Shown here: positions 1 through 64,000 of the stretch, in pieces
Numbering within the stretch: position 1 is the stretch's first letter
Layout of the letters: the number at the start of each line of letters is the position of its first letter
Origin: an uncultured bacterium
GTDB taxonomy: Bacteria > Patescibacteriota > Minisyncoccia > UBA6257 > GWB1-50-10
Reading direction: 5' to 3'
Assembly: GCA_963768835.1 (NCBI GenBank)
Contig: CAVYJB010000002.1
Span: 8,230-72,229 of the forward strand
Length of the DNA stretch: 64,000 nt
Notes under the pieces: generated by a model
Databases searched by the model: none
Told to the model about the DNA's origin: nothing
Seen by the model: only the letters and a program-made list of their open reading frames with translations
Made by a program: the position numbers and the translations under genes

Positions 1-1
1 T

Positions 2-484
2 CAGAACGACGCGGAGCACTACGAGAGCGAGGAGAGAAAGGAATATCACGAGGTCGTGGCTATCCCGGAGCAAGAAAAGAAGGAAGTGGCCGACATCTTC
101 AAGACGTACGGGCTCGATGAACACGCGATTGCTCCGGTTTTAAAAGTCTTCGAAAAAGACCCCAAGAAGTGGGTTGATTTCATGATGCGGAACGAACTGA
201 ACCTGGACCGGCCCGATCGCAACCGGGCGAGGAACAGCGGACTCACGATCGCCCTCTCCTATCTCGTGGCGGGCTTCATTCCCCTGTCGTCCTACATCTT
301 CGTCCACGATTCCCGCGTCGCCCTTCTTGTCTCCGTGGTCGTAACGCTCCTTGCGCTCCTTGTGTTCGGCTACATCAAGGCAAAACTCATCGGCAACAAT
401 CCGTGGCGGAGCGCATGGAGAACGGCGCTGATCGGAAGCGTCGCGGCCGGCGCGGCCTACCTTATCGCGAAGCTCATCGCGTAA
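2..484 (+). CDS. VIT1/CCC1-family metal transporter, C-terminal part (5' end outside window)
   Basis: Open frame from window edge; C-terminal hydrophobic helices typical of VIT family (GFIPLSSYIFV, LLVFGYIKAKLIGNNPW); stop TAA 482-484. Confidence 0.55.
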   Translation, partial: QNDAEHYESEERKEYHEVVAIPEQEKKEVADIFKTYGLDEHAIAPVLKVFEKDPKKWVDFMMRNELNLDRPDRNRARNSGLTIALSYLVAGFIPLSSYIFVHDSRVALLVSVVVTLLALLVFGYIKAKLIGNNPWRSAWRTALIGSVAAGAAYLIAKLIA

Positions 485-570
485 AAGAACGGAGCATCCT
501 CGGAAGGGTATTAGAGGCTCGGATTCTCTCCTCTCCGCGGATAAGGCGAGACGATTAGAAAAGCCCCGGA

Positions 571-598
571 GTATGTCCGGGGCTTTGTGTGGCAATAG
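571..598. terminator. bidirectional intrinsic terminator between convergent VIT gene and purB
   Basis: hairpin gccccgg-agtatgt-ccggggc followed by TTTGTGT; A-run on the other side. Confidence 0.6.
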
Positions 599-601
599 CA
601 T

Positions 602-2086
602 TCATTCACCGATGATGTGCTGATAGAGCGTTGCTTCGTGCTTCAGGAGGAATGCGGGTTCGAACAGCCGATCCCACTGCGCACGAACGGTACGGTCGGC
701 GAACAGATCCTTGAGGTACCGATTGTATATCTTGGTCCGTTCCTTGCTGACATCGAGCTCGTCCGTCGGAAGGAGACGTCCGGTGGGAATGAATTCCCGA
801 ATCGAGACAACCTCGCGTGGCGGCAGGTTTTCCATGGCTTTCAGCAATGCGGACGCATCTTCATACGACTTCGGACCAAATTCCCGCAACCTCTTCCACT
901 GCCAGGATGGTTCGAACACGTTGAAGCAGGCGAGCTGCACGATCCGGTAGACGTCTTCGTAGCCCAATCCCTTGGGAACCAGGTGTTCCTTCAGGAATTC
1001 CTTCACCTCGCTCGAGGCGTACACGCCCCGGGACTCGTAGACCTCGAGGAGCATGTTCTCGGGGTAAACCTGAAGGTCGGCGAGGATGTTCGTGAGTGTC
1101 TCCAGCGCATGGACGGTCACATGGAACAGGTCGGGCCAGGCCACGCGCTCGACCGAGGATTGCTCGATGGAGCGCTCTTCCCAGGTCGCCACGTTCGCCG
1201 TGATCATGTTCATGTACCCGATGGCCATCCGCGCCATCCCCTTCAGCTGTTCCAGACTGATGGGGTTGCGCTTGTGCGGCATTGCCGAGGAGCCCTTCTG
1301 CTTCTTCTTGAACGGTTCGCGCATGAGCGGACGGCCGCTCCGGGCATTCAAGCGAATGTCGGTGGCAATCTTGTCGACCACCTGCACGAGACCGCAGAGC
1401 CCTTGCGCGACCGGGGCATAGAGTATCCGTGGCATGATCTGGGTCGCGCCGTAGAACGGCTCGAACCCCAATATCCTGAGCGCTTTCCGTTCGAGCTCGG
1501 GGTCGATGCTCCCGTACTTCCCGATGGCTCCGGACATCCTCGAGTACTTGAGGTTCTTGGATGCGTTCGCGAGCGTCTCGTTCGCGACAAACAGGTCCTT
1601 GCCCCAGGTGAGGCACCGGGCACCGAAACTCTGCAGTTCCGCCTCTTGGCCGTGGGTCCGGGCGTTCATGAGCGTATAGCGATATTTCCGGGCAAGGCTA
1701 ACCATAACCTGCTGTATGTCCTTGTAGCGCGTGGATACCAGCTCCAGACACTCGAGCAATATCCGTGCGAAAGGGGACTCTTCCGTGTCGTACGAAGTCA
1801 TATCCTTATGCACGTACTGCTGCAATTCCTTCGGCAGGTGGCGGAGCCGCTCGTCGAGGAACGCATTCAGGTCGTGATGAATCTCCTTGTCGCGCGCTTT
1901 CCACCATTCGACATCGATCGGAGTGGCACGCCAGAGCGAATCGATCTTCCGGAACGCCTCGAGGGGGACGTTTCCGAGCTCGACCTGTGCGCTCATGGCG
2001 GCAAGTTCGGTCCCCTGCCATAGTCCCAGCTTGTGCTCGTTGCTCCAGGCTTTGGTGACGTCGGATTTTACATACCGTGGGTCCAT
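602..2086 (-). CDS. purB: adenylosuccinate lyase
   Basis: Fumarate-lyase-family protein typical of PurB; likely start MDPRYVKSD with SD AAGGAGG upstream (ORF-track start 2221 is probably an N-terminal over-extension). Confidence 0.85.
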   Translation of the reverse strand: MDPRYVKSDVTKAWSNEHKLGLWQGTELAAMSAQVELGNVPLEAFRKIDSLWRATPIDVEWWKARDKEIHHDLNAFLDERLRHLPKELQQYVHKDMTSYDTEESPFARILLECLELVSTRYKDIQQVMVSLARKYRYTLMNARTHGQEAELQSFGARCLTWGKDLFVANETLANASKNLKYSRMSGAIGKYGSIDPELERKALRILGFEPFYGATQIMPRILYAPVAQGLCGLVQVVDKIATDIRLNARSGRPLMREPFKKKQKGSSAMPHKRNPISLEQLKGMARMAIGYMNMITANVATWEERSIEQSSVERVAWPDLFHVTVHALETLTNILADLQVYPENMLLEVYESRGVYASSEVKEFLKEHLVPKGLGYEDVYRIVQLACFNVFEPSWQWKRLREFGPKSYEDASALLKAMENLPPREVVSIREFIPTGRLLPTDELDVSKERTKIYNRYLKDLFADRTVRAQWDRLFEPAFLLKHEATLYQHIIGE

Positions 2087-2280
2087 GTCCCATTCCTCCT
2101 TATGTGTGGTTGTATGGTGCTGGCCTAGTTCTAACGGAGTTTGATGCGGAACGCAAGCCGATGCTCCGGAAACTTGCCATCCGCCCCGGCTTCTGATAAA
2201 ACGAAGCCAGCTCGGAACCATGGAAAAGGTGCAACAGGCATCTTCCCATCATCCATCCACAAGTAAATAAGGAGGTTGAC

Positions 2281-3750
2281 ATGCCCAAGATCCCCGACAT
2301 GGTGCGCCGCGAGTTCGTTTCCGGACTCCCCCTGCAATCACGCGGCAAGGTGCGGGATACGTACACGCTTACCGACACGCGCTTCGTGCTTCCGGTCGCC
2401 ACGGACCGGCTGAGCATTTTCGATTTCGTCCTGCCGGCCGAAGTCCATCAGAAGGGCGAGATCCTGGCCGCGCTGAATGTCTTTTGGGCGACGGAACTCT
2501 ACGGCTGGGGGCCGCAGGACGCGGTCGCCTGGGGGCGCGAGATCGACCTGTATCTTCCGGAGGCGCATCGAGGCAACGCCGATCTCCAGAAGCGCGGCAT
2601 GGTCGTGAAGAAGCTCGACATGGTTCCCGTAGAGGCCGTCGTGCGGGGATACCTCACCGGCAGCGGTTGGGCGGCGTACCAGGAGACGGCTCCGAACTAT
2701 ATGGTCTGCGGGCACACGTTGCCGCACGGCCTCCAGGACGGCGATCTCTTGCCCGAACCCATCTTCACGCCGACGACCAAAGCGACGGAGGGCCATGATG
2801 AGCACATGGATTTCAATGCGGTGGCCGACCGGTTCGGTCCGGGCATCGGCGCACGGGCGCTCCAGCTCTTCACACGCGCGAGCGAGTTTGCACGGGCGCG
2901 CGGCATCCTCATTGCCGACACGAAGCTCGAGTTCGGCACGGAACCCGTGACGGGGGAGCTCGTGCTGGGCGACGAGCGCTTCACCCCGGATTCAAGCCGG
3001 TTCTGGCTCTTGGACGACTGGAAGAAGTCGCGCGCCACGGGGACGAGCCCGACCTCGCTCGACAAGCAGTACGTTCGTGAATGGGGCAAGAAATTCGGCA
3101 TCAACAATCTCAAGCCCGAGCGCCCGGAAGACGTCGAGCGTGTGCACCATCAGATCGTCCCCCGGGACGTCCTCGCAAGGACCGCGCGGATCTACCGTTA
3201 CATCTTCTATCTTCTGACCGGCAAGCGCCTCGAGGCCTTCCAGCAAGAGGTGATGGGTGTCCCTGCGTCCCTGCCCCCGATCGAGATCGTCCTCGGCAGC
3301 GAGTCGGACCTTCCGCAGGTGCAGGGGGGGCTCGACGAGCTCCGCAACGCCAAGGTTTCCTTCCGGCTGCACATCATCAGCTGCCATCGTAACCCGGGAG
3401 TCTTGCGACGGTACGCGGAGGAGTCCGTCCCCCGGAACGCGACGGTCATTGCAGCCGCCGGAAAAGCCGCGGCCCTGCCCGGCGTGCTCCAGGCATGGCT
3501 TCGCGAGTACGGCAAGGGCGAGGTTCCCGTGCTCGGCGTGGGGCTCGTGGGGAAAACCGATCAGGAGAATGCGGCGTCCATCCTCTCCATTGAGGAACTT
3601 CCCGGAAACCCCGTCGTTCTGGAGGGGGCCGGGAAAGCGTACTTCGGGGGGAAAGGATTCCTGCAGGCGTGCACCGATGCGGTCACCAAGGAATTCTTCC
3701 TTCCGCCGTCGGCGCCGAAAGACGCCAAGCTCAGTTTCATGGTCGGATAG
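2281..3750 (+). CDS. purC-purE: fused SAICAR synthetase (PurC) - N5-CAIR mutase/AIR carboxylase (PurE)
   Basis: N-terminal PurC motifs (GKVRDTY...DRLSIFDF); C-terminal 160 aa PurE (IVLGSESDLPQV...ISCHRNPGVL...AAGKAAALPGV); SD AAGGAGG before ATG. Confidence 0.85.
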   Translation: MPKIPDMVRREFVSGLPLQSRGKVRDTYTLTDTRFVLPVATDRLSIFDFVLPAEVHQKGEILAALNVFWATELYGWGPQDAVAWGREIDLYLPEAHRGNADLQKRGMVVKKLDMVPVEAVVRGYLTGSGWAAYQETAPNYMVCGHTLPHGLQDGDLLPEPIFTPTTKATEGHDEHMDFNAVADRFGPGIGARALQLFTRASEFARARGILIADTKLEFGTEPVTGELVLGDERFTPDSSRFWLLDDWKKSRATGTSPTSLDKQYVREWGKKFGINNLKPERPEDVERVHHQIVPRDVLARTARIYRYIFYLLTGKRLEAFQQEVMGVPASLPPIEIVLGSESDLPQVQGGLDELRNAKVSFRLHIISCHRNPGVLRRYAEESVPRNATVIAAAGKAAALPGVLQAWLREYGKGEVPVLGVGLVGKTDQENAASILSIEELPGNPVVLEGAGKAYFGGKGFLQACTDAVTKEFFLPPSAPKDAKLSFMVG

Positions 3751-3765
3751 CCGACCAGCACTAAT

Positions 3766-3801
3766 AGGTGGTGTTCCGAAAGGAACCCACCTATTTTTTT
3801 A
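3766..3801 (+). terminator. intrinsic terminator after purC-purE
   Basis: stem aggtgg...ccacct enclosing gttcc-gaaa-ggaac, followed by ATTTTTTTT. Confidence 0.7.
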
Positions 3802-3975
3802 ACCGTTCTGCGTTTCCAATCCTCCCCTTCGGGAGGGCTGAGTTGCGGCTATTCTACGCCGCATTCACAATAATTTTTACAGGCGGGGAGCTTCCCGCGG
3901 CCACGGAACATTTCCGAACACCAAATGCGCGTGTTCGCTCCTGGGGTCTGAAGGATCGTTTTCGCTCGACGCTAC

Positions 3976-4239
3976 GTGAACGATCGAAAAATCCCCGTCA
4001 TTGTGGACTGGTTCTCCGGCGACGACGGGCATTACTCGGTGGTTGTTGGAATCGACCGGAAATACATTCACCTGCAGGACCCGGAGCTCGGAAAAGTACG
4101 GTCCCTCGATATCCCGACCTTTCGGAGAGTCTGGTTCGACTTCCCGGGAGACATGCTCCACTCCCACCGCGATCTCATTCTCCGCCGCATGATCGTCGTG
4201 GAAGCGCGGAGCGTCCGAAAGGCGCGCCGCCGCGGCTAG
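3976..4239 (+). pseudogene. C-terminal fragment of a peptidase-C39-like (papain-fold) domain; N-terminal catalytic Cys region missing
   Basis: GDDGHYSVVVGIDRKYIHLQDPELG resembles the His-containing C-terminal half of C39 peptidases; in-frame stop at 3949 leaves no room for the Cys half; GTG start only. Confidence 0.35.
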
Positions 4240-4416
4240 AAATTCTTCCGACGCGCGCTCCGCACCGCGTGGCGCAAAGTTATCCACAGATTTTTGAAAT
4301 CAAATGGTATATAATGAACAGGTAAGGATAATTTGTAAACAAAGTTAACATGATTGCTGGTCGACGATCCTCTGTTAACACTAAATGTCGAGCCGCCGGC
4401 TCATACCTCAACCAAG

Positions 4417-4473
4417 ATGAAAAAGAAAGCGAAGAAGAAGGCAAAGAAGAGCAAGAAGGGGGGCCGCAAGTAG
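4417..4473 (+). CDS. 18-aa lysine-rich micro-ORF (MKKKAKKKAKKSKKGGRK), speculative
   Basis: Strong extended -10 (TGGTATATAAT) about 95 nt upstream and an intrinsic terminator directly downstream; no clear SD. Confidence 0.2.
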   Translation: MKKKAKKKAKKSKKGGRK

Positions 4474-4481
4474 CCCTGGAA

Positions 4482-4507
4482 AGCCGCTCATAGGAGCGGC
4501 TTTTTGT
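4482..4507 (+). terminator. intrinsic terminator
   Basis: agccgctc-atag-gagcggct followed by TTTTTGTT. Confidence 0.65.
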
Positions 4508-4537
4508 TACCTTCTCCCCGCGGCCCCGTAGCATATA

Positions 4538-5128
4538 ATGAAACGTATGAACACCATCAACAAAAGGCAGGTTGTGTACGGCGCCGTCGTCGTGGTCGCG
4601 CTCGTCGCGATCATCCTTGTCTTCGGGCACGGCGCGGGAACGCCCGGCGCGTCGCCCACGGGGACCTCCGGGATCGCATCGTCGGCCCCGTACTACGCGC
4701 CGCCCGTGGGCCCTAGTGGACGGATCGTCGCGCCCCTCACGCCCAAGCCCTCCGCCGTCACGCCGCCTCCGGGAGGCGCTCCCGCCGCGACCGTGATGCC
4801 CGGACCGGGAACGCCCGCCGCCGCGCCGAAGACGTACACGGTCACGTACACCGACAGCGGCTTCTCCCCGAGCGTCGTCACGATCAAGAAGGGCGACACC
4901 GTGGTGTTCAAGAACGAAAGCACGACCTCGTTCTGGCCCGCATCGGACCCGCACCCGCTCCACAACGGCTATCCGACCACGGGCGGCTGCATCGGAAGCA
5001 CCTTCGACGCCTGCGCGTACATCCCGCCGGGCGGCCAGTGGTCCTTCCTCTTCCAGTTCATCGGCTCCTGGGGATACCACGACCACCTGAGCCCGCGGCA
5101 GGGAGGCACCGTCGTCGTCACGCAGTAG
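4538..5128 (+). CDS. secreted cupredoxin-like (plastocyanin/EfeO-type) domain protein
   Basis: N-terminal TM/signal anchor, Pro-rich linker, C-terminal beta-sandwich with conserved-looking HDH and Cys residues (GDTVVFKNES...CAYIPPGGQW...GYHDH). Confidence 0.55.
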   Translation: MKRMNTINKRQVVYGAVVVVALVAIILVFGHGAGTPGASPTGTSGIASSAPYYAPPVGPSGRIVAPLTPKPSAVTPPPGGAPAATVMPGPGTPAAAPKTYTVTYTDSGFSPSVVTIKKGDTVVFKNESTTSFWPASDPHPLHNGYPTTGGCIGSTFDACAYIPPGGQWSFLFQFIGSWGYHDHLSPRQGGTVVVTQ

Positions 5129-5151
5129 AAAAACATGGAGAGGAAATCCCA

Positions 5152-5179
5152 CCCGCCCCCGACCCGGGGCGGGATTTTC
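5152..5179 (+). terminator. intrinsic terminator
   Basis: 8-bp GC stem cccgcccc/ggggcggg, 6-nt loop, then ATTTT. Confidence 0.65.
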
Positions 5180-5216
5180 ATCCGCGGCGGGGGGCTGAAT
5201 CTGCTAGAATGGAGGT

Positions 5217-6275
5217 ATGAAGCGCGAACGCTCGGAGGTCATCCGCACCATCCGCAAGGTGCTCCCGACGGTGGTTTCCATCGTCATCTCGAAGGACCAC
5301 GTCGCGGTGGAACGGGAGCTCGCCGACATGGATCCCAAGAAGAAGAACGGCCGGAAGCCCGGCCCGGATTTCCAGATCCCCGCCGACCGGATCGACGCCG
5401 AGGGGATGGTGGAGGTGGGCGGCGGCTCCGGCTTCCTCGTGGACCCCGGCGGCATCGTCCTCACCAACAAGCACGTCATCGCGGAGCCCAACGCCCGGTA
5501 CACCGTCGTGGGGCACGACGGCGCGGAGTATCCCGCGGAGGTCCTGGCCCGGGACCCTATGAACGACGTGGCGATCCTAAAGATCAAGCCCCCGCATCCC
5601 CTCGAGGCCATCGCGCTCGGGGACTCCGCCCACCTCGAGCTCGGCCAGACCGTCCTCGCGATCGGCAACGCGCTCGGGCTCTTCAAGAACACGGTCTCCA
5701 TGGGCATCGTTTCGGGGCTTTCCCGCTCGGTTTCCGCGCAGGCGGACCCCGGCGCCCCCCCGCAGGAGCTCCGCGGGCTCATCCAGACGGACGCGGCCAT
5801 CAACCCCGGGAACTCCGGCGGCCCTTTGGTAGACATCTTCGGCCGCGCGGTGGGCATCAACGCGGCGGTCGTCTACGGCGCCCAGAACATCAACTTCGCG
5901 ATCCCCATCCACGCCGCCGGGCGCGATCTCGCCGACCTCAAGGAGTACGGCCGCATCCGCCGCCCGCTCCTCGGGCTCCGCTACCTCACGGTGAACCACG
6001 CGGTGCAGGGGAAGTTCAAGCTGCCGGTCGACTACGGCGCGCTCGTCACCAAGGAGCATCCCTTCGACAGCGCGGTCATCCCCGGGAGCCCCGCAGCAGT
6101 CGCCGACATCCGCGAGGGCGACATCGTGCTCGAGTGGGACGGCAAGCGCATCACGCCGGAGAAGAACCTCCAGGACTGCCTCGAGACCGCGGAGGTGGGG
6201 GAGGAGGTGCCTCTCACGGTCCTGCGCGACGGCAAGACCTTCTCCGCGACCGTGCGGCTCGCCGAACGGAAGTAG
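5217..6275 (+). CDS. htrA: HtrA/DegP-family serine protease with C-terminal PDZ domain
   Basis: Trypsin-like catalytic motifs (TNKHVI ... GNSGGPLVD), C-terminal PDZ-like region. Confidence 0.85.
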   Translation: MKRERSEVIRTIRKVLPTVVSIVISKDHVAVERELADMDPKKKNGRKPGPDFQIPADRIDAEGMVEVGGGSGFLVDPGGIVLTNKHVIAEPNARYTVVGHDGAEYPAEVLARDPMNDVAILKIKPPHPLEAIALGDSAHLELGQTVLAIGNALGLFKNTVSMGIVSGLSRSVSAQADPGAPPQELRGLIQTDAAINPGNSGGPLVDIFGRAVGINAAVVYGAQNINFAIPIHAAGRDLADLKEYGRIRRPLLGLRYLTVNHAVQGKFKLPVDYGALVTKEHPFDSAVIPGSPAAVADIREGDIVLEWDGKRITPEKNLQDCLETAEVGEEVPLTVLRDGKTFSATVRLAERK

Positions 6276-6405
6276 GTCTCCGCCTTTTTAAAAACTTGAC
6301 CCGCGGCTGCGCGGGTTTTGTGATGACGCTCACGTGCGTCTGCTGACGTAATAAAAGACCCCGATAAAGGGGTCCTTGTCCCGTATGTTGTATCACGGGA
6401 ATTTT

Positions 6406-7650
6406 TTACTTCAGTACAGCTTCCCGCACCAAGAGGATGTCTCTGCCGTTCCCCTTTTCTTCCTTAGACGCCCACTTGTTGTAAGCGATGAGTTTCAGGT
6501 GTACGGAAAGGCGCTCGCCGGTACCGCTGGTGCGCTCCGCCGAAACCCATTCATCCGTCTTTTTCTTTGCGAGTGCGAATCCATCATGCATCATATTTTT
6601 CTCGGATTCGTGAGGGGTCCCCTCGCAGGCGTACGTGATGGTTACCATAGCATGGTTAACGTCACCCCGAAATTCATGCGTGACGTCGATTGCGGTGCCA
6701 CGACGGTAGCCATATCGATACTCTACCAATGGGCGGATGACCCCGATGAGGTTTTGCATTTTCCCTTCGACCGCTCCGATTTTCTCGGCATTCGATTCCA
6801 GGAAAGCGAGTGTAGTATCGGACGCATACTCCAGAGGACGCATGGTCCTCATGCAGGCGGCGATTTTTTGGATCCCCTGGCGTCGAGGATGTGGGACGCC
6901 AGAGATGTCCCACGACCTCCCGACGGTATTTCGCACCCATGCAATGGCGAGTATGTTAGCGATTTCTTGCCGGTCCACGATCTCCGGTTCCTGACCCTCC
7001 ATTCTCGCTTCCACGGCTTGCACAAAGTGCCTCTCGAGCCGTTCCGGTTCGACGCTATCATCGGTCGCTTTGCGTATGGTCTCAAGCCGCACTTCGCGTT
7101 CCTTGCTGAAGTCTGGTGCAAGAGCGAGAAGAAAGGCGAAGAGCGTGTCCGATTCTGCTTTGTCGGCGGTGGTAAAGCATCGTGAGCTCACTTCGGTCAA
7201 CATCGCACGGCACGTTTCGAGCAGCGTGGGAAACTTCTCCTTCCCGTGCGCATATTCATTTTCCGTAACGAGCCAGCTCACGGGGCGCACCTCGAACGTC
7301 GGTAGGAGGTGGTACAGCGCGGTCGCCTGCTCCGCCCGGACGGATGCGGCGTGATCCCTTGCTTTGCCCAGTCCATCGCCCAAGTTCCGCGGGACATTGA
7401 AGATGCCGCGGCGGTTTGTCGCTTCCAGAAGCGGCACAATTTCAGCATCGGTGATTGCCTGCATGATCCATTGGAAGAGTCTTGCCGACGCTTTGTCGTC
7501 ACGTGCGTGCGCGCATGTGAAGAAGACGTTTTCGAGCACGCCTGCACGCTCCATCAATGGCGCCGCCTGAGCGACGGTGAGCGTAGTCCAATCGGTGGCT
7601 TCGGCGATGTGCGCCAGCACATCCTTATGTTCATTCCAGTTCCCACACAT
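6406..7650 (-). CDS. hypothetical protein (about 415 aa), function unknown
   Basis: Long ORF at lower local GC than flanks; probable start MCGNWNEHKD with SD AAAGGAA 8 nt upstream (ORF-track start 7899 likely over-extended); no recognisable motifs. Confidence 0.5.
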   Translation of the reverse strand: MCGNWNEHKDVLAHIAEATDWTTLTVAQAAPLMERAGVLENVFFTCAHARDDKASARLFQWIMQAITDAEIVPLLEATNRRGIFNVPRNLGDGLGKARDHAASVRAEQATALYHLLPTFEVRPVSWLVTENEYAHGKEKFPTLLETCRAMLTEVSSRCFTTADKAESDTLFAFLLALAPDFSKEREVRLETIRKATDDSVEPERLERHFVQAVEARMEGQEPEIVDRQEIANILAIAWVRNTVGRSWDISGVPHPRRQGIQKIAACMRTMRPLEYASDTTLAFLESNAEKIGAVEGKMQNLIGVIRPLVEYRYGYRRGTAIDVTHEFRGDVNHAMVTITYACEGTPHESEKNMMHDGFALAKKKTDEWVSAERTSGTGERLSVHLKLIAYNKWASKEEKGNGRDILLVREAVLK

Positions 7651-7911
7651 ACTGTCCGTTCCTTTCTGGATTCCGCAGAATCCGTATCGCCGCCTTCCAC
7701 AGAAGGCGGTTCCGACGCGCAGCCCGCAGGCCCGCCGCACCGGAGAGGTTTGTAAAAGTACCACAGGGAGTCTCCCTGCGTGACTGTACGGTACACCCGT
7801 CCTGCAAAGGGCGTCAAGAAATCCGCGTCGCGCCGTCGTCTCGCTGGTCCCCTCCAAAAATATAAAAGCAGCGCGCGGGAGCGCTGCTCTTCTTGGCATC
7901 CCCGGAAAGGG

Positions 7912-8820
7912 TTAGTAGGTGTAGCGGTCCACGAGGAGGCCTTTTGCGTCGAGGAGGAGGATCTGATCGTGCTGTTGGTCGAACGGCATCACGGTCCCGG
8001 TCCAGACGCGCCATTCGTTCGAGAAAAAGTTCGCGGTCCCCACGTAGTGGTTGTAGCAGCCGAGGTAGTTGAACGTGCGCTGGATGTACGCCTGGCAGTC
8101 CGCGTCGGGGAAATCGCTGAAACTGTTCATCTCATCCACGGTCGGGATCCGGCACCCCCCGAGCGAGTCGATGTAGCTCTGGCAGCGTCCCGAGAATCCC
8201 CCGATCACGCCCTGGTCGATGGCGGGGCAGTTGTCGGGGAGGGCGGGCGTGAAGTTCGCCGTGCCGTTCAGGTATCCCATGCATTCGTTCAGGCGGAGGT
8301 TCACCCCGATGGGATTCTGGGAACCGTACACCTCGAGGTAGTCGCTCGACTGGAGCACGATGTCCGCGGAGGCCGCGGTCCCGGCGGGATTGTAGTTCGC
8401 CACCGCCTGCGGAATCACCACGTCGCCGTGGTTCGCGTGAACCCTCCACCCGGTCACGTCGACGCCCGAGGTGAGGCTCGAATCGACGGAGGACAGGTTG
8501 AACTGGCCGTTCCATCCGAAGCTCGGGGGCTGAACCGAGGAGAGATGCACCTTCTGGTACAAAGGGGAGAGCTGCGCCACCGTGAAGCCCGGCGGCGGGG
8601 TCGGGGTCGGCGGACTCGGAGGCGCTGCAGGCGTGGGCGCGGGCTGCGGGGAGGGAGGTGGGGGAAGCCGCGACCCCACGGTCAGGCTGCTCGTCGAATG
8701 CAGGGAGAGCCCGGAGAAGAATTTCCCGAGGTTCAGGTCGCGGAAGACCGGGAGAATGACCGCGTAGATGAGTACGATAATGATGCCGATTGCGATGACC
8801 AGAAAGACGATCTTCTGCAT
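7912..8820 (-). CDS. membrane-anchored secreted protein with Pro/Thr-rich linker, hypothetical
   Basis: N-terminal TM helix, PPPPSPQPAPTP linker, Cys-rich C-terminal domain; starts 5 nt after leuS stop (co-transcribed). Confidence 0.55.
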   Translation of the reverse strand: MQKIVFLVIAIGIIIVLIYAVILPVFRDLNLGKFFSGLSLHSTSSLTVGSRLPPPPSPQPAPTPAAPPSPPTPTPPPGFTVAQLSPLYQKVHLSSVQPPSFGWNGQFNLSSVDSSLTSGVDVTGWRVHANHGDVVIPQAVANYNPAGTAASADIVLQSSDYLEVYGSQNPIGVNLRLNECMGYLNGTANFTPALPDNCPAIDQGVIGGFSGRCQSYIDSLGGCRIPTVDEMNSFSDFPDADCQAYIQRTFNYLGCYNHYVGTANFFSNEWRVWTGTVMPFDQQHDQILLLDAKGLLVDRYTY

Positions 8821-8824
8821 GGGT

Positions 8825-11800
8825 CTATATCACGAAGTTCACGAGGCGGTCGGGGACCACGATGACTTTTTTCGCTGTGCCGGTCAGGAATTTCGCCACA
8901 TTCGGGTTCTCGCGCGCGAGGCGCTCCACCTCCGCTTCCCCCGTGCCGGCGGACACCTCAATGGTACCACGAAGCTTGCCGTTCACCTGCACGGCGATCT
9001 TCACCGTGGATTCGACGAGGAACTTCGGATTGTATGAGGGCCACCCGCTCTGGTGGATCGAGCCTTTGTTGCCGCGCGCGTGCCAGAGCTCCTCGGTGAT
9101 GTGGGGTGCGAAAGGCGCGAGAAGTTTCAGGAACGTCTCCCGGTGCTCCTTTGAAGCGCCGCCCGCGGCCTCGAACACATTCAAACATATCATCAGGGCC
9201 GAGATGGCGGTGTTGTAGTTCAGAGCCTCGATGTCGTCGGTGACTTTCTTGATCGCCTTGTGCACCGCCGCTTCGATTCCCGGGCTCTTCGCCGCCTCCT
9301 TTTCCTGGTCGCCGAACCATTTCCATACCCGCTCCAGGAACCGCGTGATGCCGAGGACCGCCTCGTCGCGGAAATCGCCGCCCTGCTCGAAGGGCGCGAG
9401 GAACATGAGATACATCCGGAGCGCGTCCGCGCCGAACTTCCGGATGTACTCGTCGGGGTTCACCACGTTCCCTTTTGACTTCGACATCTTGGCGCCCTCG
9501 CTGATCAGAAGGCCGTGCGCGCGGAACTTCGGGAAGGGTTCCCCGACCGGCGCGCGGGATGTCCCGAACTCCAGCAGGTTCATATCGTGGAGCGCGAGCG
9601 CGACGAACCGGACGTAGAGAAGGTGGAGCACGGCGTGCTCCGCGCCGCCGGTATAGAGGTTCACCGGGAACCATTTCTTCACAAGGCCCGGATCCCACGG
9701 CTCTTTTCCGGCGGTTTTCGCGGTCGTCGAGGGATAACGCAGGTAGTACCACGCGGAGTCGAGAAAGGTGTCCGAGACATCGGTCTCGCGCCGCGCCTTC
9801 CCTCCGCAGGACGGGCACTTCGCTTCGTAGAAATCCTTGACCGACGCGAGGGGCGATTCCCCTTTCCCCTGCGGGCGGAACTCCTTCACGTGCGGGAGCA
9901 CCACCGGGAGATCTTTCTCCGGCACCGCATACCATCCGGGCATCCCGCTCTGCTCCCCTTTTCCCGCCGCGGCGCACGCCTCGCAGTGGATCATTGGGAT
10001 CGGCGCGCCCCAGTAGCGCTGGCGCGAGATAAGCCAGTCCCGGAGCCGGTATTGGGTTTTGAGTTCCCCGCCCGCGAACTTCGTGATGGCCGGAATCGCT
10101 TCGGTTACGTCCATACCGTCAAACTTCCCGGAATTTACAAGAAAGCTATTGCTTCCATCCCCAGGGAAAACTTTCCCTTCGTAAAATTCGCCAACCGAAG
10201 TCTTCCCTAAATCAGCTGTATCGATAGGGGGATAAACAATTTTGATAGGAAGTTTGAATTTCTTCGCGAACTCGAAGTCGCGCTCGTCGTGTGCCGGCAC
10301 CGCCATGATGGCGCCCGTGCCATACCCCGAGAGAACGTAGTCCGCGACGAAAATCGGGATCTCTGCCTTGTTCATAGGATTGATCGCCTTCACGCCTTTC
10401 AGTTCCACGCCGGTTTTCTCTTTCTCTTCCTGTATCCGCTCCGCTTCAGACTTCCCCGCCGCCTTCTTGACGTACCCTTCCACCTCCTTCCAGTTTCCGA
10501 TCCTCGACTTCAGGCAATTCACCAGTTCGTGCTCCGGAGAAAGCACCATGTAGGTCGCGCCAAAAAGCGTGTCCGGGCGCGTCGTGAACACGCGAATCGA
10601 ATCGATGCAGTGACGCAGAATTTCCGGCTCCTGTTCCCCGCACGCATGCGGTTTGTTCGCGGCAAAATCAAAGAGCGTCCCGCCGATGAGTTTCTGGAGG
10701 TTCGCGGTATTGTCCTGCGGGACCGTATCGTCGGTCATGTCCCGCAACACGTGGATTTCTCCCGCGTTTTTCCCGATCCTTGCCGCGTCGAACTTCCAAT
10801 CGAACGCGTAGGAAGGAAAATCCTCATCGAGGAAGCGGTTTTCCGAGTAGCATCCCACAAGCACGGTTCTCCGGACCGGAACGGGAAGTTTCTCGAGCAC
10901 CTTGAGCGCCACAACGCCCCCCAGACTGTGCCCGACCAGAACGGTGTCCTTATCAAAAGGCGTGTGCTTCAGAACCTCGGTGACCTGGTCCGCAACTTTC
11001 GGGTCATCGGTCTCCGGAAGGAGGGGAGCGTACACTTTTGCGCCGCGCTTTTCGAGTTCCTGTTTCAACCACGGGAAGAAATTCTTGGCCGGAGAGCCGT
11101 TATAGCCGTGGAGCAGCACGTAGGACGGCGCCACGCTCCCCGCGATCTCGAAATCGATGAGCGCGCCCTCGCTCTTCCCGATCCAGTTCCGCTGGGCGAT
11201 CTTCACCCGCTCGGACCAGTCGATCTTCTCCAGGTTTTCGAGGAGCCTCGGCGCGTACTTCGTGATACGGAAAAACCACTGCTCGAGGTCGCGCTTCTCG
11301 ACCACCGAGGAGCACCGCTCGCACTTCCCCGCGATGACCTGCTCGTCTGCGAGCACGGTCATATCCTTCGGGCACCAGTTCACCGACTGCTTCTTGCGGT
11401 ACGCGAGGCCCGCCTTCCAGAGCTGTACGAAGACCCACTGCGTCCATCGGTAGTAGGCGGGATCGTAGGTTTCGAGCTTCTCCTTCCACGCGTAGCCGTT
11501 CCCGATCATCTCGAGCTGCCGGTAGAAGTTCTCCTGCGAGACCTTCGCCTGGTCCATCGGGTGCGTGCCGATCTTCAAGGCATAGTTCTCCGAGTGGATG
11601 CCGAAGCCGTCGAGGCCGATGGGCTCGAACACGTCGTACCCCTCCATGCGCTTCTTGCGGCCGTAGATGTCCGCGCCCGTGAAGGCATACATGTTCCCGA
11701 CGTGGAGCCCCTCCGCGGAGGGGTACGGGAACATCATCAGGTTGTAGAACGGTTTCTTCGCGCCGCTCAAATCCGGCTCGTAGGTTCCGTCCTCGAGCCA

Positions 11801-11857
11801 TTGCTTCTGCCACTTCCTCTCGATGGCGCCGAAATCGTACTTCTCCATGTATCTCAA
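8825..11857 (-). CDS. leuS: leucyl-tRNA synthetase carrying an inserted alpha/beta serine-hydrolase-like domain
   Basis: HIGH-region (PYPSAEGLHVGN), Zn-1 CxxC..CxxC, editing-domain motifs (VFTTRPDT, MAVPAHDERDFEFA), KMSKS; about 175-aa insert with HGYNGSP and GHSLGG motifs at aa 243-415. Confidence 0.9.
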   Translation of the reverse strand: MRYMEKYDFGAIERKWQKQWLEDGTYEPDLSGAKKPFYNLMMFPYPSAEGLHVGNMYAFTGADIYGRKKRMEGYDVFEPIGLDGFGIHSENYALKIGTHPMDQAKVSQENFYRQLEMIGNGYAWKEKLETYDPAYYRWTQWVFVQLWKAGLAYRKKQSVNWCPKDMTVLADEQVIAGKCERCSSVVEKRDLEQWFFRITKYAPRLLENLEKIDWSERVKIAQRNWIGKSEGALIDFEIAGSVAPSYVLLHGYNGSPAKNFFPWLKQELEKRGAKVYAPLLPETDDPKVADQVTEVLKHTPFDKDTVLVGHSLGGVVALKVLEKLPVPVRRTVLVGCYSENRFLDEDFPSYAFDWKFDAARIGKNAGEIHVLRDMTDDTVPQDNTANLQKLIGGTLFDFAANKPHACGEQEPEILRHCIDSIRVFTTRPDTLFGATYMVLSPEHELVNCLKSRIGNWKEVEGYVKKAAGKSEAERIQEEKEKTGVELKGVKAINPMNKAEIPIFVADYVLSGYGTGAIMAVPAHDERDFEFAKKFKLPIKIVYPPIDTADLGKTSVGEFYEGKVFPGDGSNSFLVNSGKFDGMDVTEAIPAITKFAGGELKTQYRLRDWLISRQRYWGAPIPMIHCEACAAAGKGEQSGMPGWYAVPEKDLPVVLPHVKEFRPQGKGESPLASVKDFYEAKCPSCGGKARRETDVSDTFLDSAWYYLRYPSTTAKTAGKEPWDPGLVKKWFPVNLYTGGAEHAVLHLLYVRFVALALHDMNLLEFGTSRAPVGEPFPKFRAHGLLISEGAKMSKSKGNVVNPDEYIRKFGADALRMYLMFLAPFEQGGDFRDEAVLGITRFLERVWKWFGDQEKEAAKSPGIEAAVHKAIKKVTDDIEALNYNTAISALMICLNVFEAAGGASKEHRETFLKLLAPFAPHITEELWHARGNKGSIHQSGWPSYNPKFLVESTVKIAVQVNGKLRGTIEVSAGTGEAEVERLARENPNVAKFLTGTAKKVIVVPDRLVNFVI

Positions 11858-11932
11858 TTCTTGCGCAGTAGCGCCGGTTTTTCAACTAAAAACGCCGCCC
11901 TCGCGGCGGCGGTTCCCGCGCGTCCCGCATCT

Positions 11933-12784
11933 TCAAGAGGTCGGAATCCCGAACACGCGCTCCACGTTCCGGAGAACCTGCCCCACAAATTCGTCCTCGG
12001 GGACCCCCCGGATCTCCGCGAGCTTCTGCGCCACCTCCACCACGTAGGCGGGCTCGTTCCGCGCGCCGCGGTGCGGCACGGGCGACACGTAGGGGGCGTC
12101 GGTCTCGGTCAGAATATGATCGGCGGGGATGGCTTTGATGGCCTCGTCGTAGCTCCGCGCGAAGGTCACCACGCCGCCGAAGGTGAAGGAGAAGCCGAGC
12201 CCGAGGAGAAGCTCCGCCTCCGCGGGGGCGCCGGTGAAGTAGTGGATGATGCCGGCGTTCGCGGGGTTGAGGAGCGCCTTGTGCTCCGTGAGGATCTGGA
12301 TGAGGTCCGAGTAGGCGTTCCGGCAGTGGATGACGAGCGGCTTCCCGACTTCGTGCGCGAGCACCAGGTGCTTCTGGAAGGTTTCCCGCTGCGTCTCCTG
12401 CGCCCCCGGCTCCATGGATTTCATGCTGAAGTAGTCGAGGCCGCACTCGCCGATGCCGACCACGCGGGGGTCCGCCGCGAGCTTCGCGTAGAACGCGGGG
12501 TCGAACTTCTCTCCGGGGTCCGAGAGGTCTTCGAAGACGCCGATGGCGAGGTCCTCGGGATCGTGCGTGACGTCGATGCTGTGCACGGGGTGGAGCCCCA
12601 CCGTCGCCCAGACGTCCAGATACCGGTGGGCGAACTCCACGGCAAGCGCGGAGGATTTCTGCTCGGTGCCCGCCGTGATCATCCCCACGCCGCGGACCCG
12701 GGCGCGCTCGATCACCTTCTCCACGTCCTCCTTATAGGCAGCGAAGTGGATGTGGGTGTGCGCGTCGAAGTACCGGTAGGCCAT
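11933..12784 (-). CDS. tatD: TatD-family metal-dependent hydrolase/DNase
   Basis: N-terminal FDAHTHIH motif plus later His/Asp/Glu residues typical of TatD; start may be 12808 (ORF track) or 12784 (MAYRYFDAHTH, preferred). Confidence 0.8.
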   Translation of the reverse strand: MAYRYFDAHTHIHFAAYKEDVEKVIERARVRGVGMITAGTEQKSSALAVEFAHRYLDVWATVGLHPVHSIDVTHDPEDLAIGVFEDLSDPGEKFDPAFYAKLAADPRVVGIGECGLDYFSMKSMEPGAQETQRETFQKHLVLAHEVGKPLVIHCRNAYSDLIQILTEHKALLNPANAGIIHYFTGAPAEAELLLGLGFSFTFGGVVTFARSYDEAIKAIPADHILTETDAPYVSPVPHRGARNEPAYVVEVAQKLAEIRGVPEDEFVGQVLRNVERVFGIPTS

Positions 12785-12912
12785 ACGGGGTGATTTCTTC
12801 ATCTCCATTCTACCATACGCGGCACGCAGGGGAACGCCTTGCCAGCGACACCCGGTTGGGTCTAGTATGGCCGCAGCCCACTCCCATACCCCATACCACG
12901 AACGGAGGATGT

Positions 12913-13557
12913 ATGCGTTGGAAAGTGGCTTGTTTCGACTGGAACGGCACCGCGCTCGATGACCGGAACCTCGCCTACGAGTTCGTCGCCCATATTTTCA
13001 GATCTTACCGCCGCACGGTCCCCAGCCCCGCAACGTACTACCGGGAAGTCTCAGAGGCGGGCTACATGGAGTTCTACCACAAGTACGGTATCCCGCTCGG
13101 AGAAGGCTCGAAGAGCAGGCTGAACCAGACGCGGCGCGAGTATTTCGCGGCGCATCCGGACCTCGCTCACCTCGCCCCGTACCTGCGTGTGACGCTCGCC
13201 GCGTGCCGGAGTCGGGGCCTCAAAACCGCGCTCGTGAGCGCCGAATCGCGCCCGATCCTCATGGATCGGATGGTGCAGTTCTCCCTCGCCGAACTCTTCG
13301 ACCAGATCCGCGGCGACGTCCAAGACAAGGCCGAGACGCTTCTCGAGGTCGCGCGGCGGTTCGACGCCGAACCTCAGGAGACATTCTACGTCGACGACTC
13401 CTTCGAGGGGCTCCTGGCGGCTAAAAGCGCGGGCGTGGTTCCCGTCGGCTACACCGGCGGCTACGGATCTCCGAAACAGATCGCCGAGGCGCAGCCCGAC
13501 AAAAAGCTCGTGATCGGGGATTTTCTCGATGTTATCCGTATCCTCGATGACGCTTAG
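12913..13557 (+). CDS. HAD-superfamily hydrolase-like protein
   Basis: Motif I FDWNGT (DxN variant of DxDG), Rossmannoid HAD layout; SD GGAGG before ATG 12913. Confidence 0.6.
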   Translation: MRWKVACFDWNGTALDDRNLAYEFVAHIFRSYRRTVPSPATYYREVSEAGYMEFYHKYGIPLGEGSKSRLNQTRREYFAAHPDLAHLAPYLRVTLAACRSRGLKTALVSAESRPILMDRMVQFSLAELFDQIRGDVQDKAETLLEVARRFDAEPQETFYVDDSFEGLLAAKSAGVVPVGYTGGYGSPKQIAEAQPDKKLVIGDFLDVIRILDDA

Positions 13558-13582
13558 GCGGCAACCATATCCACAACAACAA

Positions 13583-13611
13583 ACCACCGGTCTCTGGCCG
13601 GTGGTTCTTTA
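13583..13611 (+). terminator. intrinsic terminator after HAD gene
   Basis: accaccgg-tctctgg-ccggtggt then TTCTTT. Confidence 0.6.
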
Positions 13612-13863
13612 TATAGAGCGGGTCGCCTTCGGCCTAGCCTACGGTCTCCTCGTTCTTGTTTGCTCCGGTCTGGCTGTGGGTTTTCTTGCCGCGATGGGTG
13701 CTCACTCGAACTTTCGCCTGAACTTCTGTATGGGCGTAGGCCTGATGATCGGTTTGGATCTTTGCATCCGATTCTTCGGCGCCAAGGTGGTTGCTGTAAG
13801 CCAATCACTTGTGGGGTCCTGAAGGTCGGAAGAGCTGGAAGGGATTGTGGTAGAGCTGCCGCA

Positions 13864-13892
13864 TAATATCGGCAGCTTTTTTTATGCGAATA
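13864..13892 (+). terminator. intrinsic terminator at host / low-GC island boundary
   Basis: gctgccg-cataatat-cggcagc followed by TTTTTTT. Confidence 0.7.
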
Positions 13893-14313
13893 CTACGACC
13901 ATCGTCACTTCTTTCGCTATCTCACCCCTCTCCACCAAAGCGGATTTTCCAGACGAAAAATCCCGATTCATCCCGCAAATAACTGCCAATTTGACAGTCC
14001 CAAATCCTTTTTTCCACTCAAACGGTTTTCCTTCCAGGAAGACCAGTTTCTGAAACTTGGGCTGTAAGTGTGGCACAAGACCGAACCATTGTCGGCCTAG
14101 GTTGCCGATGGACTTGGTCGCATAAATGATTGATCCTTCAGTATCGGGGTTCTTGATTGTCCCTACGGATTGAATTTTAGTGAATTGGACTCAGTTTAGG
14201 CCTCCCATTCGCCAATCTTGCCATTTCTTATCCTTGGTAACATCTTGACTTATTAGGATACTTTCGTATATAATTGTATATAGTTAATTATATAGTCAAG
14301 GTTAATCAAAAAT

Positions 14314-15372
14314 ATGAGCGAAAATAACTACAATAACCGAATAAAACTAAGCGCTGAGATTCTCGGAAAGGTAGCCAAAATCGATGAATTTAAGGGTCTT
14401 TGGCATGGTAGCTTAAGGCTAAGCCCGCAGATTTTGGGTCGCCTTAAGTCATCCGTAATTATCACCTCTACGGGTGCTTCTACCCGTATTGAGGGATCAA
14501 GAATGAGCGACGAAGACGTGGCTCGTCTTTTGCGTGGTTTGAAGTCAAATCCTCCCAAAAATCGTGATGAGCAAGAAGTTGCCGGATATGCCGATCTGCT
14601 CGGAAGAATTTTTGATCACCACAAGACACTAAAATTGACCGAGAATAATATTCTACAATTCCACAGCATTCTTTTGCAGTTCTCGGAGAAAGACCAGTCG
14701 CACAAAGGCAAATATAAAAATTCAGACAACGCGGTTGTGATGCGAGATGAAAAAGGTATAGAGCATATTTTGTTTAATCCGACCAAGCCATACTTGGTTA
14801 AGCCAGAAATGGAATCAATTATCGCTTGGGCAAATGATCGATTCGAGAAAAAAGAGCTCCACCCGATTCTTATCATCGCCAATTTTGTTTTTGAATTTTT
14901 GGCTATCCACCCGTTTCAAGATGGAAACGGTCGTCTTAGTCGTGCCTTGACGACTCTTCTTTTATTAAGAAACGATTACTCTTATACTCCGTACGTTTCT
15001 CTTGATGAAATTATTGAGGATAAAAAGGATAACTATTATTTAGCCTTAAGGGCGACACAAAATAATCACAAGACTGATCACGAGGATATTACGCCGTGGT
15101 TGAACTATCTACTCGATGCTCTAACTACTCAAGTCGTAAAAGCCAAAGAGGTAATGAATGCCGAACAACCGGAAAAACTTTTGTCCGAAAGACAAGGGCA
15201 GATTTTTGCCGTGCTCCAAGGTGGTGAAATGCTTGGTGTTGCCGAAATTGATAAACGACTCAATGGTTCTGTACCTCAAGTTACAATAAAACAATCTCTC
15301 GCCAGATTGGTAGCTTTGCGTTTAGTTGAACGTGTCGGCCAAGGACGAGGTGTTAGATATAAGAAAATATAA
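14314..15372 (+). CDS. fic: Fic-family protein (class II, N-terminal inhibitory motif), putative AMPylase with C-terminal winged HTH
   Basis: Fic motif HPFQDGNGRLSRA; N-terminal inhibitory (S/T)xxxE(G/N) motif STRIEGS; low GC (about 42%) versus about 65% host. Confidence 0.85.
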   Translation: MSENNYNNRIKLSAEILGKVAKIDEFKGLWHGSLRLSPQILGRLKSSVIITSTGASTRIEGSRMSDEDVARLLRGLKSNPPKNRDEQEVAGYADLLGRIFDHHKTLKLTENNILQFHSILLQFSEKDQSHKGKYKNSDNAVVMRDEKGIEHILFNPTKPYLVKPEMESIIAWANDRFEKKELHPILIIANFVFEFLAIHPFQDGNGRLSRALTTLLLLRNDYSYTPYVSLDEIIEDKKDNYYLALRATQNNHKTDHEDITPWLNYLLDALTTQVVKAKEVMNAEQPEKLLSERQGQIFAVLQGGEMLGVAEIDKRLNGSVPQVTIKQSLARLVALRLVERVGQGRGVRYKKI

Positions 15373-15391
15373 AACTAGTTGCTTACAAAGC

Positions 15392-15420
15392 CCACCGTTC
15401 CAAGCGCGTCCCACAAGGGG
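15392..15420 (+). repeat. 29-bp direct repeat copy 1 (CCACCGTTCCAAGCGCGTCCCACAAGGGG)
   Basis: 28/29 identical to 16678-16706; GC-rich host-like sequence inside AT-rich island. Confidence 0.8.
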
Positions 15421-15505
15421 AGCCCTCAAAATAATCTAGAGATACTCTGGGTTATTTTTTTAACCCCGGTTGGACGTCAGAACTAATGACCTGTAAGATT
15501 CAAAT

Positions 15506-16066
15506 ATGAAAACGAGGTTTGTCCTGCACGGCGGATTCACACCGCATATAAAACAACAGGACGACGCATTTTTCAGGGAGGTACTGAGGAGTGCTCCTGA
15601 AGAAGCAAAGGTGCTACTCGTCTACTTTGCGAAAGAAGCTGACCGGATCAACGTCAACAAAGAAGAGGATATTAAGGAGTTTAATAAAAACAAAGACAAG
15701 AAGACACTCTTATTTGAAGTGGCTACCGAGGAGCTTTTCCTTTCGCAAGTTGCTTGGGCCGACGTTGTCTATCTGCACGGTGGCGCCACGGTGAAAATAT
15801 TGGAAGTTTTAAAGAAGTTTCCTAACTTGGGAAAATCGTTTGGTGGAAAAGTGATTGCCGGAGATTCTGCAGGCGCAAACGTGCTAGCGAAGGCCTTCTA
15901 CAGCCAGCGAGCGAATGGCGTGTTCGACGGGCTCGGCATCCTCCCAATCAGGGTTATCTGCCACTATTCGGAGGAACACAAAAACGTATTTCCAAATGAT
16001 GACTCTAGTGTTGAAACTCTGCTTCTGAGAGAATACGAGTACAAGACATTCGAGTGTGAGCTATAA
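15506..16066 (+). CDS. peptidase S51 (dipeptidase E / cyanophycinase-like) family protein
   Basis: GDSAGANVL nucleophile motif and LHGG motif typical of S51 family; low GC. Confidence 0.5.
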   Translation: MKTRFVLHGGFTPHIKQQDDAFFREVLRSAPEEAKVLLVYFAKEADRINVNKEEDIKEFNKNKDKKTLLFEVATEELFLSQVAWADVVYLHGGATVKILEVLKKFPNLGKSFGGKVIAGDSAGANVLAKAFYSQRANGVFDGLGILPIRVICHYSEEHKNVFPNDDSSVETLLLREYEYKTFECEL

Positions 16067-16072
16067 CGTATA

Positions 16073-16648
16073 ATGACCACAAAAGACGGGAAGGTGCTGA
16101 GCGTCGTCGATGAGGACGATAACGTGATTGGCGAGGCGACCCGCAAGGAGATTCACCAGAAGGGTTTGCTGCATCGCGAGATTCACGTCTGGTTTATAAC
16201 CCCGAATGGGGAGATTATTTTCCAGCACCGAGCAAAAGATAAGGACACGTACCCAGATTTACTTGATGCCACCGTCGGTGGACACGTTGAGATTGGGGAT
16301 GGCTACGAGAAGACCGCCCTCAAGGAGATTGAGGAAGAAACCGGGATTCGCGCCGATAGCAAAAACCTCCATTTTCTTAAAAAGCTGAGGACACGCTCCG
16401 AGGATAATATGACGAAGACGATAAATAACACCGTCCGCGCCCAGTACGCATATATATTCAGGGGGATGATAAGCGATTTGAGGGTGGAGGAGGGTAAAGC
16501 GCTCGGGTTCGAGGCGTGGCCAATCGATGAACTGTCGAATCTAAGTGAGGAGGACCGGAGGAGGTTCATACCTCTAATTCTCGCTCCTGGCACGCTTCAG
16601 CTATTTCAAGAAGCCAAAAATTCATTAGTTAATAACCATAGGAATTAG
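16073..16648 (+). CDS. Nudix hydrolase
   Basis: Nudix box GGHVEIGDGYEKTALKEIEEETGI. Confidence 0.8.
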   Translation: MTTKDGKVLSVVDEDDNVIGEATRKEIHQKGLLHREIHVWFITPNGEIIFQHRAKDKDTYPDLLDATVGGHVEIGDGYEKTALKEIEEETGIRADSKNLHFLKKLRTRSEDNMTKTINNTVRAQYAYIFRGMISDLRVEEGKALGFEAWPIDELSNLSEEDRRRFIPLILAPGTLQLFQEAKNSLVNNHRN

Positions 16649-16677
16649 CGAGAGATCTTCCTTGATTCGATACCAAT

Positions 16678-16706
16678 CCACCGTTCCAAGCGCGTCCCGC
16701 AAGGGG
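16678..16706 (+). repeat. 29-bp direct repeat copy 2 (CCACCGTTCCAAGCGCGTCCCGCAAGGGG)
   Basis: matches 15392-15420; abuts metG stop codon. Confidence 0.8.
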
Positions 16707-16710
16707 GGTG

Positions 16711-18177
16711 TTAGGGGAGGCGCGGGAAGAGGATCGGAGCCTTTGAAACGGCGAGTGTCCCGTCCCACCGGATGCAATCCGTGATGCGCGCCGCGGTGTC
16801 GGGGAGGAAGGGCGCGAGGAGCGCCGCCGCGTTGTCGAGAAGCGTTACGAGGGAAAAGAGAACGGCGGTCTTCTCCTCACCTTTTAGCTCCCAGGGCTTC
16901 TTCTCGTTCACATAGACATCGCCCACCGAGACGAGCGCCGCGAGGGCCGCGAGCGCCTCGTGGAACTTCCACTCCCCGAGGTAGCGCGCCACCTCGGCCT
17001 TCGCGTGCCCGATCTTCGCGAGGAGCGCGGGGTCCGGCGCGAGGTCCTTCGGGAACGGGCCCGCGGCGGCCGCGAGCGTCGTCACCCGCGCCGTGAAATT
17101 CCCGATGCCGTTCGCAAGATCGCCGTTGTAGAGCTCGCGGAACTTCGCCTCGGAGAAATCCCCGTCCTCGGCGGCCGGGATCCCGCGCAGGAGGTAGTAC
17201 CGCACGGCGTCCGCCCCGTACTTCTCGACGAGGGCGAACGGGTCCGCGACGTTCCCGAGGGATTTCGACATCTTCTGCCCCCCGCTCGTAACGAATCCGT
17301 GGATGAAAATCTGGCGGGAGGTCGGCAGCCCCGCGGAGAGGAGCATCGCCTGCCACATCGCGGACTGCTGGCGGAGGTTGTCCTTGCCGGCCACCTGGAC
17401 CGCCTGCGGCGCCTCGACGGTGCCCCAGAACTCCTCGAACTGCTTCGCGTCCTCCGGCCACCCGAGCGTTGAGACGTAGTTCACGAGCGCGTCGAACCAG
17501 ACGTACATCACGTGGTCCTCGTCCCCCGGCACGGGAATCCCCCACGACATCTTCTCCTTGAGCCGCGAGATGCTGAAGTCGGAGAGCCCTTTCGCGACGA
17601 AGTTCCGTATCTCGGTTAGCCGGTGCGCGGGAAGGACGAAATCGGGATACTTCGCATAGAGATCGAGGAGGCGCTTCTGGTACCTGGAAAATTTAAAGAA
17701 GTAGTTCTCCTCCTCCCGTTCCTCGATGCGGAGGGAGGGGTGGAGCGGGCACTTGCCGTCCACGAGCTCGGAGTCGGTCTTTTCGAGCTCGCACCCCGTG
17801 CAGTACTTGGTGCGGTAGAGCTTCTTCTCGATGTCGCCCGCCGCGGCGCACCGCTTCCAGAACTCCTGGGCCGCCGTGATGTGGTGCGGGTCGGTCGTCC
17901 GGATGAAGGCGTGCGCGTCGATCGTGAGCGCCTGCATGAGCCGCGCGAAATGCGCGGCGTTCTCGTCCGCGAACGCCTGGGGGGTCTTCCCCGCCGCGAG
18001 GGCGTTCTGGTAAATCTTCACCCCGTGCTCGTCCGTGCCGGTGTTGAAGAACACCTCCGCGCCCGCGGCCCGGCGGCTGCGCGCGACCACGTCCGCTTGC
18101 ACGATCTCGAGCGCGAAACCGATGTGCGGAGCCGCGTTGACGTACGGCAGCGTCGTCGTGATGTAGAACCTCTTCAT
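16711..18177 (-). CDS. metG: methionyl-tRNA synthetase
   Basis: Class I aaRS HIGH-type motif (PYVNAAPHIGFAL), KMSKS (KMSKSLGN); likely start MKRFYITTTLPYVN (ORF-track start 18237 over-extended). Confidence 0.9.
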   Translation of the reverse strand: MKRFYITTTLPYVNAAPHIGFALEIVQADVVARSRRAAGAEVFFNTGTDEHGVKIYQNALAAGKTPQAFADENAAHFARLMQALTIDAHAFIRTTDPHHITAAQEFWKRCAAAGDIEKKLYRTKYCTGCELEKTDSELVDGKCPLHPSLRIEEREEENYFFKFSRYQKRLLDLYAKYPDFVLPAHRLTEIRNFVAKGLSDFSISRLKEKMSWGIPVPGDEDHVMYVWFDALVNYVSTLGWPEDAKQFEEFWGTVEAPQAVQVAGKDNLRQQSAMWQAMLLSAGLPTSRQIFIHGFVTSGGQKMSKSLGNVADPFALVEKYGADAVRYYLLRGIPAAEDGDFSEAKFRELYNGDLANGIGNFTARVTTLAAAAGPFPKDLAPDPALLAKIGHAKAEVARYLGEWKFHEALAALAALVSVGDVYVNEKKPWELKGEEKTAVLFSLVTLLDNAAALLAPFLPDTAARITDCIRWDGTLAVSKAPILFPRLP

Positions 18178-18187
18178 CGGAAGGGCG

Positions 18188-19210
18188 CTAGATACCGAGG
18201 GCCGGCCGCTGGCTCTTCCGTTCCGACATCCGCTCAAATACCTCCTGCGCGAGAACGGCGACCGGCACCGCGAGGATCACGCCGATCAGCCCCCCGACGT
18301 GCGCCCCGGCGAGGACCGCGACAACCACGATCACGGGGTGCACCCGCATCGTGCGCCCCATGACGAGAGGCACGAGAATGTGATTCTCCAGCTGGTGCGC
18401 GAGGAAGGAGAACAGCACGACGTAGAGGCCGAGCGAGAACGACTGCCCCAGGGCCACCGCGAAGGCCACGGCGCCCGTGATGATGGGCCCGATGATAGGA
18501 ACGAGCTCGAAGGCGGCTCCGAGGACGCCGAGGACGAGCGGATACTGCACGCCCATCGCCCAGAGTCCGAGGCCGAAGACGAGCCCCATGATGGCGGAGA
18601 GCGCGAGCTGGGCGCCGAGCCACCGGCGGATCTTCAGCTTGAAGCGGTCGAAGACGCGGAGCACCATCTCCTCGTACGCGCTCGGGAGAATGCCCCGCAG
18701 GAGCCGGTCCGTGCCGTCATGGTCGACGGTGAGATAGAAGGAGATCATGATCGTCGCGATCACGAGAAGCAGCTGTGAGAAAAACCCGGCGATGGCGCCC
18801 GTGATCGAGAAGTTCGGGGAGGAAAAGAAATTCAGGGCGTCGGTAAAGGACATCGAGAAATTCTGCGAGACGGCGGCGGGGATGTTCAGCGCTGAGAGCG
18901 ACGCGAGGATGCGGTTCACCAAGGCCGCGAATCCGCCGAGCTCGATCGCGACGACCGGAATGACGAAATAGACGATAGCCGAGAGCACGATGAGCGCCGT
19001 GAGGAAAATGAGAAGCGTCCCTAGGATGCGCGGGATCTTGCGCGCCTCGAGCGCGCTCACGACCGGGTCGAACCCCAGGGAGAGCACGACGCCGATCAGA
19101 AGGACGCCCACCACCTGTCGCGCGAGGTAGAACACCACGACGAGGAGAAAGAGCATAAGGGTGCGCCACAACGTGGCCCACCCGATATTGATATTGATCC
19201 AGTCCTTCAT
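18188..19210 (-). CDS. AI-2E family transporter (PerM-like permease)
   Basis: 8 predicted TM segments; overall AI-2E topology; start overlaps upstream M16 gene stop (ATGA). Confidence 0.7.
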   Translation of the reverse strand: MKDWININIGWATLWRTLMLFLLVVVFYLARQVVGVLLIGVVLSLGFDPVVSALEARKIPRILGTLLIFLTALIVLSAIVYFVIPVVAIELGGFAALVNRILASLSALNIPAAVSQNFSMSFTDALNFFSSPNFSITGAIAGFFSQLLLVIATIMISFYLTVDHDGTDRLLRGILPSAYEEMVLRVFDRFKLKIRRWLGAQLALSAIMGLVFGLGLWAMGVQYPLVLGVLGAAFELVPIIGPIITGAVAFAVALGQSFSLGLYVVLFSFLAHQLENHILVPLVMGRTMRVHPVIVVVAVLAGAHVGGLIGVILAVPVAVLAQEVFERMSERKSQRPALGI

Positions 19211-20484
19211 CGCACCTTCAATATATCACCGAATGACCGGTCTTTGAACGGCCCGATCAGGGCAAAATTCAGCCCGGCGTCCACGATGAGGGCGCGGGCC
19301 ACCGCCTGGATGTCCTCCGGGGTGACCGCCTCCACCGAGGCCGCGGCCTCCTGGGGCGTCTTGAGGGGAAGCCCCATCACCTCCTGGCCGCCGTAGAAAT
19401 AGCCGAGATCGTCCGACCCCTCGAGGGAGAGGTAGAGGTTTCCGATGAGGTGGTCCTTGGCCCGCCGGAGGTCTTCGGGTTTCACCGCATCCTCGCGGAA
19501 CCGGACGAATTCCTCCAGGGAGGCCTTGAGAACCTCCTCCACCTTGCCGTGCGCGACGCCCGCCACCATCTCGAGGAGGCCGTGGTCGGAGTAGAGGTCC
19601 GTCGCCGCCCGCACGTAGTACGCGGCGCCGAGCTCCTCCCGCACGCGCTGGAAGAGCCGCGAGCCCATGCCGCCTCCCAGGATGTCCGCGAGCACCTGGA
19701 GAGCGTAACGGCGCGGGTCGAAGGTGTCGAAGGCGCGGAACCCGAGCACGAGATGGGTCTGGTCGGACTCCTTGAACTGGATCCGCTCCGCGGGCTTCGC
19801 CTGCGCCTCGACGACCTTCAGCTTCTCCCCTTTCTCGCCGCGCACGAGCGAGGCGAAGTGCTTCCCGATGAGCTTCAGGATCTCGGCCTCGTCCTCCCGG
19901 AACCCGCCGCAGATCAGGAGCGTCGTCGCCTGCGCGAGATAATGCTTCGAGCGGTAGCTGATGAAGTCCGCGCGGCCCAGCCGCTGGATGACTTCCTTGC
20001 GCCCCGCCACGCTCCAGCCCGCCGGCTGGTCGCCGTACACGAGTTCCATGAAAATTTCCTCCACCTTCCTCTGCGGAAGGTCCTCGTACATATTGATCTC
20101 CTCGATAATCACGCCCTTCTCTTTCTCGATCTCTGCGGGCTCGAAGGTGGGATGGAGATAGAGGTCCGCGACGATCTCGAGCGCCTTGGAAAACGCCTCG
20201 TTCCTGACCTTCGCGTAGTAGCTCGTGTACTCCTGGGATGTGAAGGCGTTGTACTGCGCGCCGAGGCCGTCGAGCTCGCCGGCGATGTCGATGGGACGGG
20301 GGCGGTCGGTCGTTCCCTTGAAGCACATGTGCTCCAGGAAATGCGAGAGGCCGTTCAGATCTTTCGTTTCGTACTTCGATCCCGCGCGCACGAGCACCGC
20401 GACGGTGGTCGCGAGACTCGCGGGCTGCGGCACGAGGAGAACTGTGAGGCCGTTCGGAAGTTGGAGGCGCTTGAAGTTCTGCAT
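19207..20484 (-). CDS. M16-family (pitrilysin/insulinase-like) zinc peptidase
   Basis: Inverted zinc-binding motif HFLEHMCF (HxxEH). Confidence 0.8.
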   Translation of the reverse strand: MQNFKRLQLPNGLTVLLVPQPASLATTVAVLVRAGSKYETKDLNGLSHFLEHMCFKGTTDRPRPIDIAGELDGLGAQYNAFTSQEYTSYYAKVRNEAFSKALEIVADLYLHPTFEPAEIEKEKGVIIEEINMYEDLPQRKVEEIFMELVYGDQPAGWSVAGRKEVIQRLGRADFISYRSKHYLAQATTLLICGGFREDEAEILKLIGKHFASLVRGEKGEKLKVVEAQAKPAERIQFKESDQTHLVLGFRAFDTFDPRRYALQVLADILGGGMGSRLFQRVREELGAAYYVRAATDLYSDHGLLEMVAGVAHGKVEEVLKASLEEFVRFREDAVKPEDLRRAKDHLIGNLYLSLEGSDDLGYFYGGQEVMGLPLKTPQEAAASVEAVTPEDIQAVARALIVDAGLNFALIGPFKDRSFGDILKVR

Positions 20485-20643
20485 GCGTTGATAGTACCGA
20501 ATAATAGAAGAAACGGCAACGTAGTTGCCGTTTCTTTCCTTGCGGGAGGGGTGGCGCGGAGCGGCTCCTCGGAAGATGGTACGGGGGAAGGGACCGGGTC
20601 GTTACCGGCCCCCGGCTCTTTTTCTGGTATACTAGGAAAAACG

Positions 20644-21111
20644 ATGCCGCAGGTAAGCGCAGGAATTCTCCTTTATAGAAGGTCGCCGCGGGGAATCGAG
20701 GTGCTTCTCGTGCACCCCGGCGGGCCCTTTTTCGTGCGCAAGGACAAGGGCGCCTGGAGCATCCCGAAAGGAGAGGTCCGGCTGGACGAGGATCTCGAGG
20801 CCGGCGCGCGGCGGGAGTTCTCCGAGGAGGTCGGCTCCGTCCCCTCGGGCGCTCTGGTGCCTATCGGCTCCGTGCGGCAGAAGAGCGGGAAGGTGGTCCA
20901 CGCCTGGGCCCTGGAAGGCGATTTCGACCTGGCGGGGTTCCGGAGCAACATAGCGACCCTCGAGTGGCCTCCCCGGTCGGGGCGCACCCAGGAGTTCCCC
21001 GAGGTGGACCGCGCGGAATTCTTCGGCATCCCGGAGGCGCGCGAGCGCATCAACGCCGCCCAGGCCGAGTTCCTCGACCGCCTCCTGGCAACCGTAACGA
21101 ACGGGGGGTAG
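20644..21111 (+). CDS. Nudix hydrolase
   Basis: Nudix box KGEVRLDEDLEAGARREFSEEVG; extended -10 TGGTATACT about 20 nt upstream. Confidence 0.8.
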   Translation: MPQVSAGILLYRRSPRGIEVLLVHPGGPFFVRKDKGAWSIPKGEVRLDEDLEAGARREFSEEVGSVPSGALVPIGSVRQKSGKVVHAWALEGDFDLAGFRSNIATLEWPPRSGRTQEFPEVDRAEFFGIPEARERINAAQAEFLDRLLATVTNGG

Positions 21112-21125
21112 AATCGTACCACCTC

Positions 21126-21704
21126 ATGGCACGCACTAAGAATGAGTTTGACCGCCTGGCGAAGCGCATGCAGCGCGGAGACGCAGGCGCCGCGGAGGAA
21201 CTCTACGGCCTCCTCGCGGAGAAGGTGTTCGGGTTCTGCATGAACCGGACGCGGGACCGCGGGCGCGCCGAGGACATCGCGCAGGACATCTTCCTGAAAC
21301 TGGTGGCGAAGATAGACCTCTACGACCCTGCGCGCGGAGGGTTTCTTGTGTGGTTCTGGCAGCTGGCCCGCAACACCGTCATCGATTCCTACCGCGGAGA
21401 GCGCGGCACCACCGCCTTCGCCGACATGGCGGTTCAGCCGGAAGAGGAGGCGTGGGACCCGGTCGAGGGGGCGCAAGACCCTGCGGAACAGCTGGATCTC
21501 CGCATGGAGCGCGAGCGCCTGGAACGCATTCTTGAAAAATGCACTCAGGAGGAACAGGATCTTTTCCGGCTCCGTTTTCTCGCGGAACTTCCTTACAGCG
21601 AGATCGCGACGATCCTCGGAAAGCCGCCCGGGACGCTCCGCGTAGCGGCCGCCCGCCTCCGGAGGAAAGTCAGGGAGGAATTTTCAAACCACGATCATGC
21701 TTAA
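21126..21704 (+). CDS. ECF-type RNA polymerase sigma-70 family factor
   Basis: Region 2 (DIAQDIFLKL...WFWQLARNTVIDSYR) and region 4 HTH (LPYSEIATILGKPPGTLRVAAARL). Confidence 0.85.
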   Translation: MARTKNEFDRLAKRMQRGDAGAAEELYGLLAEKVFGFCMNRTRDRGRAEDIAQDIFLKLVAKIDLYDPARGGFLVWFWQLARNTVIDSYRGERGTTAFADMAVQPEEEAWDPVEGAQDPAEQLDLRMERERLERILEKCTQEEQDLFRLRFLAELPYSEIATILGKPPGTLRVAAARLRRKVREEFSNHDHA

Positions 21705-22755
21705 ATCCATATTCAAAAGTAAAATCACGAAGCTCGTACGCCGCCTGTATCGGCCGCGCGAAGCGTTCGTCGAAAAAACGAGGGGGCTCTTCCTCTCGGC
21801 GTACTGGACCCGCTTCCCCAAAGCGCGCCCCGCGGTCGCGCATGCCCCGGCGAAGGGATGGCGCCTTGTGTTCCAGACCGGGGTCGCCACGCTCGGCGCC
21901 GCGGTCTTGGTGGGCGGCGCCACGGTCTACGCCGACTTCGGAAACGTGGGAGCCACGAGCATCCTCTACCCCCTGAAGCGCGAGGGGGAGCAGGTCCGCC
22001 TCGCCCTCACGCCGACGGCCGCCCAGCCGGCCCTTCACGCGGAGTTCGCGGCGCGCCGTCTCGCGGAGGTGGTGGCGGTGCAGGCGGCAGAACCGACGAG
22101 CCCCCAAACCGCCCAGCTCGCCAATGATTTCCACACGGAACTGAAGCTGTCCCTCGCGGGGCTCGCGTCGGCCGAGTCCCCGCTCCCCACCACTCCTCCT
22201 GCTGCCGCACCCGAAGCCTCGGCAACCCCGGTGGTCTCGACGAGCACGCTTCCCCCGGTGCCCGCTTCTCTTCCGATCCAAATCGTCCCTCCTCCGCAGG
22301 GCGCCTCGAGCACGAGCACGCCGTGGTCGCACCGCCATCATCCTTGGCCGCAGCCACCGCAGCAAGTGATTGTCGCCACCTCGGTGCCTCCCCAGCCGCC
22401 GGTTCCTCCTCCTTTCCCCGAACATGGGTCCTTGCCCTTGCCGTTCCCCGCGAATCCGCTCGCGACCTCCGCTTCTCCCGTCGCGCCGTCCGGCGAGTCC
22501 GCGACGCCGGGGTTCCGCTCGATGCCTGTGTGCGGAGAACTGCGGCGCCTTTTCGAAACGAAGGTTCAGGACGCCCGGAACGCCATCGACGGGGACGAGA
22601 GCCTGAACAGCGCGTTCCAGAGCACCTGTGACGGCCCGTCCGGGACTCCGGCGGCCTCGGCCCCGACCGACCTGAGCTCCTCGACTCCGAACGGATCCGG
22701 CAGTTCTCCGAGACACCGGCGGACGGGGGCGCGGAGGGAACAACTAAACCGATAA
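21697..22755 (+). CDS. putative anti-sigma factor / membrane protein with Pro-rich C-terminus
   Basis: 8-nt overlap with sigma gene (translational coupling); single TM (GVATLGAAVLVGGATVY); long PT-rich tail. Confidence 0.5.
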   Translation: MLKSIFKSKITKLVRRLYRPREAFVEKTRGLFLSAYWTRFPKARPAVAHAPAKGWRLVFQTGVATLGAAVLVGGATVYADFGNVGATSILYPLKREGEQVRLALTPTAAQPALHAEFAARRLAEVVAVQAAEPTSPQTAQLANDFHTELKLSLAGLASAESPLPTTPPAAAPEASATPVVSTSTLPPVPASLPIQIVPPPQGASSTSTPWSHRHHPWPQPPQQVIVATSVPPQPPVPPPFPEHGSLPLPFPANPLATSASPVAPSGESATPGFRSMPVCGELRRLFETKVQDARNAIDGDESLNSAFQSTCDGPSGTPAASAPTDLSSSTPNGSGSSPRHRRTGARREQLNR

Positions 22756-22788
22756 TTAAAAACCCCCGGTCCATGACCGGGGGTTTTT

Positions 22789-23592
22789 CTATTTCAGTTT
22801 TTGGAGCAGCTGCTGGAGCGTCGCCTGCAGCTCAAGGAGTTCGTTATTAGCGGAAATTTTTTGTATCTCGTCCTGCGAGAGGGCTTTGGCTTGGCAGCTT
22901 TGGTACTCGTGCGTGAGACTCCCGAAGTACGCCCAGACGCGGCGCAGGGTTCCGTCCGCGTTCGTCCGCCAATCCACGTCGTCGAGACCTGGTACGAACC
23001 AGTCCGACCAGATGCCGGAGAGCCACTTAATCCTGTACTTCATGATGTCGGTGTGCTGCCAGGCGTCCAGCCCCAGCTTCGCGTAGGAGTCGTTCCCCAG
23101 AGGCCCTTCCCGCACCGTGGTCGTCGCGGGGCACGAGGGCGGGACGAACGAGGAGATAATTTTCAGGAAACCGTAGCTCATCGCCTGGTAGGCGGGGGTG
23201 CTCGAGGTGCCTCCCACGGAAACCCGCACCCGGAATTGCTGGCCCACGAGCGCGTTGTTCGTTACTGTCCAGGTGGTCCGGCCCGAGTGGGAACCGTCCG
23301 GGGCGAGAAACGTGCTGGAAGAATTGAAACCCGTGAGCGTGATGCCCCGCACGGTATCCACGAACTCAATCCTCGGATGCGCTTTCGCCAGAGAAGCGGG
23401 GACGCCGCCGGTGGTCCAGGCAATGACGTAGGTCTCCCCTACCTGCCACTCCTCGCCTCCGTGCGGCGTGATGACGGCGAAGGTCGAGGGAGAAATGGAG
23501 ACCGCCGGGTTCGTTTGCGCGTGACCGAAGAACGGCACCAGGAACAGGCCAGCGGCCACCAAGAGGATCGGGGCAGTGAGAGAGCGGCGCAT
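22789..23592 (-). CDS. secreted hypothetical protein
   Basis: Signal peptide MRRSLTAPILLVAAGLFLVPFFGHAQT. Confidence 0.55.
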   Translation of the reverse strand: MRRSLTAPILLVAAGLFLVPFFGHAQTNPAVSISPSTFAVITPHGGEEWQVGETYVIAWTTGGVPASLAKAHPRIEFVDTVRGITLTGFNSSSTFLAPDGSHSGRTTWTVTNNALVGQQFRVRVSVGGTSSTPAYQAMSYGFLKIISSFVPPSCPATTTVREGPLGNDSYAKLGLDAWQHTDIMKYRIKWLSGIWSDWFVPGLDDVDWRTNADGTLRRVWAYFGSLTHEYQSCQAKALSQDEIQKISANNELLELQATLQQLLQKLK

Positions 23593-23672
23593 GGGTACAG
23601 CGTATCACACTTCATGCACCGACAAAACGACCGCCGCATCAATCACCTCCGCGATCGTGAGGTGCTTCGCTC

Positions 23673-23927
23673 TCAGTCACGTCCCAGCATTTTGAACGCT
23701 TTTTTGTACTCACCTAGGGCCTTATCGACAGCCCGCTCGATGTCCCGCTTCTTTTCTTGGCCGATTGTCTTTCCTAGAGCCTCGAGGATGGCCTCATGGC
23801 GTACGATGTAGTTCCTGCCTACTTTCTCGGCATGGATTTTCCCCAGCTTGATCCGGTTGAAAACAGCCACACGGCTGATGCGTAGAATCTGCGCCGTCTC
23901 GGTCGTAGAGTAAAATTCTTTAGGCAT
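23673..23927 (-). CDS. small helix-turn-helix (excisionase/MerR-like) DNA-binding protein
   Basis: N-terminal HTH (TAQILRISRVAVFNRIKLGKI); apparently leaderless, with palindrome directly upstream. Confidence 0.65.
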   Translation of the reverse strand: MPKEFYSTTETAQILRISRVAVFNRIKLGKIHAEKVGRNYIVRHEAILEALGKTIGQEKKRDIERAVDKALGEYKKAFKMLGRD

Positions 23928-23933
23928 AGGGGT

Positions 23934-23955
23934 ATATTAACATATGTTAACATAC
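23934..23955 (-). promoter_or_regulatory. palindromic operator TATTAACATATGTTAACATA overlapping -10 (TAATAT) of the HTH gene
   Basis: Perfect inverted repeat TTAACAT/ATGTTAA 7 nt upstream of the ATG. Confidence 0.5.
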
Positions 23956-24027
23956 GAAAAAGGTCCCCTGTCTCTATATTGATTGGGGGTTAAGAGATAG
24001 TTCCCAATATTCTCCACCTAGTACCGT

Positions 24028-25326
24028 CTATGCCAGCTTCCCCCTCAGGTACGCGGGAAGTTCGTCGATCTTCACCCGCGTCTGCTCCATCGAATCGCGG
24101 TCGCGGATCGTGACATCTGTTTTCTCGAGCGAGTCGAAGTCCACCGTGAGGCAGTACGGTGTGCCCGCCTCGTCCTGCGCGCGGTAGCGCTTCCCGATGT
24201 TCCCGCGGTCGTCCCACGCCACGTTCCAATCCTTCCGGAGGTGCTCGTAGATGCTCCGGGCGAGCTTCACGAGCTCCGGCTTGTTCTGGAGGAGCGGGAA
24301 GACGGCCGCCTTGTACGGCGCGAGCTTCGGGTGGAGTTTCAGCACCACCCGTTCCTTCTCCTCGCGGTACGCGTCGCAGAGCACGGCAAGCGCGATGCGC
24401 TCCACCCCCGCGGAGGGTTCGATGACGAACGGCGCGTAGCGCTCCTTCGCCTCCTCGTCGAAGTACGTCAGGTCCTTGCCGGACGCCTTCATGTGCGCCG
24501 AGAGGTCGAAGTTGCCGCGGTTCGCGACCCCCTCGATCTCCTGCCAGCCGGATGGGAACTCGTACTCGATGTCCGTCGTCGCTTTGGAGTAGTGGGCGCG
24601 CTCCTCCTTCGCCTGCTCCCTCTTCCGCACATGCTGGAGACCGATGCTCGCGTACCAGGCGAACCGCCGCTCGACCCATTCCTCGAAGAACCGGTCGTCC
24701 TCGCCGGGCTTCACGAAATACTCGAGTTCCATCTGCTCGAACTCCCGCGTGCGGAAGACAAAATCGCGGGGGTTGATCTCGTTCCGGAAGGCCTTCCCGA
24801 TCTGCGCGACGCCGAACGGGATCCGCACCCGCACCGTGTCCACCACGTTCCGGAAATTCACGAAGATGCCGCCCGCGGTCTCGGGCCGGAGATACGCCAC
24901 GGAGGCCGTGTCCTCGGCGGGCCCGACGTGGGTCTTGAACATGAGATTGAACTGCTTGGACTCCGTGAGCGCGCCGCCGCAGTCGGGGCATTTCCCGCCC
25001 CCCACCTGGTCGGCCCGGAACCGGTGGTGGCACTTCTTGCACTCGACGAGCGGGTCGGAGAAGCCGCTCACGTGCCCCGAGGCCTCCCACGCGCGCGGAT
25101 TCATGATGATGGCTGCCGAGAGCCCCACGACGTCGTCGCGGAGCTGCACGTTTTCGCGCCACCATGCCTGCTTGATGTTGAACTTGAGCTCGACCCCCAG
25201 GGGTCCCCAGTCGTAGAAACCGCCGAGCCCGCCGTAGATCTCGCTCCCGGGATAGATGAAGCCGCGCCGCTTGGCGAGCGACACGATCTTCTCGAACACC
25301 TCGGGCGCGGCTTCCTTCTTCGGCAT
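24028..25326 (-). CDS. glyQS: glycyl-tRNA synthetase (class II, dimeric GlyQS type)
   Basis: Class II motifs; GlyRS N-terminus MPKKEAAPEVFEKIVSLAKRRGFIYPGSEIYGG; start ATG 25326 lies 4 nt past upstream gene stop. Confidence 0.9.
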   Translation of the reverse strand: MPKKEAAPEVFEKIVSLAKRRGFIYPGSEIYGGLGGFYDWGPLGVELKFNIKQAWWRENVQLRDDVVGLSAAIIMNPRAWEASGHVSGFSDPLVECKKCHHRFRADQVGGGKCPDCGGALTESKQFNLMFKTHVGPAEDTASVAYLRPETAGGIFVNFRNVVDTVRVRIPFGVAQIGKAFRNEINPRDFVFRTREFEQMELEYFVKPGEDDRFFEEWVERRFAWYASIGLQHVRKREQAKEERAHYSKATTDIEYEFPSGWQEIEGVANRGNFDLSAHMKASGKDLTYFDEEAKERYAPFVIEPSAGVERIALAVLCDAYREEKERVVLKLHPKLAPYKAAVFPLLQNKPELVKLARSIYEHLRKDWNVAWDDRGNIGKRYRAQDEAGTPYCLTVDFDSLEKTDVTIRDRDSMEQTRVKIDELPAYLRGKLA

Positions 25327-25330
25327 TCCG

Positions 25331-27256
25331 CTAAGGTACCACCCTTCCGCCGTTTTGACCAACCGTGGGATCGTCGGGGAGCGCGGTCGTGAGCCCGACG
25401 CCCTGGCTCGCGAGGCTCGAGCTCGTGAAATCGTCCGTGGCCGTGAGGGCGGTCTCGCCGACCAGAGGTTCGAACTGCCCCACCTCCGTGGCGTTGGGCG
25501 TCGCCTGGATCTTGAACGTGGCTTCGAGAGGATCGTCGATGACGCCCTTCGTGGCCGCGATCGTGGGAATCGTCCACGTCACCTCCTGGGTCCGGTCGTC
25601 ATAGAGGGGGACGGAGTCCGTGTTGCTATTGACGGTCCCGGTCCACGCGACGCCCGAAGCGAGGAAGGCGTGGACCAGCACGTCCGAGACGTCGGTCGCG
25701 TAATTGCGGATGATCCAGTGCACCGTGTACTGCGTCGGCTGGTTTACCTGCGGCGGGAAGGGACCCGTATTCAGGACGCCGGAGCCCGCGTCGCGGAAGT
25801 ACGCCTTCGCGTCGATCCCTACCTCTCCCGCCACGCGCGTCTCGAGCATCTGGGACGCGGAGGTCTGGTCCGCCTTCAGGTAGTACGGGACCGAGGGGGA
25901 GGTCATGTTGACGTCGATGCGCACCACGTAGTTCTTGTCGCCCAGCTGGCGGATGGGGAACGTCGGAACGAGCTTCACGTTCGCCGTGAGGTCCCCGGAG
26001 GCTCCCGGATCAAGGAGGCGCAGCGCCGGCTCGTTCGACGCGTTCCATGTGAGGATGTCCGAGACGGAATCGATGTTCGCATCGGTCTGGATGCTCGTGG
26101 GGTCGATGAGCTCCCCCGTGAGCGTGGCCTTGACGACGGTGTCCGCGAGCGCGATGCCGCTCAGGTTCTGGTAGTGGATGGTGTAGGTGAGCGTGTCGCC
26201 GATCCGGGCCACGTAGTCGGACTGCCCGTTCAGGAGCACCTGCAGACCGATCGGCGAGGGGGCGAGCGTGAGGTTCAGAACCTGGTCCGCGATCGGGTAG
26301 TCCTGCCCGTTGAAGTTGGCGGAGACGGTGATGGGAATGCTGAACTGGCTTTGGTCCGTCCCCTGGAGTTCCCCTTTGATCTCGAGCGTGCCCGTGGACC
26401 CATGGTTCAGGGCCCCGAGCCGCCAGTAATTGTTCAGGGAATCCGGCGGCAGGCTCGCGGAGTCGAACTTGAACGCGTCGGGGTACTGGGCTTGGAGCGT
26501 CACGTCAGGGAAATCGAAGTCGGAGGTATTCTGGTACTGCACGTCGAACGTGAACGCGGACCCGTTCATGACCTGGTCGGGTTTTGTGATCGTCACCACG
26601 ATGCCGGGGTCGGTGATGGAAAGATCCTGGCTGGCGTTCGCCTCGAAGCGCGCGCTTCCGCCCGCGCCGTAGGAGAGCGAGATGGGGACGCGCTGGAGCG
26701 AGTTCACGTCGCCGATGGGGAGGAATTGATAGGTCCGTTTCACGACCAGGCCACCTCCGACGTCCCCGATGTCGTCCGTCACCGAGCCGGACTGGGTTCC
26801 AAGGCCGCCGAGGTTCACGAGGCCGGGCGGCAAGTGAATGGTCAGCGTGCCGCTCTGGATGAGGGATTCGGAGCCGTTCGCGAGGTTCACGGTGAAATCG
26901 AAGGGCACGCCGCGGGCCACGCTGCTCGGGGCGACCGCCGTGATGGTGACGGACTGCTTGCTGGCGCTGCCGCCGAACACGAACCAGGCACCCACACCGA
27001 TGACAAGAAGGAGGAACACCCCGATGCTGATCAGGACGGCCGGTCTCCAGAAAAAGTGCCGCTTTTCATCCGGAGATCCCGGTTCCGGAGGAGGAGTCTT
27101 CCCCTGCGTGCCCTCGAGCCCGGTCCAGGTCTCCGGGACGGACTCCCGCACCGGAATGCTGGGGCTGTGCCGGGAGCGGATGCCGTCGGAGGAGGCCGCT
27201 TCCTTCGGGCTGGGGCGCCGGGAGTAGATCTTGCGTTCGAGGTCTTCGAGAGACAT
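25331..27256 (-). CDS. large membrane-anchored surface protein with repeated beta-sandwich (DUF11/CARDB-like) region
   Basis: Cytoplasmic N-terminus, one TM (VLISIGVFLLLVIGVGAWFVF), about 540-aa extracellular Thr/Ser-rich repetitive region. Confidence 0.55.
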   Translation of the reverse strand: MSLEDLERKIYSRRPSPKEAASSDGIRSRHSPSIPVRESVPETWTGLEGTQGKTPPPEPGSPDEKRHFFWRPAVLISIGVFLLLVIGVGAWFVFGGSASKQSVTITAVAPSSVARGVPFDFTVNLANGSESLIQSGTLTIHLPPGLVNLGGLGTQSGSVTDDIGDVGGGLVVKRTYQFLPIGDVNSLQRVPISLSYGAGGSARFEANASQDLSITDPGIVVTITKPDQVMNGSAFTFDVQYQNTSDFDFPDVTLQAQYPDAFKFDSASLPPDSLNNYWRLGALNHGSTGTLEIKGELQGTDQSQFSIPITVSANFNGQDYPIADQVLNLTLAPSPIGLQVLLNGQSDYVARIGDTLTYTIHYQNLSGIALADTVVKATLTGELIDPTSIQTDANIDSVSDILTWNASNEPALRLLDPGASGDLTANVKLVPTFPIRQLGDKNYVVRIDVNMTSPSVPYYLKADQTSASQMLETRVAGEVGIDAKAYFRDAGSGVLNTGPFPPQVNQPTQYTVHWIIRNYATDVSDVLVHAFLASGVAWTGTVNSNTDSVPLYDDRTQEVTWTIPTIAATKGVIDDPLEATFKIQATPNATEVGQFEPLVGETALTATDDFTSSSLASQGVGLTTALPDDPTVGQNGGRVVP

Positions 27257-27325
27257 GGAGAGAGAAATGAAAAATCGAAATCGAGGGGCTAAAACGGGTG
27301 CCGGGACCTTCCGTTCCGCGCTTCC

Positions 27326-27892
27326 CTACCTTGATCGCGGCGTTCGGGCGGGCGACCGGTTGCCCATATATATTAGCGCATTCTCCGGGTACTGGACAGC
27401 GCAGGCGGCGCAGAGAAAGCTCTGCGTGGGAATCACGAAATGCGTGACGGCGCCGCCGCACTGCGCGCATCGGGCGTGGCGCGGATCGTAGCCGAGCAGC
27501 CGGAGGAGCGTCCGGAGATCCCCGTCCCGTTCACGGAGCATGTGCAGTAGACAGTACCACACGCGCACGTCCGGGCTCTCGGCCGGCAGAAGGGCCATGA
27601 GGAGGAACGCCGCGCGGAGCGCCTCGGAGAGCGCGCGCACGTCGTGGCGCATCGTCCGTGCGCGGTCCCGCGTGACCGCGTCCGCCACGGTGAAGTGGTT
27701 CTTCCGGACGAGGCGGACCGTGACGACGTTCAGGGGATCGAGGTGCCCCGAGAATTTCGAGAGCAGGCGCCGACCGCCGACCACGCGGGCGTCGACGCGG
27801 CCGAACTCCTTCGTGAGAAGCGTGACGGTCTGGTCCGCCTCGCGGGAGGACCGCTTCCCCAGCACGATCGCCTCTACGACGTATTCACGCAT
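27326..27892 (-). CDS. recO: DNA repair protein RecO
   Basis: N-terminal OB-fold pattern; C-terminal zinc finger CAQCGG...CAAC. Confidence 0.75.
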   Translation of the reverse strand: MREYVVEAIVLGKRSSREADQTVTLLTKEFGRVDARVVGGRRLLSKFSGHLDPLNVVTVRLVRKNHFTVADAVTRDRARTMRHDVRALSEALRAAFLLMALLPAESPDVRVWYCLLHMLRERDGDLRTLLRLLGYDPRHARCAQCGGAVTHFVIPTQSFLCAACAVQYPENALIYMGNRSPARTPRSR

Positions 27893-27896
27893 GGCA

Positions 27897-29384
27897 TCAG
27901 GCCGCGGGAGCCGCCCGGAGTTTGGGGGTGCGCCAGAAGCCGAGCCGGAACCGCCCGCCGAGCATGAGCCGGGTCTGCGATTCGAGAGCCGGCACGGAAC
28001 CGAAGAAGATGATCGTGGCCGGCATGAGGATCCACTGGAGCATGGAGAGGGCGTAGTAGGCGAAGGAATTCCCGCGCGCCGGGCGGGGCAGGAGGAACAC
28101 GTTGAACAGCGCGGAGGAGACGATGCCGAGGATGCTGAGGTTGATGAGGACGCCGGTGATCTTCGTCATGTTGTAGGAGAGGAGCGTGGTGTGGAAGACC
28201 GCGCCGCCCAGCGCGTTCGGGAGCCAGCCGAAGAGGAAGATGATGAGCGAGTTCGTCGCCCACGAGTTGAATCCCTCGAGAAGAATGAAGGACCAGTAGA
28301 GCCGCCGCTTGAGGGGAATGGTGTGGCTCCGGAGGAACGCTCCGAGCACATAGGGCACGTTCTCGACGCCCCACGCCCAGCGCCGCTGCTGGAGATAGAG
28401 GTTCTTGAGCGCCTTCCAGAACGAGCGTCCGCCCACCGCATCCATATAGATGGGGTAGAGGAGCGGCACGGTGCGCCAGTCGCCTTTGAAATGGATGAGG
28501 CACTGGAAGAAGATGCGGGAGTCCTCCGAAACGATCCCGGTGTCCCAGAAACCGATCTCGACGAGGGGTTTGAGCGGCATGCTGTGGGAGGAGAACGTCA
28601 CGAGCTGCTGGCTGCGGGACTGCTGCATGAGCTGCCAGAACGTGGAGCTGAAGGCGGTGATGCGCGCGAAGAGAGGGACCTCCTCGATGTTGTTCGTGAA
28701 AAGCGGGACGGGCTGGTAGCTCGCCCGTTCGGAGTTAGGCTCGGTGAGGAAGCGGTGCGTGAGAATCCCGAAGTAGTTCGGGCCGGGCCGGGTATCGCTG
28801 TCGAAGACCGACACGAGAACGTCTTTATACGGCACGCCCGAAGGGTCCACGAGCCTCTCGAGCGCCTCCCGCGCCGCCCAGGTCTCGTTCGATCCTTTCC
28901 CCGAGAGCTCGCCCGCGATGCCCGACGGGTGGGCGGTCACGAGAAATCCCCCGAAGACGTCCTGGAAGTCCGCCGCGATGCGGGCCGCGGTCGCGGCGTC
29001 GTCCATACCCCCGCGCGCTTCGGTCGCGAGGACCACCCAGAAACGTTTCTTGGGGTAGTTCGCTTCGGCAACGCTCCGGATGCTCGCGCGGACGACTTCG
29101 TAAGGCTCGTGGAACATCGGGAACACCACGAGGTGGTGGATCCGTTCCCATGCCCGCCTTTCCTGTTTCAAGCGCTTCAGCCAGTCGCGGTCCATGTTGT
29201 CGCGCATCGTGCGGAAAGAGAGACGCAGGTGCGCCACGAGATAGCTGATCTTCACCAGCCAATAGAGGTCGTAGAGAACGATAAAGATCGCGACGACCCC
29301 GGGGACCCGCCACGAAAGGAAAAGAAGTCCGAAGAGGACCGCCCAGGAGAGAAAGCCGGGGAGGATCTCAAGAAATCTCTTCAT
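27897..29384 (-). CDS. family 2 glycosyltransferase, membrane-integrated (cellulose/chitin synthase-like)
   Basis: DSDTRP (DxD) and QQRRWAWG (QxxRW) motifs; multiple TM helices. Confidence 0.8.
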   Translation of the reverse strand: MKRFLEILPGFLSWAVLFGLLFLSWRVPGVVAIFIVLYDLYWLVKISYLVAHLRLSFRTMRDNMDRDWLKRLKQERRAWERIHHLVVFPMFHEPYEVVRASIRSVAEANYPKKRFWVVLATEARGGMDDAATAARIAADFQDVFGGFLVTAHPSGIAGELSGKGSNETWAAREALERLVDPSGVPYKDVLVSVFDSDTRPGPNYFGILTHRFLTEPNSERASYQPVPLFTNNIEEVPLFARITAFSSTFWQLMQQSRSQQLVTFSSHSMPLKPLVEIGFWDTGIVSEDSRIFFQCLIHFKGDWRTVPLLYPIYMDAVGGRSFWKALKNLYLQQRRWAWGVENVPYVLGAFLRSHTIPLKRRLYWSFILLEGFNSWATNSLIIFLFGWLPNALGGAVFHTTLLSYNMTKITGVLINLSILGIVSSALFNVFLLPRPARGNSFAYYALSMLQWILMPATIIFFGSVPALESQTRLMLGGRFRLGFWRTPKLRAAPAA

Positions 29385-29427
29385 GGAACAATGAGCCGGC
29401 TTCGCGACAGAGACTCGGCCCTTGGAA

Positions 29428-29844
29428 TTAGTAATAGAGGACGAACCCGAGAGAACTATCGAGGCTGTACTGACCGCCTCCGATGGTGAGAAGCACCAAC
29501 AGCCCCGCGAGAATCACGAGGTCGAATTCGTACCCGTCCACAAGCGGCTTGCCGCGCTTCACGGTGAAGAGAATGACGATAAACTGGACCGCGAGGATGG
29601 CCGCGACGATCTGCGTGAGGAACCCCAGCGCGAGGAGGATGCCGCCTCCGACCTCCGCCGCGATGACGACGCTCGCCCAGAAGCGCGCCGGCTTGAATCC
29701 CGCCGATCCGAGGAACCCCGCCGTCCCCCCGAAGTTCTTTACCTTGTTCCATCCGTGCATGAGCAGGATGACCCCGAGAACGATCCGGAGAAAGAGAAGC
29801 CCCCAGTCCCCGAACAAAAGAAGCGGTTGTATCATACCGGCCAT
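29428..29844 (-). CDS. DoxX-family membrane protein
   Basis: 4 TM helices; start MAGMIQPLLLFGDWGLLFLRIVLG at 29844 (ORF-track start over-extended). Confidence 0.6.
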   Translation of the reverse strand: MAGMIQPLLLFGDWGLLFLRIVLGVILLMHGWNKVKNFGGTAGFLGSAGFKPARFWASVVIAAEVGGGILLALGFLTQIVAAILAVQFIVILFTVKRGKPLVDGYEFDLVILAGLLVLLTIGGGQYSLDSSLGFVLYY

Positions 29845-29967
29845 TATAGACCTGCCTTTATAAATATAAAAGCGCCTGGTACATATTGCGTACCAAGGCG
29901 CTCTGAGCCGGCGGATTCTACGGCACACTTTCCCACCCACCGAAGGAGAAGTGTCCGTACCGGCGAC

Positions 29968-30168
29968 TCATGATTTCTTGGCCTTTTTGCGTGAGGCCTT
30001 TCCGCTTTCCGCATGCGCCAGCTCCGACGGCTTGGGAAGAACTTCTTCCACGTTTCGCGACCTGCATTCGGGGTTGGGACATACGTGCTCTCCTGGAACT
30101 TCGGGGTCCAGGAACTCGTGTGCCGGCCCTATGTGGGCGCAGTCACAGCAAATCAGTTCTGCGGGCAT
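29968..30168 (-). CDS. small zinc-ribbon protein
   Basis: CCDC...H...CPNPEC motif; SD GAGGAG upstream of MPAELICCDC start. Confidence 0.45.
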   Translation of the reverse strand: MPAELICCDCAHIGPAHEFLDPEVPGEHVCPNPECRSRNVEEVLPKPSELAHAESGKASRKKAKKS

Positions 30169-30262
30169 GGGAATCTCCTCAATTGTTTGGTTCTGCGTAA
30201 ATAGTAGCATATTGAGACTAGTTTGTCAAATACTTCAAAACCTGCTAGGATTCCCATATTCC

Positions 30263-31309
30263 ATGCGTATTTTAGCCATCGAAACGTCCTGCGACGAGAC
30301 CGCGCTCGCGCTCGTCGAAGCCTCGGGAGGACTGAAGGCTCCCCGCTTCAGGGTTCTCGAGAACATCGTTTCCTCCCAGATCGCGGTCCACGCGCCTTTC
30401 GGCGGGGTGGTCCCCGGCCTCGCGAAACGGGAGCACATTAAGAACCTTCCGGTCGTGTTCGCGAAACTGAGCAAAAAACTGAAAGCGTACGCGCCGGACC
30501 TCCTCGCGGTGACGGTGGGGCCGGGGCTTGAGCCGGCGCTCTGGACCGGCATCGTGTTCGCGAAGGAAATCCACAAAACCTATTTCCCGAAGGTTCCCTT
30601 GATCGGCGCGAACCATCTGGAGGGGCACCTCGCCAGCTTTCTCCTTCCGGGCACCCAGGGAGAACGTATATATAGAACGAAAGGGCTCCCCGCCGTCTTC
30701 CCCGCCGTTGCGCTCGTGGTCTCCGGCGGTCACACCATCCTCCTTTATATGAAGTCGCTCACGGCGTGGCGGAAGCTCGGCGAGACCCGGGACGACGCGG
30801 TGGGCGAGGCGTTCGACAAGGCGGCGAAAATGCTCGGGCTGCCCTATCCCGGCGGTCCGGAGATCGCGCGGGCCGCGGAGACCGGGAATCCCGCCGCCAT
30901 CCCGTTCCCCCGCCCTATGCTCCACGCCAAGAACTACGATTTCTCCTTCTCGGGCCTCAAGACCTCTCTCCTCTATCACCTCCGCGACCACGGGAAGCCC
31001 TCGGCGCAGGAGCGGGCGGACATCGCCGCGTCCTTCCAGGAGGCCGCCGTGGACGTGCTGGTGCAAAAAGCCGTCCGGGCCGCGGAGCAGTACCGCGCGA
31101 AATCCATCCTGCTTTCGGGAGGCGTCGCCGCGAACCGCGCGCTCCGCGCGGCGCTCCAGGCGGCGGCCCGGAAGCACAAACTGAATTTTCTCGCGCCGCC
31201 GATGGAGTTCAACACCGATAACGCGACGATGATCGCCGCCGCCGCGTACCTCCAATCGCTCCGGAAGAAACGGCACCGGCTCGCGGCGCAGGGAAATCTG
31301 AGTTTGTAA
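30263..31309 (+). CDS. tsaD: tRNA N6-adenosine threonylcarbamoyltransferase
   Basis: Kae1/TsaD N-terminus MRILAIETSCDETALAL and ASKH-fold motifs (SGGVAAN). Confidence 0.9.
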   Translation: MRILAIETSCDETALALVEASGGLKAPRFRVLENIVSSQIAVHAPFGGVVPGLAKREHIKNLPVVFAKLSKKLKAYAPDLLAVTVGPGLEPALWTGIVFAKEIHKTYFPKVPLIGANHLEGHLASFLLPGTQGERIYRTKGLPAVFPAVALVVSGGHTILLYMKSLTAWRKLGETRDDAVGEAFDKAAKMLGLPYPGGPEIARAAETGNPAAIPFPRPMLHAKNYDFSFSGLKTSLLYHLRDHGKPSAQERADIAASFQEAAVDVLVQKAVRAAEQYRAKSILLSGGVAANRALRAALQAAARKHKLNFLAPPMEFNTDNATMIAAAAYLQSLRKKRHRLAAQGNLSL

Positions 31310-31372
31310 AAGAAAACCCCGTCTGCATAGCGCAGGCGGGGTTGGTAATCGTAGAGCTCCGCTCCAGGGAGC

Positions 31373-31777
31373 TTAGGTGTTTTTCATGAATTCGTTGAGG
31401 AGGTTCGCCTCCGGCGTATCCACGTCCGCGATCTCGAACGGGAAGGGGCTGAGTTCCGGCCTGAACCGGAGCGCCAACCCCGAGAAATTGCGGAGGTGCT
31501 CCATGGAGAGCATCACATTGTCGGCTTTCCATCCCCACGTCGCTTCCACGAGCTCGACCTTGATGTAGGACCCCGTGGGCCATGACGCGGGCCACACGGT
31601 GACGAAAATCTTGGTAAGTTGCTCGGGAGACTGCGCGGCCTTCACGCGGAGTCCGTACCGCATTGTGGGCCATCCCGGCACCGCTCGCAGCATCAGTTCC
31701 TCGAGGTGCACGATGACTTCGCACGCCGCGTAGACGTGTGCGTGGATCTCGCTTTTCTCTTCTACCATAGCGACCAT
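31373..31777 (-). CDS. hypothetical protein
   Basis: ORF with SD GGAAGGAA before MVAMVEEK; no known motifs. Confidence 0.4.
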   Translation of the reverse strand: MVAMVEEKSEIHAHVYAACEVIVHLEELMLRAVPGWPTMRYGLRVKAAQSPEQLTKIFVTVWPASWPTGSYIKVELVEATWGWKADNVMLSMEHLRNFSGLALRFRPELSPFPFEIADVDTPEANLLNEFMKNT

Positions 31778-31939
31778 GGCGTTCCTTCCTTTCCGGAGCT
31801 TTCCGCTCCAAAGTGAGTTTCTCACTCGCCGCCTTTCCGGCAGCGTGGTTGTAAATGTACCGCGGGGAAATAATACGATTTTAGATAAATATTGTCAAAC
31901 CATGCAAAAATCTTTATTTCCCGCCAAAAACCGGCGATA

Positions 31940-34047
31940 ATGAAATTGATGTTCGACAAGCCCTACGACCCCAAATCGGTGGAGGCGAAGATCTACGAAC
32001 GCTGGGAGAAATCCGGCTACTTCAACCCCGACAACCTCCCCGGGAAGCGGACGAAGAACTACATCGTCTACATGCCCCTCCCCAACGTGACGGGGACGCT
32101 CCATATGGGGCATCTTCTCAATAACACGCTCCAGGACATCGTTGTCCGCTATCACCGCATGCGCGGCTACCGCGCGCTCTACTTCCCCGGCACGGACCAC
32201 GCCGGCATCGCCACGCAGTTCGTGGTCGAAAAGGAACTGAAGAAGGAGGGGGTCTCCCGCTTCGAGATCGGACGGGAAAAATTCATCGAGCGCGTCTGGG
32301 AATGGAAGCGGAAGTACGGCGATCTCATCCTCGGCCAGCTCAAGAAGATCGGTATCTCGGCGGACTGGTCGCGCGCCCGCTTCACGATGGACGAGGCGTA
32401 TGCCAAGGACGTCCGGAACGCCTTCGTCCACTACCACGAACGCGGCTTCCTGTACCGCGGGACGCGCACGGTGAACTGGTGCCCCCGCTGCGGCACTTCG
32501 CTCTCGGAGCTCGAGCTTGAGTACCGGGACGAGACCTCGACGCTCTGGCACATCCGCTACTCCAAGGACATCGTGGTCGCCACGACCCGGCCCGAGACGA
32601 TGCTCGGCGACACCGCCATCGCCGTGAACCCGAAAGACCCCCGGTACCGGAAGCTCGTGGGCACGGAGGTCACGCTCCCGCTCGTGGGGAGGAAGATCCC
32701 CGTCGTCGCGGACGACGCCGTGGACTCCACGTTCGGCACCGGCGCCGTGAAAGTGACGCCCGCCCACGACCTCGTGGACTTCGAGATCGGGGTGCGCCAC
32801 AAACTGCCCCTGGTGCAGGTCATCGACGAGCGGGCGCGGATGACGAAGGAAGCGGGGGTGTACGCGGGCATGAAGACCACCGAGGCGCGCGAGAAGATCG
32901 TCGCGGAGCTCAAGGCGCAGAAGCTCCTCGTGAAGGAGGAGGTGTACCCGCACCGCGTCGCGGTCTGCTACCGCTGCGGCACGATCATCGAGCCCATCCC
33001 CTCGACCCAGTGGTTCCTCAAGATGGGAGAGCTTGCGAAGATGGCGCTGGACGCCGTGCGATCCAGGAAAGTCACCATCGCGCCCGAGAACTTCGAGAAG
33101 GTTTACACGAGCTGGCTTGAGGGTGTCCGCGACTGGACCGTCTCCCGCCAGATCTGGTGGGGCCACCGGATACCGGTTTGGTTCTGCAAGAACGACCCGG
33201 AGCAGTTCGTGGTAAGCATAGAACCGCCGAAGGCGTGCCCGTTCTGCAAGAAGTGCGAGATGACGGAGAGCGAGGATGTCCTCGACACCTGGTTCTCTTC
33301 CGCGCTCTGGCCCTTCGCGGGCTCTCCGCGTCCGACCTCAAGAAATATTATCCCGGCTCCACGCTCATCACCGCCCGCGACATCCTGAATCTCTGGGTCG
33401 CGCGGATGATTTTCTCGGGGCTCGAGTTCCAGAAAGAAGTTCCGTTCACGAACGTTTTTATCCACGCGACCATCCTCACGAAGGAAGGGAAGCGGATGTC
33501 GAAATCCCTCGGCACCGGCATCGACCCCCTGCGCTACATCGAGGAACGCGGCGCGGACGCCACGCGCTTCGCCATCGTCTGGCAGGCCTCCGGCCAGGAC
33601 GTGCACTGGGACGAGGCGGCGGTCATCGCCGGGCAGAAATTCGCGAACAAGATGTGGAACGCGGCGCGGTTCGTGCTGGAGAAGGGCGTTATCACGGAGA
33701 TCCCCGCGGCGGCGCCCAAGGGACACACCGAGGCGGACCGCGCCATCCTCGTGGCGTTCGCCAAGGTGCGAGAGAGCGTGGGGAAGGATATCGAATCCTT
33801 CGAGTTCAGCCGCCCTCTCCACGACCTCTACGACTTCTTCTGGCATGCGTTCTGCGACGTCTATCTCGAAGCTTCCAAGCCCCAGCTCGCCGATCCGAAG
33901 CTCGCGCCCGGAACGCGCGCGATTTTGGCGTTCGTCCTCTTCGAATCCTTGAAGCTCCTGCATCCTTTCCTCCCGTTCGTGACGGAGGCTATCTATCAGG
34001 AACTCCCGAAGGAGGGTAAAATATTCCTGATGGTGGAACCATGGTAA
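31940..34047 (+). CDS. valS: valyl-tRNA synthetase, reading frame interrupted near 33310-33330
   Basis: HMGH (LPNVTGTLHMGHLL), ValRS-like editing/catalytic regions, KMSKS (KMSKSLGT); DTWFSSALWPF in one frame then DLKKYYPGSTL...WVARMIF in the frame shifted by 1 nt. Confidence 0.8.
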
Positions 34048-34757
34048 TCGTTTCGCTCGTCATCACGGCAATCGCGGCATTCCTGCCAACGCTCATCTGG
34101 CTTGTTTTCTTTCTCCGCGAAGACCGCCACCCGGAGCCGCGGCGGCTGATCGCCTACACCCTGAGCGTCGGGGCCCTCGTGAGCGTCCCCACGCTCCTCG
34201 TACAGCTGGTTTACAACAACCTCCTCGGGAGCGGTGCGAACTTCACGTTCGCGTCGGTCCTCGGGCTCGCCCTCATCGAGGAGTTCTTCAAGTTTTTCGC
34301 CGCCTATGCCGCCATCCACCGGGACCCGGCCTTCGACGAACCGGTCGATGCGATGGTCTACGCCGTAACCGCGGCCCTAGGGTTCGCCACGGTGGAGAAC
34401 TTCTTCGTTATCGGGAACTTCGCGAACACCGTTCTCCTCATGCCGTGGACCGACGTGCTCCAGACGGTCGCGCTCCGCTTCATCGGCGCGACGCTCCTGC
34501 ACACACTGACCTCCGCGCTCGTGGGCTTCTACTGGGCCAAGGGACTCATCCAGCGCCGTGTGGCGCCCTCCATCGCGATCGGCCTCGTTCTCGCGACCGC
34601 CCTCCACACCGCGTTCAATTTCCTCATCCTCCGGTACCAGAACACGGACCTCATCTACCCCAGCCTGTTTCTGGTCTTCGTCGCGTTCTTCGTGCTGAAC
34701 GATTTCGAGCGCTTAAAAGTCATCCCGCAGGCGGCCCCCACCGGGCGCATCTCGTAG
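34041..34757 (+). CDS. prsW: PrsW-family intramembrane metalloprotease
   Basis: Multiple TM helices, conserved EEFFKFF (EExxK) and later H motifs; ATG overlaps valS stop. Confidence 0.7.
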   Translation: MVIVSLVITAIAAFLPTLIWLVFFLREDRHPEPRRLIAYTLSVGALVSVPTLLVQLVYNNLLGSGANFTFASVLGLALIEEFFKFFAAYAAIHRDPAFDEPVDAMVYAVTAALGFATVENFFVIGNFANTVLLMPWTDVLQTVALRFIGATLLHTLTSALVGFYWAKGLIQRRVAPSIAIGLVLATALHTAFNFLILRYQNTDLIYPSLFLVFVAFFVLNDFERLKVIPQAAPTGRIS

Positions 34758-34811
34758 GCCGGACACCGGCGCGTCGTGGAAGGGGAAAACTAAAAATGCT
34801 ATACTGAACCC

Positions 34812-35261
34812 ATGGCACAAGAAAACAAGGACAACATGTTTGTGGAGCTCGCGAAGGCGAAAAGCTCGCCCGTTCCGCTGAAGATTGAAACGGAAGGGGA
34901 CCCCGCTGAGTTCGACGCGGAGGACGAAGGAGAGGGACAGCTTACGGTCGACGTATTCCAGGATAAGGAGGACATCGTCGTCCAGTCCACCGTCGCCGGC
35001 GTGAACGAGGAGGACCTCGAGGTGAACATCACGAACGAGTCAGTAACGATCCGCGGGAAGCGGGAGCGGATGGATCGGATCGAGGACAAGGATTATTTCT
35101 ATCAGGAATGCTTCTGGGGGCGGTTCTCCCGCTCCATCATCCTCCCCACGGAGGTGGACCCCGAGAAATCCACGGCGGTTCTGAAAAATGGAATCCTTAC
35201 CGTCCGAATGCCGAAGCTGAACCGTCAGAAAGCGAAGAAACTGAAGGTAAAAAGCGATTAG
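34812..35261 (+). CDS. Hsp20/alpha-crystallin family small heat shock protein
   Basis: Alpha-crystallin domain (LTVDVFQDKEDIVVQSTVAGV ... GILTVRMPK). Confidence 0.85.
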   Translation: MAQENKDNMFVELAKAKSSPVPLKIETEGDPAEFDAEDEGEGQLTVDVFQDKEDIVVQSTVAGVNEEDLEVNITNESVTIRGKRERMDRIEDKDYFYQECFWGRFSRSIILPTEVDPEKSTAVLKNGILTVRMPKLNRQKAKKLKVKSD

Positions 35262-35351
35262 GAGCGCAGGATGTAAAAAGAAATCCCTGCTCTTCCAGAA
35301 GGAAGTGCAGGGATTTTGTATCCCACCTCGGGATTTGGATGGATCGCCCTT

Positions 35352-35666
35352 CTACCGTAGTCGCTGTCGAATCAGGTCAAGCGGGATATCCCTCCATAAG
35401 AATTTCTGAATCTCGGCCACATCATTCCACTGAACAGGTCTTCCGAGGAGCTCCCCAAGAAGCACCCAGCTCCGATACGCCGCATCGGCGCGCAGAAACG
35501 CGGGGGTGACCTCTCTGAGGATCTCGCAAAGGGCTCCTGCGGCGAGACCGGGGTTCAGCTCCTTGGACCGCGAAAAGAATTCCAGAAAGTATTCTACTTC
35601 GTCGGCGAGGGGAAATAGCGTTGCTCTGGGGTCTAATCGAAGAAGTATCTTCGTAAGATCGCTCAT
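35352..35666 (-). CDS. hypothetical protein
   Basis: ORF only; no motifs. Confidence 0.4.
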   Translation of the reverse strand: MSDLTKILLRLDPRATLFPLADEVEYFLEFFSRSKELNPGLAAGALCEILREVTPAFLRADAAYRSWVLLGELLGRPVQWNDVAEIQKFLWRDIPLDLIRQRLR

Positions 35667-35845
35667 GGCACGGCCTCCCAATTGTTATCTAGGGTGGTTG
35701 AAGAGGGCTGCCCACAATAATAAGGAAGGTTTCGTACCCTGGCAATTACCTCCGCCACTGAACGTGTCTAGGACCAGGAGCTTCGGATAAAAGAAAAGCC
35801 CCACTCTCTGGTAGGGCCTTTTGTATTAGCCTTGGGAGGATATTC

Positions 35846-36616
35846 TCATCCCCCACAATACTCCCGCTTCTTGTCTTGGTAATAATCCCAGCAGGATTGG
35901 CAGGACACATTGTGTTTTCCCACGGTCGTGCCCACGGTCATGTGCTGGTAGAGCGCCTCATCCAGGGCCCTTTCCTGCGTAAATAGAGGTCTCCCCGTAC
36001 CAGAGAAAAAGAAGTCGATCTTCTCTCTCGCCGTTTTGCAATCTATTGCTGTTCGGTTTTTGCGTTCCATTATGAACGCATCAATGATGAACCCGAGCGA
36101 GATGGCTTGCTGAAGCGCGAGCCAGGGGTAGTGCTCGATCCACATGAGCCACCCGCACGCAACGTTCATGATCATGAACCAGGCGTATCCGGACGGGCGC
36201 TTCTTTGCGAGCAAGTAGGTCCCGATCAGGTATCCGGCGGTCAGCATGAGCTCGAAAAACTGGTTCAGCGTTGTTAGGCCCCCGAAATCATAAAGACTGT
36301 ACGCGGTACCGAGGGCCACACAGACGAGCGCGAGGTAGTTGAGCCACTTCGGTGATTTACGATCGCTGCCTTGGAGCGCGATCGTGAGTCCCAGAATCAT
36401 CGATGGTAACCCTCCGATCTCAAGCGAAGCGGCAATCCAGTTGCGCTCGATGACGAAAATGATCGCCCATGCCGGAAGCCCCACAATGTAGACAATCCAT
36501 GACCAGATGCGCCACCGCCTCTTCGTGTTATCGCTTCGTCCCCGCTCCATGAGCGAGAAAAATGTCTTGTTGAAGAGGTAAAAGGCGCCTCCCCACCACT
36601 GCAGGAATATGTTCAC
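35846..36616 (-). CDS. PnuC-like (nicotinamide riboside transporter family) membrane protein with Cys-containing C-terminal extension
   Basis: About 7 TM helices with Trp-rich profile like PnuC; GTG start with SD AAGGAGG 6 nt upstream; own TTGACG-N18-TGcTATTCT promoter. Confidence 0.45.
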   Translation of the reverse strand: MNIFLQWWGGAFYLFNKTFFSLMERGRSDNTKRRWRIWSWIVYIVGLPAWAIIFVIERNWIAASLEIGGLPSMILGLTIALQGSDRKSPKWLNYLALVCVALGTAYSLYDFGGLTTLNQFFELMLTAGYLIGTYLLAKKRPSGYAWFMIMNVACGWLMWIEHYPWLALQQAISLGFIIDAFIMERKNRTAIDCKTAREKIDFFFSGTGRPLFTQERALDEALYQHMTVGTTVGKHNVSCQSCWDYYQDKKREYCGG

Positions 36617-36666
36617 TGTTCACCTCCTTGGGATAGACAGTAGCAGATGGAAAAGAGCTTAAATAC

Positions 36667-36696
36667 AGAATAGCACAATTATTCACTATCCGTCAA
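36667..36696 (-). promoter_or_regulatory. sigma70-type promoter TTGACG-N18-TGcTATTCT
   Basis: read on minus strand upstream of 35846..36616. Confidence 0.55.
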
Positions 36697-36795
36697 GTCC
36701 CAACTCCTGCTTGGCGCGCTCAGTACTCGGGTTGGCATAAAAAACACCGACGCGATATAGCGTCGGTGGTGAAAATATAATGACTGAGTCATTGG

Positions 36796-37503
36796 TTACC
36801 GCATAGCGGATCTGAGAATGCTGAGTGTGGTATCGATTGCCGCCTTTCTTTCTCCTTCCATTTTCAGCAGCATGCTATCGATCCGTTCATAGCCGTTCTG
36901 GCCGTGGTGGAACAGTGTGTGGCCGAGGAAGAATTTCCAGAACAGCTCGAGGCCGATAATATCCATCTCGGTGTATTCAACCCCTTCGTGGCCCTCATCG
37001 CCGTCGTGGATGTCAAAAATCCTGTTCTTATGGACCCCGGCAACAAGCGCTCCGCCGTCGGTGAATTGTTTGGTAATCCTCTGAAATGCCTTCTGTATAT
37101 CTGGCACGAACTTTCCCTGGAACCACGCTTGGACCGAAGAAACCACCATTGCCTTCGATTCAGGGGGGAGATTCGAAACGATGTACGACGTTTGGCGTGG
37201 AGAGAGATCGACGTTCGAATTCGGCCAGCTGATCTCATTGAGGAAGACTGAGAACTTCACATTAAGCCACCAATCGTCGCTGCTTCCGTTGATCTGCCCG
37301 CCAATCCAGATTTCCGTGTCGGAACCTTCTGGGTCTTCGGCAATGCGCTGAATCAAAGAGACTCCCTCCAATTTGTTCAAGCAGATGTGGGGCTGAAAAT
37401 GGGTCTCTGGCGTACCGACCAGAGACGCGATCCCTCGATTCAGGTCCACTTTCAACTGCGACTTCTCGTGCAGCGCGATGAGCGTCCAAAGATTCTTTCC
37501 CAT
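36796..37503 (-). CDS. hypothetical protein (low-GC)
   Basis: SD GGAGGAT before MGKNLWTLIAL; promoter TTGACG-N17-TGcTATTCC at 37559-37591 places the TSS downstream of the ORF-track ATG 37560. Confidence 0.45.
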   Translation of the reverse strand: MGKNLWTLIALHEKSQLKVDLNRGIASLVGTPETHFQPHICLNKLEGVSLIQRIAEDPEGSDTEIWIGGQINGSSDDWWLNVKFSVFLNEISWPNSNVDLSPRQTSYIVSNLPPESKAMVVSSVQAWFQGKFVPDIQKAFQRITKQFTDGGALVAGVHKNRIFDIHDGDEGHEGVEYTEMDIIGLELFWKFFLGHTLFHHGQNGYERIDSMLLKMEGERKAAIDTTLSILRSAMR

Positions 37504-37558
37504 AGTATCCTCCGGGTTATTGAATTGGTAAGCCTGAAACGCTATGGGAAGGAATAGC

Positions 37559-37591
37559 ATCAGTAGCGCTATCCGTCAAGCGTTTTCCCAC
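37559..37591 (-). promoter_or_regulatory. sigma70-type promoter TTGACG-N17-TGcTATTCC
   Basis: read on minus strand. Confidence 0.5.
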
Positions 37592-37608
37592 AATCAGGCG
37601 AGGCAAAA

Positions 37609-38289
37609 CTAGAAGGCGTGGATAATATCCTCCGCGCGTTTCAGATCCTCGGGAGAGGTGAGCGAAAACCAGTGCTCCATCGGCTCCACCCAAATGGCGT
37701 GGCTTTTCGCCATCGCGGCGATTGTATGCGGGAGACCAAGCTCGCCGTTGGAGATTCGCACGGGCTCGAATCTTAAAATACCTCGGTCGAGCACGTAGGC
37801 GCCCGTCGCGACGTTCACCGTTTCCTGATCCGGCGTCGCGTGTACGAGCCCCTCCATGGTCCCGTCGGGATGGATTGCCACGTGGAGGTAGCGGCCCGGC
37901 GGATGCGCCATCGCTTTTATGCCGAAGGCAAGCGGGTGGCTCACGAGGCGCTCCAGCTCGTCTTGCCGGTAAAGATCGTCGCCGTTCAGGACCAAAAAGC
38001 GGTCGCGAAGCTGCGGCGCGGCGGCCCAAAGCGCCGCCGCGGTGCCGTTCAGTTCGGTGAGCGCGAGATAGGTGATGGGGATGCTTCCCGGGTTAGCTTC
38101 AAAATAAGCGCGGACCTGCTCGCCCAAATATCCGATGACCAAGACGATTTGATTCACCGCCTTGGGAAGGTTCTGGATGGTGCGGGCGACGATGGGAATG
38201 CCGCCGATGGGAATCAGCGCTTTGGGAATCGAGTCGGTGAGCGGTTGCATCCGGGTTCCTTTCCCCGCAGCGAGAATGACGGCTTGCAT
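37609..38289 (-). CDS. sugar-phosphate nucleotidyltransferase (NTP_transferase family)
   Basis: N-terminal MQAVILAAGKGTRMQPLT... GxGTRxxP motif. Confidence 0.75.
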   Translation of the reverse strand: MQAVILAAGKGTRMQPLTDSIPKALIPIGGIPIVARTIQNLPKAVNQIVLVIGYLGEQVRAYFEANPGSIPITYLALTELNGTAAALWAAAPQLRDRFLVLNGDDLYRQDELERLVSHPLAFGIKAMAHPPGRYLHVAIHPDGTMEGLVHATPDQETVNVATGAYVLDRGILRFEPVRISNGELGLPHTIAAMAKSHAIWVEPMEHWFSLTSPEDLKRAEDIIHAF

Positions 38290-38375
38290 GGGCCCATTGT
38301 AAAGGAACGACGGCGGTTTGAAAAATAGAAAAGGGCGGTCTTGCGACGCGCCCTTTTTGTCAGCCCTCTCCATTG

Positions 38376-38879
38376 TTACTTCTTTAGGAGAGGAATGTCG
38401 TATTGTCCGATGGAAATGGGGTCTTTGTACGATCCATACAGCGGAAAATCATTGGCAGAAAGGTGCCTTAGGTACTGCCGCGTGATGGTCTGCTGAGCCG
38501 GATGAATCTGGATATCATTCCTGGGCGAAGCGAAAAAATGAGATCGATGGACCCACTCCCTCTGGACGGTTTCGTGCTTTGGGATGAAGGGAAGTTCCTC
38601 CACCAGCCGCCCCTCGAAAATGTAGAGGAACCCAAGCTTCTCCTGAAGAGAAAAAAGTCCGATGAGCCGCGTGGGCTTGACCACGACACAGCCCTCTTCG
38701 AATGCCTCCCGCACCCCCGTGTCGAGAACGTTCTCGGTGGCGGGGAAAATCGCTTCATGTGGTCCGCCTCCGGGAAGCGAGAGCTTCGTCTGCTCCTTGT
38801 CGCGCGCGAAGAGAATGTGGTCGTCTTTCATCACAATCAGAAACACGCCGACCTCGTAAATGTTCCGGTTAACAGGCAT
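38376..38879 (-). CDS. Nudix hydrolase
   Basis: Nudix box LPGGGPHEAIFPATENVLDTGVREAFEEGCVV. Confidence 0.7.
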   Translation of the reverse strand: MPVNRNIYEVGVFLIVMKDDHILFARDKEQTKLSLPGGGPHEAIFPATENVLDTGVREAFEEGCVVVKPTRLIGLFSLQEKLGFLYIFEGRLVEELPFIPKHETVQREWVHRSHFFASPRNDIQIHPAQQTITRQYLRHLSANDFPLYGSYKDPISIGQYDIPLLKK

Positions 38880-39001
38880 GGAAACTCTCCTTCTGTAGGG
38901 AACGAATCAGGTAAAACAACTGGCTACAGTAAACCAGAACCGGGTTCTTTTATCCAGTCGGAGAAGGGAATGAAAACCCCCGCGTTCCGCAGGGGTTTCG
39001 G

Positions 39002-39403
39002 TTATGTACCGCGTCGGGCCTGGTAGGCGAGGAGCGCCTCGGGCACGGACTTTCCCGCCCGCACCTGGCCGGCGATGAATTCGCTCTCCGCCATATGCAG
39101 CTCGTGGTCGGCGCCGAATCCGAGAAGCTCGCCCATGAGGCCCTCCGCCCTCGCGATCAGGTCCGTGGCGCGCTCCCGTTCGGAGACTTCGAACGACATC
39201 GAATTGATAATCTCGTCCAGCGCGAGCACGGCGGTCTCCGCAGGAAGCAATCGGCCGTCGAACCGGTCGAGGATGAGCTCGGCCTGCTCGATGCCGGAGA
39301 GACGCGAACCGAACTCCGCCTTCACGTCCAATCGGCGCGCCGCTTCCTCCATCGCCGTAGCGGCCACAAGCTCCTGATGTTCCATTCCGTTCTCCTTTTC
39401 CAT
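39002..39403 (-). CDS. hypothetical protein
   Basis: ORF only. Confidence 0.35.
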   Translation of the reverse strand: MEKENGMEHQELVAATAMEEAARRLDVKAEFGSRLSGIEQAELILDRFDGRLLPAETAVLALDEIINSMSFEVSERERATDLIARAEGLMGELLGFGADHELHMAESEFIAGQVRAGKSVPEALLAYQARRGT

Positions 39404-39405
39404 TA

Positions 39406-40845
39406 TTAGTGAATGATCCTCCTGCAGTATAGGTTGAACTTCTCTCCCCGGTCAAACTCGTTCTTGAACTTCTCGAAACTCGCGGCCCCGGGGGAAAAGA
39501 GGACGACGGTTTTGAGCGCATAGCGCTCGCGCTTCAGTCTGCTCCGGACGGCGTGGATCATCGCGCGAAGCGTCCCGAACGCCTGCGGCATTCCGGCGCG
39601 GAAGTAGCCGATCCGCCGGAGCTCACGGATCATTTTCAGAGTCGCATTCCCCTCGAGGAGAAAAAGGTTGCGGGGCTGCACGTGGCGGGCGACCACGCGC
39701 GCCCACTCTCTGAATTCAAGGTCTTTATCGGTACCGCCCGCAAGGAGAAGAACCTGGCCCGCGCCCTCGGGCGAGGCCGAAAACCGCCGGAGCGCGGCGA
39801 TGGTCGCGTCCGGCGACGTTCCCGCGGAATCGTTCACGATCGTAAGGTTCCTTCGTTGAAGCACGATCTCCTCGCGATACTTGATCTGCGGGAGGGTCGG
39901 AATGCGTCGAAGGAGCGTCCTCCACGGGGCGTCGGCGAGCCGCGCGGCAAGAAGCGCCGCAAGGAGATTCGAAAAGTTGTGGTCGCCCCAGGCTTCGCAC
40001 TGTGCGACGAGCTTGGAAGGAAGGATGACCCGCGCACGGCCGTTCTCCCGGAAATAGACCCGGCGGCGGTCCAGAAACATCCCGTTCTTCCCCTTGGGGA
40101 GCGGCATGAGGGAGAAAAACCACGTTCGGGCTTTTGGCCGTTTCTTCAGAAAGAACCTCGTCCACGCGCTGTCCATGTTCAGAATAAGATGATCCTTCTT
40201 CGTCTGCCGGGAAAAGATGTTGGCTTTCGCGGCGGCGTATTCTCTCATGCCACGATAGCGGTTCAGATGATCGGGGTAGACATTCGTGATCACGGCCACC
40301 GCGGGACCCCGCTTCGACTGCGGCAGGAGCTCGAGCTGCCACGACGAGAGTTCGACGACGGAGGGCTCGCCCGGCTTCAGAGAATCCAGGAGCTTCAGCA
40401 GCGGCAGATCCGAAGACGAATTTCCGCCCGCCCGGGCGCCTAGAAAATGCCCAATCCAGTTGGCCGTCGTGGTCTTCCCCCGAGTCCCCGTCACCGCGAT
40501 GACCGGATTCCGGACTTCATCGAAGAAGATGCTCGCGTCGTTCACGATGCGCTTCCCGGCCCGCCGCGCGACCCTGAGGAAGAGGCTTGTTCGCGGCACC
40601 GCAGGGTTCACTACGATCAAATCGTGGGTCCTGAAGTCACCCGGGTTGTGTCTCCCCAGTACGAACCGAATCCTCCCAGCGTCTTTCCCGAGCGCCTTGA
40701 TCGACGCCGCGAGCTTCGCACGCGTCCTAAGATCGGTCACAGTGACCTTCGCACCACGCTCGAGGAACCACCTTGTGGTCGCTAAACCACCCCCTAGTAC
40801 CCCAAGGCCCACAACAAGAACCTCCTTTCTTCGAAACTCATCCAT
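39406..40845 (-). CDS. murD: UDP-N-acetylmuramoylalanine--D-glutamate ligase
   Basis: Mur ligase N-terminal Rossmann (VLVVGLGVLGGG), ATP-binding GTRGKTTT. Confidence 0.85.
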   Translation of the reverse strand: MDEFRRKEVLVVGLGVLGGGLATTRWFLERGAKVTVTDLRTRAKLAASIKALGKDAGRIRFVLGRHNPGDFRTHDLIVVNPAVPRTSLFLRVARRAGKRIVNDASIFFDEVRNPVIAVTGTRGKTTTANWIGHFLGARAGGNSSSDLPLLKLLDSLKPGEPSVVELSSWQLELLPQSKRGPAVAVITNVYPDHLNRYRGMREYAAAKANIFSRQTKKDHLILNMDSAWTRFFLKKRPKARTWFFSLMPLPKGKNGMFLDRRRVYFRENGRARVILPSKLVAQCEAWGDHNFSNLLAALLAARLADAPWRTLLRRIPTLPQIKYREEIVLQRRNLTIVNDSAGTSPDATIAALRRFSASPEGAGQVLLLAGGTDKDLEFREWARVVARHVQPRNLFLLEGNATLKMIRELRRIGYFRAGMPQAFGTLRAMIHAVRSRLKRERYALKTVVLFSPGAASFEKFKNEFDRGEKFNLYCRRIIH

Positions 40846-40920
40846 ACGGTCTTAATCTTACTATATACAAAGCCTCGTTTCGGATCCCTCAGCGGAGGGC
40901 ATCAGAGCCTGCGTGAGGTA

Positions 40921-40955
40921 ACAAAAAGGCCCTCCGATTCCGAAGAATCGGGAGG
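40921..40955 (-). terminator. intrinsic terminator ending the cassette array
   Basis: 13-bp near-perfect hairpin ggcctcccgattc/gaatcgggagggcc, then TTTTTGTT on minus strand. Confidence 0.7.
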
Positions 40956-40984
40956 CCTTAAACCCTTCTTTATAAGGTTGGTTA

Positions 40985-41305
40985 TTAGCGAAAATCCCTC
41001 CTCGAGCGCGCGATTGATAATGCCATGTAAAACGAGGCGGCAAGTCCGAGTACCACAACGAACAGCCGTCCAGTAAGGGAAATAGGCGTGGACGTGGATA
41101 CGGAAATATAATGCACAAGTGAGAGCGTAGCACAAAGGCAGGCCAGGAGGAGTACAACGAGGGTAGCCCGGAGTGTCCCTCTCAGGTTCCGGTTGCACAC
41201 CGACTGTGGGGTCAGCGGATCCAACGAAATGAATAACCCTACGGTTATTACGAGAAATGCCACCGCGAAGAATAGAACACTGAGTAGTTCGGCATATTCC
41301 AACAT
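40985..41305 (-). CDS. small membrane protein, cassette 1
   Basis: 3 TM helices; SD GGAAGGAG; preceded by repeat A. Confidence 0.5.
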   Translation of the reverse strand: MLEYAELLSVLFFAVAFLVITVGLFISLDPLTPQSVCNRNLRGTLRATLVVLLLACLCATLSLVHYISVSTSTPISLTGRLFVVVLGLAASFYMALSIARSRRDFR

Positions 41306-41360
41306 GTGTCTACTTCTCCTTCCGGTTCTTGTGATTGGGCCAGTGAGAAATGACTGGACA

Positions 41361-41428
41361 CAACCTAACACTCGTCGTACTAACCTGTCAATCTCCGGGG
41401 TCCCCTAGTGGAGGGTGGTAGAACCTGT
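41361..41428 (-). repeat. array repeat A (promoter TTGACA-N18-TGtTAGGTT plus conserved upstream segment)
   Basis: shares ggggtcccctagtggagggtg(g/t)tagaacctgt with copies B, C, D. Confidence 0.7.
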
Positions 41429-41453
41429 GTGGGGGCTTAGAAACATTTCCACG

Positions 41454-41490
41454 ACAAGAAAAAGAGCCAGTCCGCATTGCGAACTGGCCC
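41454..41490 (-). terminator. intrinsic terminator of cassette 2
   Basis: hairpin agagccagt...actggccct then TTTTTCTT on minus strand. Confidence 0.5.
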
Positions 41491-41515
41491 TCTTGGACCG
41501 TGATACCCATGAACC

Positions 41516-41830
41516 TTAGGCAAGAAAGACGGACAGCTTCCCTAGGAGAGCTCGTATGTCCTGTTCTCCAGTGGATGTCACCAATGTATCCTTGTAGAAA
41601 CACAGATGTCCGTGCTCTTCGCAAAACTTGCCGAGCAGTTTCCAGTCGTAGTCCAAAATACTGGACGCACGGACTATCGCGGGTTCATCTTTTGGGAGAC
41701 CCTCGATGGTTCCATCCCACCACTGCGCTTCCAGACGCACGTCTAGTCTTTCGAGTTCCTCGAAGAGTGCAGGCGAAAAGGCCGCTGAGCTCTCGAGCGT
41801 GACGTAGTATGGAAACATGAATACTTTCAT
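41516..41830 (-). CDS. hypothetical 104-aa protein, cassette 2
   Basis: SD AAGGAGG; no motifs. Confidence 0.5.
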   Translation of the reverse strand: MKVFMFPYYVTLESSAAFSPALFEELERLDVRLEAQWWDGTIEGLPKDEPAIVRASSILDYDWKLLGKFCEEHGHLCFYKDTLVTSTGEQDIRALLGKLSVFLA

Positions 41831-41866
41831 ATCTTCCTCCTTGTTAAATGACGTAAGGCTGAAAGC

Positions 41867-41950
41867 AAGCTAGCACTCATTGTGCTAGTTCGTCAATCTG
41901 AGACTCGTCCGTCGGAGTTGGGTCCCCTAGTGAAGGGTGTTAGAACCTGT
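41867..41950 (-). repeat. array repeat B (promoter TTGACG-N18-TGcTAGCTT; spacer forms palindrome CTAGCAC-N5-GTGCTAG)
   Basis: best-conserved copy; begins 37 nt upstream of the ATG. Confidence 0.75.
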
Positions 41951-41957
41951 TTTAGGC

Positions 41958-41989
41958 TAAGTATAAAGGGCCCAGCAAATGCTGAGCCC
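41958..41989 (-). terminator. intrinsic terminator of cassette 3
   Basis: gggctcagc-attt-gctgggccc then TTTATACTT on minus strand. Confidence 0.5.
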
Positions 41990-42091
41990 TAACTCGTGGC
42001 CATTGGCCTTCAGACTACTCGTGTCAGCCCGCACGCCTCAGTTGCACATTCTTGCGCTCTGCTTTCTGCTTTAACCATTTCTTCGTCACGA

Positions 42092-42379
42092 CTAACCCCA
42101 TCTCCTTAACCAGTCGCTTGGAATCTGCCTCTGGTAGGGTCGACAGGACGCCACAGCCCGTACAGGACCGTTCCCTTCCTCTGGATCATCAACGCGCACG
42201 AGAGCACCGACAGACCAGAAGATGAGATTGTTAGGTCCGGAATCGATATTATGTACGGAGGTCGTGACTTTCCTTCTTTTCTTGCACACAGGACATTCAA
42301 GCAGTGCCTTCACGCCGAAATATACTTCAATCGCGCTGCCAGCTCCTGTCACGTACGGCTTCCAACTCAAGAGTTTCAT
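42092..42379 (-). CDS. hypothetical 95-aa protein with CPVC motif, cassette 3
   Basis: SD AGGAAGGAG before MKLLSWKPYV; ORF-track start 42418 lies inside repeat C. Confidence 0.5.
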   Translation of the reverse strand: MKLLSWKPYVTGAGSAIEVYFGVKALLECPVCKKRRKVTTSVHNIDSGPNNLIFWSVGALVRVDDPEEGNGPVRAVASCRPYQRQIPSDWLRRWG

Positions 42380-42416
42380 TCCGTACTCCTTCCTGATTAT
42401 GAGTAATACTGAAGAC

Positions 42417-42501
42417 AAGCTAGTACTTATTGTGTTAGTCCGTCAATCGAAGACCTCATCCGTTGGGTTTGAGTCCTTTAGTGGAGGATGTTAGAACCTG
42501 T
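42417..42501 (-). repeat. array repeat C (promoter TTGACG-N18-TAcTAGCTT)
   Basis: about 80% identical to B. Confidence 0.7.
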
Positions 42502-42516
42502 GTGGTAGCGATAGAA

Positions 42517-42548
42517 CAATTTAAAAGCCACCCAGTGAATTGGGCGGC
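42517..42548 (-). terminator. intrinsic terminator of cassette 4
   Basis: gccgccca-attcact-gggtggc then TTTTAAATTGTT on minus strand. Confidence 0.55.
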
Positions 42549-42606
42549 TTAATACAATAGGCACTGAATCCGGTGGCTCTTTGGGATCCGTGAGGTTCGC
42601 GTGTAG

Positions 42607-42855
42607 CTACGGAGGAAAGTTTGACCCCGTGAGATTTCGCGGCTGATCGAATCGTTTCAGAAACTCTTCCAGATTCATGTCGTCGCCGATAAGGCCGGGC
42701 GCCCACCCGAAGGGATGGGGGTCAGCCACCATCAGCTTGTCGAACTCCGCTTGGGTAAGAATTCTTTCCGGTTCGCTCATTTGATGGCTACCGGCTCCGA
42801 CAAAAGGAAAGCCGACCATGAGCTCCTCGTTGACGTAGAACACGTCAGAATTCAT
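42607..42855 (-). CDS. hypothetical 82-aa protein, cassette 4 (second gene)
   Basis: 4-nt overlap with upstream ORF. Confidence 0.45.
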   Translation of the reverse strand: MNSDVFYVNEELMVGFPFVGAGSHQMSEPERILTQAEFDKLMVADPHPFGWAPGLIGDDMNLEEFLKRFDQPRNLTGSNFPP

Positions 42856-43085
42856 TCTGAACGGCGCGGAGAGAGAGTCTCCCAGACTTTTTTGAGAAGG
42901 TTGGGTTCAAGGGTGAACACCATGCGTTCCTCTTCTCGAACAATGGCAGGGAAAGAACCCATAAGACCGTGGACGAGCTCGAGGTAGTAGACTGCCTTGA
43001 GCTGGTATCCCGGCGTCTTCTCGGCGAACAGCTGCTCGAGATTCTTCGGCACTCCCGGAATCGGATTTCTGTTTCGTTGCGGCAT
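42852..43085 (-). CDS. hypothetical 77-aa protein, cassette 4 (first gene)
   Basis: SD AAGGAGGT; follows repeat D. Confidence 0.45.
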   Translation of the reverse strand: MPQRNRNPIPGVPKNLEQLFAEKTPGYQLKAVYYLELVHGLMGSFPAIVREEERMVFTLEPNLLKKVWETLSPRRSE

Positions 43086-43133
43086 ATATACCTCCTTGTA
43101 AAGTGGAAGTTGTTCTGGATACAGCTGCTCACC

Positions 43134-43208
43134 ATACTAGCTGCCTTCTGAAGAATGTAAAGCTGTCCGTCGGGTCTGGGTCCCCTAGTGGAGGACGTTA
43201 GAACCTGT
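43134..43208 (-). repeat. array repeat D (diverged promoter TTTACA-N16-TAGTAT; conserved upstream segment)
   Basis: retains gggtcccctagtggaggacgttagaacctgt. Confidence 0.65.
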
Positions 43209-43338
43209 TTGGGGTAAAGAAAGAGCGGCCCTTTGTGGGGACTGCCCTGAAAGCAGCGTCTCGCTTCAGTCGTTCAGCGTGTAATACTGCGTATAAGGAG
43301 CTCGGCTCGTCCGACAACGCATCCTCGTGTCCCACCCA

Positions 43339-43722
43339 TTAGGTTAGCCGACGTCGCACGAATCCGACGCTCTTCACCCGATAGTCGGGCGCGACATCAC
43401 GCTCGGGATCGTTCTCAGAAAAATCGATCTCGATCTTCCGCCCGTCGGGATATCCTCTATCGAAAAGGTGTTCGTTCAGACGTACTAGACCCTCGTAGGC
43501 TGGAGTGCAGTCCTCCATCACCCAATGCAGAAGACCGGTATCATCTTCTAAGAGCGGCTCTTCCGGGGTTAGCTTCGAGAACGTTAACTCCCTAATCTCG
43601 GGAATGGTGTGGACTTCCACGTACTTACCAATGAGAAGATCAATTACTTTCTCGGTCAACACATCGCTTCCCTGAAGCTTGTCCAGGAAGAATACGTAGG
43701 GCGTCCGGTACTCATCCAGCAA
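43339..43722 (-). CDS. hypothetical 127-aa protein, cassette 5 (second gene)
   Basis: ORF only. Confidence 0.45.
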   Translation of the reverse strand: MLDEYRTPYVFFLDKLQGSDVLTEKVIDLLIGKYVEVHTIPEIRELTFSKLTPEEPLLEDDTGLLHWVMEDCTPAYEGLVRLNEHLFDRGYPDGRKIEIDFSENDPERDVAPDYRVKSVGFVRRRLT

Positions 43723-43780
43723 TGCCTTCTGCCCCTCTTCTCCTATCCGCTCGGAACCGAGGATTTCCTTTCGCGCATCC

Positions 43781-44245
43781 TTAATCTGGGGATGCGTTCA
43801 GGAAATTATCTCGCAATTCGAAACCGCTCCCGAAACGGTCGGTCAGGTGAACTAGTAATTTGAAGGAGATCTCCGCCGTGCAGATGTTCCATGCGAGCAC
43901 GAGCGGCCCTGAATATACGTTGGGTTCCTCCGTCTCGACCTGAGTAAAAAATGGGCAAGTAGAAGAACTTGCCGATCCGCTCATACATCCTCCCGGCGAC
44001 CGGTAGAAGAACCTGAAGAGCTGGTCCTTCACGTCCGCATTGTTGAACAAGGGAGTAAGTGCGGCATGCGCTTCTGCAAGCAGGCGAGAGAGCGATTCTA
44101 CCGCAAACAGGACATTTTTCAGAAGTGCCCGCCTTTCCTTGTTCCAGAGAATCTGTTCCTTCCTTGCCTTGCTGGAGAGTCCCCGTAACGCCGTCTGTAC
44201 CCTCTCCTCGATCAAGGCTCCCGACGCCGGAACTGTTGTTGTCAT
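43781..44245 (-). CDS. hypothetical 154-aa protein, cassette 5 (first gene)
   Basis: SD AAAGGAG; follows repeat G. Confidence 0.45.
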   Translation of the reverse strand: MTTTVPASGALIEERVQTALRGLSSKARKEQILWNKERRALLKNVLFAVESLSRLLAEAHAALTPLFNNADVKDQLFRFFYRSPGGCMSGSASSSTCPFFTQVETEEPNVYSGPLVLAWNICTAEISFKLLVHLTDRFGSGFELRDNFLNASPD

Positions 44246-44292
44246 CGCCCGACTCCTTTCAGTGATATGTGTGATGTAATGCTGCTACTACG

Positions 44293-44356
44293 AACCTAGC
44301 ACCTAACGTATCCATCGGTCAAACTCTTCAATGAAAGGTTTGGTTCTCCCCTCAGG
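44293..44356 (-). repeat. array repeat G (promoter TTGACC-N18-TGcTAGGTT; T-arm-like part replaced by a terminator)
   Basis: retains cctgaggggagaaccaaacc similar to cactaggggacccaactcc. Confidence 0.55.
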
Positions 44357-44357
44357 G

Positions 44358-44388
44358 ATATATAAAAGCCGCTGGGGGTACCAGCGGC
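44358..44388 (-). terminator. intrinsic terminator of cassette 6
   Basis: gccgctgg-tacccc-cagcggc then TTTTATATAT on minus strand. Confidence 0.6.
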
Positions 44389-44391
44389 GTC

Positions 44392-44610
44392 TTAGTGTTC
44401 CGGCATTTTCAATGGTACGTCAATGATGCATTGAGTCATCGGTAATGCGATCCTGGAGCTCATGAATCGCCCTCCGACACTCGGGAGAACACGCATCAAA
44501 CTCCTCCATGGTGAACCGGAGAAGCCAAGGATTGCCTTCTCCATCGGCATGCCTTCTCCCCGTGTCTTGTAGTGACGGCAATCCCTGTTATCGCACATAA
44601 AACGCTCCAC
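44392..44610 (-). CDS. hypothetical 72-aa Cys-containing protein, cassette 6
   Basis: GTG start with SD GGAAGG. Confidence 0.4.
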   Translation of the reverse strand: MERFMCDNRDCRHYKTRGEGMPMEKAILGFSGSPWRSLMRVLPSVGGRFMSSRIALPMTQCIIDVPLKMPEH

Positions 44611-44691
44611 GACCTTCCCGTGCTCAACGATGTAATATTTGATGGTACACCTCTGTCAGTGTTAGGGTTGTTGGATATTTGTTCTAACAAG

Positions 44692-44735
44692 AAGCTAGCA
44701 CTCGTCGTGCCAGTTCGTCAAACAGTTGGTCCCCC
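44692..44735 (-). repeat. array repeat E (promoter TTGACG-N18-TGcTAGCTT; upstream part truncated)
   Basis: agctagcactcgtcgtgccagttcgtcaa matches B. Confidence 0.65.
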
Positions 44736-44928
44736 CAAGCTACCCAAAATACTTTTCTAATACATCAAAGTAATCGCTCCCGTCGTCCACTTCCTTATAG
44801 TCTTTCCTGTCCACCCATCGAAATCTATCGTGCTCGTCGCTCAACCTTAATGCGCCAGAGATATATTTGCACCTAAGCGCCACGAGATAGACCTCTTTCC
44901 CGTAGTTCCTATGACCCTCAGGGAACTC

Positions 44929-44972
44929 CCGTCCGTCGGAGTTGGGTGGGTAACGGGATTCGAACCTCCTTC
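44929..44972 (-). repeat. tRNA 3'-end-like remnant (T-loop GGTTCGAATCC + GTTACCCACC), possible att-site relic
   Basis: exact GGTTCGAATCC 11-mer on minus strand followed by acceptor-like GTTACCCACC; no matching 5' acceptor strand, so not an intact tRNA. Confidence 0.5.
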
Positions 44973-44975
44973 AGG

Positions 44976-45009
44976 AGTATACAAGACGACCCTGAAGAAT
45001 CAGGGTCGT
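44976..45009 (-). terminator. intrinsic terminator downstream of hppA
   Basis: 9-bp stem acgaccctg/cagggtcgt, loop ATTCTT, then CTTGTAT on minus strand. Confidence 0.5.
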
Positions 45010-45041
45010 TCTGCTGGACAGAGTTTTCGATTCGAGCCCGG

Positions 45042-47462
45042 CTATTCCTCCTTGATGCGCATCCGGTAGAACGAGCGCCAGACGAAGATCGACCGCGATG
45101 GCGAAAAAGACCGCCGCCATGATCGCGGAGGTCCCGCGCGGGAGCTGATGGCGAGCTCGACGGCCAGGAGCCCGAAGAGCGTCGTGAACTTGATGACGGG
45201 GTTCATCGCCACCGAGGAGGTGTCCTTGAAGGGATCGCCCACGGTGTCGCCCACGACCGTCGCCGCATGGAGCTCGGTGCCCTTCTCCTTGAGCTCGGTC
45301 TCCACGAGCTTCTTCGCGTTGTCCCAGGCGCCGCCGGCGTTGGCCATGAAGATGGCCTGGTAGAGGCCGAAGAGGGCGATGGAGATGAGGTAGCCGATGA
45401 AGAAGTAAGGGTCGAGGCAGGCGAAGGCGAGGGTGGAGAAGAAGACGGCGAGGAAGATGTTGAACATCCCCTTCTGCGCGAACTGCGTGCAGATCTCGAC
45501 GACCTGCTTGGAGTCGGCGACCGAGGCCTTGTCGCTCGACTCGAGCTTGATGTTCTTCTTGATGAACTCCACGGCGCGGTACGCGCCCGCGACGACGGCC
45601 TGCAAGGACGCGCCCGTAAACCAGTAGATGACCGCGCCGCCCGTGATGAGGCCCAGCAGGAACGGCGGGTTGCAGGATGCGAAAGGTTCGAGACGAGGTC
45701 CGCCTGGAGCCCCTTTGTGAGGAGCATGGATGATGGAGAAGATCAGGGTCGTCGCGCCCACCACGGCGGTGCCGATGAGGACCGGCTTCGCGGTCGCCTT
45801 GAAGGTGTTTCCCGCGCCGTCGTTCTCCTCGAGGAACATCTTGGCCGCTCGAAATCCGGCTCAAACCCGAACTCCCTCTGCATCTCCGCCTTCGCGCCCG
45901 GGAGCGTCTCGATGATGCGAGAGCTCGTAGATGGACTGGGCGTTGTCCGTCACCGGGCCGTAGGAGTCCACCGCGATCGTCACGGGCCCGATGCCCAGGA
46001 ACCCGAAGGCCACGAGGCCGAAGGCGAAGACCGCCGGCGCGATCATGATCGAGGCGAACCCCAGCGTGCTGATGCCGTAGGCCACCCCCATGAGGGCGAC
46101 GATCGCGAGCCCCAGCCAGTACGCGCCGAAGTTGCCCGCGGTGAGGCCCGAGAGGATGTTCAGCGACGCGCCGCCTTCCCGCGACGCCGCAGGATCTCCT
46201 CACGTGGCCGGACGAGGTGGAGGTGAAGACTTTCACCAGCTCGGGGATGAGCGCGCCCGCGAGCGTCCCGCAGCTGATGACCGAGGCGAGCTTCCACCAG
46301 AGCGTCCCGTCGCCCAGGCTCGGGATGAGGAGGTAGGATACAGATAGGTCATCGCGATCGAGACGAGGGACGTGAGCCAGACGAGGGACGTGAGCGGCTT
46401 CTCGGAATTCATGGTCGCGGCGTTCTCGTAGCGGGCCTTCGCGGCCGCTTCGTTCAGCCAGTAGGAGCCCGCGCTCGTCACGACCATCATGATGCGCATC
46501 GCGAAGATCCAGACGAGGAGCTGACCTGGGTGACCGCGGACGCCACCGCGAGCAGGATAAAGGTGATGAGGGCGACCCCCGTCACGCCGTACGTTTCGAA
46601 GCCGTCCGCCGTGGGACCTACGGAGTCCCCCGCGTTGTCGCCGGTGCAGTCCGCGATCACGCCGGGGTTGCGGGCGTCATCCTCCTTGATCCGGAAGATG
46701 ATCTTCATGAGGTCCGAGCCGATGTCCGCGATCTTCGTGAAGATGCCGCCCGCCACCCGGAGCGCCGCCGCGCCGAGGGACTCGCCGATGGCGAACCCGA
46801 TGAGGCACGCGCCCGCGAGCTTGCCGGGCACGAAGAGAAGGATGCGAAGCATGATGAGGAGCTCCACGGAGATGAGGAGGGTCCCGACGCTCATCCCGGC
46901 CTGAAGCGGAATGCGGTAGGTGGGATAAGGCTTTCCGCGGAGGCTCGCGAAGGCGGTCCGGGAGTTCGCGAACGTGTTGATGCGCATCCCGAACCACGCC
47001 ACGGAGTAGCTTCCCAGGATGCCGAGGACGCTGAAGGCGAGGATGATAAGGACCCGCGCCGCGCCCATCTGCTCCAGAAACCCGAAGTACACCACGATAA
47101 TGAGCGCCGATGAAGACCTCGAGGATGGCCAGGAACTTTCCCTGCGTCACGAGGTACGTCTTGCACGTCTCGTAGATGAGCTCGGACATCTCCTTCATCG
47201 CGCGGTGCACCGGCAGCGCGCGGATCTTCATGAACATCGTGAGCCCGAAGAGCATGCCGAGGAGACAGACCGCGATCCCGCCGAGAAGGAGCGTGAACCC
47301 GCTCACGCCGAGGAAGGAGACGGTGCTCAGATCGGGAAGGACGATGGATGCCTCGCTCCCGTGCGCCAAGGACGGCAGGAGAAACGCGGCGGCCGTCAGA
47401 ACCGGAGCGCTCCGAAGCGCCCACCGGCGGGACATGATTTTAGAAAATGCGGGGAATTCCAT
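45042..47462 (-). pseudogene. hppA: membrane-bound H+/Na+-translocating pyrophosphatase disrupted by at least 4 frameshifts
   Basis: Five consecutive ORF pieces in different frames carry collinear PPase segments: N-terminus (LPDLSTVSFLGV...), DCTGDNAGDS, DSYGPVTDNAQSIYELS, GDTVGDPFKDTS, C-terminal TMs. Confidence 0.7.
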
Positions 47463-47514
47463 AGTTTGTATAGATTAAATGAAACCGCGCCCCCTGAGGG
47501 CCGGTGGTTTTCGA

Positions 47515-48792
47515 CTATTCTTCTTTGTCTTCGCTTTTTTTCGCCTCTTTTATTTCGGCCGCCGGCGCCTCGCCTTCGTCCGCCGCGGCCGCGGGCGCCG
47601 CAGCTTCCTCGGGAGCGACCGCGATGCCTCCCTCCTGCACCTCCTCGGGGCGGGACTGTGAGCGCACGTCAATCTTCCAGCCGGTCAGCTTCGCGGCAAG
47701 CCGGACGTTCTGGCCTCCTTTCCCAATGGCGAGCGAAAGCTGGTCTTCCTGAACCAGGACCTTGGCTTCCCGGCGCGGCAGCACTTCCACGAGCTTCACC
47801 TTCGCAGGCGAGAGCGCGTTCCCGATGAACTCCGCCGGGTCGTCGGACCACTCGATGATGTCGATCTTCTCGCTCCCGAGCTCGTTCGTCACCGCCATCA
47901 CGCGCGTGCCGCGCTGACCGACCGCCGAACCCACGGGGTCGATGCCTTCCTGGTTCGAGGCGACGGCCACCTTCGTCCGATTGCCGGGCTCGCGAGCGAT
48001 CGCCTTGATTTCCACCGTGTGGTCACCGATTTCCGGGACTTCCATCTCGAAAAGCTTCACCACGAAGCGGGGGTGTGAGCGGGAAAGCACGATGCCGGGG
48101 CGGCGCGCATCGTCCTGCACCGCCACCACGTAGAAACGCATGCGGTCCCCGAGGCGATAGTGCTCGCCCGGGATGGACTCGCTGTGGAAGAGGATGCCCG
48201 CCACCCGGCCGAGGTCCACATAGACGTTTCCCCGGTCGAACCGCTGGATGACCCCGCTCACAATCTCCCCTTCCTTGTCGGCGAACTCCTCCCGGACCGA
48301 AGCGCGCTCCGCCTCCCGTATGTTCTGGAGCACTACCTGCTTGGCCGTCTGGGCCGCGATGCGCCCGAAATCCTCGTGAGGCTCGAGCACGAATTCCAAT
48401 TCCTCACCCGCGGCAACGTCGCTTTTGAGCTTCTTGGCTTCCGCAAGGAAAATATGCCGATCCGGGTTATACCGGGGCAGTCGTTCCTCTTCTTCCTCCG
48501 CCGACAGGGATTCGGGGGGCTCCTCCCCTTCCTCGCCCTCCTCCACGACGCGCACCTCGGAGGGGTCCACGACGGCCTTCACCTGCCAGAACTGAAGCGC
48601 CCCCGTTTTTTGGTCGAACTTCGCGCGGATGACCTCGGTCTTCTTCCGGTATTCTTTTTTGTACGCCGCGGCGATGGCCGCTTCGATGGCCGTAATGACC
48701 TTCTCGGCGGGAATTCCTTTCTCCGCCGCGATCTGCTGCGCCGCCTGCGATAGTGCTTTTAAGTCCATGTTCCTTATAAATTTGCCGCTCAC
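47515..48792 (-). CDS. nusA: transcription termination/antitermination factor NusA
   Basis: NusA N-terminal domain, S1 and two KH domains (AIGKGGQNVRLA); homology suggests true start MDLKAL at 48768; acidic C-terminal tail. Confidence 0.85.
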   Translation of the reverse strand: MSGKFIRNMDLKALSQAAQQIAAEKGIPAEKVITAIEAAIAAAYKKEYRKKTEVIRAKFDQKTGALQFWQVKAVVDPSEVRVVEEGEEGEEPPESLSAEEEEERLPRYNPDRHIFLAEAKKLKSDVAAGEELEFVLEPHEDFGRIAAQTAKQVVLQNIREAERASVREEFADKEGEIVSGVIQRFDRGNVYVDLGRVAGILFHSESIPGEHYRLGDRMRFYVVAVQDDARRPGIVLSRSHPRFVVKLFEMEVPEIGDHTVEIKAIAREPGNRTKVAVASNQEGIDPVGSAVGQRGTRVMAVTNELGSEKIDIIEWSDDPAEFIGNALSPAKVKLVEVLPRREAKVLVQEDQLSLAIGKGGQNVRLAAKLTGWKIDVRSQSRPEEVQEGGIAVAPEEAAAPAAAADEGEAPAAEIKEAKKSEDKEE

Positions 48793-48816
48793 AGAGGAGC
48801 GGTCATCAATAAAAAC

Positions 48817-48844
48817 AATATAGCACCCTGGCGACGAAAGTCAA
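48817..48844 (-). promoter_or_regulatory. nusA promoter TTGACT-N16-TGcTATATT
   Basis: read on minus strand. Confidence 0.55.
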
Positions 48845-48867
48845 CTTACCGAGGACCTGAAAGAGGC

Positions 48868-48902
48868 CTGGATTTGGAATAAAAAGGCTGCCGTACGGTA
48901 TC
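48868..48902 (-). terminator. intrinsic terminator after PnuC-like operon
   Basis: 9-bp stem gctgccgta/tacggcagc then CTTTTTATT on minus strand. Confidence 0.6.
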
Positions 48903-48935
48903 ATACGGCAGCTGTTGAGAGAATGGACCTCAGGT

Positions 48936-49440
48936 TCACCGACTTCGAGTCGATGCCCCGACAACCGAGATAAGAGCTGATGCAATCTGGAAATCGGCGA
49001 AGAAGGTTTGGTCTTTGTCGTACCCCACGATGGCCGCGAGCGCATGCGCCACGGCATACAAACCCCATCCAAGCCGGATGTGGCTGTGGGTGAGATAGTA
49101 GGTCCCGATGAGGAGGGTGATGGAAGCGCAGAACTCCACAAACGTCATGAGCCCCACAAAGACAAAATAGGTCAGGGCGAGCATGACAATCCCGATCACC
49201 ACGAAGAGGAACCGCTCGACTGCTGCATTCCCTTCCTTCTTGAGAAATCCGTACCCCATCAGAATAATCAGACCCATCTCGAGCACCGTGAACACGTAGA
49301 GCCCGATCCGGAAGAAGTAGAACACCCCGAGCATCGCCGCGATAGCCCCGAAGAGCCAGCCCACCTTCTTCCCGACAAGAACAAGTGTTTTGTTGACGAA
49401 GAAAATGAGCGCAACCGCGACCTGAAGAACCTGTGTCATA
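48936..49440 (-). CDS. PnuC-like membrane protein (paralog)
   Basis: 6 TM helices; start MTQVLQVAVALIFF; ORF-track start over-extended. Confidence 0.45.
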
Positions 49441-49461
49441 TAACCCCTCTCTTTCTTGGAA

Positions 49462-50040
49462 TTATGGGGATTGATCCTGCGGCGCCCGCTGCATCCAGAA
49501 CTTTCGCGATGTAAATACCACAATAATGAGACAAAGAATGAAGCATGAGGCCGGGTAGAACCGCTCTTCGACTGACCAGTCCTTGCCACCGAAAGTCGAA
49601 AGGATATTCGCGACGGTGTAGCCGAGATATATGAAGAACGACTGTTCCCACGGTCTCCGGTACGACTCGACAGTTAACGGTATTCCGGCGATAACCATCG
49701 CCAGAGTGCTCGCGATCGTCGCTGTCCAAGGACCCGAGATGCCCCACACAACAAGGCAGATCACCACGAAACACGCCACCATCGTTTCAAACCACGTCCA
49801 TGCAAAATTCTTCGATCTCAGGATCGAGAGCGTCACCGCGGCGCTCCCCAGAGAATATATTGCGGGGAGCAGGTAATTGCCGCCCTGAATGATTATCGTT
49901 GTCGCAGCGATCGCGTCGATCATTGCCCAAAGCGCCCACGTGGCGAAGTTCTGCTTCGATTTGCCCGTGAGGACCTGGAAGCAAAGAAAGAAGTAAATCA
50001 GGATAGCGACAACCGCCCCTGCTTCGGACAGTGTGCTCAC
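49462..50040 (-). CDS. PnuC-like membrane protein (paralog)
   Basis: 6-7 TM helices; GTG start with SD AAAGGAGG; promoter at 50111-50139. Confidence 0.45.
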   Translation of the reverse strand: MSTLSEAGAVVAILIYFFLCFQVLTGKSKQNFATWALWAMIDAIAATTIIIQGGNYLLPAIYSLGSAAVTLSILRSKNFAWTWFETMVACFVVICLVVWGISGPWTATIASTLAMVIAGIPLTVESYRRPWEQSFFIYLGYTVANILSTFGGKDWSVEERFYPASCFILCLIIVVFTSRKFWMQRAPQDQSP

Positions 50041-50110
50041 CTTGCGCCTCCTTTTCCGGCTTAGTTTATGCTCGTTTTTCTAGATTGCGATTGTTCAGTT
50101 TCTGATAAAA

Positions 50111-50139
50111 AATATAGCACTTTCGTGCTATATTGTCAA
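50111..50139 (-). promoter_or_regulatory. promoter TTGACA-N17-TGcTATATT whose spacer forms palindrome ATATAGCAC-N4-GTGCTATAT
   Basis: read on minus strand; same architecture as array repeat B. Confidence 0.6.
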
Positions 50140-50156
50140 TATCCCGGCTCATCCAC

Positions 50157-50531
50157 TCAGGCGAGCTTTTTTAGGCACGCATCCAGCAAATCCACCTTCT
50201 CAGCACTCAAGCTATCACTCATATACCTTACATATTGGGGGAGAAGCTCTTTGAAGATGCCCCGCGTCATCGTCCGGTACTCCTCTACGCTATGGAGATT
50301 CTTCAGTTTTTCTCTGATCTTAGCCACCATGGGGTGCTGCGGGTCGTTGATCTTGGAGCCTTCGTTCGCAATAAATTCCTGGTCCTCGCGTGAGAGCTCA
50401 TGCTGGGTCAACCGCAGGACCTCCATCGCGATCTTCTTCTGAAAATCCAAAAGCGCTTTTTTCTTTTCCTCCTCAGAAAAGTCCAGGATTGAGAAAACTT
50501 CTAGCAAGATTTTCTTCGTTTCCTCATCCAT
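50157..50531 (-). CDS. hypothetical 124-aa acidic/lysine-rich protein (low GC)
   Basis: ORF only. Confidence 0.4.
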   Translation of the reverse strand: MDEETKKILLEVFSILDFSEEEKKKALLDFQKKIAMEVLRLTQHELSREDQEFIANEGSKINDPQHPMVAKIREKLKNLHSVEEYRTMTRGIFKELLPQYVRYMSDSLSAEKVDLLDACLKKLA

Positions 50532-50879
50532 AAATTCAAGAGGGGTTCAGTTCTTATTCAAAGAGAAAATCGAGTAGGAGCAACGGGAGAAGCGTAATCC
50601 CTATAATCAATTCCCAGCTTTCGTGGCGGCTGGCACTTCCTTTTTCGTGTTTGCTGGCCATGGTTTAACATCGAAATTATAGCATTTTTGGGGTCCAGTT
50701 CCTCGGTTCCACCAAATCCAACGGACGGACTACCATCACTCGTTGTTTAGCGAGAGCCTCAGTGGCTCAGCCGACTATGATTGACTTATTATATAAAAAG
50801 TGCTAGAATGTCGCCAGCTATATTGAGAAATATATACTGTTGTATTATCCATTCACTTTACTACAGGAAGGAGTCAGCA

Positions 50880-52148
50880 ATGGGAGAAACTGTTGAATCG
50901 AAGAGTATCGAGCGATCTTCGAGGTTCGCCCCGAACCCGGACATCAAGTTGGTTCTGAACGGCAGCTCGGATATCCTCGACTCCGCGACCATTCCCGTCG
51001 AGTGGCATTTCTCCGACGCGCTTATCGCGAACAACCCCCAATACGTCGTCATCTGCGACCACAGTTATTCCCTGGAGGAGTTCCGGAAGACAGAATACAC
51101 GGATAGCGGTGAGCGGCATCTTTTCAAGGTCCGCGAGCTCATCGGATACATCCAAATCCACAAGGCCGGGCACCACCACCTCGCGCTGCTGGTGTTCTGT
51201 GGGGATCGTGAGGCCGCGCTCGTGTCAGCAATGAACTACGTCAAAAGAGATAGAAACTGGGATTATGCGTATACCCTCTCCTATGACGAGATTGCCAAGG
51301 GCCTTATTGGCTCGGATTGCATGACATCGGCGGTCGAATTCGAGGTGCCGGAAGCGGTCTTCGCGCCAAAGCCGAGATCCGCGTTCGGCCAGCTCATCTG
51401 GGATTGGGTGAACCGCTGGTATTCCGGAACGCCGATTGATGAGTGCCGCTATCGGAAGCGGAAGATCGCGGCGTTCACGATTCAGCCCATCTTCTTCCTT
51501 GTCGGACGCCTTCTCACAGGGGTCTTCGGGACGTTGTATACCCTCCTCGGTTCCGGGGTCCTGTTCTTTTTCGGATGGCGGCCGGTACCGATGTGGAAGA
51601 ATGTCTTCCATGCATGGTGGGACCTCGGCTCGTTCGAGAAGGACCTCCGGCGATACTGGACGTATCGTCTCTGGGAGGACGACGATGACAGCAAGGACAG
51701 GAAGAAACATTGGATGCCCGTGTGGAGCGTTCCGTTTGTTGTCATCTTAGAGCTTGCACTTGCGGGTCTCGTCCTTCTTGTCCTGTATACCATCCTCGTC
51801 TCTATCGGAATACAAACCCTTATCACGGTTGGGATTATTGTCGTATTGGGAGTGACGGCTGGGTGGGCGACCACGAAGTGGGTAGGGTGGTGCAATGTTC
51901 CTGAGCGGCAGGAAGAGCGTCGTGAGCGCAGGGAGAAACGGGAGGAAGTTCGAACTGCGGAGCGTGGGCGCCTGGCGGAGATTGAACGGAAGATGGCGAT
52001 TGCGTTCCTCGCATCGAACGTTTCGCTTGCGACTGCACCGAAGAAGGTGGATGTCGCGGCGGTTCTTCCCAAAGTGGACACGGCGACACGCTTCCGGCTC
52101 AGCTTCTGGGCCACGAAAGCGAAAGTCTGCCGACCGTTCGCGCGGTGA
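50880..52148 (+). CDS. hypothetical membrane protein (about 422 aa)
   Basis: SD AGGAAGGAG before MGETVESKS; soluble N-domain, 4 TM helices, charged coiled C-terminus (ERREKREEVRTAERGRLAEIERK). Confidence 0.5.
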   Translation: MGETVESKSIERSSRFAPNPDIKLVLNGSSDILDSATIPVEWHFSDALIANNPQYVVICDHSYSLEEFRKTEYTDSGERHLFKVRELIGYIQIHKAGHHHLALLVFCGDREAALVSAMNYVKRDRNWDYAYTLSYDEIAKGLIGSDCMTSAVEFEVPEAVFAPKPRSAFGQLIWDWVNRWYSGTPIDECRYRKRKIAAFTIQPIFFLVGRLLTGVFGTLYTLLGSGVLFFFGWRPVPMWKNVFHAWWDLGSFEKDLRRYWTYRLWEDDDDSKDRKKHWMPVWSVPFVVILELALAGLVLLVLYTILVSIGIQTLITVGIIVVLGVTAGWATTKWVGWCNVPERQEERRERREKREEVRTAERGRLAEIERKMAIAFLASNVSLATAPKKVDVAAVLPKVDTATRFRLSFWATKAKVCRPFAR

Positions 52149-52149
52149 G

Positions 52150-52440
52150 AAGGGAATGTTCGTTCCTTGTATCAACCCCCATCTTTTGCGAAAGCAAAGG
52201 ATGGGGCTTTTTATCACCTCCCACAGACGCTGACCTCGTACACCGGGGAACAGAATTGATATAACTTTTGGCTATTTAAAATGTTTCGCGGCAAACAATT
52301 TTAGAAACAAAAAACTGATAAGCTATATTTGACGTGCTTATCAGGTTCTCACAATTTGATAGTGTTTCACATGTTTCACACTATCCTGTCAATAAAATGA
52401 GGTTTTTCAACGTTATCAGGTTTTTCAATATTCCTGGTTT
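52150..52440. repeat. AT-rich intergenic region with short tandem/inverted repeats
   Basis: (C)AGGTTTTTCA x3-4, TGTTTCACA x2, inverted repeat TGATAAGC-N13-GCTTATCA; lies between convergent genes. Confidence 0.5.
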
Positions 52441-52441
52441 T

Positions 52442-53341
52442 TCAGTTTTTCCTGTTTATCCGTTTTAGCAGCTTTTCGACCTCCCGTACCCTCATTTTTA
52501 GATCGCTTTGGAGGGTAGCCCCGACAAAGACCCTGAGGAGGGGTTCCGTATTGGAGGGACGAACGTTCAGGACCCAGCCGCCGAACTCGAGCGTCAGCCC
52601 ATCAATGACGGAGGACCGAACGCTCTTTTTCCCATAGGCGTTGCGGACCTCTTTGATAAGTTTCGATGGGTCCGCCGCTTGGACGTTAAATTGCTCGGAA
52701 TGGAAAGGCGTGGGAAGAAGATCCACGAACGCCGCGAGTCCGTAAGGAAGCCGGGAGACCGCGTTCAGGACGCGCACCGCCGAGAGGATGCCGGAATCCT
52801 GGCCGTAGAACTCCTGGAAATAATAGTGCCCGGAGTACTCCGCGGCCGCGCCGGCGCGTAGCGTCCGCATCTTCCTCTTAATGAAGAAGGAGCCGACCCG
52901 GGAGGGGAAGGTTCGGGGCGCGAGAAGCCCGGCCATCCTCAGCGATTCGTAGGTCAGGATATCGGCGATGAAAGGCGGCCGGCTCTCCATGAAAAGGAGG
53001 TGGGCGATGACATGGCTTGGGACGGGTCGCCCCCGATCGTCCGCGTAAAAGGCCCGGTCCCCGTCCGCATCGAAGACAACCCCGATGTCCGCCCGGTGCT
53101 CTCGCACCTCGCGGGCGAGGCACGCCTGGGCCCTCGGGAGGAGGGGATTCGGCCCGTGCGCCGGGAAGTTGCCGCTCAGGCGCTTGTTCGCGAGAAACAA
53201 CCGGAGGCGGGGATTGCGCGCATAGACTTTGGGAACGATGAGCTCTGTTGGGCCGTTCGAGCAGTCGAAGACGGCGCGCAACGGGCGCCGGAGATCGGCG
53301 AACGTGCGGAGGAACGCGGCGTACCGGTCGGCGTAGGTCAT
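52442..53341 (-). CDS. phosphomannomutase/phosphoglucomutase, domains II-IV (split from domain I)
   Basis: FDADGDR metal-binding loop, SGHYYF, RPSNTEPLLRV sugar/phosphate-binding motifs. Confidence 0.75.
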   Translation of the reverse strand: MTYADRYAAFLRTFADLRRPLRAVFDCSNGPTELIVPKVYARNPRLRLFLANKRLSGNFPAHGPNPLLPRAQACLAREVREHRADIGVVFDADGDRAFYADDRGRPVPSHVIAHLLFMESRPPFIADILTYESLRMAGLLAPRTFPSRVGSFFIKRKMRTLRAGAAAEYSGHYYFQEFYGQDSGILSAVRVLNAVSRLPYGLAAFVDLLPTPFHSEQFNVQAADPSKLIKEVRNAYGKKSVRSSVIDGLTLEFGGWVLNVRPSNTEPLLRVFVGATLQSDLKMRVREVEKLLKRINRKN

Positions 53342-53727
53342 GGACGGAAAATGAGCCGCTGGATTTCCTTCCCGCTCATCGGAAGGCCGTGCGCCCCGAG
53401 AACCTTAAGCCCGTTGTATTCCTTCGGATTGTGGGAGGCGGTCACCATGATGCCTCCCGCGGCCGGAAGCGCGTTCGCGAAGTAGTAGAACATGGGCGTC
53501 GTGGCGAGCCCCAGCGCGATGAGGCGGCGGCGCCCCGACGCTTCAAGCCCTGCCTGCACGGCGCGGTAGAGCGCCAAGGAGCTTCGCCGCCCGTCGTGCC
53601 CCACCACCACGGGTCCTTTTCCGAAAAACGCCCCGAGCCCGCGGGCGATGACGCCCGCATCCGCGACATCGAACTCTACAGGAACACGTCCGCGGATGTC
53701 ATAGGCGCGAAAGATTTTCGGGCTCAT
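53338..53727 (-). CDS. phosphomannomutase/phosphoglucomutase domain I (split from domains II-IV)
   Basis: Active-site serine loop GGIMVTASHNP; stop TGA overlaps downstream ATG (ATGA). Confidence 0.7.
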   Translation of the reverse strand: MSPKIFRAYDIRGRVPVEFDVADAGVIARGLGAFFGKGPVVVGHDGRRSSLALYRAVQAGLEASGRRRLIALGLATTPMFYYFANALPAAGGIMVTASHNPKEYNGLKVLGAHGLPMSGKEIQRLIFRP

Positions 53728-53772
53728 TTCCTTGAATTCTAACCCCGTTTGGACTTTAATTGAAATGCCTTC

Positions 53773-55890
53773 ATGTCGAAGAACCGGAACCGTAACAACA
53801 GGCGGGAGGGTAAGGGCGCGCGGACAGAGTTCCGAGATGCGCCGGCGATGCCAAACCTTCACCCCGATATCAAGAAGAGCGTTTGGATCGTCACCTTCCT
53901 CGGCCTCACGCTGCTCCTCATTCTCGCGGCCGCCGGACAGGCCGGCCCGTGGGGAGCGTCCTTCTATACCGCGTTCCAAAAACTCCTCGGCGTCGGATAT
54001 TTCTTCCTGCCCCTCGTGAGCTTCCTCTTCGCGCTTTCCTTCTTCACGCTGGAGCGCGAGCGTCTTTTCGGGGTCACCCTCATTGGAGGGGTCCTTTTCG
54101 TCCTCGCGGGGCTCGGTTTCATTGATATCGTCTCGAGCGGCAGCGGCGCCGGGCTGGTGGGGAATCTGGTCGGAGCCGTGAAGACCCCCTTCGGCGTGCC
54201 CGCCGGCATCGTCATCACGTTCACGGCGCTCGTGGCGTCCTTCCTCGTCACCATCAACCGTCCCCTGAAGCTCGCCTGGTTCCGGCGCCGGAAGAACGAC
54301 GAAGCCTCGACGGTGGCGACCGTAGTCCCCGTGAACCTTCCGTCCGCGCCGCCCGAACCGGAACCCGAGCCGGAGCCCGAACCTGTGAAGCCTGCGAAAA
54401 AGGGGAAGGTGACCGACGGCGGGGAGGCGCCCCTGCGCTCCTCGGAACCGCGACCCATCCGGAACTACGTCCCGCCGCCCCTCTCGCTTCTCTCCACGAC
54501 GGTCGAGAAGCCCACTATCGGGGACCTCCAGGCGAACGCCAACATTATCAAGCGGACCCTCGACAGCTTCGGCATCCCTGTGGAGATGGGGGAGATCAAT
54601 GTGGGCCCGACCGTCACCCGCTATACCCTGAAGCCCGCGGAGGGCGTGAAGATCTCGCGTATCACGACCCTGAGTTCCGACCTCGCGCTCGCCCTCGCGG
54701 CGCACCCCATCCGCATCGAGGCTCCGATCCCGGGAAAGTCCCTCGTGGGCATCGAGGTACCGAACCGCGCCGCGGCGATAGTGCGCCTGGGAAGCCTGCT
54801 CCTCTACCCCGATTTCCAGAAAGCGGAAGGGCTCGCCTTCGCGCTCGGGCGGAACGTCCAGGGCGATCCCATCTTCCCCGACATCGAGAAGATGCCCCAC
54901 CTCATGATCGCGGGCGCCACGGGTTCGGGGAAATCCATCACCATCCACGATCTCATCATCTCGCTCCTTTATAAGAACTCCCCCGAGATGCTCTCGCTCA
55001 TCCTCATCGATCCGAAGCGCGTGGAACTCTCTATCTATGAGGGCCTGCCGCATCTCATCGCTCCGGTCGTGACGGACAACAAACGCGCCATGGGAGCTCT
55101 CCGCTGGGTCATTCAGGAAATGGACCGCCGCTACCAGCTCCTCCTCGAGGCCGGTGCGCGCGACATCAAGAGCTACAACCGCGCGGCCGCCGAACGCCTG
55201 CCGTTCGTTCTGGTCATCATCGACGAGCTCGCCGACCTCATGTCGACCTACGGCCGCGAGGTCGAGGGTTCCATCATCCGCCTCGCCCAGATGGCGCGCG
55301 CGACCGGCATTCACCTCGTCGTTTCGACCCAGCGCCCGTCCGTCGAGGTCATCACGGGTCTCATCAAAGCGAACATCACCTCCCGCATCGCGCTTCAGGT
55401 GGCGAGCCAGATCGACTCCCGGACCATCCTCGACACTGCCGGAGCCGAGAAGCTCCTGGGACACGGGGACCTTCTCTTCGTCTCCGCCGAGCTGTCGAAA
55501 CCCCAGCGCATCCAGGGCGCCTACCTCACCGAGGACGAGATCAAGGCGGTGGTGAGTTTTATCAAAAAGCACAACGAGGCCGCCGAGCCAGTCGTCGAGA
55601 TCGAGGCGCACAACGGCGACGAGAGCGCGGAGGGATCCGTGGAAGGGGGTGTGAACTTCGAGGATCTCGCGGGCGAGAATGCGGACGATGACGCGCTGTA
55701 CGCGGAAGCGGTGGAGGTGGTACGGGTCGCGAAGAAAGCTTCCGCATCCCTTCTCCAGCGACGCCTGAAGGTTGGATACGCCCGTGCCGCGCGGCTCCTC
55801 GACCTCATGGAGGAGCACGGCATCGTGGGGCCCGGCGAAGGGGCGAAACCACGCGACGTCTACGCGGAAGGAGGCGACCCCTTAAACTAA
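53773..55890 (+). CDS. ftsK: DNA translocase FtsK/SpoIIIE
   Basis: N-terminal TM helices, Pro-rich linker, Walker A (GATGSGKS), Walker B (VLVIIDELADL), C-terminal gamma wHTH; start may be 53851. Confidence 0.85.
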   Translation: MSKNRNRNNRREGKGARTEFRDAPAMPNLHPDIKKSVWIVTFLGLTLLLILAAAGQAGPWGASFYTAFQKLLGVGYFFLPLVSFLFALSFFTLERERLFGVTLIGGVLFVLAGLGFIDIVSSGSGAGLVGNLVGAVKTPFGVPAGIVITFTALVASFLVTINRPLKLAWFRRRKNDEASTVATVVPVNLPSAPPEPEPEPEPEPVKPAKKGKVTDGGEAPLRSSEPRPIRNYVPPPLSLLSTTVEKPTIGDLQANANIIKRTLDSFGIPVEMGEINVGPTVTRYTLKPAEGVKISRITTLSSDLALALAAHPIRIEAPIPGKSLVGIEVPNRAAAIVRLGSLLLYPDFQKAEGLAFALGRNVQGDPIFPDIEKMPHLMIAGATGSGKSITIHDLIISLLYKNSPEMLSLILIDPKRVELSIYEGLPHLIAPVVTDNKRAMGALRWVIQEMDRRYQLLLEAGARDIKSYNRAAAERLPFVLVIIDELADLMSTYGREVEGSIIRLAQMARATGIHLVVSTQRPSVEVITGLIKANITSRIALQVASQIDSRTILDTAGAEKLLGHGDLLFVSAELSKPQRIQGAYLTEDEIKAVVSFIKKHNEAAEPVVEIEAHNGDESAEGSVEGGVNFEDLAGENADDDALYAEAVEVVRVAKKASASLLQRRLKVGYARAARLLDLMEEHGIVGPGEGAKPRDVYAEGGDPLN

Positions 55891-55891
55891 G

Positions 55892-56581
55892 ATGCCCACC
55901 GAACAGCCAGAACCCAGAACCTTCACGTCCGTGCTCGGCGATACCCTTCGCGTGAAGGGGATCGGCATCGAGAAGCTCGCGCTCCTGACCGGCATCTCGG
56001 AGCGGTTCCTCGGGCTCCTCGCCGAGGGCAAATACGACAAACTTCCCGCTTCGCCCTACACCCGCGGATATCTTTTAAAGATCAGCGAGGTCCTGGGCAT
56101 CGACGGCGCCGACCTCTGGAAGCTGTTTGTCGCCGAAAATGAAAAGACGCGGAAATCGATGCGGAAGGAGACCGTGCCCGCGAACCGTTTCGAGGGCCGC
56201 CGCCTCGGTTTCCGTACGCTGCTGCTGCTCCTCCTCGGTGTCCTCATCGTGGTATTCGTCGGTATCCGCCTCATCTCCATCCTCGGCGCCCCGCGCCTCG
56301 ATCTCCCGGGCCTCGGCAACCGCACGGTGGTGGAAACAACCTCTACGCTCCTCATCCAAGGTACGGTGGATCCCTCCGCTCAATTGACAGTGAACGGGAC
56401 GGCCGTGTATCCTCAGAGCAATGGTGGGTTTCAGACGGAACTCACGCTCCACCCGGGTTCGAACACGATCGAGTTCCGGGTGAAACGCTTCTTGGGGCAG
56501 GAGTACACGACGACACGGGAGGTTTTCTATCAGGCTCCGAGCACTTCGACTACCGCAACTTCCACGATCAATGGCGCCTAA
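55892..56581 (+). CDS. RodZ-like HTH membrane protein
   Basis: N-terminal HTH_25-like ([22 protein letters not shown]...[16 protein letters not shown]), one TM, C-terminal beta domain. Confidence 0.55.
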
Positions 56582-57617
56582 CAAAAAAGAGAAGGAGAAA
56601 CAGGAAGGAGGCGACCTTGCGTCGCTTATGGAATCGCTTCAGACGCGCTTCGGCGAGGGCGCGGTCATGAAGCTCGGCGAGGGATCCAATGTAAAAGTGG
56701 AGACAGTGCCTTCGGGCTCCTTCTCGCTCGACATCGCGCTCGGCGGCGGGCTTCCTAAGGGCCGCGTCATCGAGATTTTCGGCCCCGAGAGCTCCGGGAA
56801 AACCACGCTGGCACTCCACGCGATCGCCGAGGTGCAGAAGCGCGGAGGAAAGGCGGCCTTCATCGACGCGGAGCATGCCCTGGACCCTGAGTACGCGGCA
56901 CGCATCGGGGTTAAGGTAAAAGATCTCATCGTTTCCCAGCCGGACAACGGAGAGGAGGCGCTGAACATCTTGGAAAGCCTGGTCCGCTCGAACATCATCG
57001 ACATCGTGGTCATAGACTCCGTGGCGGCCCTCACGCCCCGCGCCGAGATCGAGGGGGAGATGGGACAATCCCACGTCGGTCTCCACGCCCGGCTCCTCTC
57101 CCAGGCGCTTCGGAAGCTCACGGCCATCTCCGCGCGTTCCGGCACCATCGTCATCTTCATCAACCAGATCCGAATGAAGATCGGCATCATGTTCGGGAAC
57201 CCTGAGACCACGACGGGCGGGCTCGCCCTCAAGTTCTACTCTTCCGTACGCATCGACATCCGCCGCACGGCGCAGGTGAAGAAGGGGGAGGAAAGCATCG
57301 GGAACCGGGTGAAGGCGAAGGTGGTGAAGAATAAGGTGGCGCCCCCGTTCAAGATCGCGGAGTTCGACATCATGTTCGGACAGGGCATCTCTTACGAAGC
57401 GGACGTGATGAACACCGCCCTGAACTACGGAACCCTGAAGAAAGCGGGCGCAAGCTACAGCTTCGAGGGAGAGAAACTCGGCGTCGGGTTCGACACCGTC
57501 CGCCTGAAGCTCAAGGAGGATCGGAAGCTTCTCGAGATCATCAAGAAAAAAACCATTGAGGCGATCCGCGCCGGCGCGAAGCCGGGAGGAGGGAAGCCGG
57601 AAGAGGAAAAGGAATAA
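56571..57617 (+). CDS. recA: recombinase RecA
   Basis: Walker [10 protein letters not shown], RecA signature (IVIDSVAAL), L1/L2 loops. Confidence 0.95.
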
Positions 57618-57620
57618 AAA

Positions 57621-57649
57621 CCGCCGACTCGGATCGGCGGTTTCTTTTT
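57621..57649. terminator. intrinsic terminator between convergent recA and pilin-like gene
   Basis: ccgccga-ctcggat-cggcgg then TTTCTTTTT. Confidence 0.65.
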
Positions 57650-57661
57650 CCCCTGCTTTTT

Positions 57662-58558
57662 CTATCCCCCGAACGTGACGTCCCAGTGGTCGCTTTCCCG
57701 CGCAAAAATCGTGCCGTTGGGACCCTGGAACTGGGCGGCTCCGTCGCTCCGCACAGGGAGAGGAGAAAGCGACTGGACATACGAATCAAGCTGCGCGTTG
57801 GGCTGGAAATCCAACTTGTAACCGTTCGCGTGCGAAAGATCGCCGGCGGCATGCCCCACCTCGGTCCCCCCCGTGATCGTGACATTGCACCCGCATGCTT
57901 GTTTCAGGTCGAGGGCCCCTTGGAGCGTGGCGGGTTGGAGGCCCTGCAGGGAGGTGCAGTTGGGATTGGTAGGGTCCGAGCAGTTCCCGCTGCTCACAAC
58001 CTGAATACCCGCCGCGAGGAGTTGCGAGCGGGCACCAGCGTCCGTCAGCGGTCCTGCCCCGCCTCCCCCGGTCCCCCCTCCCGTGCCTCCTCCCGCCCCT
58101 GCCGGCGGCGTGTAGGGCACCGTGATGGTGTTGCTTGTGCAATCGATCTGGTTCCAGGGAAGCGTTGGATTCCCCGAGAGGAACGAAAGGACGGTGTTCA
58201 CAATGGACCAGGAGGCGACCACGATGACGAGTCCGATAATGGCGCTCGTGAGCGCCTTCTTGCCGCTGTTGAAACGCTCATCCGAACCCGCCGCGGTGAG
58301 CATCAGGAACCCGCCATAGATGATCGCGAGGACAACGATGGGAATCGCAATATCCGTCGCGAGGAACGTAATGACGTTTGAGGTGACCTTCACGGCGTCA
58401 CAGAGGCCGCAGATTTGCCCCTGCTGATTGCAGGTGACGGGGTTGGGTCCGTTCCAGATAGGATTCGGGTTGGTCTGCGCGGATGCGGGCGCCGGAAGAA
58501 GCAGCACCGAAAGCGCGAGGCTGGAAACGGCTACGAGCGCGATTAAAGAAAAGTGTTT
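57662..58558 (-). CDS. TrbC/VirB2-like (T4SS pilin-like) secreted protein with C-terminal extension
   Basis: Signal peptide, Cys pair, two hydrophobic helices (IAIPIVVLAIIYGGFLMLTAAG; ALTSAIIGLVIVVASWSIVNTVLSF), Gly-rich linker, about 130-aa C-terminal domain. Confidence 0.45.
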   Translation of the reverse strand, partial: KHFSLIALVAVSSLALSVLLLPAPASAQTNPNPIWNGPNPVTCNQQGQICGLCDAVKVTSNVITFLATDIAIPIVVLAIIYGGFLMLTAAGSDERFNSGKKALTSAIIGLVIVVASWSIVNTVLSFLSGNPTLPWNQIDCTSNTITVPYTPPAGAGGGTGGGTGGGGAGPLTDAGARSQLLAAGIQVVSSGNCSDPTNPNCTSLQGLQPATLQGALDLKQACGCNVTITGGTEVGHAAGDLSHANGYKLDFQPNAQLDSYVQSLSPLPVRSDGAAQFQGPNGTIFARESDHWDVTFGG

Positions 58559-58617
58559 CATGCGCCGTCGGTTCTTTCCTCTAGTATAGCACTCGGGCAT
58601 CAGACCAGCCTCTCGCT

Positions 58618-59427
58618 TCATGCGTGCTGCAAGGCATAGAAATTCTGGAAAAGCTCCGCGACAAGAACGGGCCCTGTGCCACCCGGCGTGGGAGTCCAGA
58701 ACGAGAGCGACGGAGCGGCGGCCGGGTCCAGGTCACCCATGAGTTTCCCATCTTTTGTACCGTACCCGAAATCAATGACGCTGGCACCATTTTTGAGCAT
58801 CCCGGGGACCAAAAGTCCGGGTTCCCCGACGCCCGAGACCACCAGATCCGCCTCCTCAAGCGCTTTGAGGTCGTCCATAATCTCCAACCTGCGAAGCTCC
58901 TTTGCTCTACTCTCAAACCACGCAACGACCGGGCGTCCTACGAGAAATCCGTCCGCGCCCACCACGGCGACGCACGCTTTCCGCGGTTCAAACCCGGCGA
59001 CCTCCAGAATCTTGCGTACCGTGCCGACCGCAGGCGGCACAATGGGATTCTTTCTGGCAACGAATGCCTCATAGGCGCGCCGCCCCAGCACGTCCACATC
59101 CTTCTCGGGTGGGATGACGTCGAGAACGCGTTCGCGACGGATGGCGGAAGGGAGTGGAAGCTGGACGATCACGCCGCCGCAAGTCGTATGATCCGCTATT
59201 TTCAGAACCTCCGTCCGGAGTTCGTCGTGGGATATCGTCCCGGGAAAGCGGTAAAGCCGGAAGTCCACTCCCAGCTGGGCCGCGACCCTCTTTTTTTGGT
59301 TCAGGAAACTGAGCGACGCGGAATCTTCCCCTACGAGCACCGCCGCGAGGAACCGGGACGGCCGCGGCTGCCCCTTCAATCCTTCCAGAACCTCATCCGC
59401 GATCTTCCTCCCATCGATCATTACCAT
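58618..59427 (-). CDS. folD: bifunctional methylenetetrahydrofolate dehydrogenase/cyclohydrolase
   Basis: FolD N-terminus and NAD(P)-binding GxGxxG region (VVGADGFLVGRPV). Confidence 0.8.
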   Translation of the reverse strand: MVMIDGRKIADEVLEGLKGQPRPSRFLAAVLVGEDSASLSFLNQKKRVAAQLGVDFRLYRFPGTISHDELRTEVLKIADHTTCGGVIVQLPLPSAIRRERVLDVIPPEKDVDVLGRRAYEAFVARKNPIVPPAVGTVRKILEVAGFEPRKACVAVVGADGFLVGRPVVAWFESRAKELRRLEIMDDLKALEEADLVVSGVGEPGLLVPGMLKNGASVIDFGYGTKDGKLMGDLDPAAAPSLSFWTPTPGGTGPVLVAELFQNFYALQHA

Positions 59428-59436
59428 GGGGTTGGG

Positions 59437-60603
59437 CTAGTGTAGTTCTAATTTCAGCACTGCGTTGATGCGGCGGGCGAGTTTTTTCATGTCTTTTTCT
59501 CTCATTCCGCGGGTCGTCACGGCCGCAGTGCCGATGCGGATGCCGGAGGGATCCGCCGGCGGGCGTCTGTCATAGGGAATGGTGTTTTTGTTCACGACGA
59601 TGTCGGCGCGCTCGAGCGCGTCCGATGCGGCTTTTCCCGAGAGACCCCGCGCCATCGTGTCCACGAGAAAGAGATGGGAGTCGGTGCCTCCGGAGACAAT
59701 CCGCCAGCCGAGCTTCTTGAGTTCCAGGGCGAGCGCTTTCGCGTTCTTCACCGTTTGTTTCGCGTACCTCCGAAACGCCGGCTGCGCGGCCTCCTGGAGC
59801 GCCACCGCGGCGGCCGCGATCGCATTCACGTGAGGCCCGCCCTGCAACCCCGGAAATACCGCTTTGTCGACGCGCGCCGCAAGCTTTTTCCGCGCGAAGA
59901 GGAGGGCCGCCCGAGGCCCGCGGAGCGTTTTCTGCATCGTCGTCATCACGGTGTCGGCGTAGGGGAAGGGAGAGGGATACGCACCGCCCGCCACGAGGCC
60001 CGCGACGTGGGAAAGGTCCACATGGAGGTGCGCGCCGACCGCATCCGCAATCTTCCGGAACTTCTTGAAATCAACGGTCCGCGCATACGCGGTGTAGCCC
60101 GCCACGATGAGGTGGGGGTGTTCCCGCTTCGCGATCCGCAGGAGCCCCGCGTAGTCCAGGCGCTCGGTTTTCCGATCCACGCCGTAGGGAACCTGCTTCC
60201 AGAGTTTCCCGCTCGCGCTCACGCGGTGGCCGTGCGTCAGGTGCCCGCCCATGTCGAGCGCCATACCCATGAGAGTGCCGCCCGGCGGGACCACCGCAAG
60301 ATAGACCGCGAGGTTCGCGGGCGAACCGGAGTAGGGTTGGACGTTCACGGACCACTCTTTCGGCGAGAGATGGAACAACTTGAGCGCGCGCGCCTGCGCC
60401 AACCGTTCCACATCGTCCACGACCGCGTTCCCGCCGTAGTACCGCGCGCCGGGGTATCCCTCCGCGTACTTGTTCGTGAAAACGGAGCCGAGCGCCGCGC
60501 GGACATCCTCCGAGGCGAAGTTCTCGGACGCGATGAGATCGATGGTTTTCTTTTGGCGCGCCTCTTCCCGCCGTACGAGCCGTTCCACCTCCTTGTCCTT
60601 CAT
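59437..60603 (-). CDS. glyA: serine hydroxymethyltransferase
   Basis: SHMT motifs (LIASENF, YAEGYPG.RYYGG), PLP-Lys region (THKTLRGPR). Confidence 0.9.
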   Translation of the reverse strand: MKDKEVERLVRREEARQKKTIDLIASENFASEDVRAALGSVFTNKYAEGYPGARYYGGNAVVDDVERLAQARALKLFHLSPKEWSVNVQPYSGSPANLAVYLAVVPPGGTLMGMALDMGGHLTHGHRVSASGKLWKQVPYGVDRKTERLDYAGLLRIAKREHPHLIVAGYTAYARTVDFKKFRKIADAVGAHLHVDLSHVAGLVAGGAYPSPFPYADTVMTTMQKTLRGPRAALLFARKKLAARVDKAVFPGLQGGPHVNAIAAAAVALQEAAQPAFRRYAKQTVKNAKALALELKKLGWRIVSGGTDSHLFLVDTMARGLSGKAASDALERADIVVNKNTIPYDRRPPADPSGIRIGTAAVTTRGMREKDMKKLARRINAVLKLELH

Positions 60604-60657
60604 GGGCCCACTCTACAATAAAAAAGCCGCGGGGGGAACCGCGGCGGCCGGCATGCC

Positions 60658-60978
60658 CTATTTCCCTCCCTGGAGCAGCTGATCCAGACCCTGGAGCGAC
60701 TGTCCTCCCGTGATGGGCTGGGGTGTGGGCGGCGGGGTTGTCGGTTCGGGCAGCGGCGCGGCGACGGGAGCCGACGGCGACGTGGAGGTGGCGGAGGGCC
60801 CCGCGGCGGCCGGGGTTCCCGAAGGGCTTTCGGCCACGGGCGGTTCGGCCGAAGGAACCGGGGTGGACTGCGCGGCAGGCTGCGGCGCGAAGAAAAGCGG
60901 CACGTAGGTGGCTACGAGCCCCAGGGAGAGGATCACCACGACCACCGTGATAAGGGTTTTGTTCTTCCCGGCGTTCAT
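60658..60978 (-). CDS. small TM protein with Pro/Ala/Thr-rich tail
   Basis: N-terminal TM helix; PEPTTPPPTPQP. Confidence 0.45.
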   Translation of the reverse strand: MNAGKNKTLITVVVVILSLGLVATYVPLFFAPQPAAQSTPVPSAEPPVAESPSGTPAAAGPSATSTSPSAPVAAPLPEPTTPPPTPQPITGGQSLQGLDQLLQGGK

Positions 60979-60988
60979 GGGAATGGAT

Positions 60989-61552
60989 TTAGAGAAGCTG
61001 GGCCTGCGGGGCAGCTATTTCCCGGTACTCGATCGGGACCTTCGTCATTTGGGGCACGTTCCGCTCTGGGACCCAGAGAAAGCCCTGTTTCCGAATAAGG
61101 TCAAAAATGCCTTTCGTGAGCTTCACATCCTGGAGACAGTACGCCTTGAGCTTGTCCATCTCGCCGTTCCTGTAGAGATCGATCGCCTCGAGGCCTTTCC
61201 CGGTCTTTCCCATGCCGAGATTCGCCTCCGCGAGCACACCGAGCCCCACCCGCCGGCCAAAGCTTTTTTCCAGAGTCTCTAGGATATCGTAGTGGGGGAT
61301 GGCCGCGAGGTTGAACTTGTAGTACTTCGCAAGAACCGGCACGTCAAATCGCTTGCTTGAAAACCCGATCAGCGGATGCGCGCGCTTCAGGATCTCACCC
61401 AGCTCCTCGAGCTGGTGCTCATCGTAAATGGAGTACTTATCTTCGGCGTAAGAATAGACGCCGACCACCGAGACGTCGAACTCCGGTATGTGGCTGTTCA
61501 CATCGCCGAAGGTGTTCTTCGTCTCGATATCGAAAACAATTTGGTCAGACAT
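60989..61552 (-). CDS. RNase H-fold 3'-5' exonuclease (DEDDy, YprB/PolB-exo-like)
   Basis: Exo I IVFDIET, later D and YCLQD (YxxxD) motifs. Confidence 0.6.
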   Translation of the reverse strand: MSDQIVFDIETKNTFGDVNSHIPEFDVSVVGVYSYAEDKYSIYDEHQLEELGEILKRAHPLIGFSSKRFDVPVLAKYYKFNLAAIPHYDILETLEKSFGRRVGLGVLAEANLGMGKTGKGLEAIDLYRNGEMDKLKAYCLQDVKLTKGIFDLIRKQGFLWVPERNVPQMTKVPIEYREIAAPQAQLL

Positions 61553-62027
61553 GCCGATCGGCCACCTTCGATGCAGCGTAACTGTCGGGTTTGGTTCTCA
61601 CTTCGTAGTTCATCGCGCGGATCATCCCGACCACCTCCTGGATCAGGACTTTCGTCTGCCCGTTCTCGCCGACGTCCGCATGAATCTCAAAATCCCAGTC
61701 GACGCCCACCGCCTCGGCCCGCAGGAGCGAGAGGAGCTCCTTCGCGGCGTCGAGCGAAAGCAGCACTTCTTGGATGATGCGGTCGCGAAGTGTATGGAAC
61801 TTGCCGAGCTCGAGGCGCCGCCAGAAGTAGCGCCCGCCGTTGCCTTTCCGGTGCACGAGAATCGCGGTCACGAAATCCGCCTTGCCGCTCGGAAGGCCGA
61901 GGGAGTCGGAACCGATGATGACTTTGTAGGAACGCTTGGGATCCGCTTGGATGAAATTGACGATTTCCCGGACAACGTCTTTGATCTCCAGTTGCAGTCC
62001 GTACGGCGTGCAGAACTTCGGGGGCAT
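61545..62027 (-). CDS. hypothetical protein, possibly DUF458/YkuK-like RNase H-fold
   Basis: about 160 aa with GSDS motif near N-terminus; 8-nt overlap with downstream gene. Confidence 0.35.
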   Translation of the reverse strand: MPPKFCTPYGLQLEIKDVVREIVNFIQADPKRSYKVIIGSDSLGLPSGKADFVTAILVHRKGNGGRYFWRRLELGKFHTLRDRIIQEVLLSLDAAKELLSLLRAEAVGVDWDFEIHADVGENGQTKVLIQEVVGMIRAMNYEVRTKPDSYAASKVADRHV

Positions 62028-62116
62028 AGTGAATTTACCTTACTCCGCTCCCGCTTCAGTTGTCAACAAAATCCGCGGGCATCCGCCGGAAACGGACCCC
62101 GGAACTTTTTCGCGTG

Positions 62117-62188
62117 TGGGCGCTGAGGGGATCGAACCCCCGACCTACTCGGTGTAAACGAGTCGCTCTACCACTGAGCTAAGCGCCC
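62117..62188 (-). tRNA. tRNA-Val (anticodon TAC)
   Basis: Manual cloverleaf: acceptor GGGCGCT/AGCGCCC, D-arm GCTC-AGTGGTA-GAGC, anticodon stem ACTCG/CGAGT with loop TTTACAC, T-arm GGGGG-TTCGATC-CCCTC, discriminator A; CCA not encoded. Confidence 0.85.
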
Positions 62189-62204
62189 GACGGAACCCGG
62201 AAAG

Positions 62205-62276
62205 TGGATGCGCCTGGATTCGAACCAGGAACCAGCCGTGTATAAGACGGCCGCTCTACCATTGAGCTACGCATCC
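62205..62276 (-). tRNA. tRNA with anticodon TAT (UAU), formally tRNA-Ile reading AUA
   Basis: Manual cloverleaf: acceptor GGATGCG/CGCATCC, D-arm GCTC-AATGGTA-GAGC, anticodon stem GCCGT/ACGGC with loop CTTATAC (U33, A37), T-arm CCTGG-TTCGAAT-CCAGG, discriminator A. Confidence 0.75.
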
Positions 62277-62285
62277 GACAGGACC

Positions 62286-64000
62286 CTAGACGGCCTGTGG
62301 CTTCAGTTTAAGACTCTTTATGATGTTGTAAAACTCCTCCTGCTCGAGCGTCTCCTTCTGGATGAGGACCTCCGCGATCCGGTCGAGGACCTTCCGGTGC
62401 GCCGCGATGATCTTGCGCGCGGTCTCGAGCGAGGCGTGGATGAGCGCGTTCACCTCCTGGTCGATCAGATCCCCGATCTTCTCCGAGTAGTCCTTCTCGG
62501 TCGAGATCTCGCGCCCGAGGAAGATCAGTTCCTGGGTATTCCCGTAGGCACGGGGGCCCAGCTTCTCGTTCATGCCGTACTGCGTGACGATCCGGTGCGC
62601 GAGCTCCGTGGCCTGCCGGATGTCGTTCGAGGAACCTGTCGTGATGTCCCCGAAGACGACGGATTCCGCCGCATAGCCGCCGAACGCGACCGCGAGATCG
62701 GTCAGGAACTGCCGCTTGCTGCGGAGACGGCGCTCTTCCGTGGGAAGCTTGATGGTGTAACCCCCCGCCATGCCGCGCGCCACGATGGAAACCTTGTGCA
62801 CCGGGTCCGCCTCCTTGAGGGACGCCGCGACCAGCGCGTGGCCCGCCTCGTGGAACGCGGTGATCTCCTTCTCGTTCTTCGAGATGATGCGGCTCTTCCG
62901 CTCGGGCCCGAGCATCACCTTCTCGATGGAATCCAGGATGTCGCTCTGCAGGATGGAGGTGCGACCCTTGCGGGCGGTGACGATAGCCGCTTCGTTCAGG
63001 AGATTCGCGAGATCCGCGCCGGAAAATCCCGGAGTCCGTACCGCCACCATCCTCAGGTCCACCGCTTTGTCGAGCGGTTTTCCTTTCGCGTGGATGCGGA
63101 GAATTTCCTCGCGGTCGGCGATGTCGGGAAGGTCGAGAAGCACGCGGCGGTCGAAGCGGCCGGGCCGGAGAAGCGCGGGGTCGAGAACGTCGGGGCGGTT
63201 CGTCGCCGCCATGACGATGACGTTCGTGTCGCGGTCGAACCCGTCCATCTCCACGAGAATCTGGTTCAGCGTCTGCTCCCGCTCGTCGTGGCCTCCGCCG
63301 AGGCCCGCGCCTCGTTCGCGCCCCACGGCGTCGATCTCATCGATAAAAACGATGGAGGGCGCGGCTTTCTTGGCAGTCTGAAAAAGGTCCCGCACGCGCG
63401 AAGCGCCGACTCCCACGAACATTTCGACGAACTCGGAAGCGGAAAGGTGGAAGAAAGGAACATTGGACTCTCCGGCCACCGCGCGGGCGAGGAGTGTTTT
63501 CCCGGTGCCCGGCTGGCCCATGAGAAGGACGCCGCGCGGGATGCGGGCTCCCATCTCGAGGAATTTCTTGGGATGCCGGAGAAAATCCACCACTTCCTGC
63601 ATCTCTTCCTTGGACTCCTTGAGCCCCGCGACATCCTTGAACGTGACTTTGTCCTTGGACGCATAGAAAAGACGGAGGTTCGCTTTTCCGAAGGAGAACG
63701 CCTGGTTCACGCCCGTGCGCGCCTGCCGGAACATCCACCAGAAGATGAGCACCATGAGGAGCACGGGGAGGAGCGACGGCAGGAGGATGCTCATCCAGTA
63801 CTTGAACCCTCCGGGTTCCACCACCTTGAGGTCCACTTTCTGGAGCGCGGCTCCGTCGACACCATAATTCTTAAGCGTCTCCGAGAGCCCCGATTCGGCC
63901 TCTTTCTGCGCGGTCGCGACGCTCCCGTCGGAGAGCGTTATTTTGAGATCGTTCCCGCTCACTTCGATGCTCTTCACGTCGCCCGTCTGCACCTTCTGCG
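62286..64000 (-). CDS. ftsH: ATP-dependent zinc metalloprotease FtsH (N-terminus beyond window)
   Basis: AAA+ Walker A GPPGTGKT-like ([13 protein letters not shown]), SRH, HEAGH zinc motif; second TM present, first TM likely upstream of window end. Confidence 0.9.

What the first reader, a model, noticed from the sequence alone, without database searches (positions are those of the whole stretch)
10613..11131. Leucyl-tRNA synthetase with an inserted alpha/beta serine-hydrolase-like domain just before the CP1 editing domain
A foreign segment of about 175 aa sits between the conserved ...RNWIGKSEGALIDFEI strand and the editing-domain start VFTTRPDT. It carries hallmarks of small alpha/beta hydrolases (YdeN/RBBP9 Ser_hydrolase type): HG oxyanion motif LLHGYNGSP, nucleophile elbow GHSLGG, and downstream Asp (LRDMTDD) and His (NKPHAC) residues that could complete a triad.

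The canonical editing-site motifs (TTRPDT, AVPAHDERDFEFA) and the Zn-1 CxxC pairs are all intact, so this is an addition rather than a replacement.

An esterase-fold module in an aminoacyl-tRNA synthetase, whose product is an ester bond, suggests an extra hydrolytic or proofreading or moonlighting activity. I am not aware of a described LeuRS with this insertion.
Basis: partly seen in the sequence, partly recalled or inferred. Interest (0 to 1): 0.75.

Follow-up and report, generated by a model that had tools for sequence, protein, structure and literature searches.

The report
Serine hydrolase inserted in leucyl-tRNA synthetase
The gene for the enzyme that loads leucine onto its tRNA carries an extra small hydrolase domain with intact catalytic residues, and hundreds of ultra-small bacteria (and some archaea, via neighbouring genes) share this apparently undescribed partnership, which may add a new hydrolytic step to tRNA charging.

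Summary
Window 8825-11848 (-) encodes a complete bacterial-type LeuRS. A 176-180 aa domain (aa 241-420, bases 10598-11137) replaces about 3 residues at the tip of the first beta-hairpin of the CP1 editing domain.

The domain belongs to the YdeN/RBBP9 Ser_hydrolase family: Pfam scores exceed the curated cut-offs, the profile matches YdeN at 7e-35, and the AF2 model (pLDDT 93.8) superposes at TM 0.80-0.82. In 146 homologous inserts Ser311 and His404 are invariant and Asp376 is always D or E. The CP1 editing motifs and KMSKS stay intact, so the domain is an addition.

It is not a one-off. Most loci recovered from Patescibacteria genome and metagenome scans carry it at this site. Others carry it after CP1, in IleRS or on GlyRS. 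The closest stand-alone homologues lie directly upstream of bacterial- or archaeal-type leuS, once in an operon with a YbaK-like deacylase and Ham1. Related LeuRS also carry NUDIX, Ham1, methyltransferase or HAD inserts.

RBBP9 cleaves aminoacyl groups that have a free alpha-amine. My best reading (about 0.45) is an accessory aminoacyl-ester hydrolase working with the synthetase. The main rival (about 0.3) is an unrelated house-cleaning enzyme riding in a permissive loop. I found no published description.

The parts
8825..11848 (-). leuS gene, bacterial-type leucyl-tRNA synthetase. ATG at 11848; the stop codon is included; the mechanical ORF starts at a TTG at 11857.
   Evidence: ORF; TIGR00396, 862 bits against a cut-off of 548; P0010, 1007 aa, 100% identical; E 9e-196 to T. 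thermophilus LeuRS 1h3n.
11693..11704 (-). HVGN (aa 52-55), a lineage-typical variant of the class I HIGH motif.
   Evidence: HVGN occurs in 56 of 82 insert-bearing and 33 of 33 plain relatives, so it is not linked to the insert.
11312..11374 (-). Zn-1 module, CPKD ... CERC (aa 162-182).
   Evidence: The first pair is C-x-x-D, not CxxC; the consensus of relatives is CPSC.
11144..11185 (-). WIGKSEGALIDFEI (aa 225-238), the first strand of the CP1 beta-hairpin, just upstream of the insert.
   Evidence: In the full-length AF2 model this is strand 225-235 in P0010 numbering (window ORF numbering is +3).
10598..11137 (-). Inserted YdeN/RBBP9-type serine hydrolase domain (aa 241-420).
   Evidence: Boundaries. 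Pfam. AF2 model, pLDDT 93.8 and pTM 0.91. Foldseek: 1uxo TM 0.80, RBBP9 TM 0.82. Profile match to YdeN at 6.7e-35.
11090..11116 (-). LLHGYNGSP, the HG oxyanion-hole motif (His250-Gly251).
   Evidence: His250 in 77 of 80, Gly251 in 73 of 80. His in 141 of 146.
10916..10933 (-). GHSLGG nucleophile elbow. Ser311 is at 10925-10927.
   Evidence: Ser in 80 of 80, Gly313 in 80 of 80. Ser in 146 of 146 site-1 inserts.
10730..10732 (-). Asp376, the acid of the proposed triad (within LRDMTDD).
   Evidence: 72 D and 8 E of 80; 128 D and 18 E of 146. It aligns with the D of the DDP motif of RBBP9 and YdeN.
10646..10648 (-). His404, the base of the proposed triad (within NKPHAC).
   Evidence: 80 of 80; 146 of 146. 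It aligns with the GHF His of RBBP9 and YdeN.
10817..10834 (-). FLDEDF loop (aa 342-347), a conserved F-x-D motif in the loop that carries the alpha-amine-binding Glu108 in RBBP9.
   Evidence: Phe342 in 67 of 80, Asp344 in 54 of 80. Also. The residue equivalence with RBBP9 Glu108 is ambiguous.
10568..10597 (-). IRVFTTRPDT (aa 421-430), the returning hairpin strand plus the T-rich editing peptide of CP1.
10265..10321 (-). GTGAIMAVPAHDERDFEFA (aa 513-531), CP1 editing-site motif with the universally conserved Asp (Asp527).
   Evidence: aligned to T. thermophilus ...AVPAHDQRDYEFA; conserved in insert-bearing and plain relatives.
9476..9490 (-). KMSKS loop (aa 790-794).
   Evidence: KMSKS in all 120 relatives examined.

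Best explanation
Shown. The window encodes a functional-looking bacterial-type LeuRS. A complete YdeN/RBBP9-family alpha/beta serine hydrolase domain with a conserved Ser311-Asp376-His404 triad has been grafted into the tip of the first beta-hairpin of its CP1 editing domain. The canonical synthetic and CP1 editing sites are kept. This is one instance of a widespread partnership between this hydrolase clade and aminoacyl-tRNA synthetases in Patescibacteria (CPR). The partnership appears as an insertion before CP1, an insertion after CP1, insertion into IleRS, fusion to GlyRS, or a separate gene immediately upstream of leuS. The last form also occurs next to archaeal-type leuS.

Inferred. The domain is an active hydrolase that works together with the synthetase. 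It takes an aminoacyl group with a free alpha-amine onto Ser311 as an acyl-enzyme and then releases the free amino acid. The closest characterised relative, RBBP9, does this with Leu/Ile, Met, Phe, Tyr and Trp acyl groups and with the valyl ester valacyclovir. The most likely substrates are aminoacyl esters at or near the enzyme: mis-acylated or otherwise unwanted aminoacyl-tRNA 3' ends that CP1 does not clear, or released aminoacyl-adenylate-derived or esterified by-products. On this reading it is a second hydrolytic quality-control site that is chemically distinct from CP1, riding on the mobile CP1 body in cis and acting in trans where it is a separate gene.
For: Identity and integrity
- Pfam, fold and profile matches.
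- Triad invariance across inserts that are only 33-73% identical (median 48%).
- Confident full-length model with the domain between the two hairpin strands.
- CP1 motifs and KMSKS intact.

Link to synthetases
- 47 of 56 loci from GTDB species-representative genomes and 68 of 80 metagenome loci (one of them N-terminally truncated) carry the domain at this LeuRS site.
- A separate cluster of domains sits after CP1 in Magasanikbacteria-type LeuRS.
- The domain is inserted in IleRS at the analogous position (L151; TIGR00392, 720 bits against a cut-off of 621) and fused to GlyRS (L081).
- 43 of 61 multidomain proteins among the top cluster representatives are LeuRS.
- 6 of 7 informative top-scoring stand-alone homologues lie next to leuS. 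The gaps are 7, 25 and 37 bp for bacterial leuS. One is 1.35 kb away. One abuts an archaeal-type leuS. One lies in an operon Ser_hydrolase-Ser_hydrolase-YbaK-like tRNA_edit-Ham1-archaeal LeuRS.
- More distant family members are not near leuS.
- The leuS-adjacent stand-alone genes nest among the fused domains in the domain tree.

Chemistry
- RBBP9 forms aminoacyl-enzyme adducts with Leu/Ile, Met, Phe, Tyr and Trp and requires a free alpha-amine (PMC8866121).
- RBBP9 activates valacyclovir, an aminoacyl ester of a nucleoside analogue (Shenoy et al. 2020, title as cited in PMC7730578).
Against: - No biochemical data exist for any member of the LeuRS-linked clade, and YdeN itself has no known substrate.
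- The same domain is also fused to partners unrelated to aminoacylation: SecA, inositol monophosphatase, a methyltransferase, NUDIX and another alpha/beta hydrolase.
- Unrelated small enzymes occupy the same or nearby sites in LeuRS and IleRS: NUDIX, Ham1, methyltransferase, HAD and LMW phosphatase. That pattern fits a permissive-site or hitch-hiking scenario.
- GlyRS, one of the partners, has no known need for amino-acid editing.
- Insert-bearing and plain LeuRS are interleaved in a rough core tree, and the window's closest relatives are plain. The domain is therefore dispensable or replaceable.
- Equivalence of an acidic residue to the alpha-amine anchor Glu108 of RBBP9 could not be established.
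Confidence: 0.45

Rival explanations
1. Hitch-hiking house-cleaning enzyme. The hydrolase is catalytically active but has a substrate unrelated to leucylation. It sits in LeuRS only because the CP1 periphery tolerates insertions and because fusion to an essential, constitutively expressed gene guarantees expression in a tiny, regulator-poor genome.
For: - Many different small enzymes are inserted at or near the same sites in related LeuRS and IleRS: NUDIX, Ham1, methyltransferase, HAD and LMW phosphatase.
- The same hydrolase is fused to SecA, inositol monophosphatase, a methyltransferase, NUDIX and another hydrolase, and to GlyRS together with a histidine phosphatase.
- Its distribution among closely related LeuRS is patchy.
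Against: - The preference for LeuRS is strong: 43 of 61 multidomain hits and 69 of 80 metagenome loci.
- Association with synthetases recurs independently at different insertion sites, in different aaRSs and for both bacterial- and archaeal-type leuS.
- One operon pairs it with a YbaK-like aminoacyl-tRNA deacylase.
- The closest characterised relative acts on aminoacyl groups.
Confidence: 0.3
2. By-product detoxifier. The domain hydrolyses a reactive small molecule produced by class Ia synthetases during pre-transfer editing, for example homocysteine thiolactone or released non-cognate aminoacyl-adenylate, rather than aminoacyl-tRNA.
For: - The partners LeuRS and IleRS are two of the class Ia enzymes known, from established aaRS biochemistry and not tested here, to edit homocysteine to its thiolactone.
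- Another valacyclovir-hydrolysing alpha/beta hydrolase, BPHL, is an efficient homocysteine thiolactonase (PMC4198189, title and abstract).
- The co-inserted NUDIX and Ham1 domains are nucleotide pyrophosphatases, which suits clean-up of nucleotide-linked by-products.
Against: - MetRS, the main thiolactone producer, was not among the partners seen, and the window's own MetRS (16711-18237) is plain.
- BPHL belongs to a different alpha/beta hydrolase family.
- The NUDIX inserts could not be assigned to any specific subfamily.
- Fusion to GlyRS does not fit.
Confidence: 0.12
3. Non-catalytic module. The domain has been co-opted as a structural, tRNA-binding or protein-docking element and its hydrolase chemistry is irrelevant.
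For: Appended domains of aaRSs often serve binding roles (general knowledge). A few stand-alone relatives lack the nucleophile, for example P0156 with GFDLG.
Against: Ser and His are invariant in 146 of 146 inserts and the acid is always D or E, although overall identity falls to 33%. The oxyanion His-Gly is conserved as well. That pattern indicates selection on catalysis.
Confidence: 0.05
4. Artefact. The insert results from an assembly chimera, a frameshifted neighbouring gene or a mobile element.
For: GC3 is somewhat lower in the insert (0.73) than in the N-terminal part (0.93) and the C-terminal part (0.79).
Against: - Both junctions are in frame within conserved strands.
- There are no flanking repeats.
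- The same architecture recurs in more than 100 independent assemblies from many studies.
- The full-length model is confident across both junctions.
Confidence: 0.01

Closest known systems
YdeN of Bacillus subtilis (PDB 1uxo), Pfam Ser_hydrolase PF06821
   Same: It is the best sequence-profile match (E 6.7e-35) and the best fold match (Foldseek E 2e-13, TM 0.80 over 185 columns). It has the same minimal, lid-less alpha/beta fold of about 180 aa, the HG motif, the GHSLG elbow, the acid and the His.
   Different: YdeN is a free-standing protein with no known substrate. The window's copy is an internal domain of LeuRS and belongs to a sub-clade whose free-standing members sit next to leuS.
Human RBBP9 (PDB 2qs9, 7oex, 9fcr)
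   Same: It belongs to the same family (profile E 2.4e-24; TM 0.82). It uses a Ser-Asp-His triad. It forms acyl-enzymes with single amino acids (Leu/Ile, Met, Phe, Tyr, Trp), needs a free alpha-amine (PMC8866121), and activates the aminoacyl-ester prodrug valacyclovir (citation). This is the chemistry an aminoacyl-tRNA or aminoacyl-ester hydrolase would need.
   Different: Identity is only about 21%. RBBP9 is a eukaryotic stand-alone protein. Its residue after the nucleophile is Ser76, where the window has Leu312. The counterpart of the alpha-amine anchor Glu108 is uncertain. No link between RBBP9 and tRNA is known.
CP1 post-transfer editing domain of LeuRS, IleRS and ValRS (Pfam PF13603 for LeuRS)
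   Same: It is a hydrolytic module inserted in the Rossmann fold of the same enzyme and clears aminoacyl esters from the tRNA 3' end. The new domain is physically grafted onto it.
   Different: The fold is unrelated. CP1 uses a Thr-rich peptide and a conserved Asp with no covalent acyl-enzyme. It is universal in LeuRS, whereas the serine hydrolase is confined to some lineages. CP1 is fully retained here.
Free-standing aminoacyl-tRNA trans-editing factors (YbaK/ProXp PF04073, AlaX, D-aminoacyl-tRNA deacylase)
   Same: The proposed role is the same: hydrolysis of unwanted aminoacyl-tRNA, in cis or in trans. A YbaK-like gene sits in the same operon as two copies of the hydrolase and an archaeal LeuRS.
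   Different: There is no sequence or fold relationship, and the insert matches none of these families. This is a functional analogy only and is untested.
Synthetases with an appended enzyme domain, e.g. NCBIfam NF040702 'isoleucine--tRNA ligase, N-acetyltransferase domain-containing'
   Same: A class Ia synthetase that carries an additional small-molecule-modifying enzyme domain.
   Different: The extra domain (GNAT) and its position differ. The window protein scores 50 bits against a cut-off of 1999, so it is not a member.

Membership tests
Bacterial-type leucyl-tRNA synthetase (NCBIfam TIGR00396 leuS_bact) | Whole-protein score above the curated equivalog cut-off | tested here: met
   862.3 bits against a cut-off of 548.4. 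E 9e-196 to T. thermophilus LeuRS.
Bacterial-type leucyl-tRNA synthetase (NCBIfam TIGR00396 leuS_bact) | Class I signature motifs HIGH and KMSKS | tested here: met
   KMSKS is present at aa 790-794. HIGH is the variant HVGN, which is shared by all 33 plain relatives and 56 of 82 insert-bearing relatives, so it is lineage-typical.
Bacterial-type leucyl-tRNA synthetase (NCBIfam TIGR00396 leuS_bact) | CP1 editing domain with the T-rich peptide, the GTG motif and the conserved Asp | tested here: met
   PF13603 at 188 bits. TTRPDT and GTGAIMAVPAHDERD are present and aligned to the T. thermophilus motifs.
Bacterial-type leucyl-tRNA synthetase (NCBIfam TIGR00396 leuS_bact) | Leucylation and editing activity | not testable with these tools
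   This requires enzymology.
Ser_hydrolase family (Pfam PF06821; YdeN/RBBP9) | Score above the Pfam gathering threshold | tested here: met
   27.8 bits in the whole protein and 32.2 bits for the insert alone, against a cut-off of 22. The insert profile matches YdeN at 6.7e-35 and RBBP9 at 2.4e-24.
Ser_hydrolase family (Pfam PF06821; YdeN/RBBP9) | Minimal alpha/beta hydrolase fold of about 180 aa without a lid | tested here: met
   AF2 model with pLDDT 93.8 and pTM 0.91. The top Foldseek hits are 1uxo (TM 0.80) and RBBP9 (TM 0.82), covering nearly the full length of both.
Ser_hydrolase family (Pfam PF06821; YdeN/RBBP9) | Ser-Asp-His triad and HG oxyanion motif at the family positions | tested here: met
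   Ser311, Asp376 and His404 align with the family's catalytic positions. Conservation is 146/146, 146/146 (D or E) and 146/146. His250 is present in 141 of 146.
Ser_hydrolase family (Pfam PF06821; YdeN/RBBP9) | Correct three-dimensional triad geometry and hydrolytic activity | not testable with these tools
   Model coordinates are not exposed by the tools, and activity needs experiments.
RBBP9-like aminoacyl hydrolases (substrate class) | Acidic residue anchoring the substrate's free alpha-amine (Glu108 in RBBP9) | tested here: inconclusive
   A conserved F-x-D motif (Asp344 in 54 of 80) and a variable D/E at position 345 lie in the corresponding loop. The alignment there is ambiguous, and the model's pLDDT falls to 80-87.
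Known aminoacyl-tRNA trans-editing families (YbaK/ProX PF04073, AlaX tRNA_SAD, DTD) | Sequence homology of the insert to one of these families | tested here: not met
   There are no such hits for the insert in Pfam or NCBIfam. Any resemblance is in proposed function only.

The most novel reading that the evidence does not exclude
A previously unrecognised third hydrolytic quality-control site in aminoacyl-tRNA synthetases. A covalent-catalysis serine hydrolase of the YdeN/RBBP9 type deacylates aminoacyl-tRNA or aminoacyl esters/adenylates with a free alpha-amine. It acts in cis when inserted into the CP1 of LeuRS or IleRS and in trans when encoded next to leuS, and it is used by both CPR bacteria and ultra-small archaea. 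This would also assign the first physiological function to the YdeN branch of this family. Together with the co-inserted NUDIX and Ham1 domains, it would show LeuRS acting as a scaffold for a whole proofreading and clean-up assembly.
Probability: 0.35. Interest if true: 0.88.

Novelty: new variant of a known kind. Interest (0 to 1): 0.72.

Why it matters
Editing by aminoacyl-tRNA synthetases is a textbook mechanism built on a small set of known folds: CP1, the INS/YbaK domain, the AlaX/ThrRS N2 domain, the PheRS B3/B4 domains and DTD. A serine-hydrolase module with an intact triad, wired into the CP1 of LeuRS in a large fraction of recovered Patescibacteria lineages and genetically linked to leuS in archaea too, would be a new fold and a new, covalent chemistry for translational quality control if it acts on aminoacyl esters.

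It would also supply a first functional context for the YdeN/RBBP9 family, whose bacterial members are uncharacterised. Comparative data already place RBBP9-like 'aminoacyl-X' hydrolysis beside the enzymes that make aminoacyl esters.

Even under the rival reading, the result matters. LeuRS, and to a lesser extent IleRS, GlyRS and SecA, serve in CPR bacteria as carriers for arrays of small house-cleaning enzymes (Ser_hydrolase, NUDIX, Ham1, HAD, phosphatases, methyltransferase). That is an unreported feature of genome-reduced organisms and bears on annotation, since these proteins are variously named 'alpha/beta fold hydrolase', 'class I tRNA ligase family protein' or 'hypothetical protein'.

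The hypothesis is directly testable with one recombinant protein and one point mutant.

Tried and rejected
- Replacement of the editing site. Rejected: the T-rich peptide, GTG and PAHDxRD motifs and KMSKS are equally conserved in insert-bearing and plain relatives.
- Assembly chimera or mobile element. Rejected: both junctions are in frame, there are no flanking direct or inverted repeats of note, GC changes only mildly, and the architecture recurs in many independent assemblies.
- HVGN in place of HIGH as a sign of an inactive paralogue. Rejected: the variant is shared by the whole clade, including all plain enzymes.
- A relationship between the window's own neighbouring HAD (12790-13557) and NUDIX (16073-16648) genes and the HAD/NUDIX domains inserted in other LeuRS. 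BLASTP gave no meaningful similarity, only one weak NUDIX hit at 1.6e-7.
- Assigning the co-inserted NUDIX domains to a substrate subfamily such as Ap4A or RppH. All NCBIfam hits were far below their cut-offs.
- Residue-level equivalence with the alpha-amine anchor of RBBP9. The result was ambiguous.
- Testing whether the MAGs labelled Woesearchaeota or Pacearchaeota that carry the fused bacterial-type LeuRS are really archaeal. The neighbouring genes were uninformative.
- Tool dead ends. The genomic record of the window protein is not in the contig index. Two broad alignments were too diverse for locus scans. AF2 coordinates are not exposed, so triad geometry and the distance to the CP1 pocket could not be measured.
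- Literature. Seven full-text searches found no description of a LeuRS or other aaRS with this domain. The library does not cover most subscription journals.
Full report
**1. What is in the window**

The finding lies inside one long ORF on the minus strand, 8825..11857 (1010 aa from a TTG). The likely true start is the ATG at 11848 (MEKYDF...). The database protein P0010 starts there (1007 aa, 100% identical, from a 552-kb contig), as does T. thermophilus LeuRS.

The protein is a bacterial-type leucyl-tRNA synthetase. It scores 862 bits against TIGR00396 (cut-off 548) and E 9e-196 against the T. thermophilus enzyme 1h3n.

**2. It is a true insertion**

Against T. thermophilus LeuRS, residues 4-241 align to 1-239 and residues 421-763 to 243-563. 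Against a plain 827-aa relative, the only extra segment is 176 aa at the same point. About 180 aa (aa 241-420, bases 10598-11137) therefore replace about 3 residues.

These residues form the turn between the strand WIGKSEGALIDFEI and the strand IRVFTTRPDT. The full-length AF2 model (58-sequence alignment, pLDDT 86, pTM 0.77) predicts these as two strands, at 225-235 and 417-422 in P0010 numbering, with a confidently folded separate domain between them. The domain is thus grafted onto the first beta-hairpin of CP1, directly before the T-rich editing peptide.

Nothing suggests a mobile element or a chimera:
- There are no flanking repeats.
- The composition shift is modest: GC 0.58 against 0.60-0.61, and GC3 0.73 against 0.79-0.93.

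**3. What the insert is**

Sequence evidence:
- The insert alone scores Abhydrolase_6 39.6 bits (cut-off 26.3), Abhydrolase_1 37.3 bits (cut-off 25.8) and Ser_hydrolase PF06821 32.2 bits (cut-off 22).
- A profile of 44 inserts and relatives matches B. subtilis YdeN at E 6.7e-35 and human RBBP9 at 2.4e-24. The next PDB hit is at 1.6e-8.

Fold evidence:
- AF2 on that alignment gives pLDDT 93.8 and pTM 0.91, with an alternating beta/alpha pattern.
- Foldseek ranks YdeN (1uxo, TM 0.80) and RBBP9 (TM 0.82) first, covering essentially the full length of both. Larger, lidded alpha/beta hydrolases follow far behind.

Catalytic residues:
- In 80 insert-bearing LeuRS, Ser311, His404, Gly313 and Trp263 are invariant. 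Asp376 is D in 72 and E in 8. His250 of the HG motif is present in 77.
- In a larger set of 146 site-1 inserts, Ser and His are 146/146 and the acid is D (128) or E (18).
- Identity of these inserts to the window's copy ranges from 33 to 73%, with a median of 48%. This pattern indicates purifying selection on catalysis.

**4. Addition, not replacement**

TTRPDT, GTGAIM, PAHDxRD and KMSKS are equally conserved in 82 insert-bearing and 33 plain relatives. The unusual HVGN or HIGG in place of HIGH is common to the whole clade.

One detail of the finding is inexact. The first Zn-1 pair is CPKD, not CxxC. CERC and the downstream CEAC and CPSC pairs are intact.

**5. Distribution**

The architecture is common in Patescibacteria (CPR).

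*Closest LeuRS relatives.* Among the 120 closest LeuRS, about two thirds carry the insert. Source names include Liptonbacteria, Sungbacteria, Paceibacterota, Minisyncoccia and Parcubacteria.

*Species-representative genomes.* A pattern scan found 56 loci. Of these, 47 have the domain at this site, 4 have it after CP1, 1 is another fusion and 4 are stand-alone. Only two peptide patterns were searched, so these counts are lower bounds.

*Metagenomes.* A scan returned 80 loci. Of these, 68 are LeuRS with the site-1 insert (67 complete plus one N-terminally truncated) and 1 has the insert after CP1.

*Profile search.* A search of 1.84 billion cluster representatives found 519 clusters at E <= 1e-30. 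Among the top 148 there are 61 multidomain proteins, and 43 of those contain LeuRS sequence.

*Gain and loss.* In a rough NJ tree of the LeuRS core, insert-bearing and plain enzymes are interleaved, and the window's enzyme groups with plain ones. This implies repeated gain or loss.

**6. A wider pattern**

Related LeuRS carry other inserted enzymes:
- A NUDIX domain inside CP1, at plain positions 364-372, with or without the hydrolase.
- A Ham1/ITPase domain at exactly the hydrolase site, in Jorgensenbacteria (P0107).
- A methyltransferase (L050).
- A HAD domain (L055).
- Two NUDIX stretches (L021).

The hydrolase itself occurs in other positions and partners:
- It lies after CP1 in Magasanikbacteria-type LeuRS (L046, L048, L050, L054). 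Those copies form their own cluster in the domain tree, which suggests an independent insertion.
- It is inserted in IleRS at the analogous position (L151; TIGR00392, 720 bits against a cut-off of 621). In relatives this comes together with LMW phosphatase and NUDIX domains.
- It is fused, with a histidine phosphatase, to the N-terminus of GlyRS (L081).
- Outside synthetases it is fused to SecA, inositol monophosphatase, a methyltransferase, NUDIX and a second alpha/beta hydrolase.

**7. Gene neighbourhood of the stand-alone copies**

I looked up the nine best-scoring stand-alone homologues. Two were uninformative. Six of the other seven are next to leuS:

| Homologue | Position relative to leuS |
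|---|---|
| P0141 | 7 bp upstream of a plain bacterial leuS |
| P0151 | 25 bp upstream of a NUDIX-bearing leuS |
| P0155 | 37 bp upstream of a plain leuS |
| P0157 | 1.35 kb upstream of a bacterial leuS |
| P0177 | abuts an archaeal-type leuS |
| P0147 | first gene of a tightly packed operon (below) |
| P0148 | not next to leuS |

The P0147 operon reads Ser_hydrolase, Ser_hydrolase, YbaK-like tRNA_edit (PF04073), Ham1, then an archaeal-type LeuRS (leuS_arch, 751 bits against a cut-off of 648).

More distant family members are not near leuS. In the domain tree, the leuS-adjacent stand-alone genes nest among the fused domains. The association therefore holds across fusion at two sites, operon adjacency, and both the bacterial and archaeal LeuRS types.

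**8. Mechanism**

Shown:
- A complete serine hydrolase domain with conserved catalytic residues sits on CP1 of an otherwise intact LeuRS.
- This hydrolase clade has a strong, recurrent genetic link to synthetases, above all LeuRS.

Known from the literature:
- RBBP9, the only characterised family member, is an aminopeptidase that forms acyl-enzyme adducts with single Leu/Ile, Met, Phe, Tyr or Trp residues. It requires a free alpha-amine, which is held by Glu108 (PMC8866121).
- RBBP9 also activates valacyclovir, a valyl ester of a nucleoside analogue (Shenoy et al. 2020, cited).

Inferred: the LeuRS-linked domain hydrolyses aminoacyl esters with a free alpha-amine, either aminoacyl-tRNA 3' ends or small aminoacyl by-products. 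It would do this through a covalent Ser311 intermediate, as an accessory quality-control activity riding on the mobile CP1 body. I put this at about 0.45.

Weaknesses of this reading:
- There is no biochemistry for this clade.
- The counterpart of the RBBP9 alpha-amine anchor is ambiguous.
- GlyRS and SecA are also partners.
- I could not measure geometry, because model coordinates are not exposed.

**9. Rivals**

- Hitch-hiking house-cleaning enzyme in a permissive loop of an essential protein (about 0.30). It is supported by the variety of unrelated inserted enzymes and by the non-aaRS partners. It is weakened by the LeuRS bias, the independent recurrences and the operon with a YbaK-like gene.
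- By-product detoxifier, for example of homocysteine thiolactone or released adenylates (about 0.12). It is suggested by the class Ia partners and by the BPHL precedent. It is weakened by the absence of MetRS fusions; the window's own MetRS is plain.
- Non-catalytic module (about 0.05). The invariant triad contradicts it.
- Artefact (about 0.01).

**10. Comparison with the known, and novelty**

The host is a member of bacterial LeuRS, and the insert is a member of PF06821. All sequence and fold criteria were met. Activity could not be tested.

The insert is not homologous to any known editing or trans-editing family. Seven full-text literature searches found no description of a synthetase with this domain. 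Database names such as 'alpha/beta fold hydrolase', 'class I tRNA ligase family protein', 'hypothetical protein' and the JGI label 'leucyl-tRNA synthetase/predicted alpha/beta hydrolase family esterase' show that only automated pipelines have noticed it.

I rate it a new variant of a known kind, with interest 0.72. An aaRS specialist would not expect it, it is widespread and under selection, and it yields a one-mutant experiment that could reveal a new editing chemistry.

Noticed in passing
Related proteins P0012, P0017, P0020, P0031, P0082, P0119 and others; loci L048, L021, L070: Many Patescibacteria LeuRS carry a NUDIX domain of about 140-150 aa inserted inside CP1, at plain-enzyme positions 364-372, with or without the serine hydrolase. 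The NUDIX type could not be assigned to a subfamily: the closest matches (RppH, YtkD, MutT) are all below their cut-offs.
   Followed up: partly
P0107 (Candidatus Jorgensenbacteria, OGG40235.1), aa 255-459: A Ham1/ITPase-like domain (PF01725) is inserted at exactly the same hairpin of LeuRS where the window has the serine hydrolase.
   Followed up: partly
L067 4001-8549 (GCA_020049755.1, contig JAHZTO010004402.1): A tightly packed operon of two Ser_hydrolase genes, a YbaK-like tRNA_edit gene (PF04073), a Ham1-like gene and an archaeal-type LeuRS, with gene boundaries that overlap or abut. The same partner enzymes that are fused into bacterial LeuRS appear here as separate genes next to an archaeal LeuRS.
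   Followed up: partly
L146, L149, L151, L152 (IleRS); L081 (GlyRS): The same hydrolase domain is inserted in IleRS after the N-terminal catalytic part, in some cases doubled and joined by LMW phosphotyrosine phosphatase and NUDIX domains (ORFs up to 1753 aa). It is also fused, together with a histidine phosphatase domain, to the N-terminus of a dimeric-type GlyRS.
   Followed up: partly
P0165 (535 aa), P0247, P0211, P0231, P0227, P0178, P0194, P0136: The hydrolase domain is also found inside a SecA fragment (SecA_SW), fused to inositol monophosphatase, a methyltransferase, NUDIX or a second alpha/beta hydrolase (Hydrolase_4/Peptidase_S9), and as a tandem duplicate.
   Followed up: no
L013, L017, L018, L019, L025, L027-L029, L034, L040, L045, L052 and L024, L031, L044, L046 (genome contigs): MAGs labelled Woesearchaeota, Pacearchaeota, Nanoarchaeota or 'uncultured Gammaproteobacteria/Saccharibacteria' encode a bacterial-type LeuRS with this insert. 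The cause is either mislabelled bins or transfer between CPR bacteria and DPANN archaea. The neighbouring genes in L017 and L029 were not diagnostic.
   Followed up: partly
window 11693-11704 (aa 52-55): The class I HIGH signature is HVGN (HIGG in part of the clade) throughout this LeuRS lineage, in plain enzymes too, so the second histidine is replaced.
   Followed up: yes
window 62116-62276 (-): Adjacent tRNA-Val(UAC) and tRNA-Ile(UAU) genes. A tRNA-Ile with a UAU anticodon is uncommon in bacteria, which usually decode AUA through a lysidine-modified CAU tRNA.
   Followed up: no
window about 13700-14900, including the Fic-domain ORF at 14314-15372 (+): GC content drops from about 0.60-0.68 to 0.37-0.47 over the region carrying a Fic/DOC-family gene, which suggests a recently acquired segment.
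   Followed up: no
window 11933-18237: The leuS neighbourhood contains several genes. TatD (11933-12808, same strand, directly upstream), a divergent HAD hydrolase (12790-13557), a Peptidase_S51-like ORF (15506-16066), a stand-alone NUDIX (16073-16648) and a plain MetRS (16711-18237). The HAD and NUDIX genes are not close relatives of the domains inserted in other LeuRS.
   Followed up: yes
window 8825-11848, codon statistics: GC3 is 0.93 in the first 240 codons of leuS, but 0.73 in the insert and 0.79 in the C-terminal 590 codons. This is an unexplained gradient within the gene.
   Followed up: no
window 7912-8820 (-): A 302-aa ORF lies immediately downstream of leuS. It has an N-terminal hydrophobic segment and a proline-rich stretch (PPPPSPQPAPTPAAPPSPPTPTPPP) and has no Pfam match.
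   Followed up: no

Follow-up and report, generated by a model that had tools for sequence, protein, structure and literature searches.

The hppA–murD spacer of this Parcubacteria genome (Patescibacteria, CPR) raises the question of what fills it and how the filling arose. Within the 64,000-nt stretch of DNA analyzed (the window), the spacer measures 4196 nt, compared with ~105 nt in L004, the closest relative keeping nusA–hppA–murD, and 560–800 nt in L009, L006, and L020; the three genes are contiguous in more than 20 relatives. It is filled by a 4.1-kb block (40921–44990) with a GC content of 0.514 as against 0.61–0.64 in the flanks, confirming the low GC first remarked on in the original prediction, and this difference together with the spacer lengths shows that the block is an insertion relative to the relatives. 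The best explanation, in which we place roughly even confidence, is that the block is a horizontally acquired array of small cassettes recombining at tRNA-T-loop-like sites.

The block carries a conserved junction on the minus strand in four full copies (A–D), two partial copies (E and G), and one head copy (F), with a single orientation throughout (7/7). A repeat search of the window yielded two families, one of 47 nt on the distal side (41386–41432, 41908–41954, 42459–42505, and 43166–43212) and one of 30 nt on the promoter side (41362–91, 41867–96, 42417–46, and 44692–721). The repeats are present where they had been predicted and are nonrandom, the 30-nt arm pattern giving three matches at ≤3 mismatches against none in 100 shuffles; their identity had been put at 70–90%, whereas whole-junction identity among A–D was measured at 62–79%. 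Similarity extends over 85–150 nt. The first ~45 nt, here called the arm, correspond to the 3′ part of a tRNA from the T loop to the acceptor end and are often followed by a terminator-like hairpin, as at the end of a tRNA gene itself; the distance from the arm to the −10 box varies from ~15 to 85 nt. Full arms followed by a middle part and a promoter are found in junctions B (41867–41960) and C (42417–42511); 16 nt of the middle part of B are identical to F (the 16-mer CCAACTCCGACGGACG, an exact match), and its promoter contains a CTAGCAC-N5-GTGCTAG palindrome. Junction A (41361–41438) has its arm joined straight to the promoter, the middle part being deleted, and junction D (43134–43218) combines a full arm with a diverged promoter, TTTACA-N16-TAGTAT. 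Junction E (44692–44736) keeps an arm tail remnant, GGGGGGACCAAC, with TTGACG-N18-TGCTAGCTT, and junction G (44293–44357) a 3′ arm, CCCTGAGGGGAGAACC, with TTGACC-N18-TGCTAGGTT and no 5′ arm.

A large part of the promoter side is likely to be shared for ordinary reasons. In the window, nusA and other core genes are likewise preceded by TTGAC-N17/18-(G)TGCTAnnnT, indicating that roughly half of the resemblance on the promoter side is generic and that the promoter half of the junction would largely be this genome's own generic promoter, TTGAC-N17/18-TGCTAnnnT. A consensus scan accepts D alone among the promoters originally proposed; nusA and the other core genes share the architecture of the TTGACG-N18-TGCTAGCTT sites, which keeps these sites credible. 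These matches favor the view that the block is an ordinary gene cluster acquired once, with spacers made alike by promoter consensus and by local duplication or gene conversion, and with a coincidental likeness to tRNA; the uniform GC of the cassettes fits this view as well. Against it, the arm half is absent from every core promoter in the window. An arm HMM finds matches within the window only in three low-GC islands, and no copy lies between core genes in the whole 64 kb. In the second island, a variant junction (15385–15495, plus strand) lies between a Fic gene and Peptidase_S51 and Nudix genes; its arm is CCGTTCCAAGCGCGTCCCACAAGGGGAGCCC, and it also comprises an A-run/hairpin/T-run and a 3′ arm. 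A second copy of the variant arm marks the downstream edge (16671–16713, plus strand). In the third island, an F-like, partly deleted junction (GGTTCCACCAAATCCAACGGACGG … TTGACT-N17-TGCTAGAAT; 50690–50809, plus strand) precedes a 422-aa orphan ORF. The concern that the repeat might be a generic promoter element found genome-wide applies largely to its promoter half, the arm half being island-specific.

The head junction F bears on the origin of the arm. Its arm (44943–44966, minus strand) is a 24-nt fragment of a tRNA-His 3′ end, GGTTCGAATCCCGTTACCCACCCA, which matches the tRNA-His 3′ ends of L018/L032 at 22 of 23 aligned bases, and the ACCCACCC terminus is found in tRNA-His only among 57 tRNAs; to judge from this match, F is a true tRNA-His 3′ end, and the predicted tRNA relationship of the distal repeat half is upheld by a similarity that the ordinary cluster would have to attribute to chance. 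The tRNA similarity begins at the T loop, the 5′ strand of the T stem being absent. Next to the arm, F contains a middle hairpin, AACTCC-N8-GGAGTT, and a 3′ arm, CCCTGAGGGTCATAGGAAC (44905–44942, minus strand), both with homology to the middle of junction B and the 3′ arms found in L001/L002 junctions. The internal arms have TCC(C)TTCAC…ACCC in common with the tRNA-His of L029/L036 and look, on this shared pattern, like altered tRNA-His 3′ ends with the T loop changed to TAACAT. They are not functional tRNA ends, yet the YAACAT change in their T loop is common to His-like and Gln-like arm types, which simple decay does not explain. ARAGORN and Rfam searches detected neither a tRNA nor any known RNA family in the array, and no intact tRNA heads it. 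In the closest relatives, tRNA-His is missing at the hppA–murD locus; among the synteny groups, only a more distant one has it upstream of murD.

The junction family is also present in five other Parcubacteria contigs, as same-orientation arrays between unrelated accessory genes. Among 84 other loci (~1.2 Mb), all arm HMM matches at E < 0.01 fall in the arrays of L001, L002, L047, and L051, and weaker arms are present in L085; orientation is uniform in each array (8/8 in L002, 7/7 in L047). The arm is almost unchanged in other genomes and occupies the same position between unrelated genes. The arrays are hypervariable in gene content: L047 and L051 are collinear and 80–91% identical up to ~13.7 kb, and past this point have only junctions in common and entirely different genes between them, as the variability suggested for such arrays would have it. 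The cargo of one includes Nudix, deaminase, ALDH, and amidase genes, that of the other a SocA/Panacea pair, PNPOx, and xth. Arms flank a DAGK–PAP2 cassette in both L002 and L085, where its surroundings differ. The L051 array starts with a genuine tRNA 3′ fragment, GGTTCGAATCCTAGTCCCCCAGCC, instead of an arm, and here too the tRNA similarity begins exactly at GGTTC, as in F. On a further related contig, an 18-nt repeat of the tRNA-Lys 3′ end lies 190 nt beyond the tRNA-Lys itself, a classic footprint. An ordinary gene cluster, which we consider very improbable, is largely refuted by the arms in the arrays of other genomes, by the complete turnover of content between related genomes, and by tRNA fragments heading two arrays, including the tRNA-His match of F.

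The units in the window are 0.4–1.2 kb in size, all on the minus strand, and their description as seven units of unrelated orphan ORFs was overstated: one contains a split gene, one a frameshifted gene, and one a gene fragment. Adjoining F, 44740–44904 reads by eye as the 3′ fragment of a Nudix-type gene (…GKEVYLVALRCKYISGALRLSDEHDRFRWVD…), an assignment that is tentative given so short a piece; the F junction truncates the fragment, which lacks its own promoter, and a Pfam scan of the 47-aa ORF was negative. The cassette behind E (44368–44650) has two overlapping frames (44392–44610 and 44420–44581), which probably represent one ~95-aa gene with a frame shift, and a terminator at 44368–44388. 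ORFs 43781–44245 and 43339–43722 represent the N-terminal and C-terminal halves of a single protein of a rare ~300–340-aa family (P0003–P0006; 43339–44245), split by single-base frame shifts at short homopolymers; structure prediction, proposed at the outset, gave an AlphaFold2 model of fair confidence (pLDDT 70) with no fold match in the PDB. The next cassettes hold two small ORFs of 77 and 82 aa without a family match (42607–43085), a 95-aa Cys-containing ORF (42092–42379) with a terminator at 41967–41990 (unit 41967–42379), and a 104-aa ORF (41516–41830) whose sole database match is itself. The last unit (40930–41305) encodes a 106-aa membrane ORF (40985–41305) and ends in a strong terminator (40930–40958), after which comes the murD promoter region. 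Terminators had been predicted after each ORF or ORF pair; the scan finds them for three units. Cassette GC is alike throughout the array, a uniformity that would fit a single acquisition event.

Two explanations treat the junction as an element in its own right. It could be a nonautonomous mobile or selfish repeat (a MITE, a REP- or Correia-like element, or a SINE-like tRNA derivative) inserted repeatedly into the permissive spacers of islands whose variability has other causes, its terminators and promoters being a side effect. It is indeed a short intergenic repeat with a terminator-like hairpin and promoter-like boxes; the L001/L002 copies have a short inverted pair, GTTCTA near the 5′ end and TAGAAC in the 3′ arm, and hairpins are inserted within some arms (L001 at 1193, L002 at 1382 and 4164, and L085 at 5938). 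We regard this origin as improbable: MITEs insert both ways, whereas orientation is uniform in each array; 64 kb contain no copy between core genes; the GTTCTA/TAGAAC pairing is lost in L047-type junctions, where TAGAAT is the −10 box; folding predicts the central hairpin alone with confidence; and no target-site duplication is evident. The optional hairpins at fixed points of the arm, reminiscent of structured RNAs, could instead point to a functional RNA or protein-binding regulatory element, such as a 3′-UTR or processing signal mimicking a tRNA minihelix, or to a phage-type RNA polymerase promoter (…CACTAGGGGA resembles T7/T3-type promoters; we take CCTCCACTAAAGGA in copy C to resemble the T3 promoter, as a lead only). 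This is most unlikely, as Rfam gives no match even at E ≤ 1–5, the variable arm tail (GGGG, CCCC, CGCG, and AGGC) shows neither a conserved pairing partner nor compensating changes, and the distance from the arm to the −10 box is not fixed; moreover, the arm in the window is probably not transcribed, being located past the upstream terminator and ahead of the promoter.

Under the favored reading of a recombining cassette array, each cassette is a self-contained transcription unit in which a promoter of the organism's usual type and an SD precede a single gene or small operon that ends in a terminator; the conserved junction joins the cassettes, its first ~45 nt coming from the 3′ part of a tRNA gene. 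The arms would act as attachment-type sites, so that cassettes could be gained, lost, and shuffled by recombination of arm with arm or of arm with a tRNA 3′ end; strand exchange would take place at or next to the conserved T-loop GGTTC, through a recombinase whose gene would lie at another genomic site or on a helper element. The array resembles a small-scale version of the genomic islands that target tRNA genes, with no visible integrase. The insertion, the tRNA-related repeat half, the island-specific arm, and the variable arrays support the original cassette-array prediction; its site-specific component fares less well, as no crossover point was observed and the search for a recombinase gene or tyrosine-recombinase motif found none in the window or in any array locus. 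This lack, that of an intact head tRNA, and that of tRNA-His at the locus in the closest relatives count against the cassette-array reading, as do the YAACAT change shared by two arm types, the uniform cassette GC, and the fact that neither an excision product nor an empty site nor the same cassette at two positions was observed. In textbook islands, the displaced tRNA fragment marks the far end; the genuine fragment here lies at the head, adjoining conserved core genes, which counts against this reading as well.

Because the junctions exceed the usual length of an att core, RecA-dependent exchange could serve equally well, and we see an unlikely but real chance that no dedicated recombinase is involved: the long junctions (arm, terminator, and promoter) would offer portable homology for swapping DNA from relatives in or out, whether through RecA-dependent recombination, Campbell-type integration of circles, or a double crossover following DNA uptake, and the tRNA-like part would be a historical trace of a first island beside a tRNA gene. 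The junctions are well conserved, those of L047 nearly identical to one another by eye; no recombinase is found near any array; and the window contains what we take to be recA (56571–57617), assigned from its ORF translation. Junction modules are also seen in partial combinations (arm only, or hairpin and promoter only), as expected from crossovers at varying points. On the other side, the tRNA similarity starts from the identical T-loop position in two independent head junctions, a constancy of breakpoint that site-specific exchange would more typically produce; the conserved non-tRNA arm core AGGTTCYAACATC is kept across lineages with genomes of 30% to 63% GC, suggesting sequence-specific recognition.

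It had been stated that no described system has this organization. This is too strong, given that tandem arrays delimited by tmRNA or tRNA ends, including integrase-less units, have been reported (PMC3146451; bioRxiv 10.1101/2020.12.28.424599). Correia/NEMIS, REP/BIME, and other MITEs are likewise short intergenic repeats providing hairpins and promoter boxes; they occur genome-wide, in both orientations and with terminal inverted repeats, whereas the junction is restricted to variable islands and always has a single orientation. Integrons and CALINs (attC clusters lacking an integrase) share the arrangement of small, mostly orphan, unrelated genes in the same orientation between conserved repeats; as in integrons, gene content varies between related genomes and a toxin–antitoxin-like cassette is present (in L051), and as in CALINs, no integrase is adjacent. 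We found no integron attC features (R″/R′ AAC…GTT boxes or conserved R/L-box pairing) and no IntI, attI, or Pc, and, unlike in integrons, each cassette in the window has its own promoter and terminator, and the junction is tRNA-derived.

By analogy, the array resembles the tycheposon islands of Prochlorococcus and the ssrA island arrays of Dehalococcoides. In Prochlorococcus, a streamlined genome likewise keeps flexible genes in tRNA-adjoining islands, with partial tRNAs between serially integrated elements, more of them scattered across the island, and cargo that acts like plug-in cassettes (bioRxiv 10.1101/2020.12.28.424599). Tycheposons have tyrosine or serine recombinases, replication modules, and demonstrated excision (bioRxiv 10.1101/2020.12.28.424599), none of which was seen in the window, and the junction in the present array is longer, a composite module that is conserved. 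The Dehalococcoides islands are tandem, ssrA-delimited, and inserted at the T loop, comprising IMEs and integrase-less "cis-mobilizable elements," with about half of the units lacking an integration module (PMC3146451). Shared with the window are the single orientation, borders made of directly repeated 3′ ends of a tRNA-like gene, additional conserved sequence surrounding each repeat, units without an integration module, and low-GC, synteny-breaking, strain-variable regions (PMC3146451). Dehalococcoides has an intact ssrA at the array head and a serine-integrase module in many units, whereas in the window array no intact tRNA is adjacent and no unit carries an integrase. The Dehalococcoides units reach ~10 kb or more against 0.4–1.2 kb here; their repeat is an exact 20-bp copy, whereas the internal repeats of the window array look like altered tRNA ends to which a terminator and promoter have been joined.

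The array occupies a 4.1-kb block on the minus strand (40921–44990) with 51% GC, set in a surrounding genome of 61–64% GC and bounded by the hppA stop codon at 45042 (upper boundary) and the murD ATG at 40845 (lower boundary), both on the minus strand. All relatives of its MurD belong to the Parcubacteria/Paceibacteria group of Patescibacteria, the best at 58% identity, and more than 20 of their loci have nusA, hppA and murD side by side on the same strand. The hppA–murD spacer measures about 105 nt in one comparison locus (L004) and holds one unrelated small ORF in others (L009, L006 and L020); the array thus represents an insertion into this spacer, which is itself a minor variable spot.

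A repeat search recovered one repeat family of 47 nt (41386–41432, 41908–41954, 42459–42505 and 43166–43212) and one of 30 nt (41362–41391, 41867–41896, 42417–42446 and 44692–44721). A 30-nt consensus of the arm, our term for the tRNA-3′-end-like first ~45 nt of a junction, gave three matches at three mismatches or fewer, with none expected in shuffles, and the 16-mer CCAACTCCGACGGACG is exact in junctions B and F. These results locate the direct repeats where they had been listed, at an identity of 62–79% among the whole junctions A–D, somewhat lower than the 70–90% first claimed. Along the minus strand from 5′ to 3′, a complete junction is built of four elements: first the terminator of the preceding unit; then the arm, (C)AAACAGGTTCTAACAYCCTYCACTAGGGGACCC; next a middle part, AACTCCGACGGACG…, forming a hairpin in F, AACTCC-N8-GGAGTT; and last a promoter, TTGACG-N18-TGCTAGCTT, followed by a Shine–Dalgarno sequence and a start codon. 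Junction A is without the middle part, E retains only the tail of the arm, and G has no arm and carries CCCTGAGGGGAGAACC, a "3′ arm" that F and related contigs share.

A generic promoter and terminator scan of the array accepted the D promoter alone, plus three terminators. The architecture TTGAC-N17/18-(G)TGCTAnnnT also lies upstream of nusA (about 48826) and at 36700, 30242, 50120 and 5201, before core and island genes alike; it is therefore the normal extended −10 promoter of the organism, and with its TGC it looks like the housekeeping consensus. As a promoter, this half of the repeat is credible, but in part it is mere consensus.

The origin of the arm was addressed with the tRNAs that ARAGORN called over all fetched loci (n = 57), among which the ending ACCCACCC is unique to tRNA-His. 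The head copy F, whose arm lies at 44943–44966, reads GGTTCGAATCCCGTTACCCACCCA where the tRNA-His of L018 and L032 ends in GGTTCGATTCCCCTTACCCACCC; F is, to judge from this match, a tRNA-His 3′ end. No T-stem continues upstream of its GGTTC, the 5′ strand of the T-stem and everything before it being missing, and neither ARAGORN nor Rfam recognized a tRNA at F. The internal arms have GGTTC…TCC(C)TTCAC…ACCC in common with the tRNA-His of L029 and L036 (GGTTCGATTCCCTTCACCCACCC), with TAACAT where the tRNA has GATT in its T-loop, and with an insertion of TAGGGGA in their acceptor part; they are, on the same kind of comparison, apparently altered, non-functional tRNA-His 3′ ends. A likeness of the arm to tRNA-Glu (CTAGGGGAC) and another to the T7/T3 promoter are leads only; the tRNA-His of related genomes fits better than the tRNA-Glu. 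The intact tRNA with a matching 3′ end that the original prediction had in mind was not found by ARAGORN or Rfam within 17 kb of the array.

Gene order splits the Parcubacteria at this locus. In at least nine more distant members (L018, L021, L026, L027, L029, L030, L032, L036 and L039) tRNA-Arg(TCT) and tRNA-His(GTG) stand immediately upstream of murD and nusA–hppA is absent there; another group has the order nusA–hppA–murD. F could accordingly be imagined as an in situ relic of a tRNA-His that ancestrally preceded murD, which is unlikely given that the window belongs to the nusA–hppA–murD group, tRNA-less at this place. For the same reason F most likely arrived together with the inserted DNA. 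A separate tRNA-linked repeat was seen in L022 (6865–7053), where three tandem 55-nt repeats each open with ~24 nt from the start of the neighboring tRNA-Thr gene and the last continues into the real gene.

Pattern searches with the arm matched only two contigs in metagenome collections, and none in viral contigs and GTDB species genomes or in the phage and plasmid collections. When 84 loci (1.2 Mb) and the window were scanned with an HMM of the arm, all matches at E < 0.01 fell within the arrays of four other Parcubacteria contigs (L001, L002, L047 and L051) and of the window, with no copy among the core genes of the window; further copies exist elsewhere, and those of the window are confined to islands. 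L002 (46% GC) carries eight junction copies in one orientation between unrelated units, including a small membrane protein, TspO, an SPFH protein, an ABC transporter pair, an RCC1-repeat protein and a DAGK + PAP2 pair. Its full copies run arm, A-run/hairpin/T-run, GTACCCCTGAGGGGAAATAGAAC, AGATTTGAGTCCTA; the hairpin part has compensatory changes between copies, and AGATTTGAGTCCTA aligns to the −35 region of the window junctions. The DAGK–PAP2 cassette recurs, arm-flanked and with different neighbors, in L085 (76% amino acid identity); in L086 it adjoins a tRNA-Lys, and the more distant PAP2 contexts L086–L093 showed no arms. About 190 nt beyond that tRNA-Lys(TTT) (L086, 2710–2985), its 3′ end is repeated exactly over 18 nt (ATCCTAGCCGGGGCACCA), with a terminator hairpin after each copy, which looks like a minute trace of integration at a tRNA. 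Upstream of the arm-type junctions of L085 lies a string of very small ORFs (120–1260) with a different short repeat (TAGTGAGTAG…) beginning at each stop codon. In L001 (640–720), a full junction is followed by a promoter-like GCTAGAC that abuts a further terminator hairpin, and only then by the promoter belonging to the next gene, an arrangement that may represent a vacant cassette position.

The arrays of L047 and L051 (30% GC) use AAYAGGTTCCAACATCGTTCCATAGCCCCAGC, AATCGCC-N5-GGCGATT and TTTTTGGTAGAAT, with an ATG about 10 nt further on. The flanks of the two contigs are collinear at 80–91% identity, and from about 13.7 kb on the junctions alone match; the content between them differs entirely. 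The L047 cassettes, read by eye, encode a Cys-rich protein, an M20 peptidase, a Nudix protein, a deoxyribosyltransferase-like protein, a cytidine deaminase, an aldehyde dehydrogenase and an amidase; those of L051 encode membrane proteins, a SocA/Panacea antitoxin with its partner, a PNPOx and an exonuclease III. The L051 array starts in the arm position with GGTTCGAATCCTAGTCCCCCAGCC, a good tRNA 3′ end that looks Gln-like beside Escherichia coli tRNA-Gln; the sequence after it is homologous to an L047 junction, and both in F and in this head fragment the similarity to tRNA starts at GGTTC. At the edge of both arrays (L047, 13578–13700; L051, 13561–13668) is a 93% identical non-coding stretch, with a TTGACA…TATAAT promoter, about 70 nt and a terminator, which may be a small RNA gene.

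The window itself has two more low-GC islands with junction sequence. The second (13860–16715, plus strand, 44% GC) contains Fic, Peptidase_S51 and Nudix genes, the latter two bracketed by variant arms that the HMM found on the plus strand at 15385–15427, after the Fic gene, and at 16671–16713, on the downstream edge by the 3′ end of ORF 16711–18237. In the third (48800–52440, 51% GC), which holds two minus-strand membrane ORFs and a plus-strand 422-aa orphan ORF, a partly deleted F-like junction precedes the orphan ORF at 50.7 kb on the plus strand. An AT-rich stretch at 52240–52470 has four to five copies of (C/T)AGGTTTTTCA and TTATCAGG in both orientations and looks like an iteron-like or replication/partition site; it also contains ATCAGGTTCTCAC, resembling the start of the arm.

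Against Pfam, PHROGs and PADLOC the ORFs of the array gave nothing significant, only sub-threshold noise, and a homolog search with ORF 41516–41830 returned only itself, on an NCBI contig of 551,795 nt. The array of small gene units that had been predicted holds, with an amended gene content. ORF 43781–44245 matches the N-terminal part and ORF 43339–43722 the C-terminal part of proteins of 295–339 aa, an alternative frame (43806–43988) holds the family motif ERIGKFFxLPIF, and by eye three single-base shifts, in runs of G3, T6 and C4, restore one gene (43339–44245). Its family search found five remote relatives; L084, the only one whose context was retrieved, carries no arms, and an AF2 model (pLDDT 70) gave no fold match in the PDB. 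Also by eye, the unit behind E consists of two overlapping reading frames, and the stretch after F is the startless 3′ end of a Nudix-like gene. The neighboring hppA (45042–47462, minus strand) needs at least two frame shifts, near 47090 and near 46523, to align with its ortholog in L004, and its ORF has additional short breaks; taken with the three homopolymer shifts of the split gene, the pattern suggests real decay or else indel errors of a long-read assembly.

The array resembles an integron or CALIN in that at least two same-orientation repeat sites within about 4 kb separate unrelated genes. An integron has an IntI-type tyrosine recombinase beside the array and a CALIN has one elsewhere in the genome; the tyrosine or serine recombinase sought near this array was not found, with no recombinase Pfam match in the scanned proteins of the window (35–53 kb) or of L051, and no HxLRH or LGH…Y motif when the window, L047, L051, L002, L085 and L086 were translated in all six frames. 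The array differs from both systems also in lacking attC features, namely R″(RYYYAAC)-L″…L′-R′(GTTRRRY) with conserved R and L pairing and extrahelical bases. The arm contains TTCTAAC and a GTTRRRY partner is absent downstream; a pairing of GGTTCTA/TAGAAC and CTAGGGG/CCCCT(G)AG can be drawn for the L001 and L002 copies and is absent from the window and L047 types; and DNA folds of the junction supported the central hairpin alone. On the missing GTT box and the non-conserved pairing we rejected an attC reading, and on the missing 11-6-11 dyad, judged by eye, a dif/Xer-like one. Nor does the junction show the signature of a MITE, which would have terminal inverted repeats, a target-site duplication and copies dispersed in both orientations: its orientation is uniform, its copies are island-confined and the only internal inverted pair is one of 6 bp in one subtype. 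No covariance model of Rfam 15 was matched at gathering or permissive thresholds.

Comparative evidence partly bears out the predicted cassette array; its mechanism we infer. Direct repeats like a tRNA 3′ end with a terminator hairpin and with tRNA similarity from the T loop, a single orientation per array, biased composition, broken synteny and complete content turnover between related genomes are together the hallmark of repeated recombination at attachment sites of the tRNA type. Because the same is seen in the islands of Dehalococcoides, and Prochlorococcus islands show serial integration at tRNAs, we read the window block, at roughly even odds, as a miniature, integrase-less version of a tRNA-delimited island array. 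Each unit would be a cassette carrying its own leader (arm tail, terminator and promoter) and ending in …CAAACAGGTTC, with exchange at or beside GGTTC catalyzed in trans. Our confidence stops there because of four misfits. A genuine tRNA fragment stands at the array head beside core genes without an intact tRNA, and a recombinase was not found. The T-loop change YAACAT, which is not that of a tRNA, is common to His-like and Gln-like internal arms, suggesting a recognition sequence rather than decay. Finally, the length of the junctions suffices for RecA-dependent exchange between them, which is the main rival to attachment-site recombination. A more doubtful possibility is an undescribed, integron-like capture system of Patescibacteria, in which single-gene cassettes with a terminator–promoter leader would be inserted and cut out at pseudo-tRNA sites with a modified T-loop by an unlinked recombinase acting in trans. 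If so, these genomes would have hypervariable arrays at several chromosomal loci, with cassettes moving between lineages of very different GC content; arms serving as substrates of a trans-acting recombinase would make the system a functional analog of integrons with a different site chemistry.

The genomes of CPR/Patescibacteria are tiny, most members have not been cultured, and little is known of how they gain genes. A junction recognizable by its sequence and marking exchangeable accessory genes would offer a simple handle in metagenomes on their flexible gene pool, and the arm would be a concrete site for pairing with a recombinase through co-occurrence analysis.

Islands of the Islander type at tRNA or tmRNA genes have a regenerated intact tRNA at one end, a displaced 3′ fragment of that tRNA as a direct repeat at the boundary and an internal integrase (PMC4383910). 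The window array differs from these in that neither a regenerated intact tRNA at one end nor an integrase gene inside it was found. It does have a genuine tRNA-His 3′ fragment (F) and four altered copies in direct orientation; F, however, is at the array head rather than at the far end, and its parent gene is absent. Closer would be the cis-mobilizable elements and accretion arrays discussed in PMC3146451, tandem units between att-type repeats and free of integration or transfer genes: the units of the window array are likewise in tandem, no such genes were found in them, and the repeats between them are putative att sites. The original prediction that no described system has this organization was too strong, since tRNA/tmRNA-delimited tandem island arrays and cassette arrays have been described: Dehalococcoides has tandem ssrA-delimited islands from serial recombination at tRNA-type attachment sites (PMC3146451), and Prochlorococcus islands arose by serial integration at tRNAs and have scattered partial tRNAs (bioRxiv 10.1101/2020.12.28.424599). 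The Patescibacteria array would be a third independent case of streamlined genomes concentrating variability in tRNA-linked arrays, distinctive in having no linked integrase found, in its single-gene units with self-contained expression signals and in a composite tRNA-derived junction that recurs across Parcubacteria of very different GC content.

Follow-up and report, generated by a model that had tools for sequence, protein, structure and literature searches.

Between hppA, coding for an H+-pyrophosphatase (45042-47462, minus strand), and the core gene murD (39406-40845, minus strand), the window, meaning the whole 64,000-nt stretch of DNA analyzed here, carries a 4.1-kb array of small gene cassettes, of which a short stub of tRNA sequence forms the hppA-proximal border and murD marks the far end. 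The hppA assignment comes from Pfam (H_PPase), three-frame translation, and tblastn with the protein of a relative (L042), and that of murD from Pfam and the nusA-hppA-murD synteny of relatives. The interval contains eight or nine small open reading frames (ORFs), all on the minus strand and none with a Pfam family, and it is of foreign composition, with 51% GC in the array (41-45 kb, left of the stub) compared with ∼62% in the flanks, and a sharp step to 62-67% immediately right of the stub. A second low-GC patch (14000-16700, 41-50% GC), which codes for a Fic/DOC protein, a peptidase S51, and a NUDIX protein and lacks the cassette motif, is possibly another island.

The hppA gene is readable only through several frame switches, which are locally compensated +1/-1 shifts; it is intact (801 aa) in relatives, and its C-terminus is in frame in L001, a second assembly of this organism, such that the shifts reflect either pseudogenization or consensus errors in a strain-mixed assembly. 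Genes for a class I aminoacyl-tRNA synthetase (31892-34019) and a phosphoglucomutase (52442-55818) are each apparently split over adjacent or overlapping ORFs, possibly by further assembly frameshifts. A 1010-aa leucyl-tRNA-synthetase-like ORF (8825-11857, minus strand) has an alpha/beta-hydrolase-like segment (residues 246-360) inside its catalytic domain.

Reading along the minus strand, the hppA stop codon TAG (45042-45044) is followed by a 32-nt spacer, a hairpin (45009-44986), CTTGTATA, a second and smaller hairpin, the stub GGTTCGAATCCCGTTACCCACCC, and AACTCCGACGGACGG. The first hairpin, which begins 32 nt past the stop codon, folds with a 10-bp stem and a 4-nt loop, rather than the 9 bp and 6 nt given in the first-pass annotation, where it was interpreted as the hppA intrinsic terminator. 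It is terminator-like but lacks a T-run, its tail being CTTGTATAC with no U-tract, and a terminator scan makes no call; however, a canonical terminator occupies the equivalent position in L042, and the hairpin is thus plausibly the hppA terminator. The second hairpin (CTCC-TGAA-GGAG, 44966-44977, minus strand) has a 4-bp stem, abuts the stub in the place of a tRNA body, and has no likeness to tRNA-His in alignment A2. The heptamer TTGTATA is present at both outer edges of the 4.1-kb insert (44978-44984 and 40864-40870), and in L042 the hppA terminator is followed by one copy of TTTGTGTATAG; the pair may represent a target duplication, microhomology from the original insertion, or chance.

The stub is a genuine tRNA-His 3' end without a tRNA body. 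Its 23 bases (44944-44966, minus strand), contained within the string noted in the first-pass annotation (44942-44969), correspond to tRNA positions 52-73 plus one base, with the T-loop, the 3' strand of the T-stem, the 3' strand of the acceptor, and the C73 identity of tRNA-His. The 22-mer GGTTCGAATCCCGTTACCCACC is present in 18 species genomes, none of them a Patescibacterium, and in 18/18 it forms the 3' end of an intact tRNA-His(GTG); in alignment A2 with real tRNA-His, the stub is identical from G52 through C73, with nothing alike 5' of G52, and the parental type is therefore tRNA-His. The T-loop 11-mer is weak evidence by itself, as two copies are found with one mismatch allowed and 2.5 are expected by chance. 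ARAGORN, the check proposed at first pass, reports only tRNA-Val(TAC) and tRNA-Ile(TAT) in the 64-kb window (62.1-62.3 kb) and none at the stub; Rfam at gathering thresholds returns the same two tRNAs and nothing else, and no tRNA is found between 39000 and 46000 even at E<=10. The would-be T-stem is unpaired (GGAGG against CCCGT, with two Watson-Crick pairs and one G-T), and neither a 5' acceptor strand nor a D-arm of tRNA-His is present anywhere in the 64 kb. The first-pass description of a minus-strand tRNA 3'-half-like sequence that has no 5' acceptor strand or D-arm and is not an intact tRNA is therefore correct, and its type can now be specified.

Several other origins for the stub were considered. 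The tRNA-Ile in the window is not its parent, sharing only the T-loop 11-mer, and a split or intron-containing tRNA-His was rejected, as no 5' half is found in the window. Nor is the stub a diverged cassette unit, as it has no match to the unit model R1 (described below) at E<=10, and the likeness between GGTTCGAA and GGTTCTAA scores inside the null range. The tRNA-Ile (62204-62276, minus strand), adjacent to tRNA-Val, has the anticodon TAT (UAU), an unusual bacterial way to read AUA, and such a gene is also present in a metagenome contig bearing the cassette motif (L032, 29-102). By itself the stub is an ordinary kind of object, and orphan tRNA fragments bordering foreign DNA are commonplace.

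The cassettes share a common plan, with a promoter-like leader, one or two ORFs, a terminator, a 23-nt motif (ACAGGTTCTAAC-NN-CCTCCACTA), and a short copy of a tRNA 3' end. In the window, the motif reads ACAGGTTCTAAC-NN-CC(T/C)(T/C)CACTA and is followed by GGGGACCC; these 45-nt units are about 520-710 bp apart with ORFs between them, giving cassettes of 0.5-0.7 kb. R1, a sequence-only model built from 31 motif copies (alignment A4), finds exactly four units in the 64 kb, all on the minus strand (E=1e-10 to 1e-14), and none elsewhere in the window. Terminator-like hairpins precede units (41990-41967, 44388-44368, and 40947-40930), and leaders with a TTGAC(G/A) box come after them. A palindrome, CTAGCAC-N5-GTGCTAG, lies between a -35-like TTGACG and a -10-like box in several leaders (41870-41888, 44695-44713, and 42420-42438, minus strand); it looks like an operator, which would suggest a common regulator of the cassettes.

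At the head of the array, the stub overlaps by its last four bases an 18-nt junction core, ACCCAACTCCGACGGACG (44930-44947, minus strand), composed of the last tRNA-end bases and the conserved left end (P') of the first cassette, with an exact second copy at 41906-41923, just past the motif of unit B. Fused directly to the core is the 3' remnant of a NUDIX cassette gene (64 codons and a stop, 44740-44929); the gene is complete in a third assembly (L044), and a frameshift-corrected conceptual translation matches PF00293. A leader box of repeat family D2 (TTGACG, then the palindrome CTGGCAC-N5-GTGCTAG, 44692-44721) is located upstream of a 72-aa ORF (44392-44610), whose homologue in L044 is called at 84 aa. 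Two ORFs of 154 and 127 aa with no Pfam family (43339-44245) precede unit D, which comprises the 23-nt motif and GGGGACCC (43175-43217, E=7.6e-14). The overlapping ORFs of 77 and 82 aa that come next (42607-43085) correspond to a single 149-aa ORF in L044 (P0126, 4099-4548), and there is therefore a frameshift in one of the two assemblies. Unit C (42468-42507, E=4.2e-11), a 95-aa ORF (42092-42379), and unit B (41918-41957, E=3e-12), whose 3' side bears the second copy of the 18-nt core, are followed by a 104-aa ORF (41516-41830), which by comparison is the first cassette past the stub in L001. Unit A (41397-41434, E=2.7e-10) and a 106-aa ORF (40985-41305) complete the series, together with a degenerate fifth unit beside murD (40877-40911), which is missed by R1 and has a local alignment score of 27, whereas random windows (about 1900) score 25 at most; it is presumed to be the oldest junction. 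All of these features are on the minus strand. A half unit near 44340 was rejected because its score is not significant.

The stub does adjoin repeats, as claimed at first pass, but they are not a tandem or CRISPR-like array. TRF finds nothing at the locus, and the unit spacing (522-707 bp, with ORFs in between) departs from the 25-40-nt repeats and 25-50-nt spacers of a CRISPR. The internal repeats are copies of the conserved 23-nt motif with only 5-8 nt of tRNA-end identity after it. The motif shows neither dyad symmetry nor a stable fold (DNA fold z-scores of -1.7 to +0.8, with no long hairpin), the units match no Rfam family, and a search of Rfam down to E<=10 yields no relevant RNA family at the locus.

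Three assemblies of this organism (the window, L001, and L044) have three different cassette contents. L001, a Logan contig from run ERR11594402, is 99.97% identical to window positions 35199-41923 and then passes straight into 44925-45197. It is without window positions 41924-44929 and their six ORFs, and the stub is joined through ACCCAACTCCGACGGACG to the unit-B cassette; the cassette next to the stub in L001 thus sits 3 kb further off in the window. NCBI and ENA contain proteins of the missing block and Logan does not, consistent with its absence from L001, and all three contain those of the two cassettes retained in L001. Since k=31 in Logan assemblies and the shared repeat is 18-22 nt, a graph collapse is unlikely to have generated the L001 join. 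L044, a noisy ENA contig, matches positions 44928-41923 at 94.8%, and continues upstream of the shared block with an intact NUDIX-type gene, one more unit, and one more cassette. The final 64 codons of this NUDIX gene make up window positions 44740-44929, and the first window cassette has therefore lost about 290 nt just after its conserved left end. The polymorphism in cassette presence and absence falls exactly at the core beside the stub, which is probably a live or recently live junction, and placement of the stub at a recombination boundary of inserted DNA in the first-pass annotation is borne out.

MurD homologues assign the organism, an ultra-small groundwater bacterium, to Patescibacteria, close to Jorgensenbacteria/Paceibacterota, and its source contig measures 551,795 nt. 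The same locus in relatives informs its ancestral state. In the closest relative with context (P0002, 68% MurD identity), the order is nusA, an intact 801-aa hppA, a 350-nt gap, and murD; in L042 and L043 (65% MurD identity), hppA and murD are separated by a 76-nt spacer with a canonical terminator and no tRNA. L037 to L040 have neither hppA nor a tRNA at the murD locus, and the P0003 contig starts at murD and adds nothing on the upstream side. Since hppA is followed by murD in relatives, the whole 4.1 kb is an insertion, and as they have no tRNA there, the stub is probably not a decayed resident tRNA gene; these comparisons give no sign that a tRNA-His gene ever resided at this locus. The 23-nt motif is absent from the relatives' murD loci and from the tRNA-His loci of other phyla.

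The motif is not confined to this organism. A scan of JGI metagenomes with the motif identifies 16 contigs, in which a relaxed pattern and R1 reveal arrays of up to 9 units per 9 kb, and the motif is always trailed by one of three segment types, GGCGGAGC, TCCCGCTC(A), or GGGGACCC. At four distinct loci, an intact tRNA gene lies upstream of the array in the same orientation: tRNA-Asn in L028 and in L029/L036 (which are identical in sequence), tRNA-Gly(tcc) in L021, and tRNA-Gly(gcc) in L032. The segment past the motif at these four loci is nt 68-75 of the heading tRNA, in a constant register in which base n after CCACTA is tRNA position 66+n. The units are thus linked to tRNA 3' ends across the family, with three tRNA targets in genomes of 40-62% GC, and within the motif two positions are free and the others nearly invariant. 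Conservation of cassette left ends is limited to individual lineages. In L032, a single cassette separates the tRNA-Gly end from a terminator, and the same terminator directly follows tRNA-Gly in L021; from the sequences, the two would differ by a single insertion. In L025 and L032, the scanner predicts terminators some 15 nt ahead of units and strong sigma70-like promoters some 15 nt past them; the motif is therefore sited between transcription units, as would be expected of a DNA site more than of an RNA element.

Cargo genes of the family include ndk, dagK, PAP2, an ABC-2 transporter pair, TspO, an SPFH protein, and an RCC1-repeat protein. Two contigs carry additional tRNA fragments: L029 (about 800-1010, minus orientation) has a 170-nt insert between 15-nt direct repeats of the tRNA-Asn 3' end, and L023 (121-215) has inverted T-arm-like fragments (GACTCGAACCG and CGGTTCGAGTC) before the first cassette, such that tRNA-end stubs recur around arrays. 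The motif is absent from phage and plasmid collections, and its one match in IMG/VR is a chance one inside a phage coding region. A limited literature search found no description of the motif or of such arrays in Patescibacteria, which is not proof of novelty.

In Pfam scans covering the array ORFs and the majority of the long ORFs from 0.1 to 64 kb, no recombinase or integrase is identified, and recA (56571-57617) is the sole recombinase-type gene among the scanned ORFs. It is adjoined by a gene for a TrbC/VirB2-type type IV secretion pilin-like protein (57662-58621, minus strand). No recombinase is found in the metagenome array contigs either, with the exception of L024, in which a truncated large serine recombinase gene (2-883) is 840 nt upstream of a unit (1722-1744). 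A sharp GC break at about 1090 separates this gene from the unit, and the homologues of its product share at most 69% identity, the named ones being from non-Patescibacteria metagenome-assembled genomes; its candidacy as the enzyme of the system is thus unsupported. L024 is the only contig with a large serine recombinase gene near a unit, and the motif lacks symmetry.

On balance, we regard the stub as probably the chromosomal attachment site, or the relic of one, of an integron-like but attC-less cassette system served by a recombinase in trans. The enzyme would be encoded elsewhere and would exchange strands within a short (5-8-nt) tRNA-end segment. One partner would be the site on a putative circular cassette, consisting of the motif, tRNA-end bases, and the cassette left end, and the other a chromosomal site consisting of the T-arm and acceptor end of a tRNA. 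The bases after the motif would be in register with about nt 69-75 of the acceptor 3' strand, which here is ACCCA; the predicted circle junction would read unit-B motif, ACCCA, AACTCCGACGG..., NUDIX remnant, and the parental tRNA-His would end ...CCCGTTACCCACCC. As to the direction of events, each new cassette would be inserted beside the tRNA end, displacing the older ones, and blocks would be excised when two junctions recombine with each other, yielding the layout tRNA-(newest cassette)-motif-...-(oldest cassette)-motif-flank, which matches that of the array.

In the other genomes, the chromosomal site would be an intact tRNA-Asn or tRNA-Gly gene; only a stub is present here, and therefore it would serve as an attB/attI-like site or be its relic. 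Because the locus retains only the tRNA part from G52 on and its junction coincides in tRNA position with those of the intact heads, the stub may be read as a sufficient attachment site, or again a relic. We infer that recombination is site-specific rather than homologous, and the class of the enzyme is likewise conditional. Several observations count against the cassette reading: no recombinase gene is found among the scanned ORFs, the motif is without dyad symmetry or a stable fold, the L001 junction departs by a single G from the product predicted from the window, the truncation inside the first cassette means that not every junction is clean, the identity of His-type units with the tRNA part of the stub is only 5 nt (ACCCA, nt 71-75), and left ends are conserved only within lineages.

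Homologous recombination between units and the plain decay of conventional islands are viable rivals. In a scheme of the former kind, the units (23-45 nt) would be mere homology anchors, and DNA from relatives or from sister copies would recombine through RecA or by slippage with no dedicated recombinase. A recA gene is present, no integrase is found near arrays, Patescibacteria are regarded as naturally competent, and the breakpoint between L001 and the window is inside an 18-nt perfect repeat, which could equally support a RecA-independent deletion and to that extent also counts against the cassette reading. However, at 18-25 nt the anchors would barely reach, or fall short of, the length that RecA usually needs for efficient recombination, and shuffling by homology leaves unexplained both the fixed-register match of the post-motif bases to whichever tRNA heads the array and the two free motif positions amid a nearly invariant remainder; we consider it unlikely. 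A similarly low probability attaches to an inert relic, in which one or more integrase-bearing elements once occupied a tRNA-His gene, the tRNA body and integrase were deleted, a displaced fragment and decayed cargo were left behind, and the assembly differences are deletions between short repeats. The T-arm is a common sublocation of integrase crossover, and the stub begins in the T-arm; one cassette is truncated by an illegitimate deletion, and the L029 insert is flanked by tRNA-Asn repeats. Islands are typically marked by a regenerated tRNA and a displaced 3' fragment (PMC4383910), and tycheposons include tandem elements separated by partial tRNAs as well as scattered partial tRNAs (10.1101/2020.12.28.424599). 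Against a relic, the internal repeats are a distinct motif spanning a wide range of GC and three tRNA targets rather than tRNA fragments, the 0.5-0.7-kb cassettes contain no integrase remnants, relatives have no tRNA at the locus, and the polymorphism is exactly at the core.

It is improbable that hppA and murD were once separated by a functional tRNA-His that drew in cassettes and later lost its 5' two-thirds. Such a resident would account for a stub that is upstream in cassette orientation, as are the intact tRNA-Asn and tRNA-Gly heads (L028, L029/L036, L021, and L032), and P0002 has a 350-nt hppA-murD gap that could have held one, but hppA, the terminator, and murD are within 76 nt in L042 and L043 with no tRNA, and none is present in L037 to L040. 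Moreover, nothing tRNA-His-like remains upstream of G52, and 0/18 genomes with the exact 22-mer are Patescibacteria. A chance resemblance, with the stub not tRNA-derived at all, would be in keeping with the unpaired T-stem and with an 11-mer that is insignificant when one mismatch is allowed, but it is effectively refuted by the run of 23 consecutive bases identical to tRNA-His 3' ends, for which the chance expectation in 128 kb is about 1e-9.

The interest of the locus rests on the cassette family and not on the stub, as the motif spans Patescibacteria-like contigs of very different GC and is always tied to the extreme 3' end of tRNAs. Tentatively, and with less confidence than for the stub itself, the family may represent an undescribed gene-capture system of Patescibacteria (CPR), in which mini-cassettes bearing promoters and terminators and a universal 23-nt site move in and out at the terminal 5-8 nt of tRNA genes (Asn, Gly, and His) or of tRNA-end stubs, with the recombinase acting in trans. 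These tiny genomes would then have a dedicated route for gene exchange, providing a concrete and testable mechanism of gene flux in the Patescibacteria radiation; R1 would be a searchable DNA signature for accessory genes in metagenomes, and the compact 30-50-bp site would point to the kind of recombinase involved. Although the genomes of Patescibacteria are very small, as much as 13% of their length is attributed to horizontally acquired DNA, in an account that makes no mention of tRNAs, integrases, or cassettes (PMC12455944).

The first-pass annotation likened the stub to the classic attL/attR footprint of tRNA-targeting elements, and a tRNA 3' fragment does lie exactly at the junction of inserted DNA; however, there is no regenerated tRNA at the other end, no integrase among the scanned ORFs, and the internal repeats are not tRNA fragments. 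As in canonical tRNA/tmRNA islands of the Islander model (PMC4383910), a tRNA 3' fragment precisely ends the foreign DNA and a short core direct repeat lies inside it, but no intact tRNA-His is regenerated in the window, no integrase is found, and the fragment is at the array head, where the intact gene is expected, rather than at the distal end. The 18-nt core repeats at 44930-44947 and 41906-41923, and the distal end has only the degenerate unit.

Tycheposons of Prochlorococcus carry integrases and replication modules, and their junctions are attachment sites with typically about 40 nt of partial tRNA (10.1101/2020.12.28.424599). They resemble the arrays in stacking at the 3' end of a tRNA gene, where newcomers are proposed to push older elements inward, in the partial tRNA sequences at junctions, in their adaptive or housekeeping-like cargo, and in their streamlined host genomes. 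In contrast, only 5-8 nt are tRNA-derived here, the units are 0.5-0.7 kb, no integrase is found, and the conserved part is a non-tRNA 23-nt motif common to different tRNA targets. IMEX elements and pdif modules lack integrases, have short conserved sites, use host Xer recombinases in trans, and can stack in arrays. The array modules are likewise integrase-less and bounded by short conserved sites, although the motif shows nothing like the 11-6-11 dyad of dif, and it is a tRNA end, not dif, that is targeted.

The array differs from integrons and CALINs in several respects. Its units have no R''/R' inverted pair or imperfect hairpin and are 23-45 nt rather than the 57-141 nt of attC, and RYYYAAC-like boxes were rejected as attC sites, as they have no GTTRRRY partner downstream and no fold. 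The cassettes bear promoter-like leaders and terminators, and the fixed site is a tRNA 3' end rather than attI, with no intI, or any tyrosine recombinase, among the scanned ORFs of the window. As in a CALIN, no recombinase lies beside the array, and like both it is a one-directional array of small, mostly unannotatable single-gene cassettes, with a recombination-site-like sequence only at the 3' end of each. The cassettes are co-oriented and their content varies between strains, and one fixed site heads the array, with the observed variation adjoining it. The cassette family looks like a new form of tRNA-linked, integron-like gene capture.
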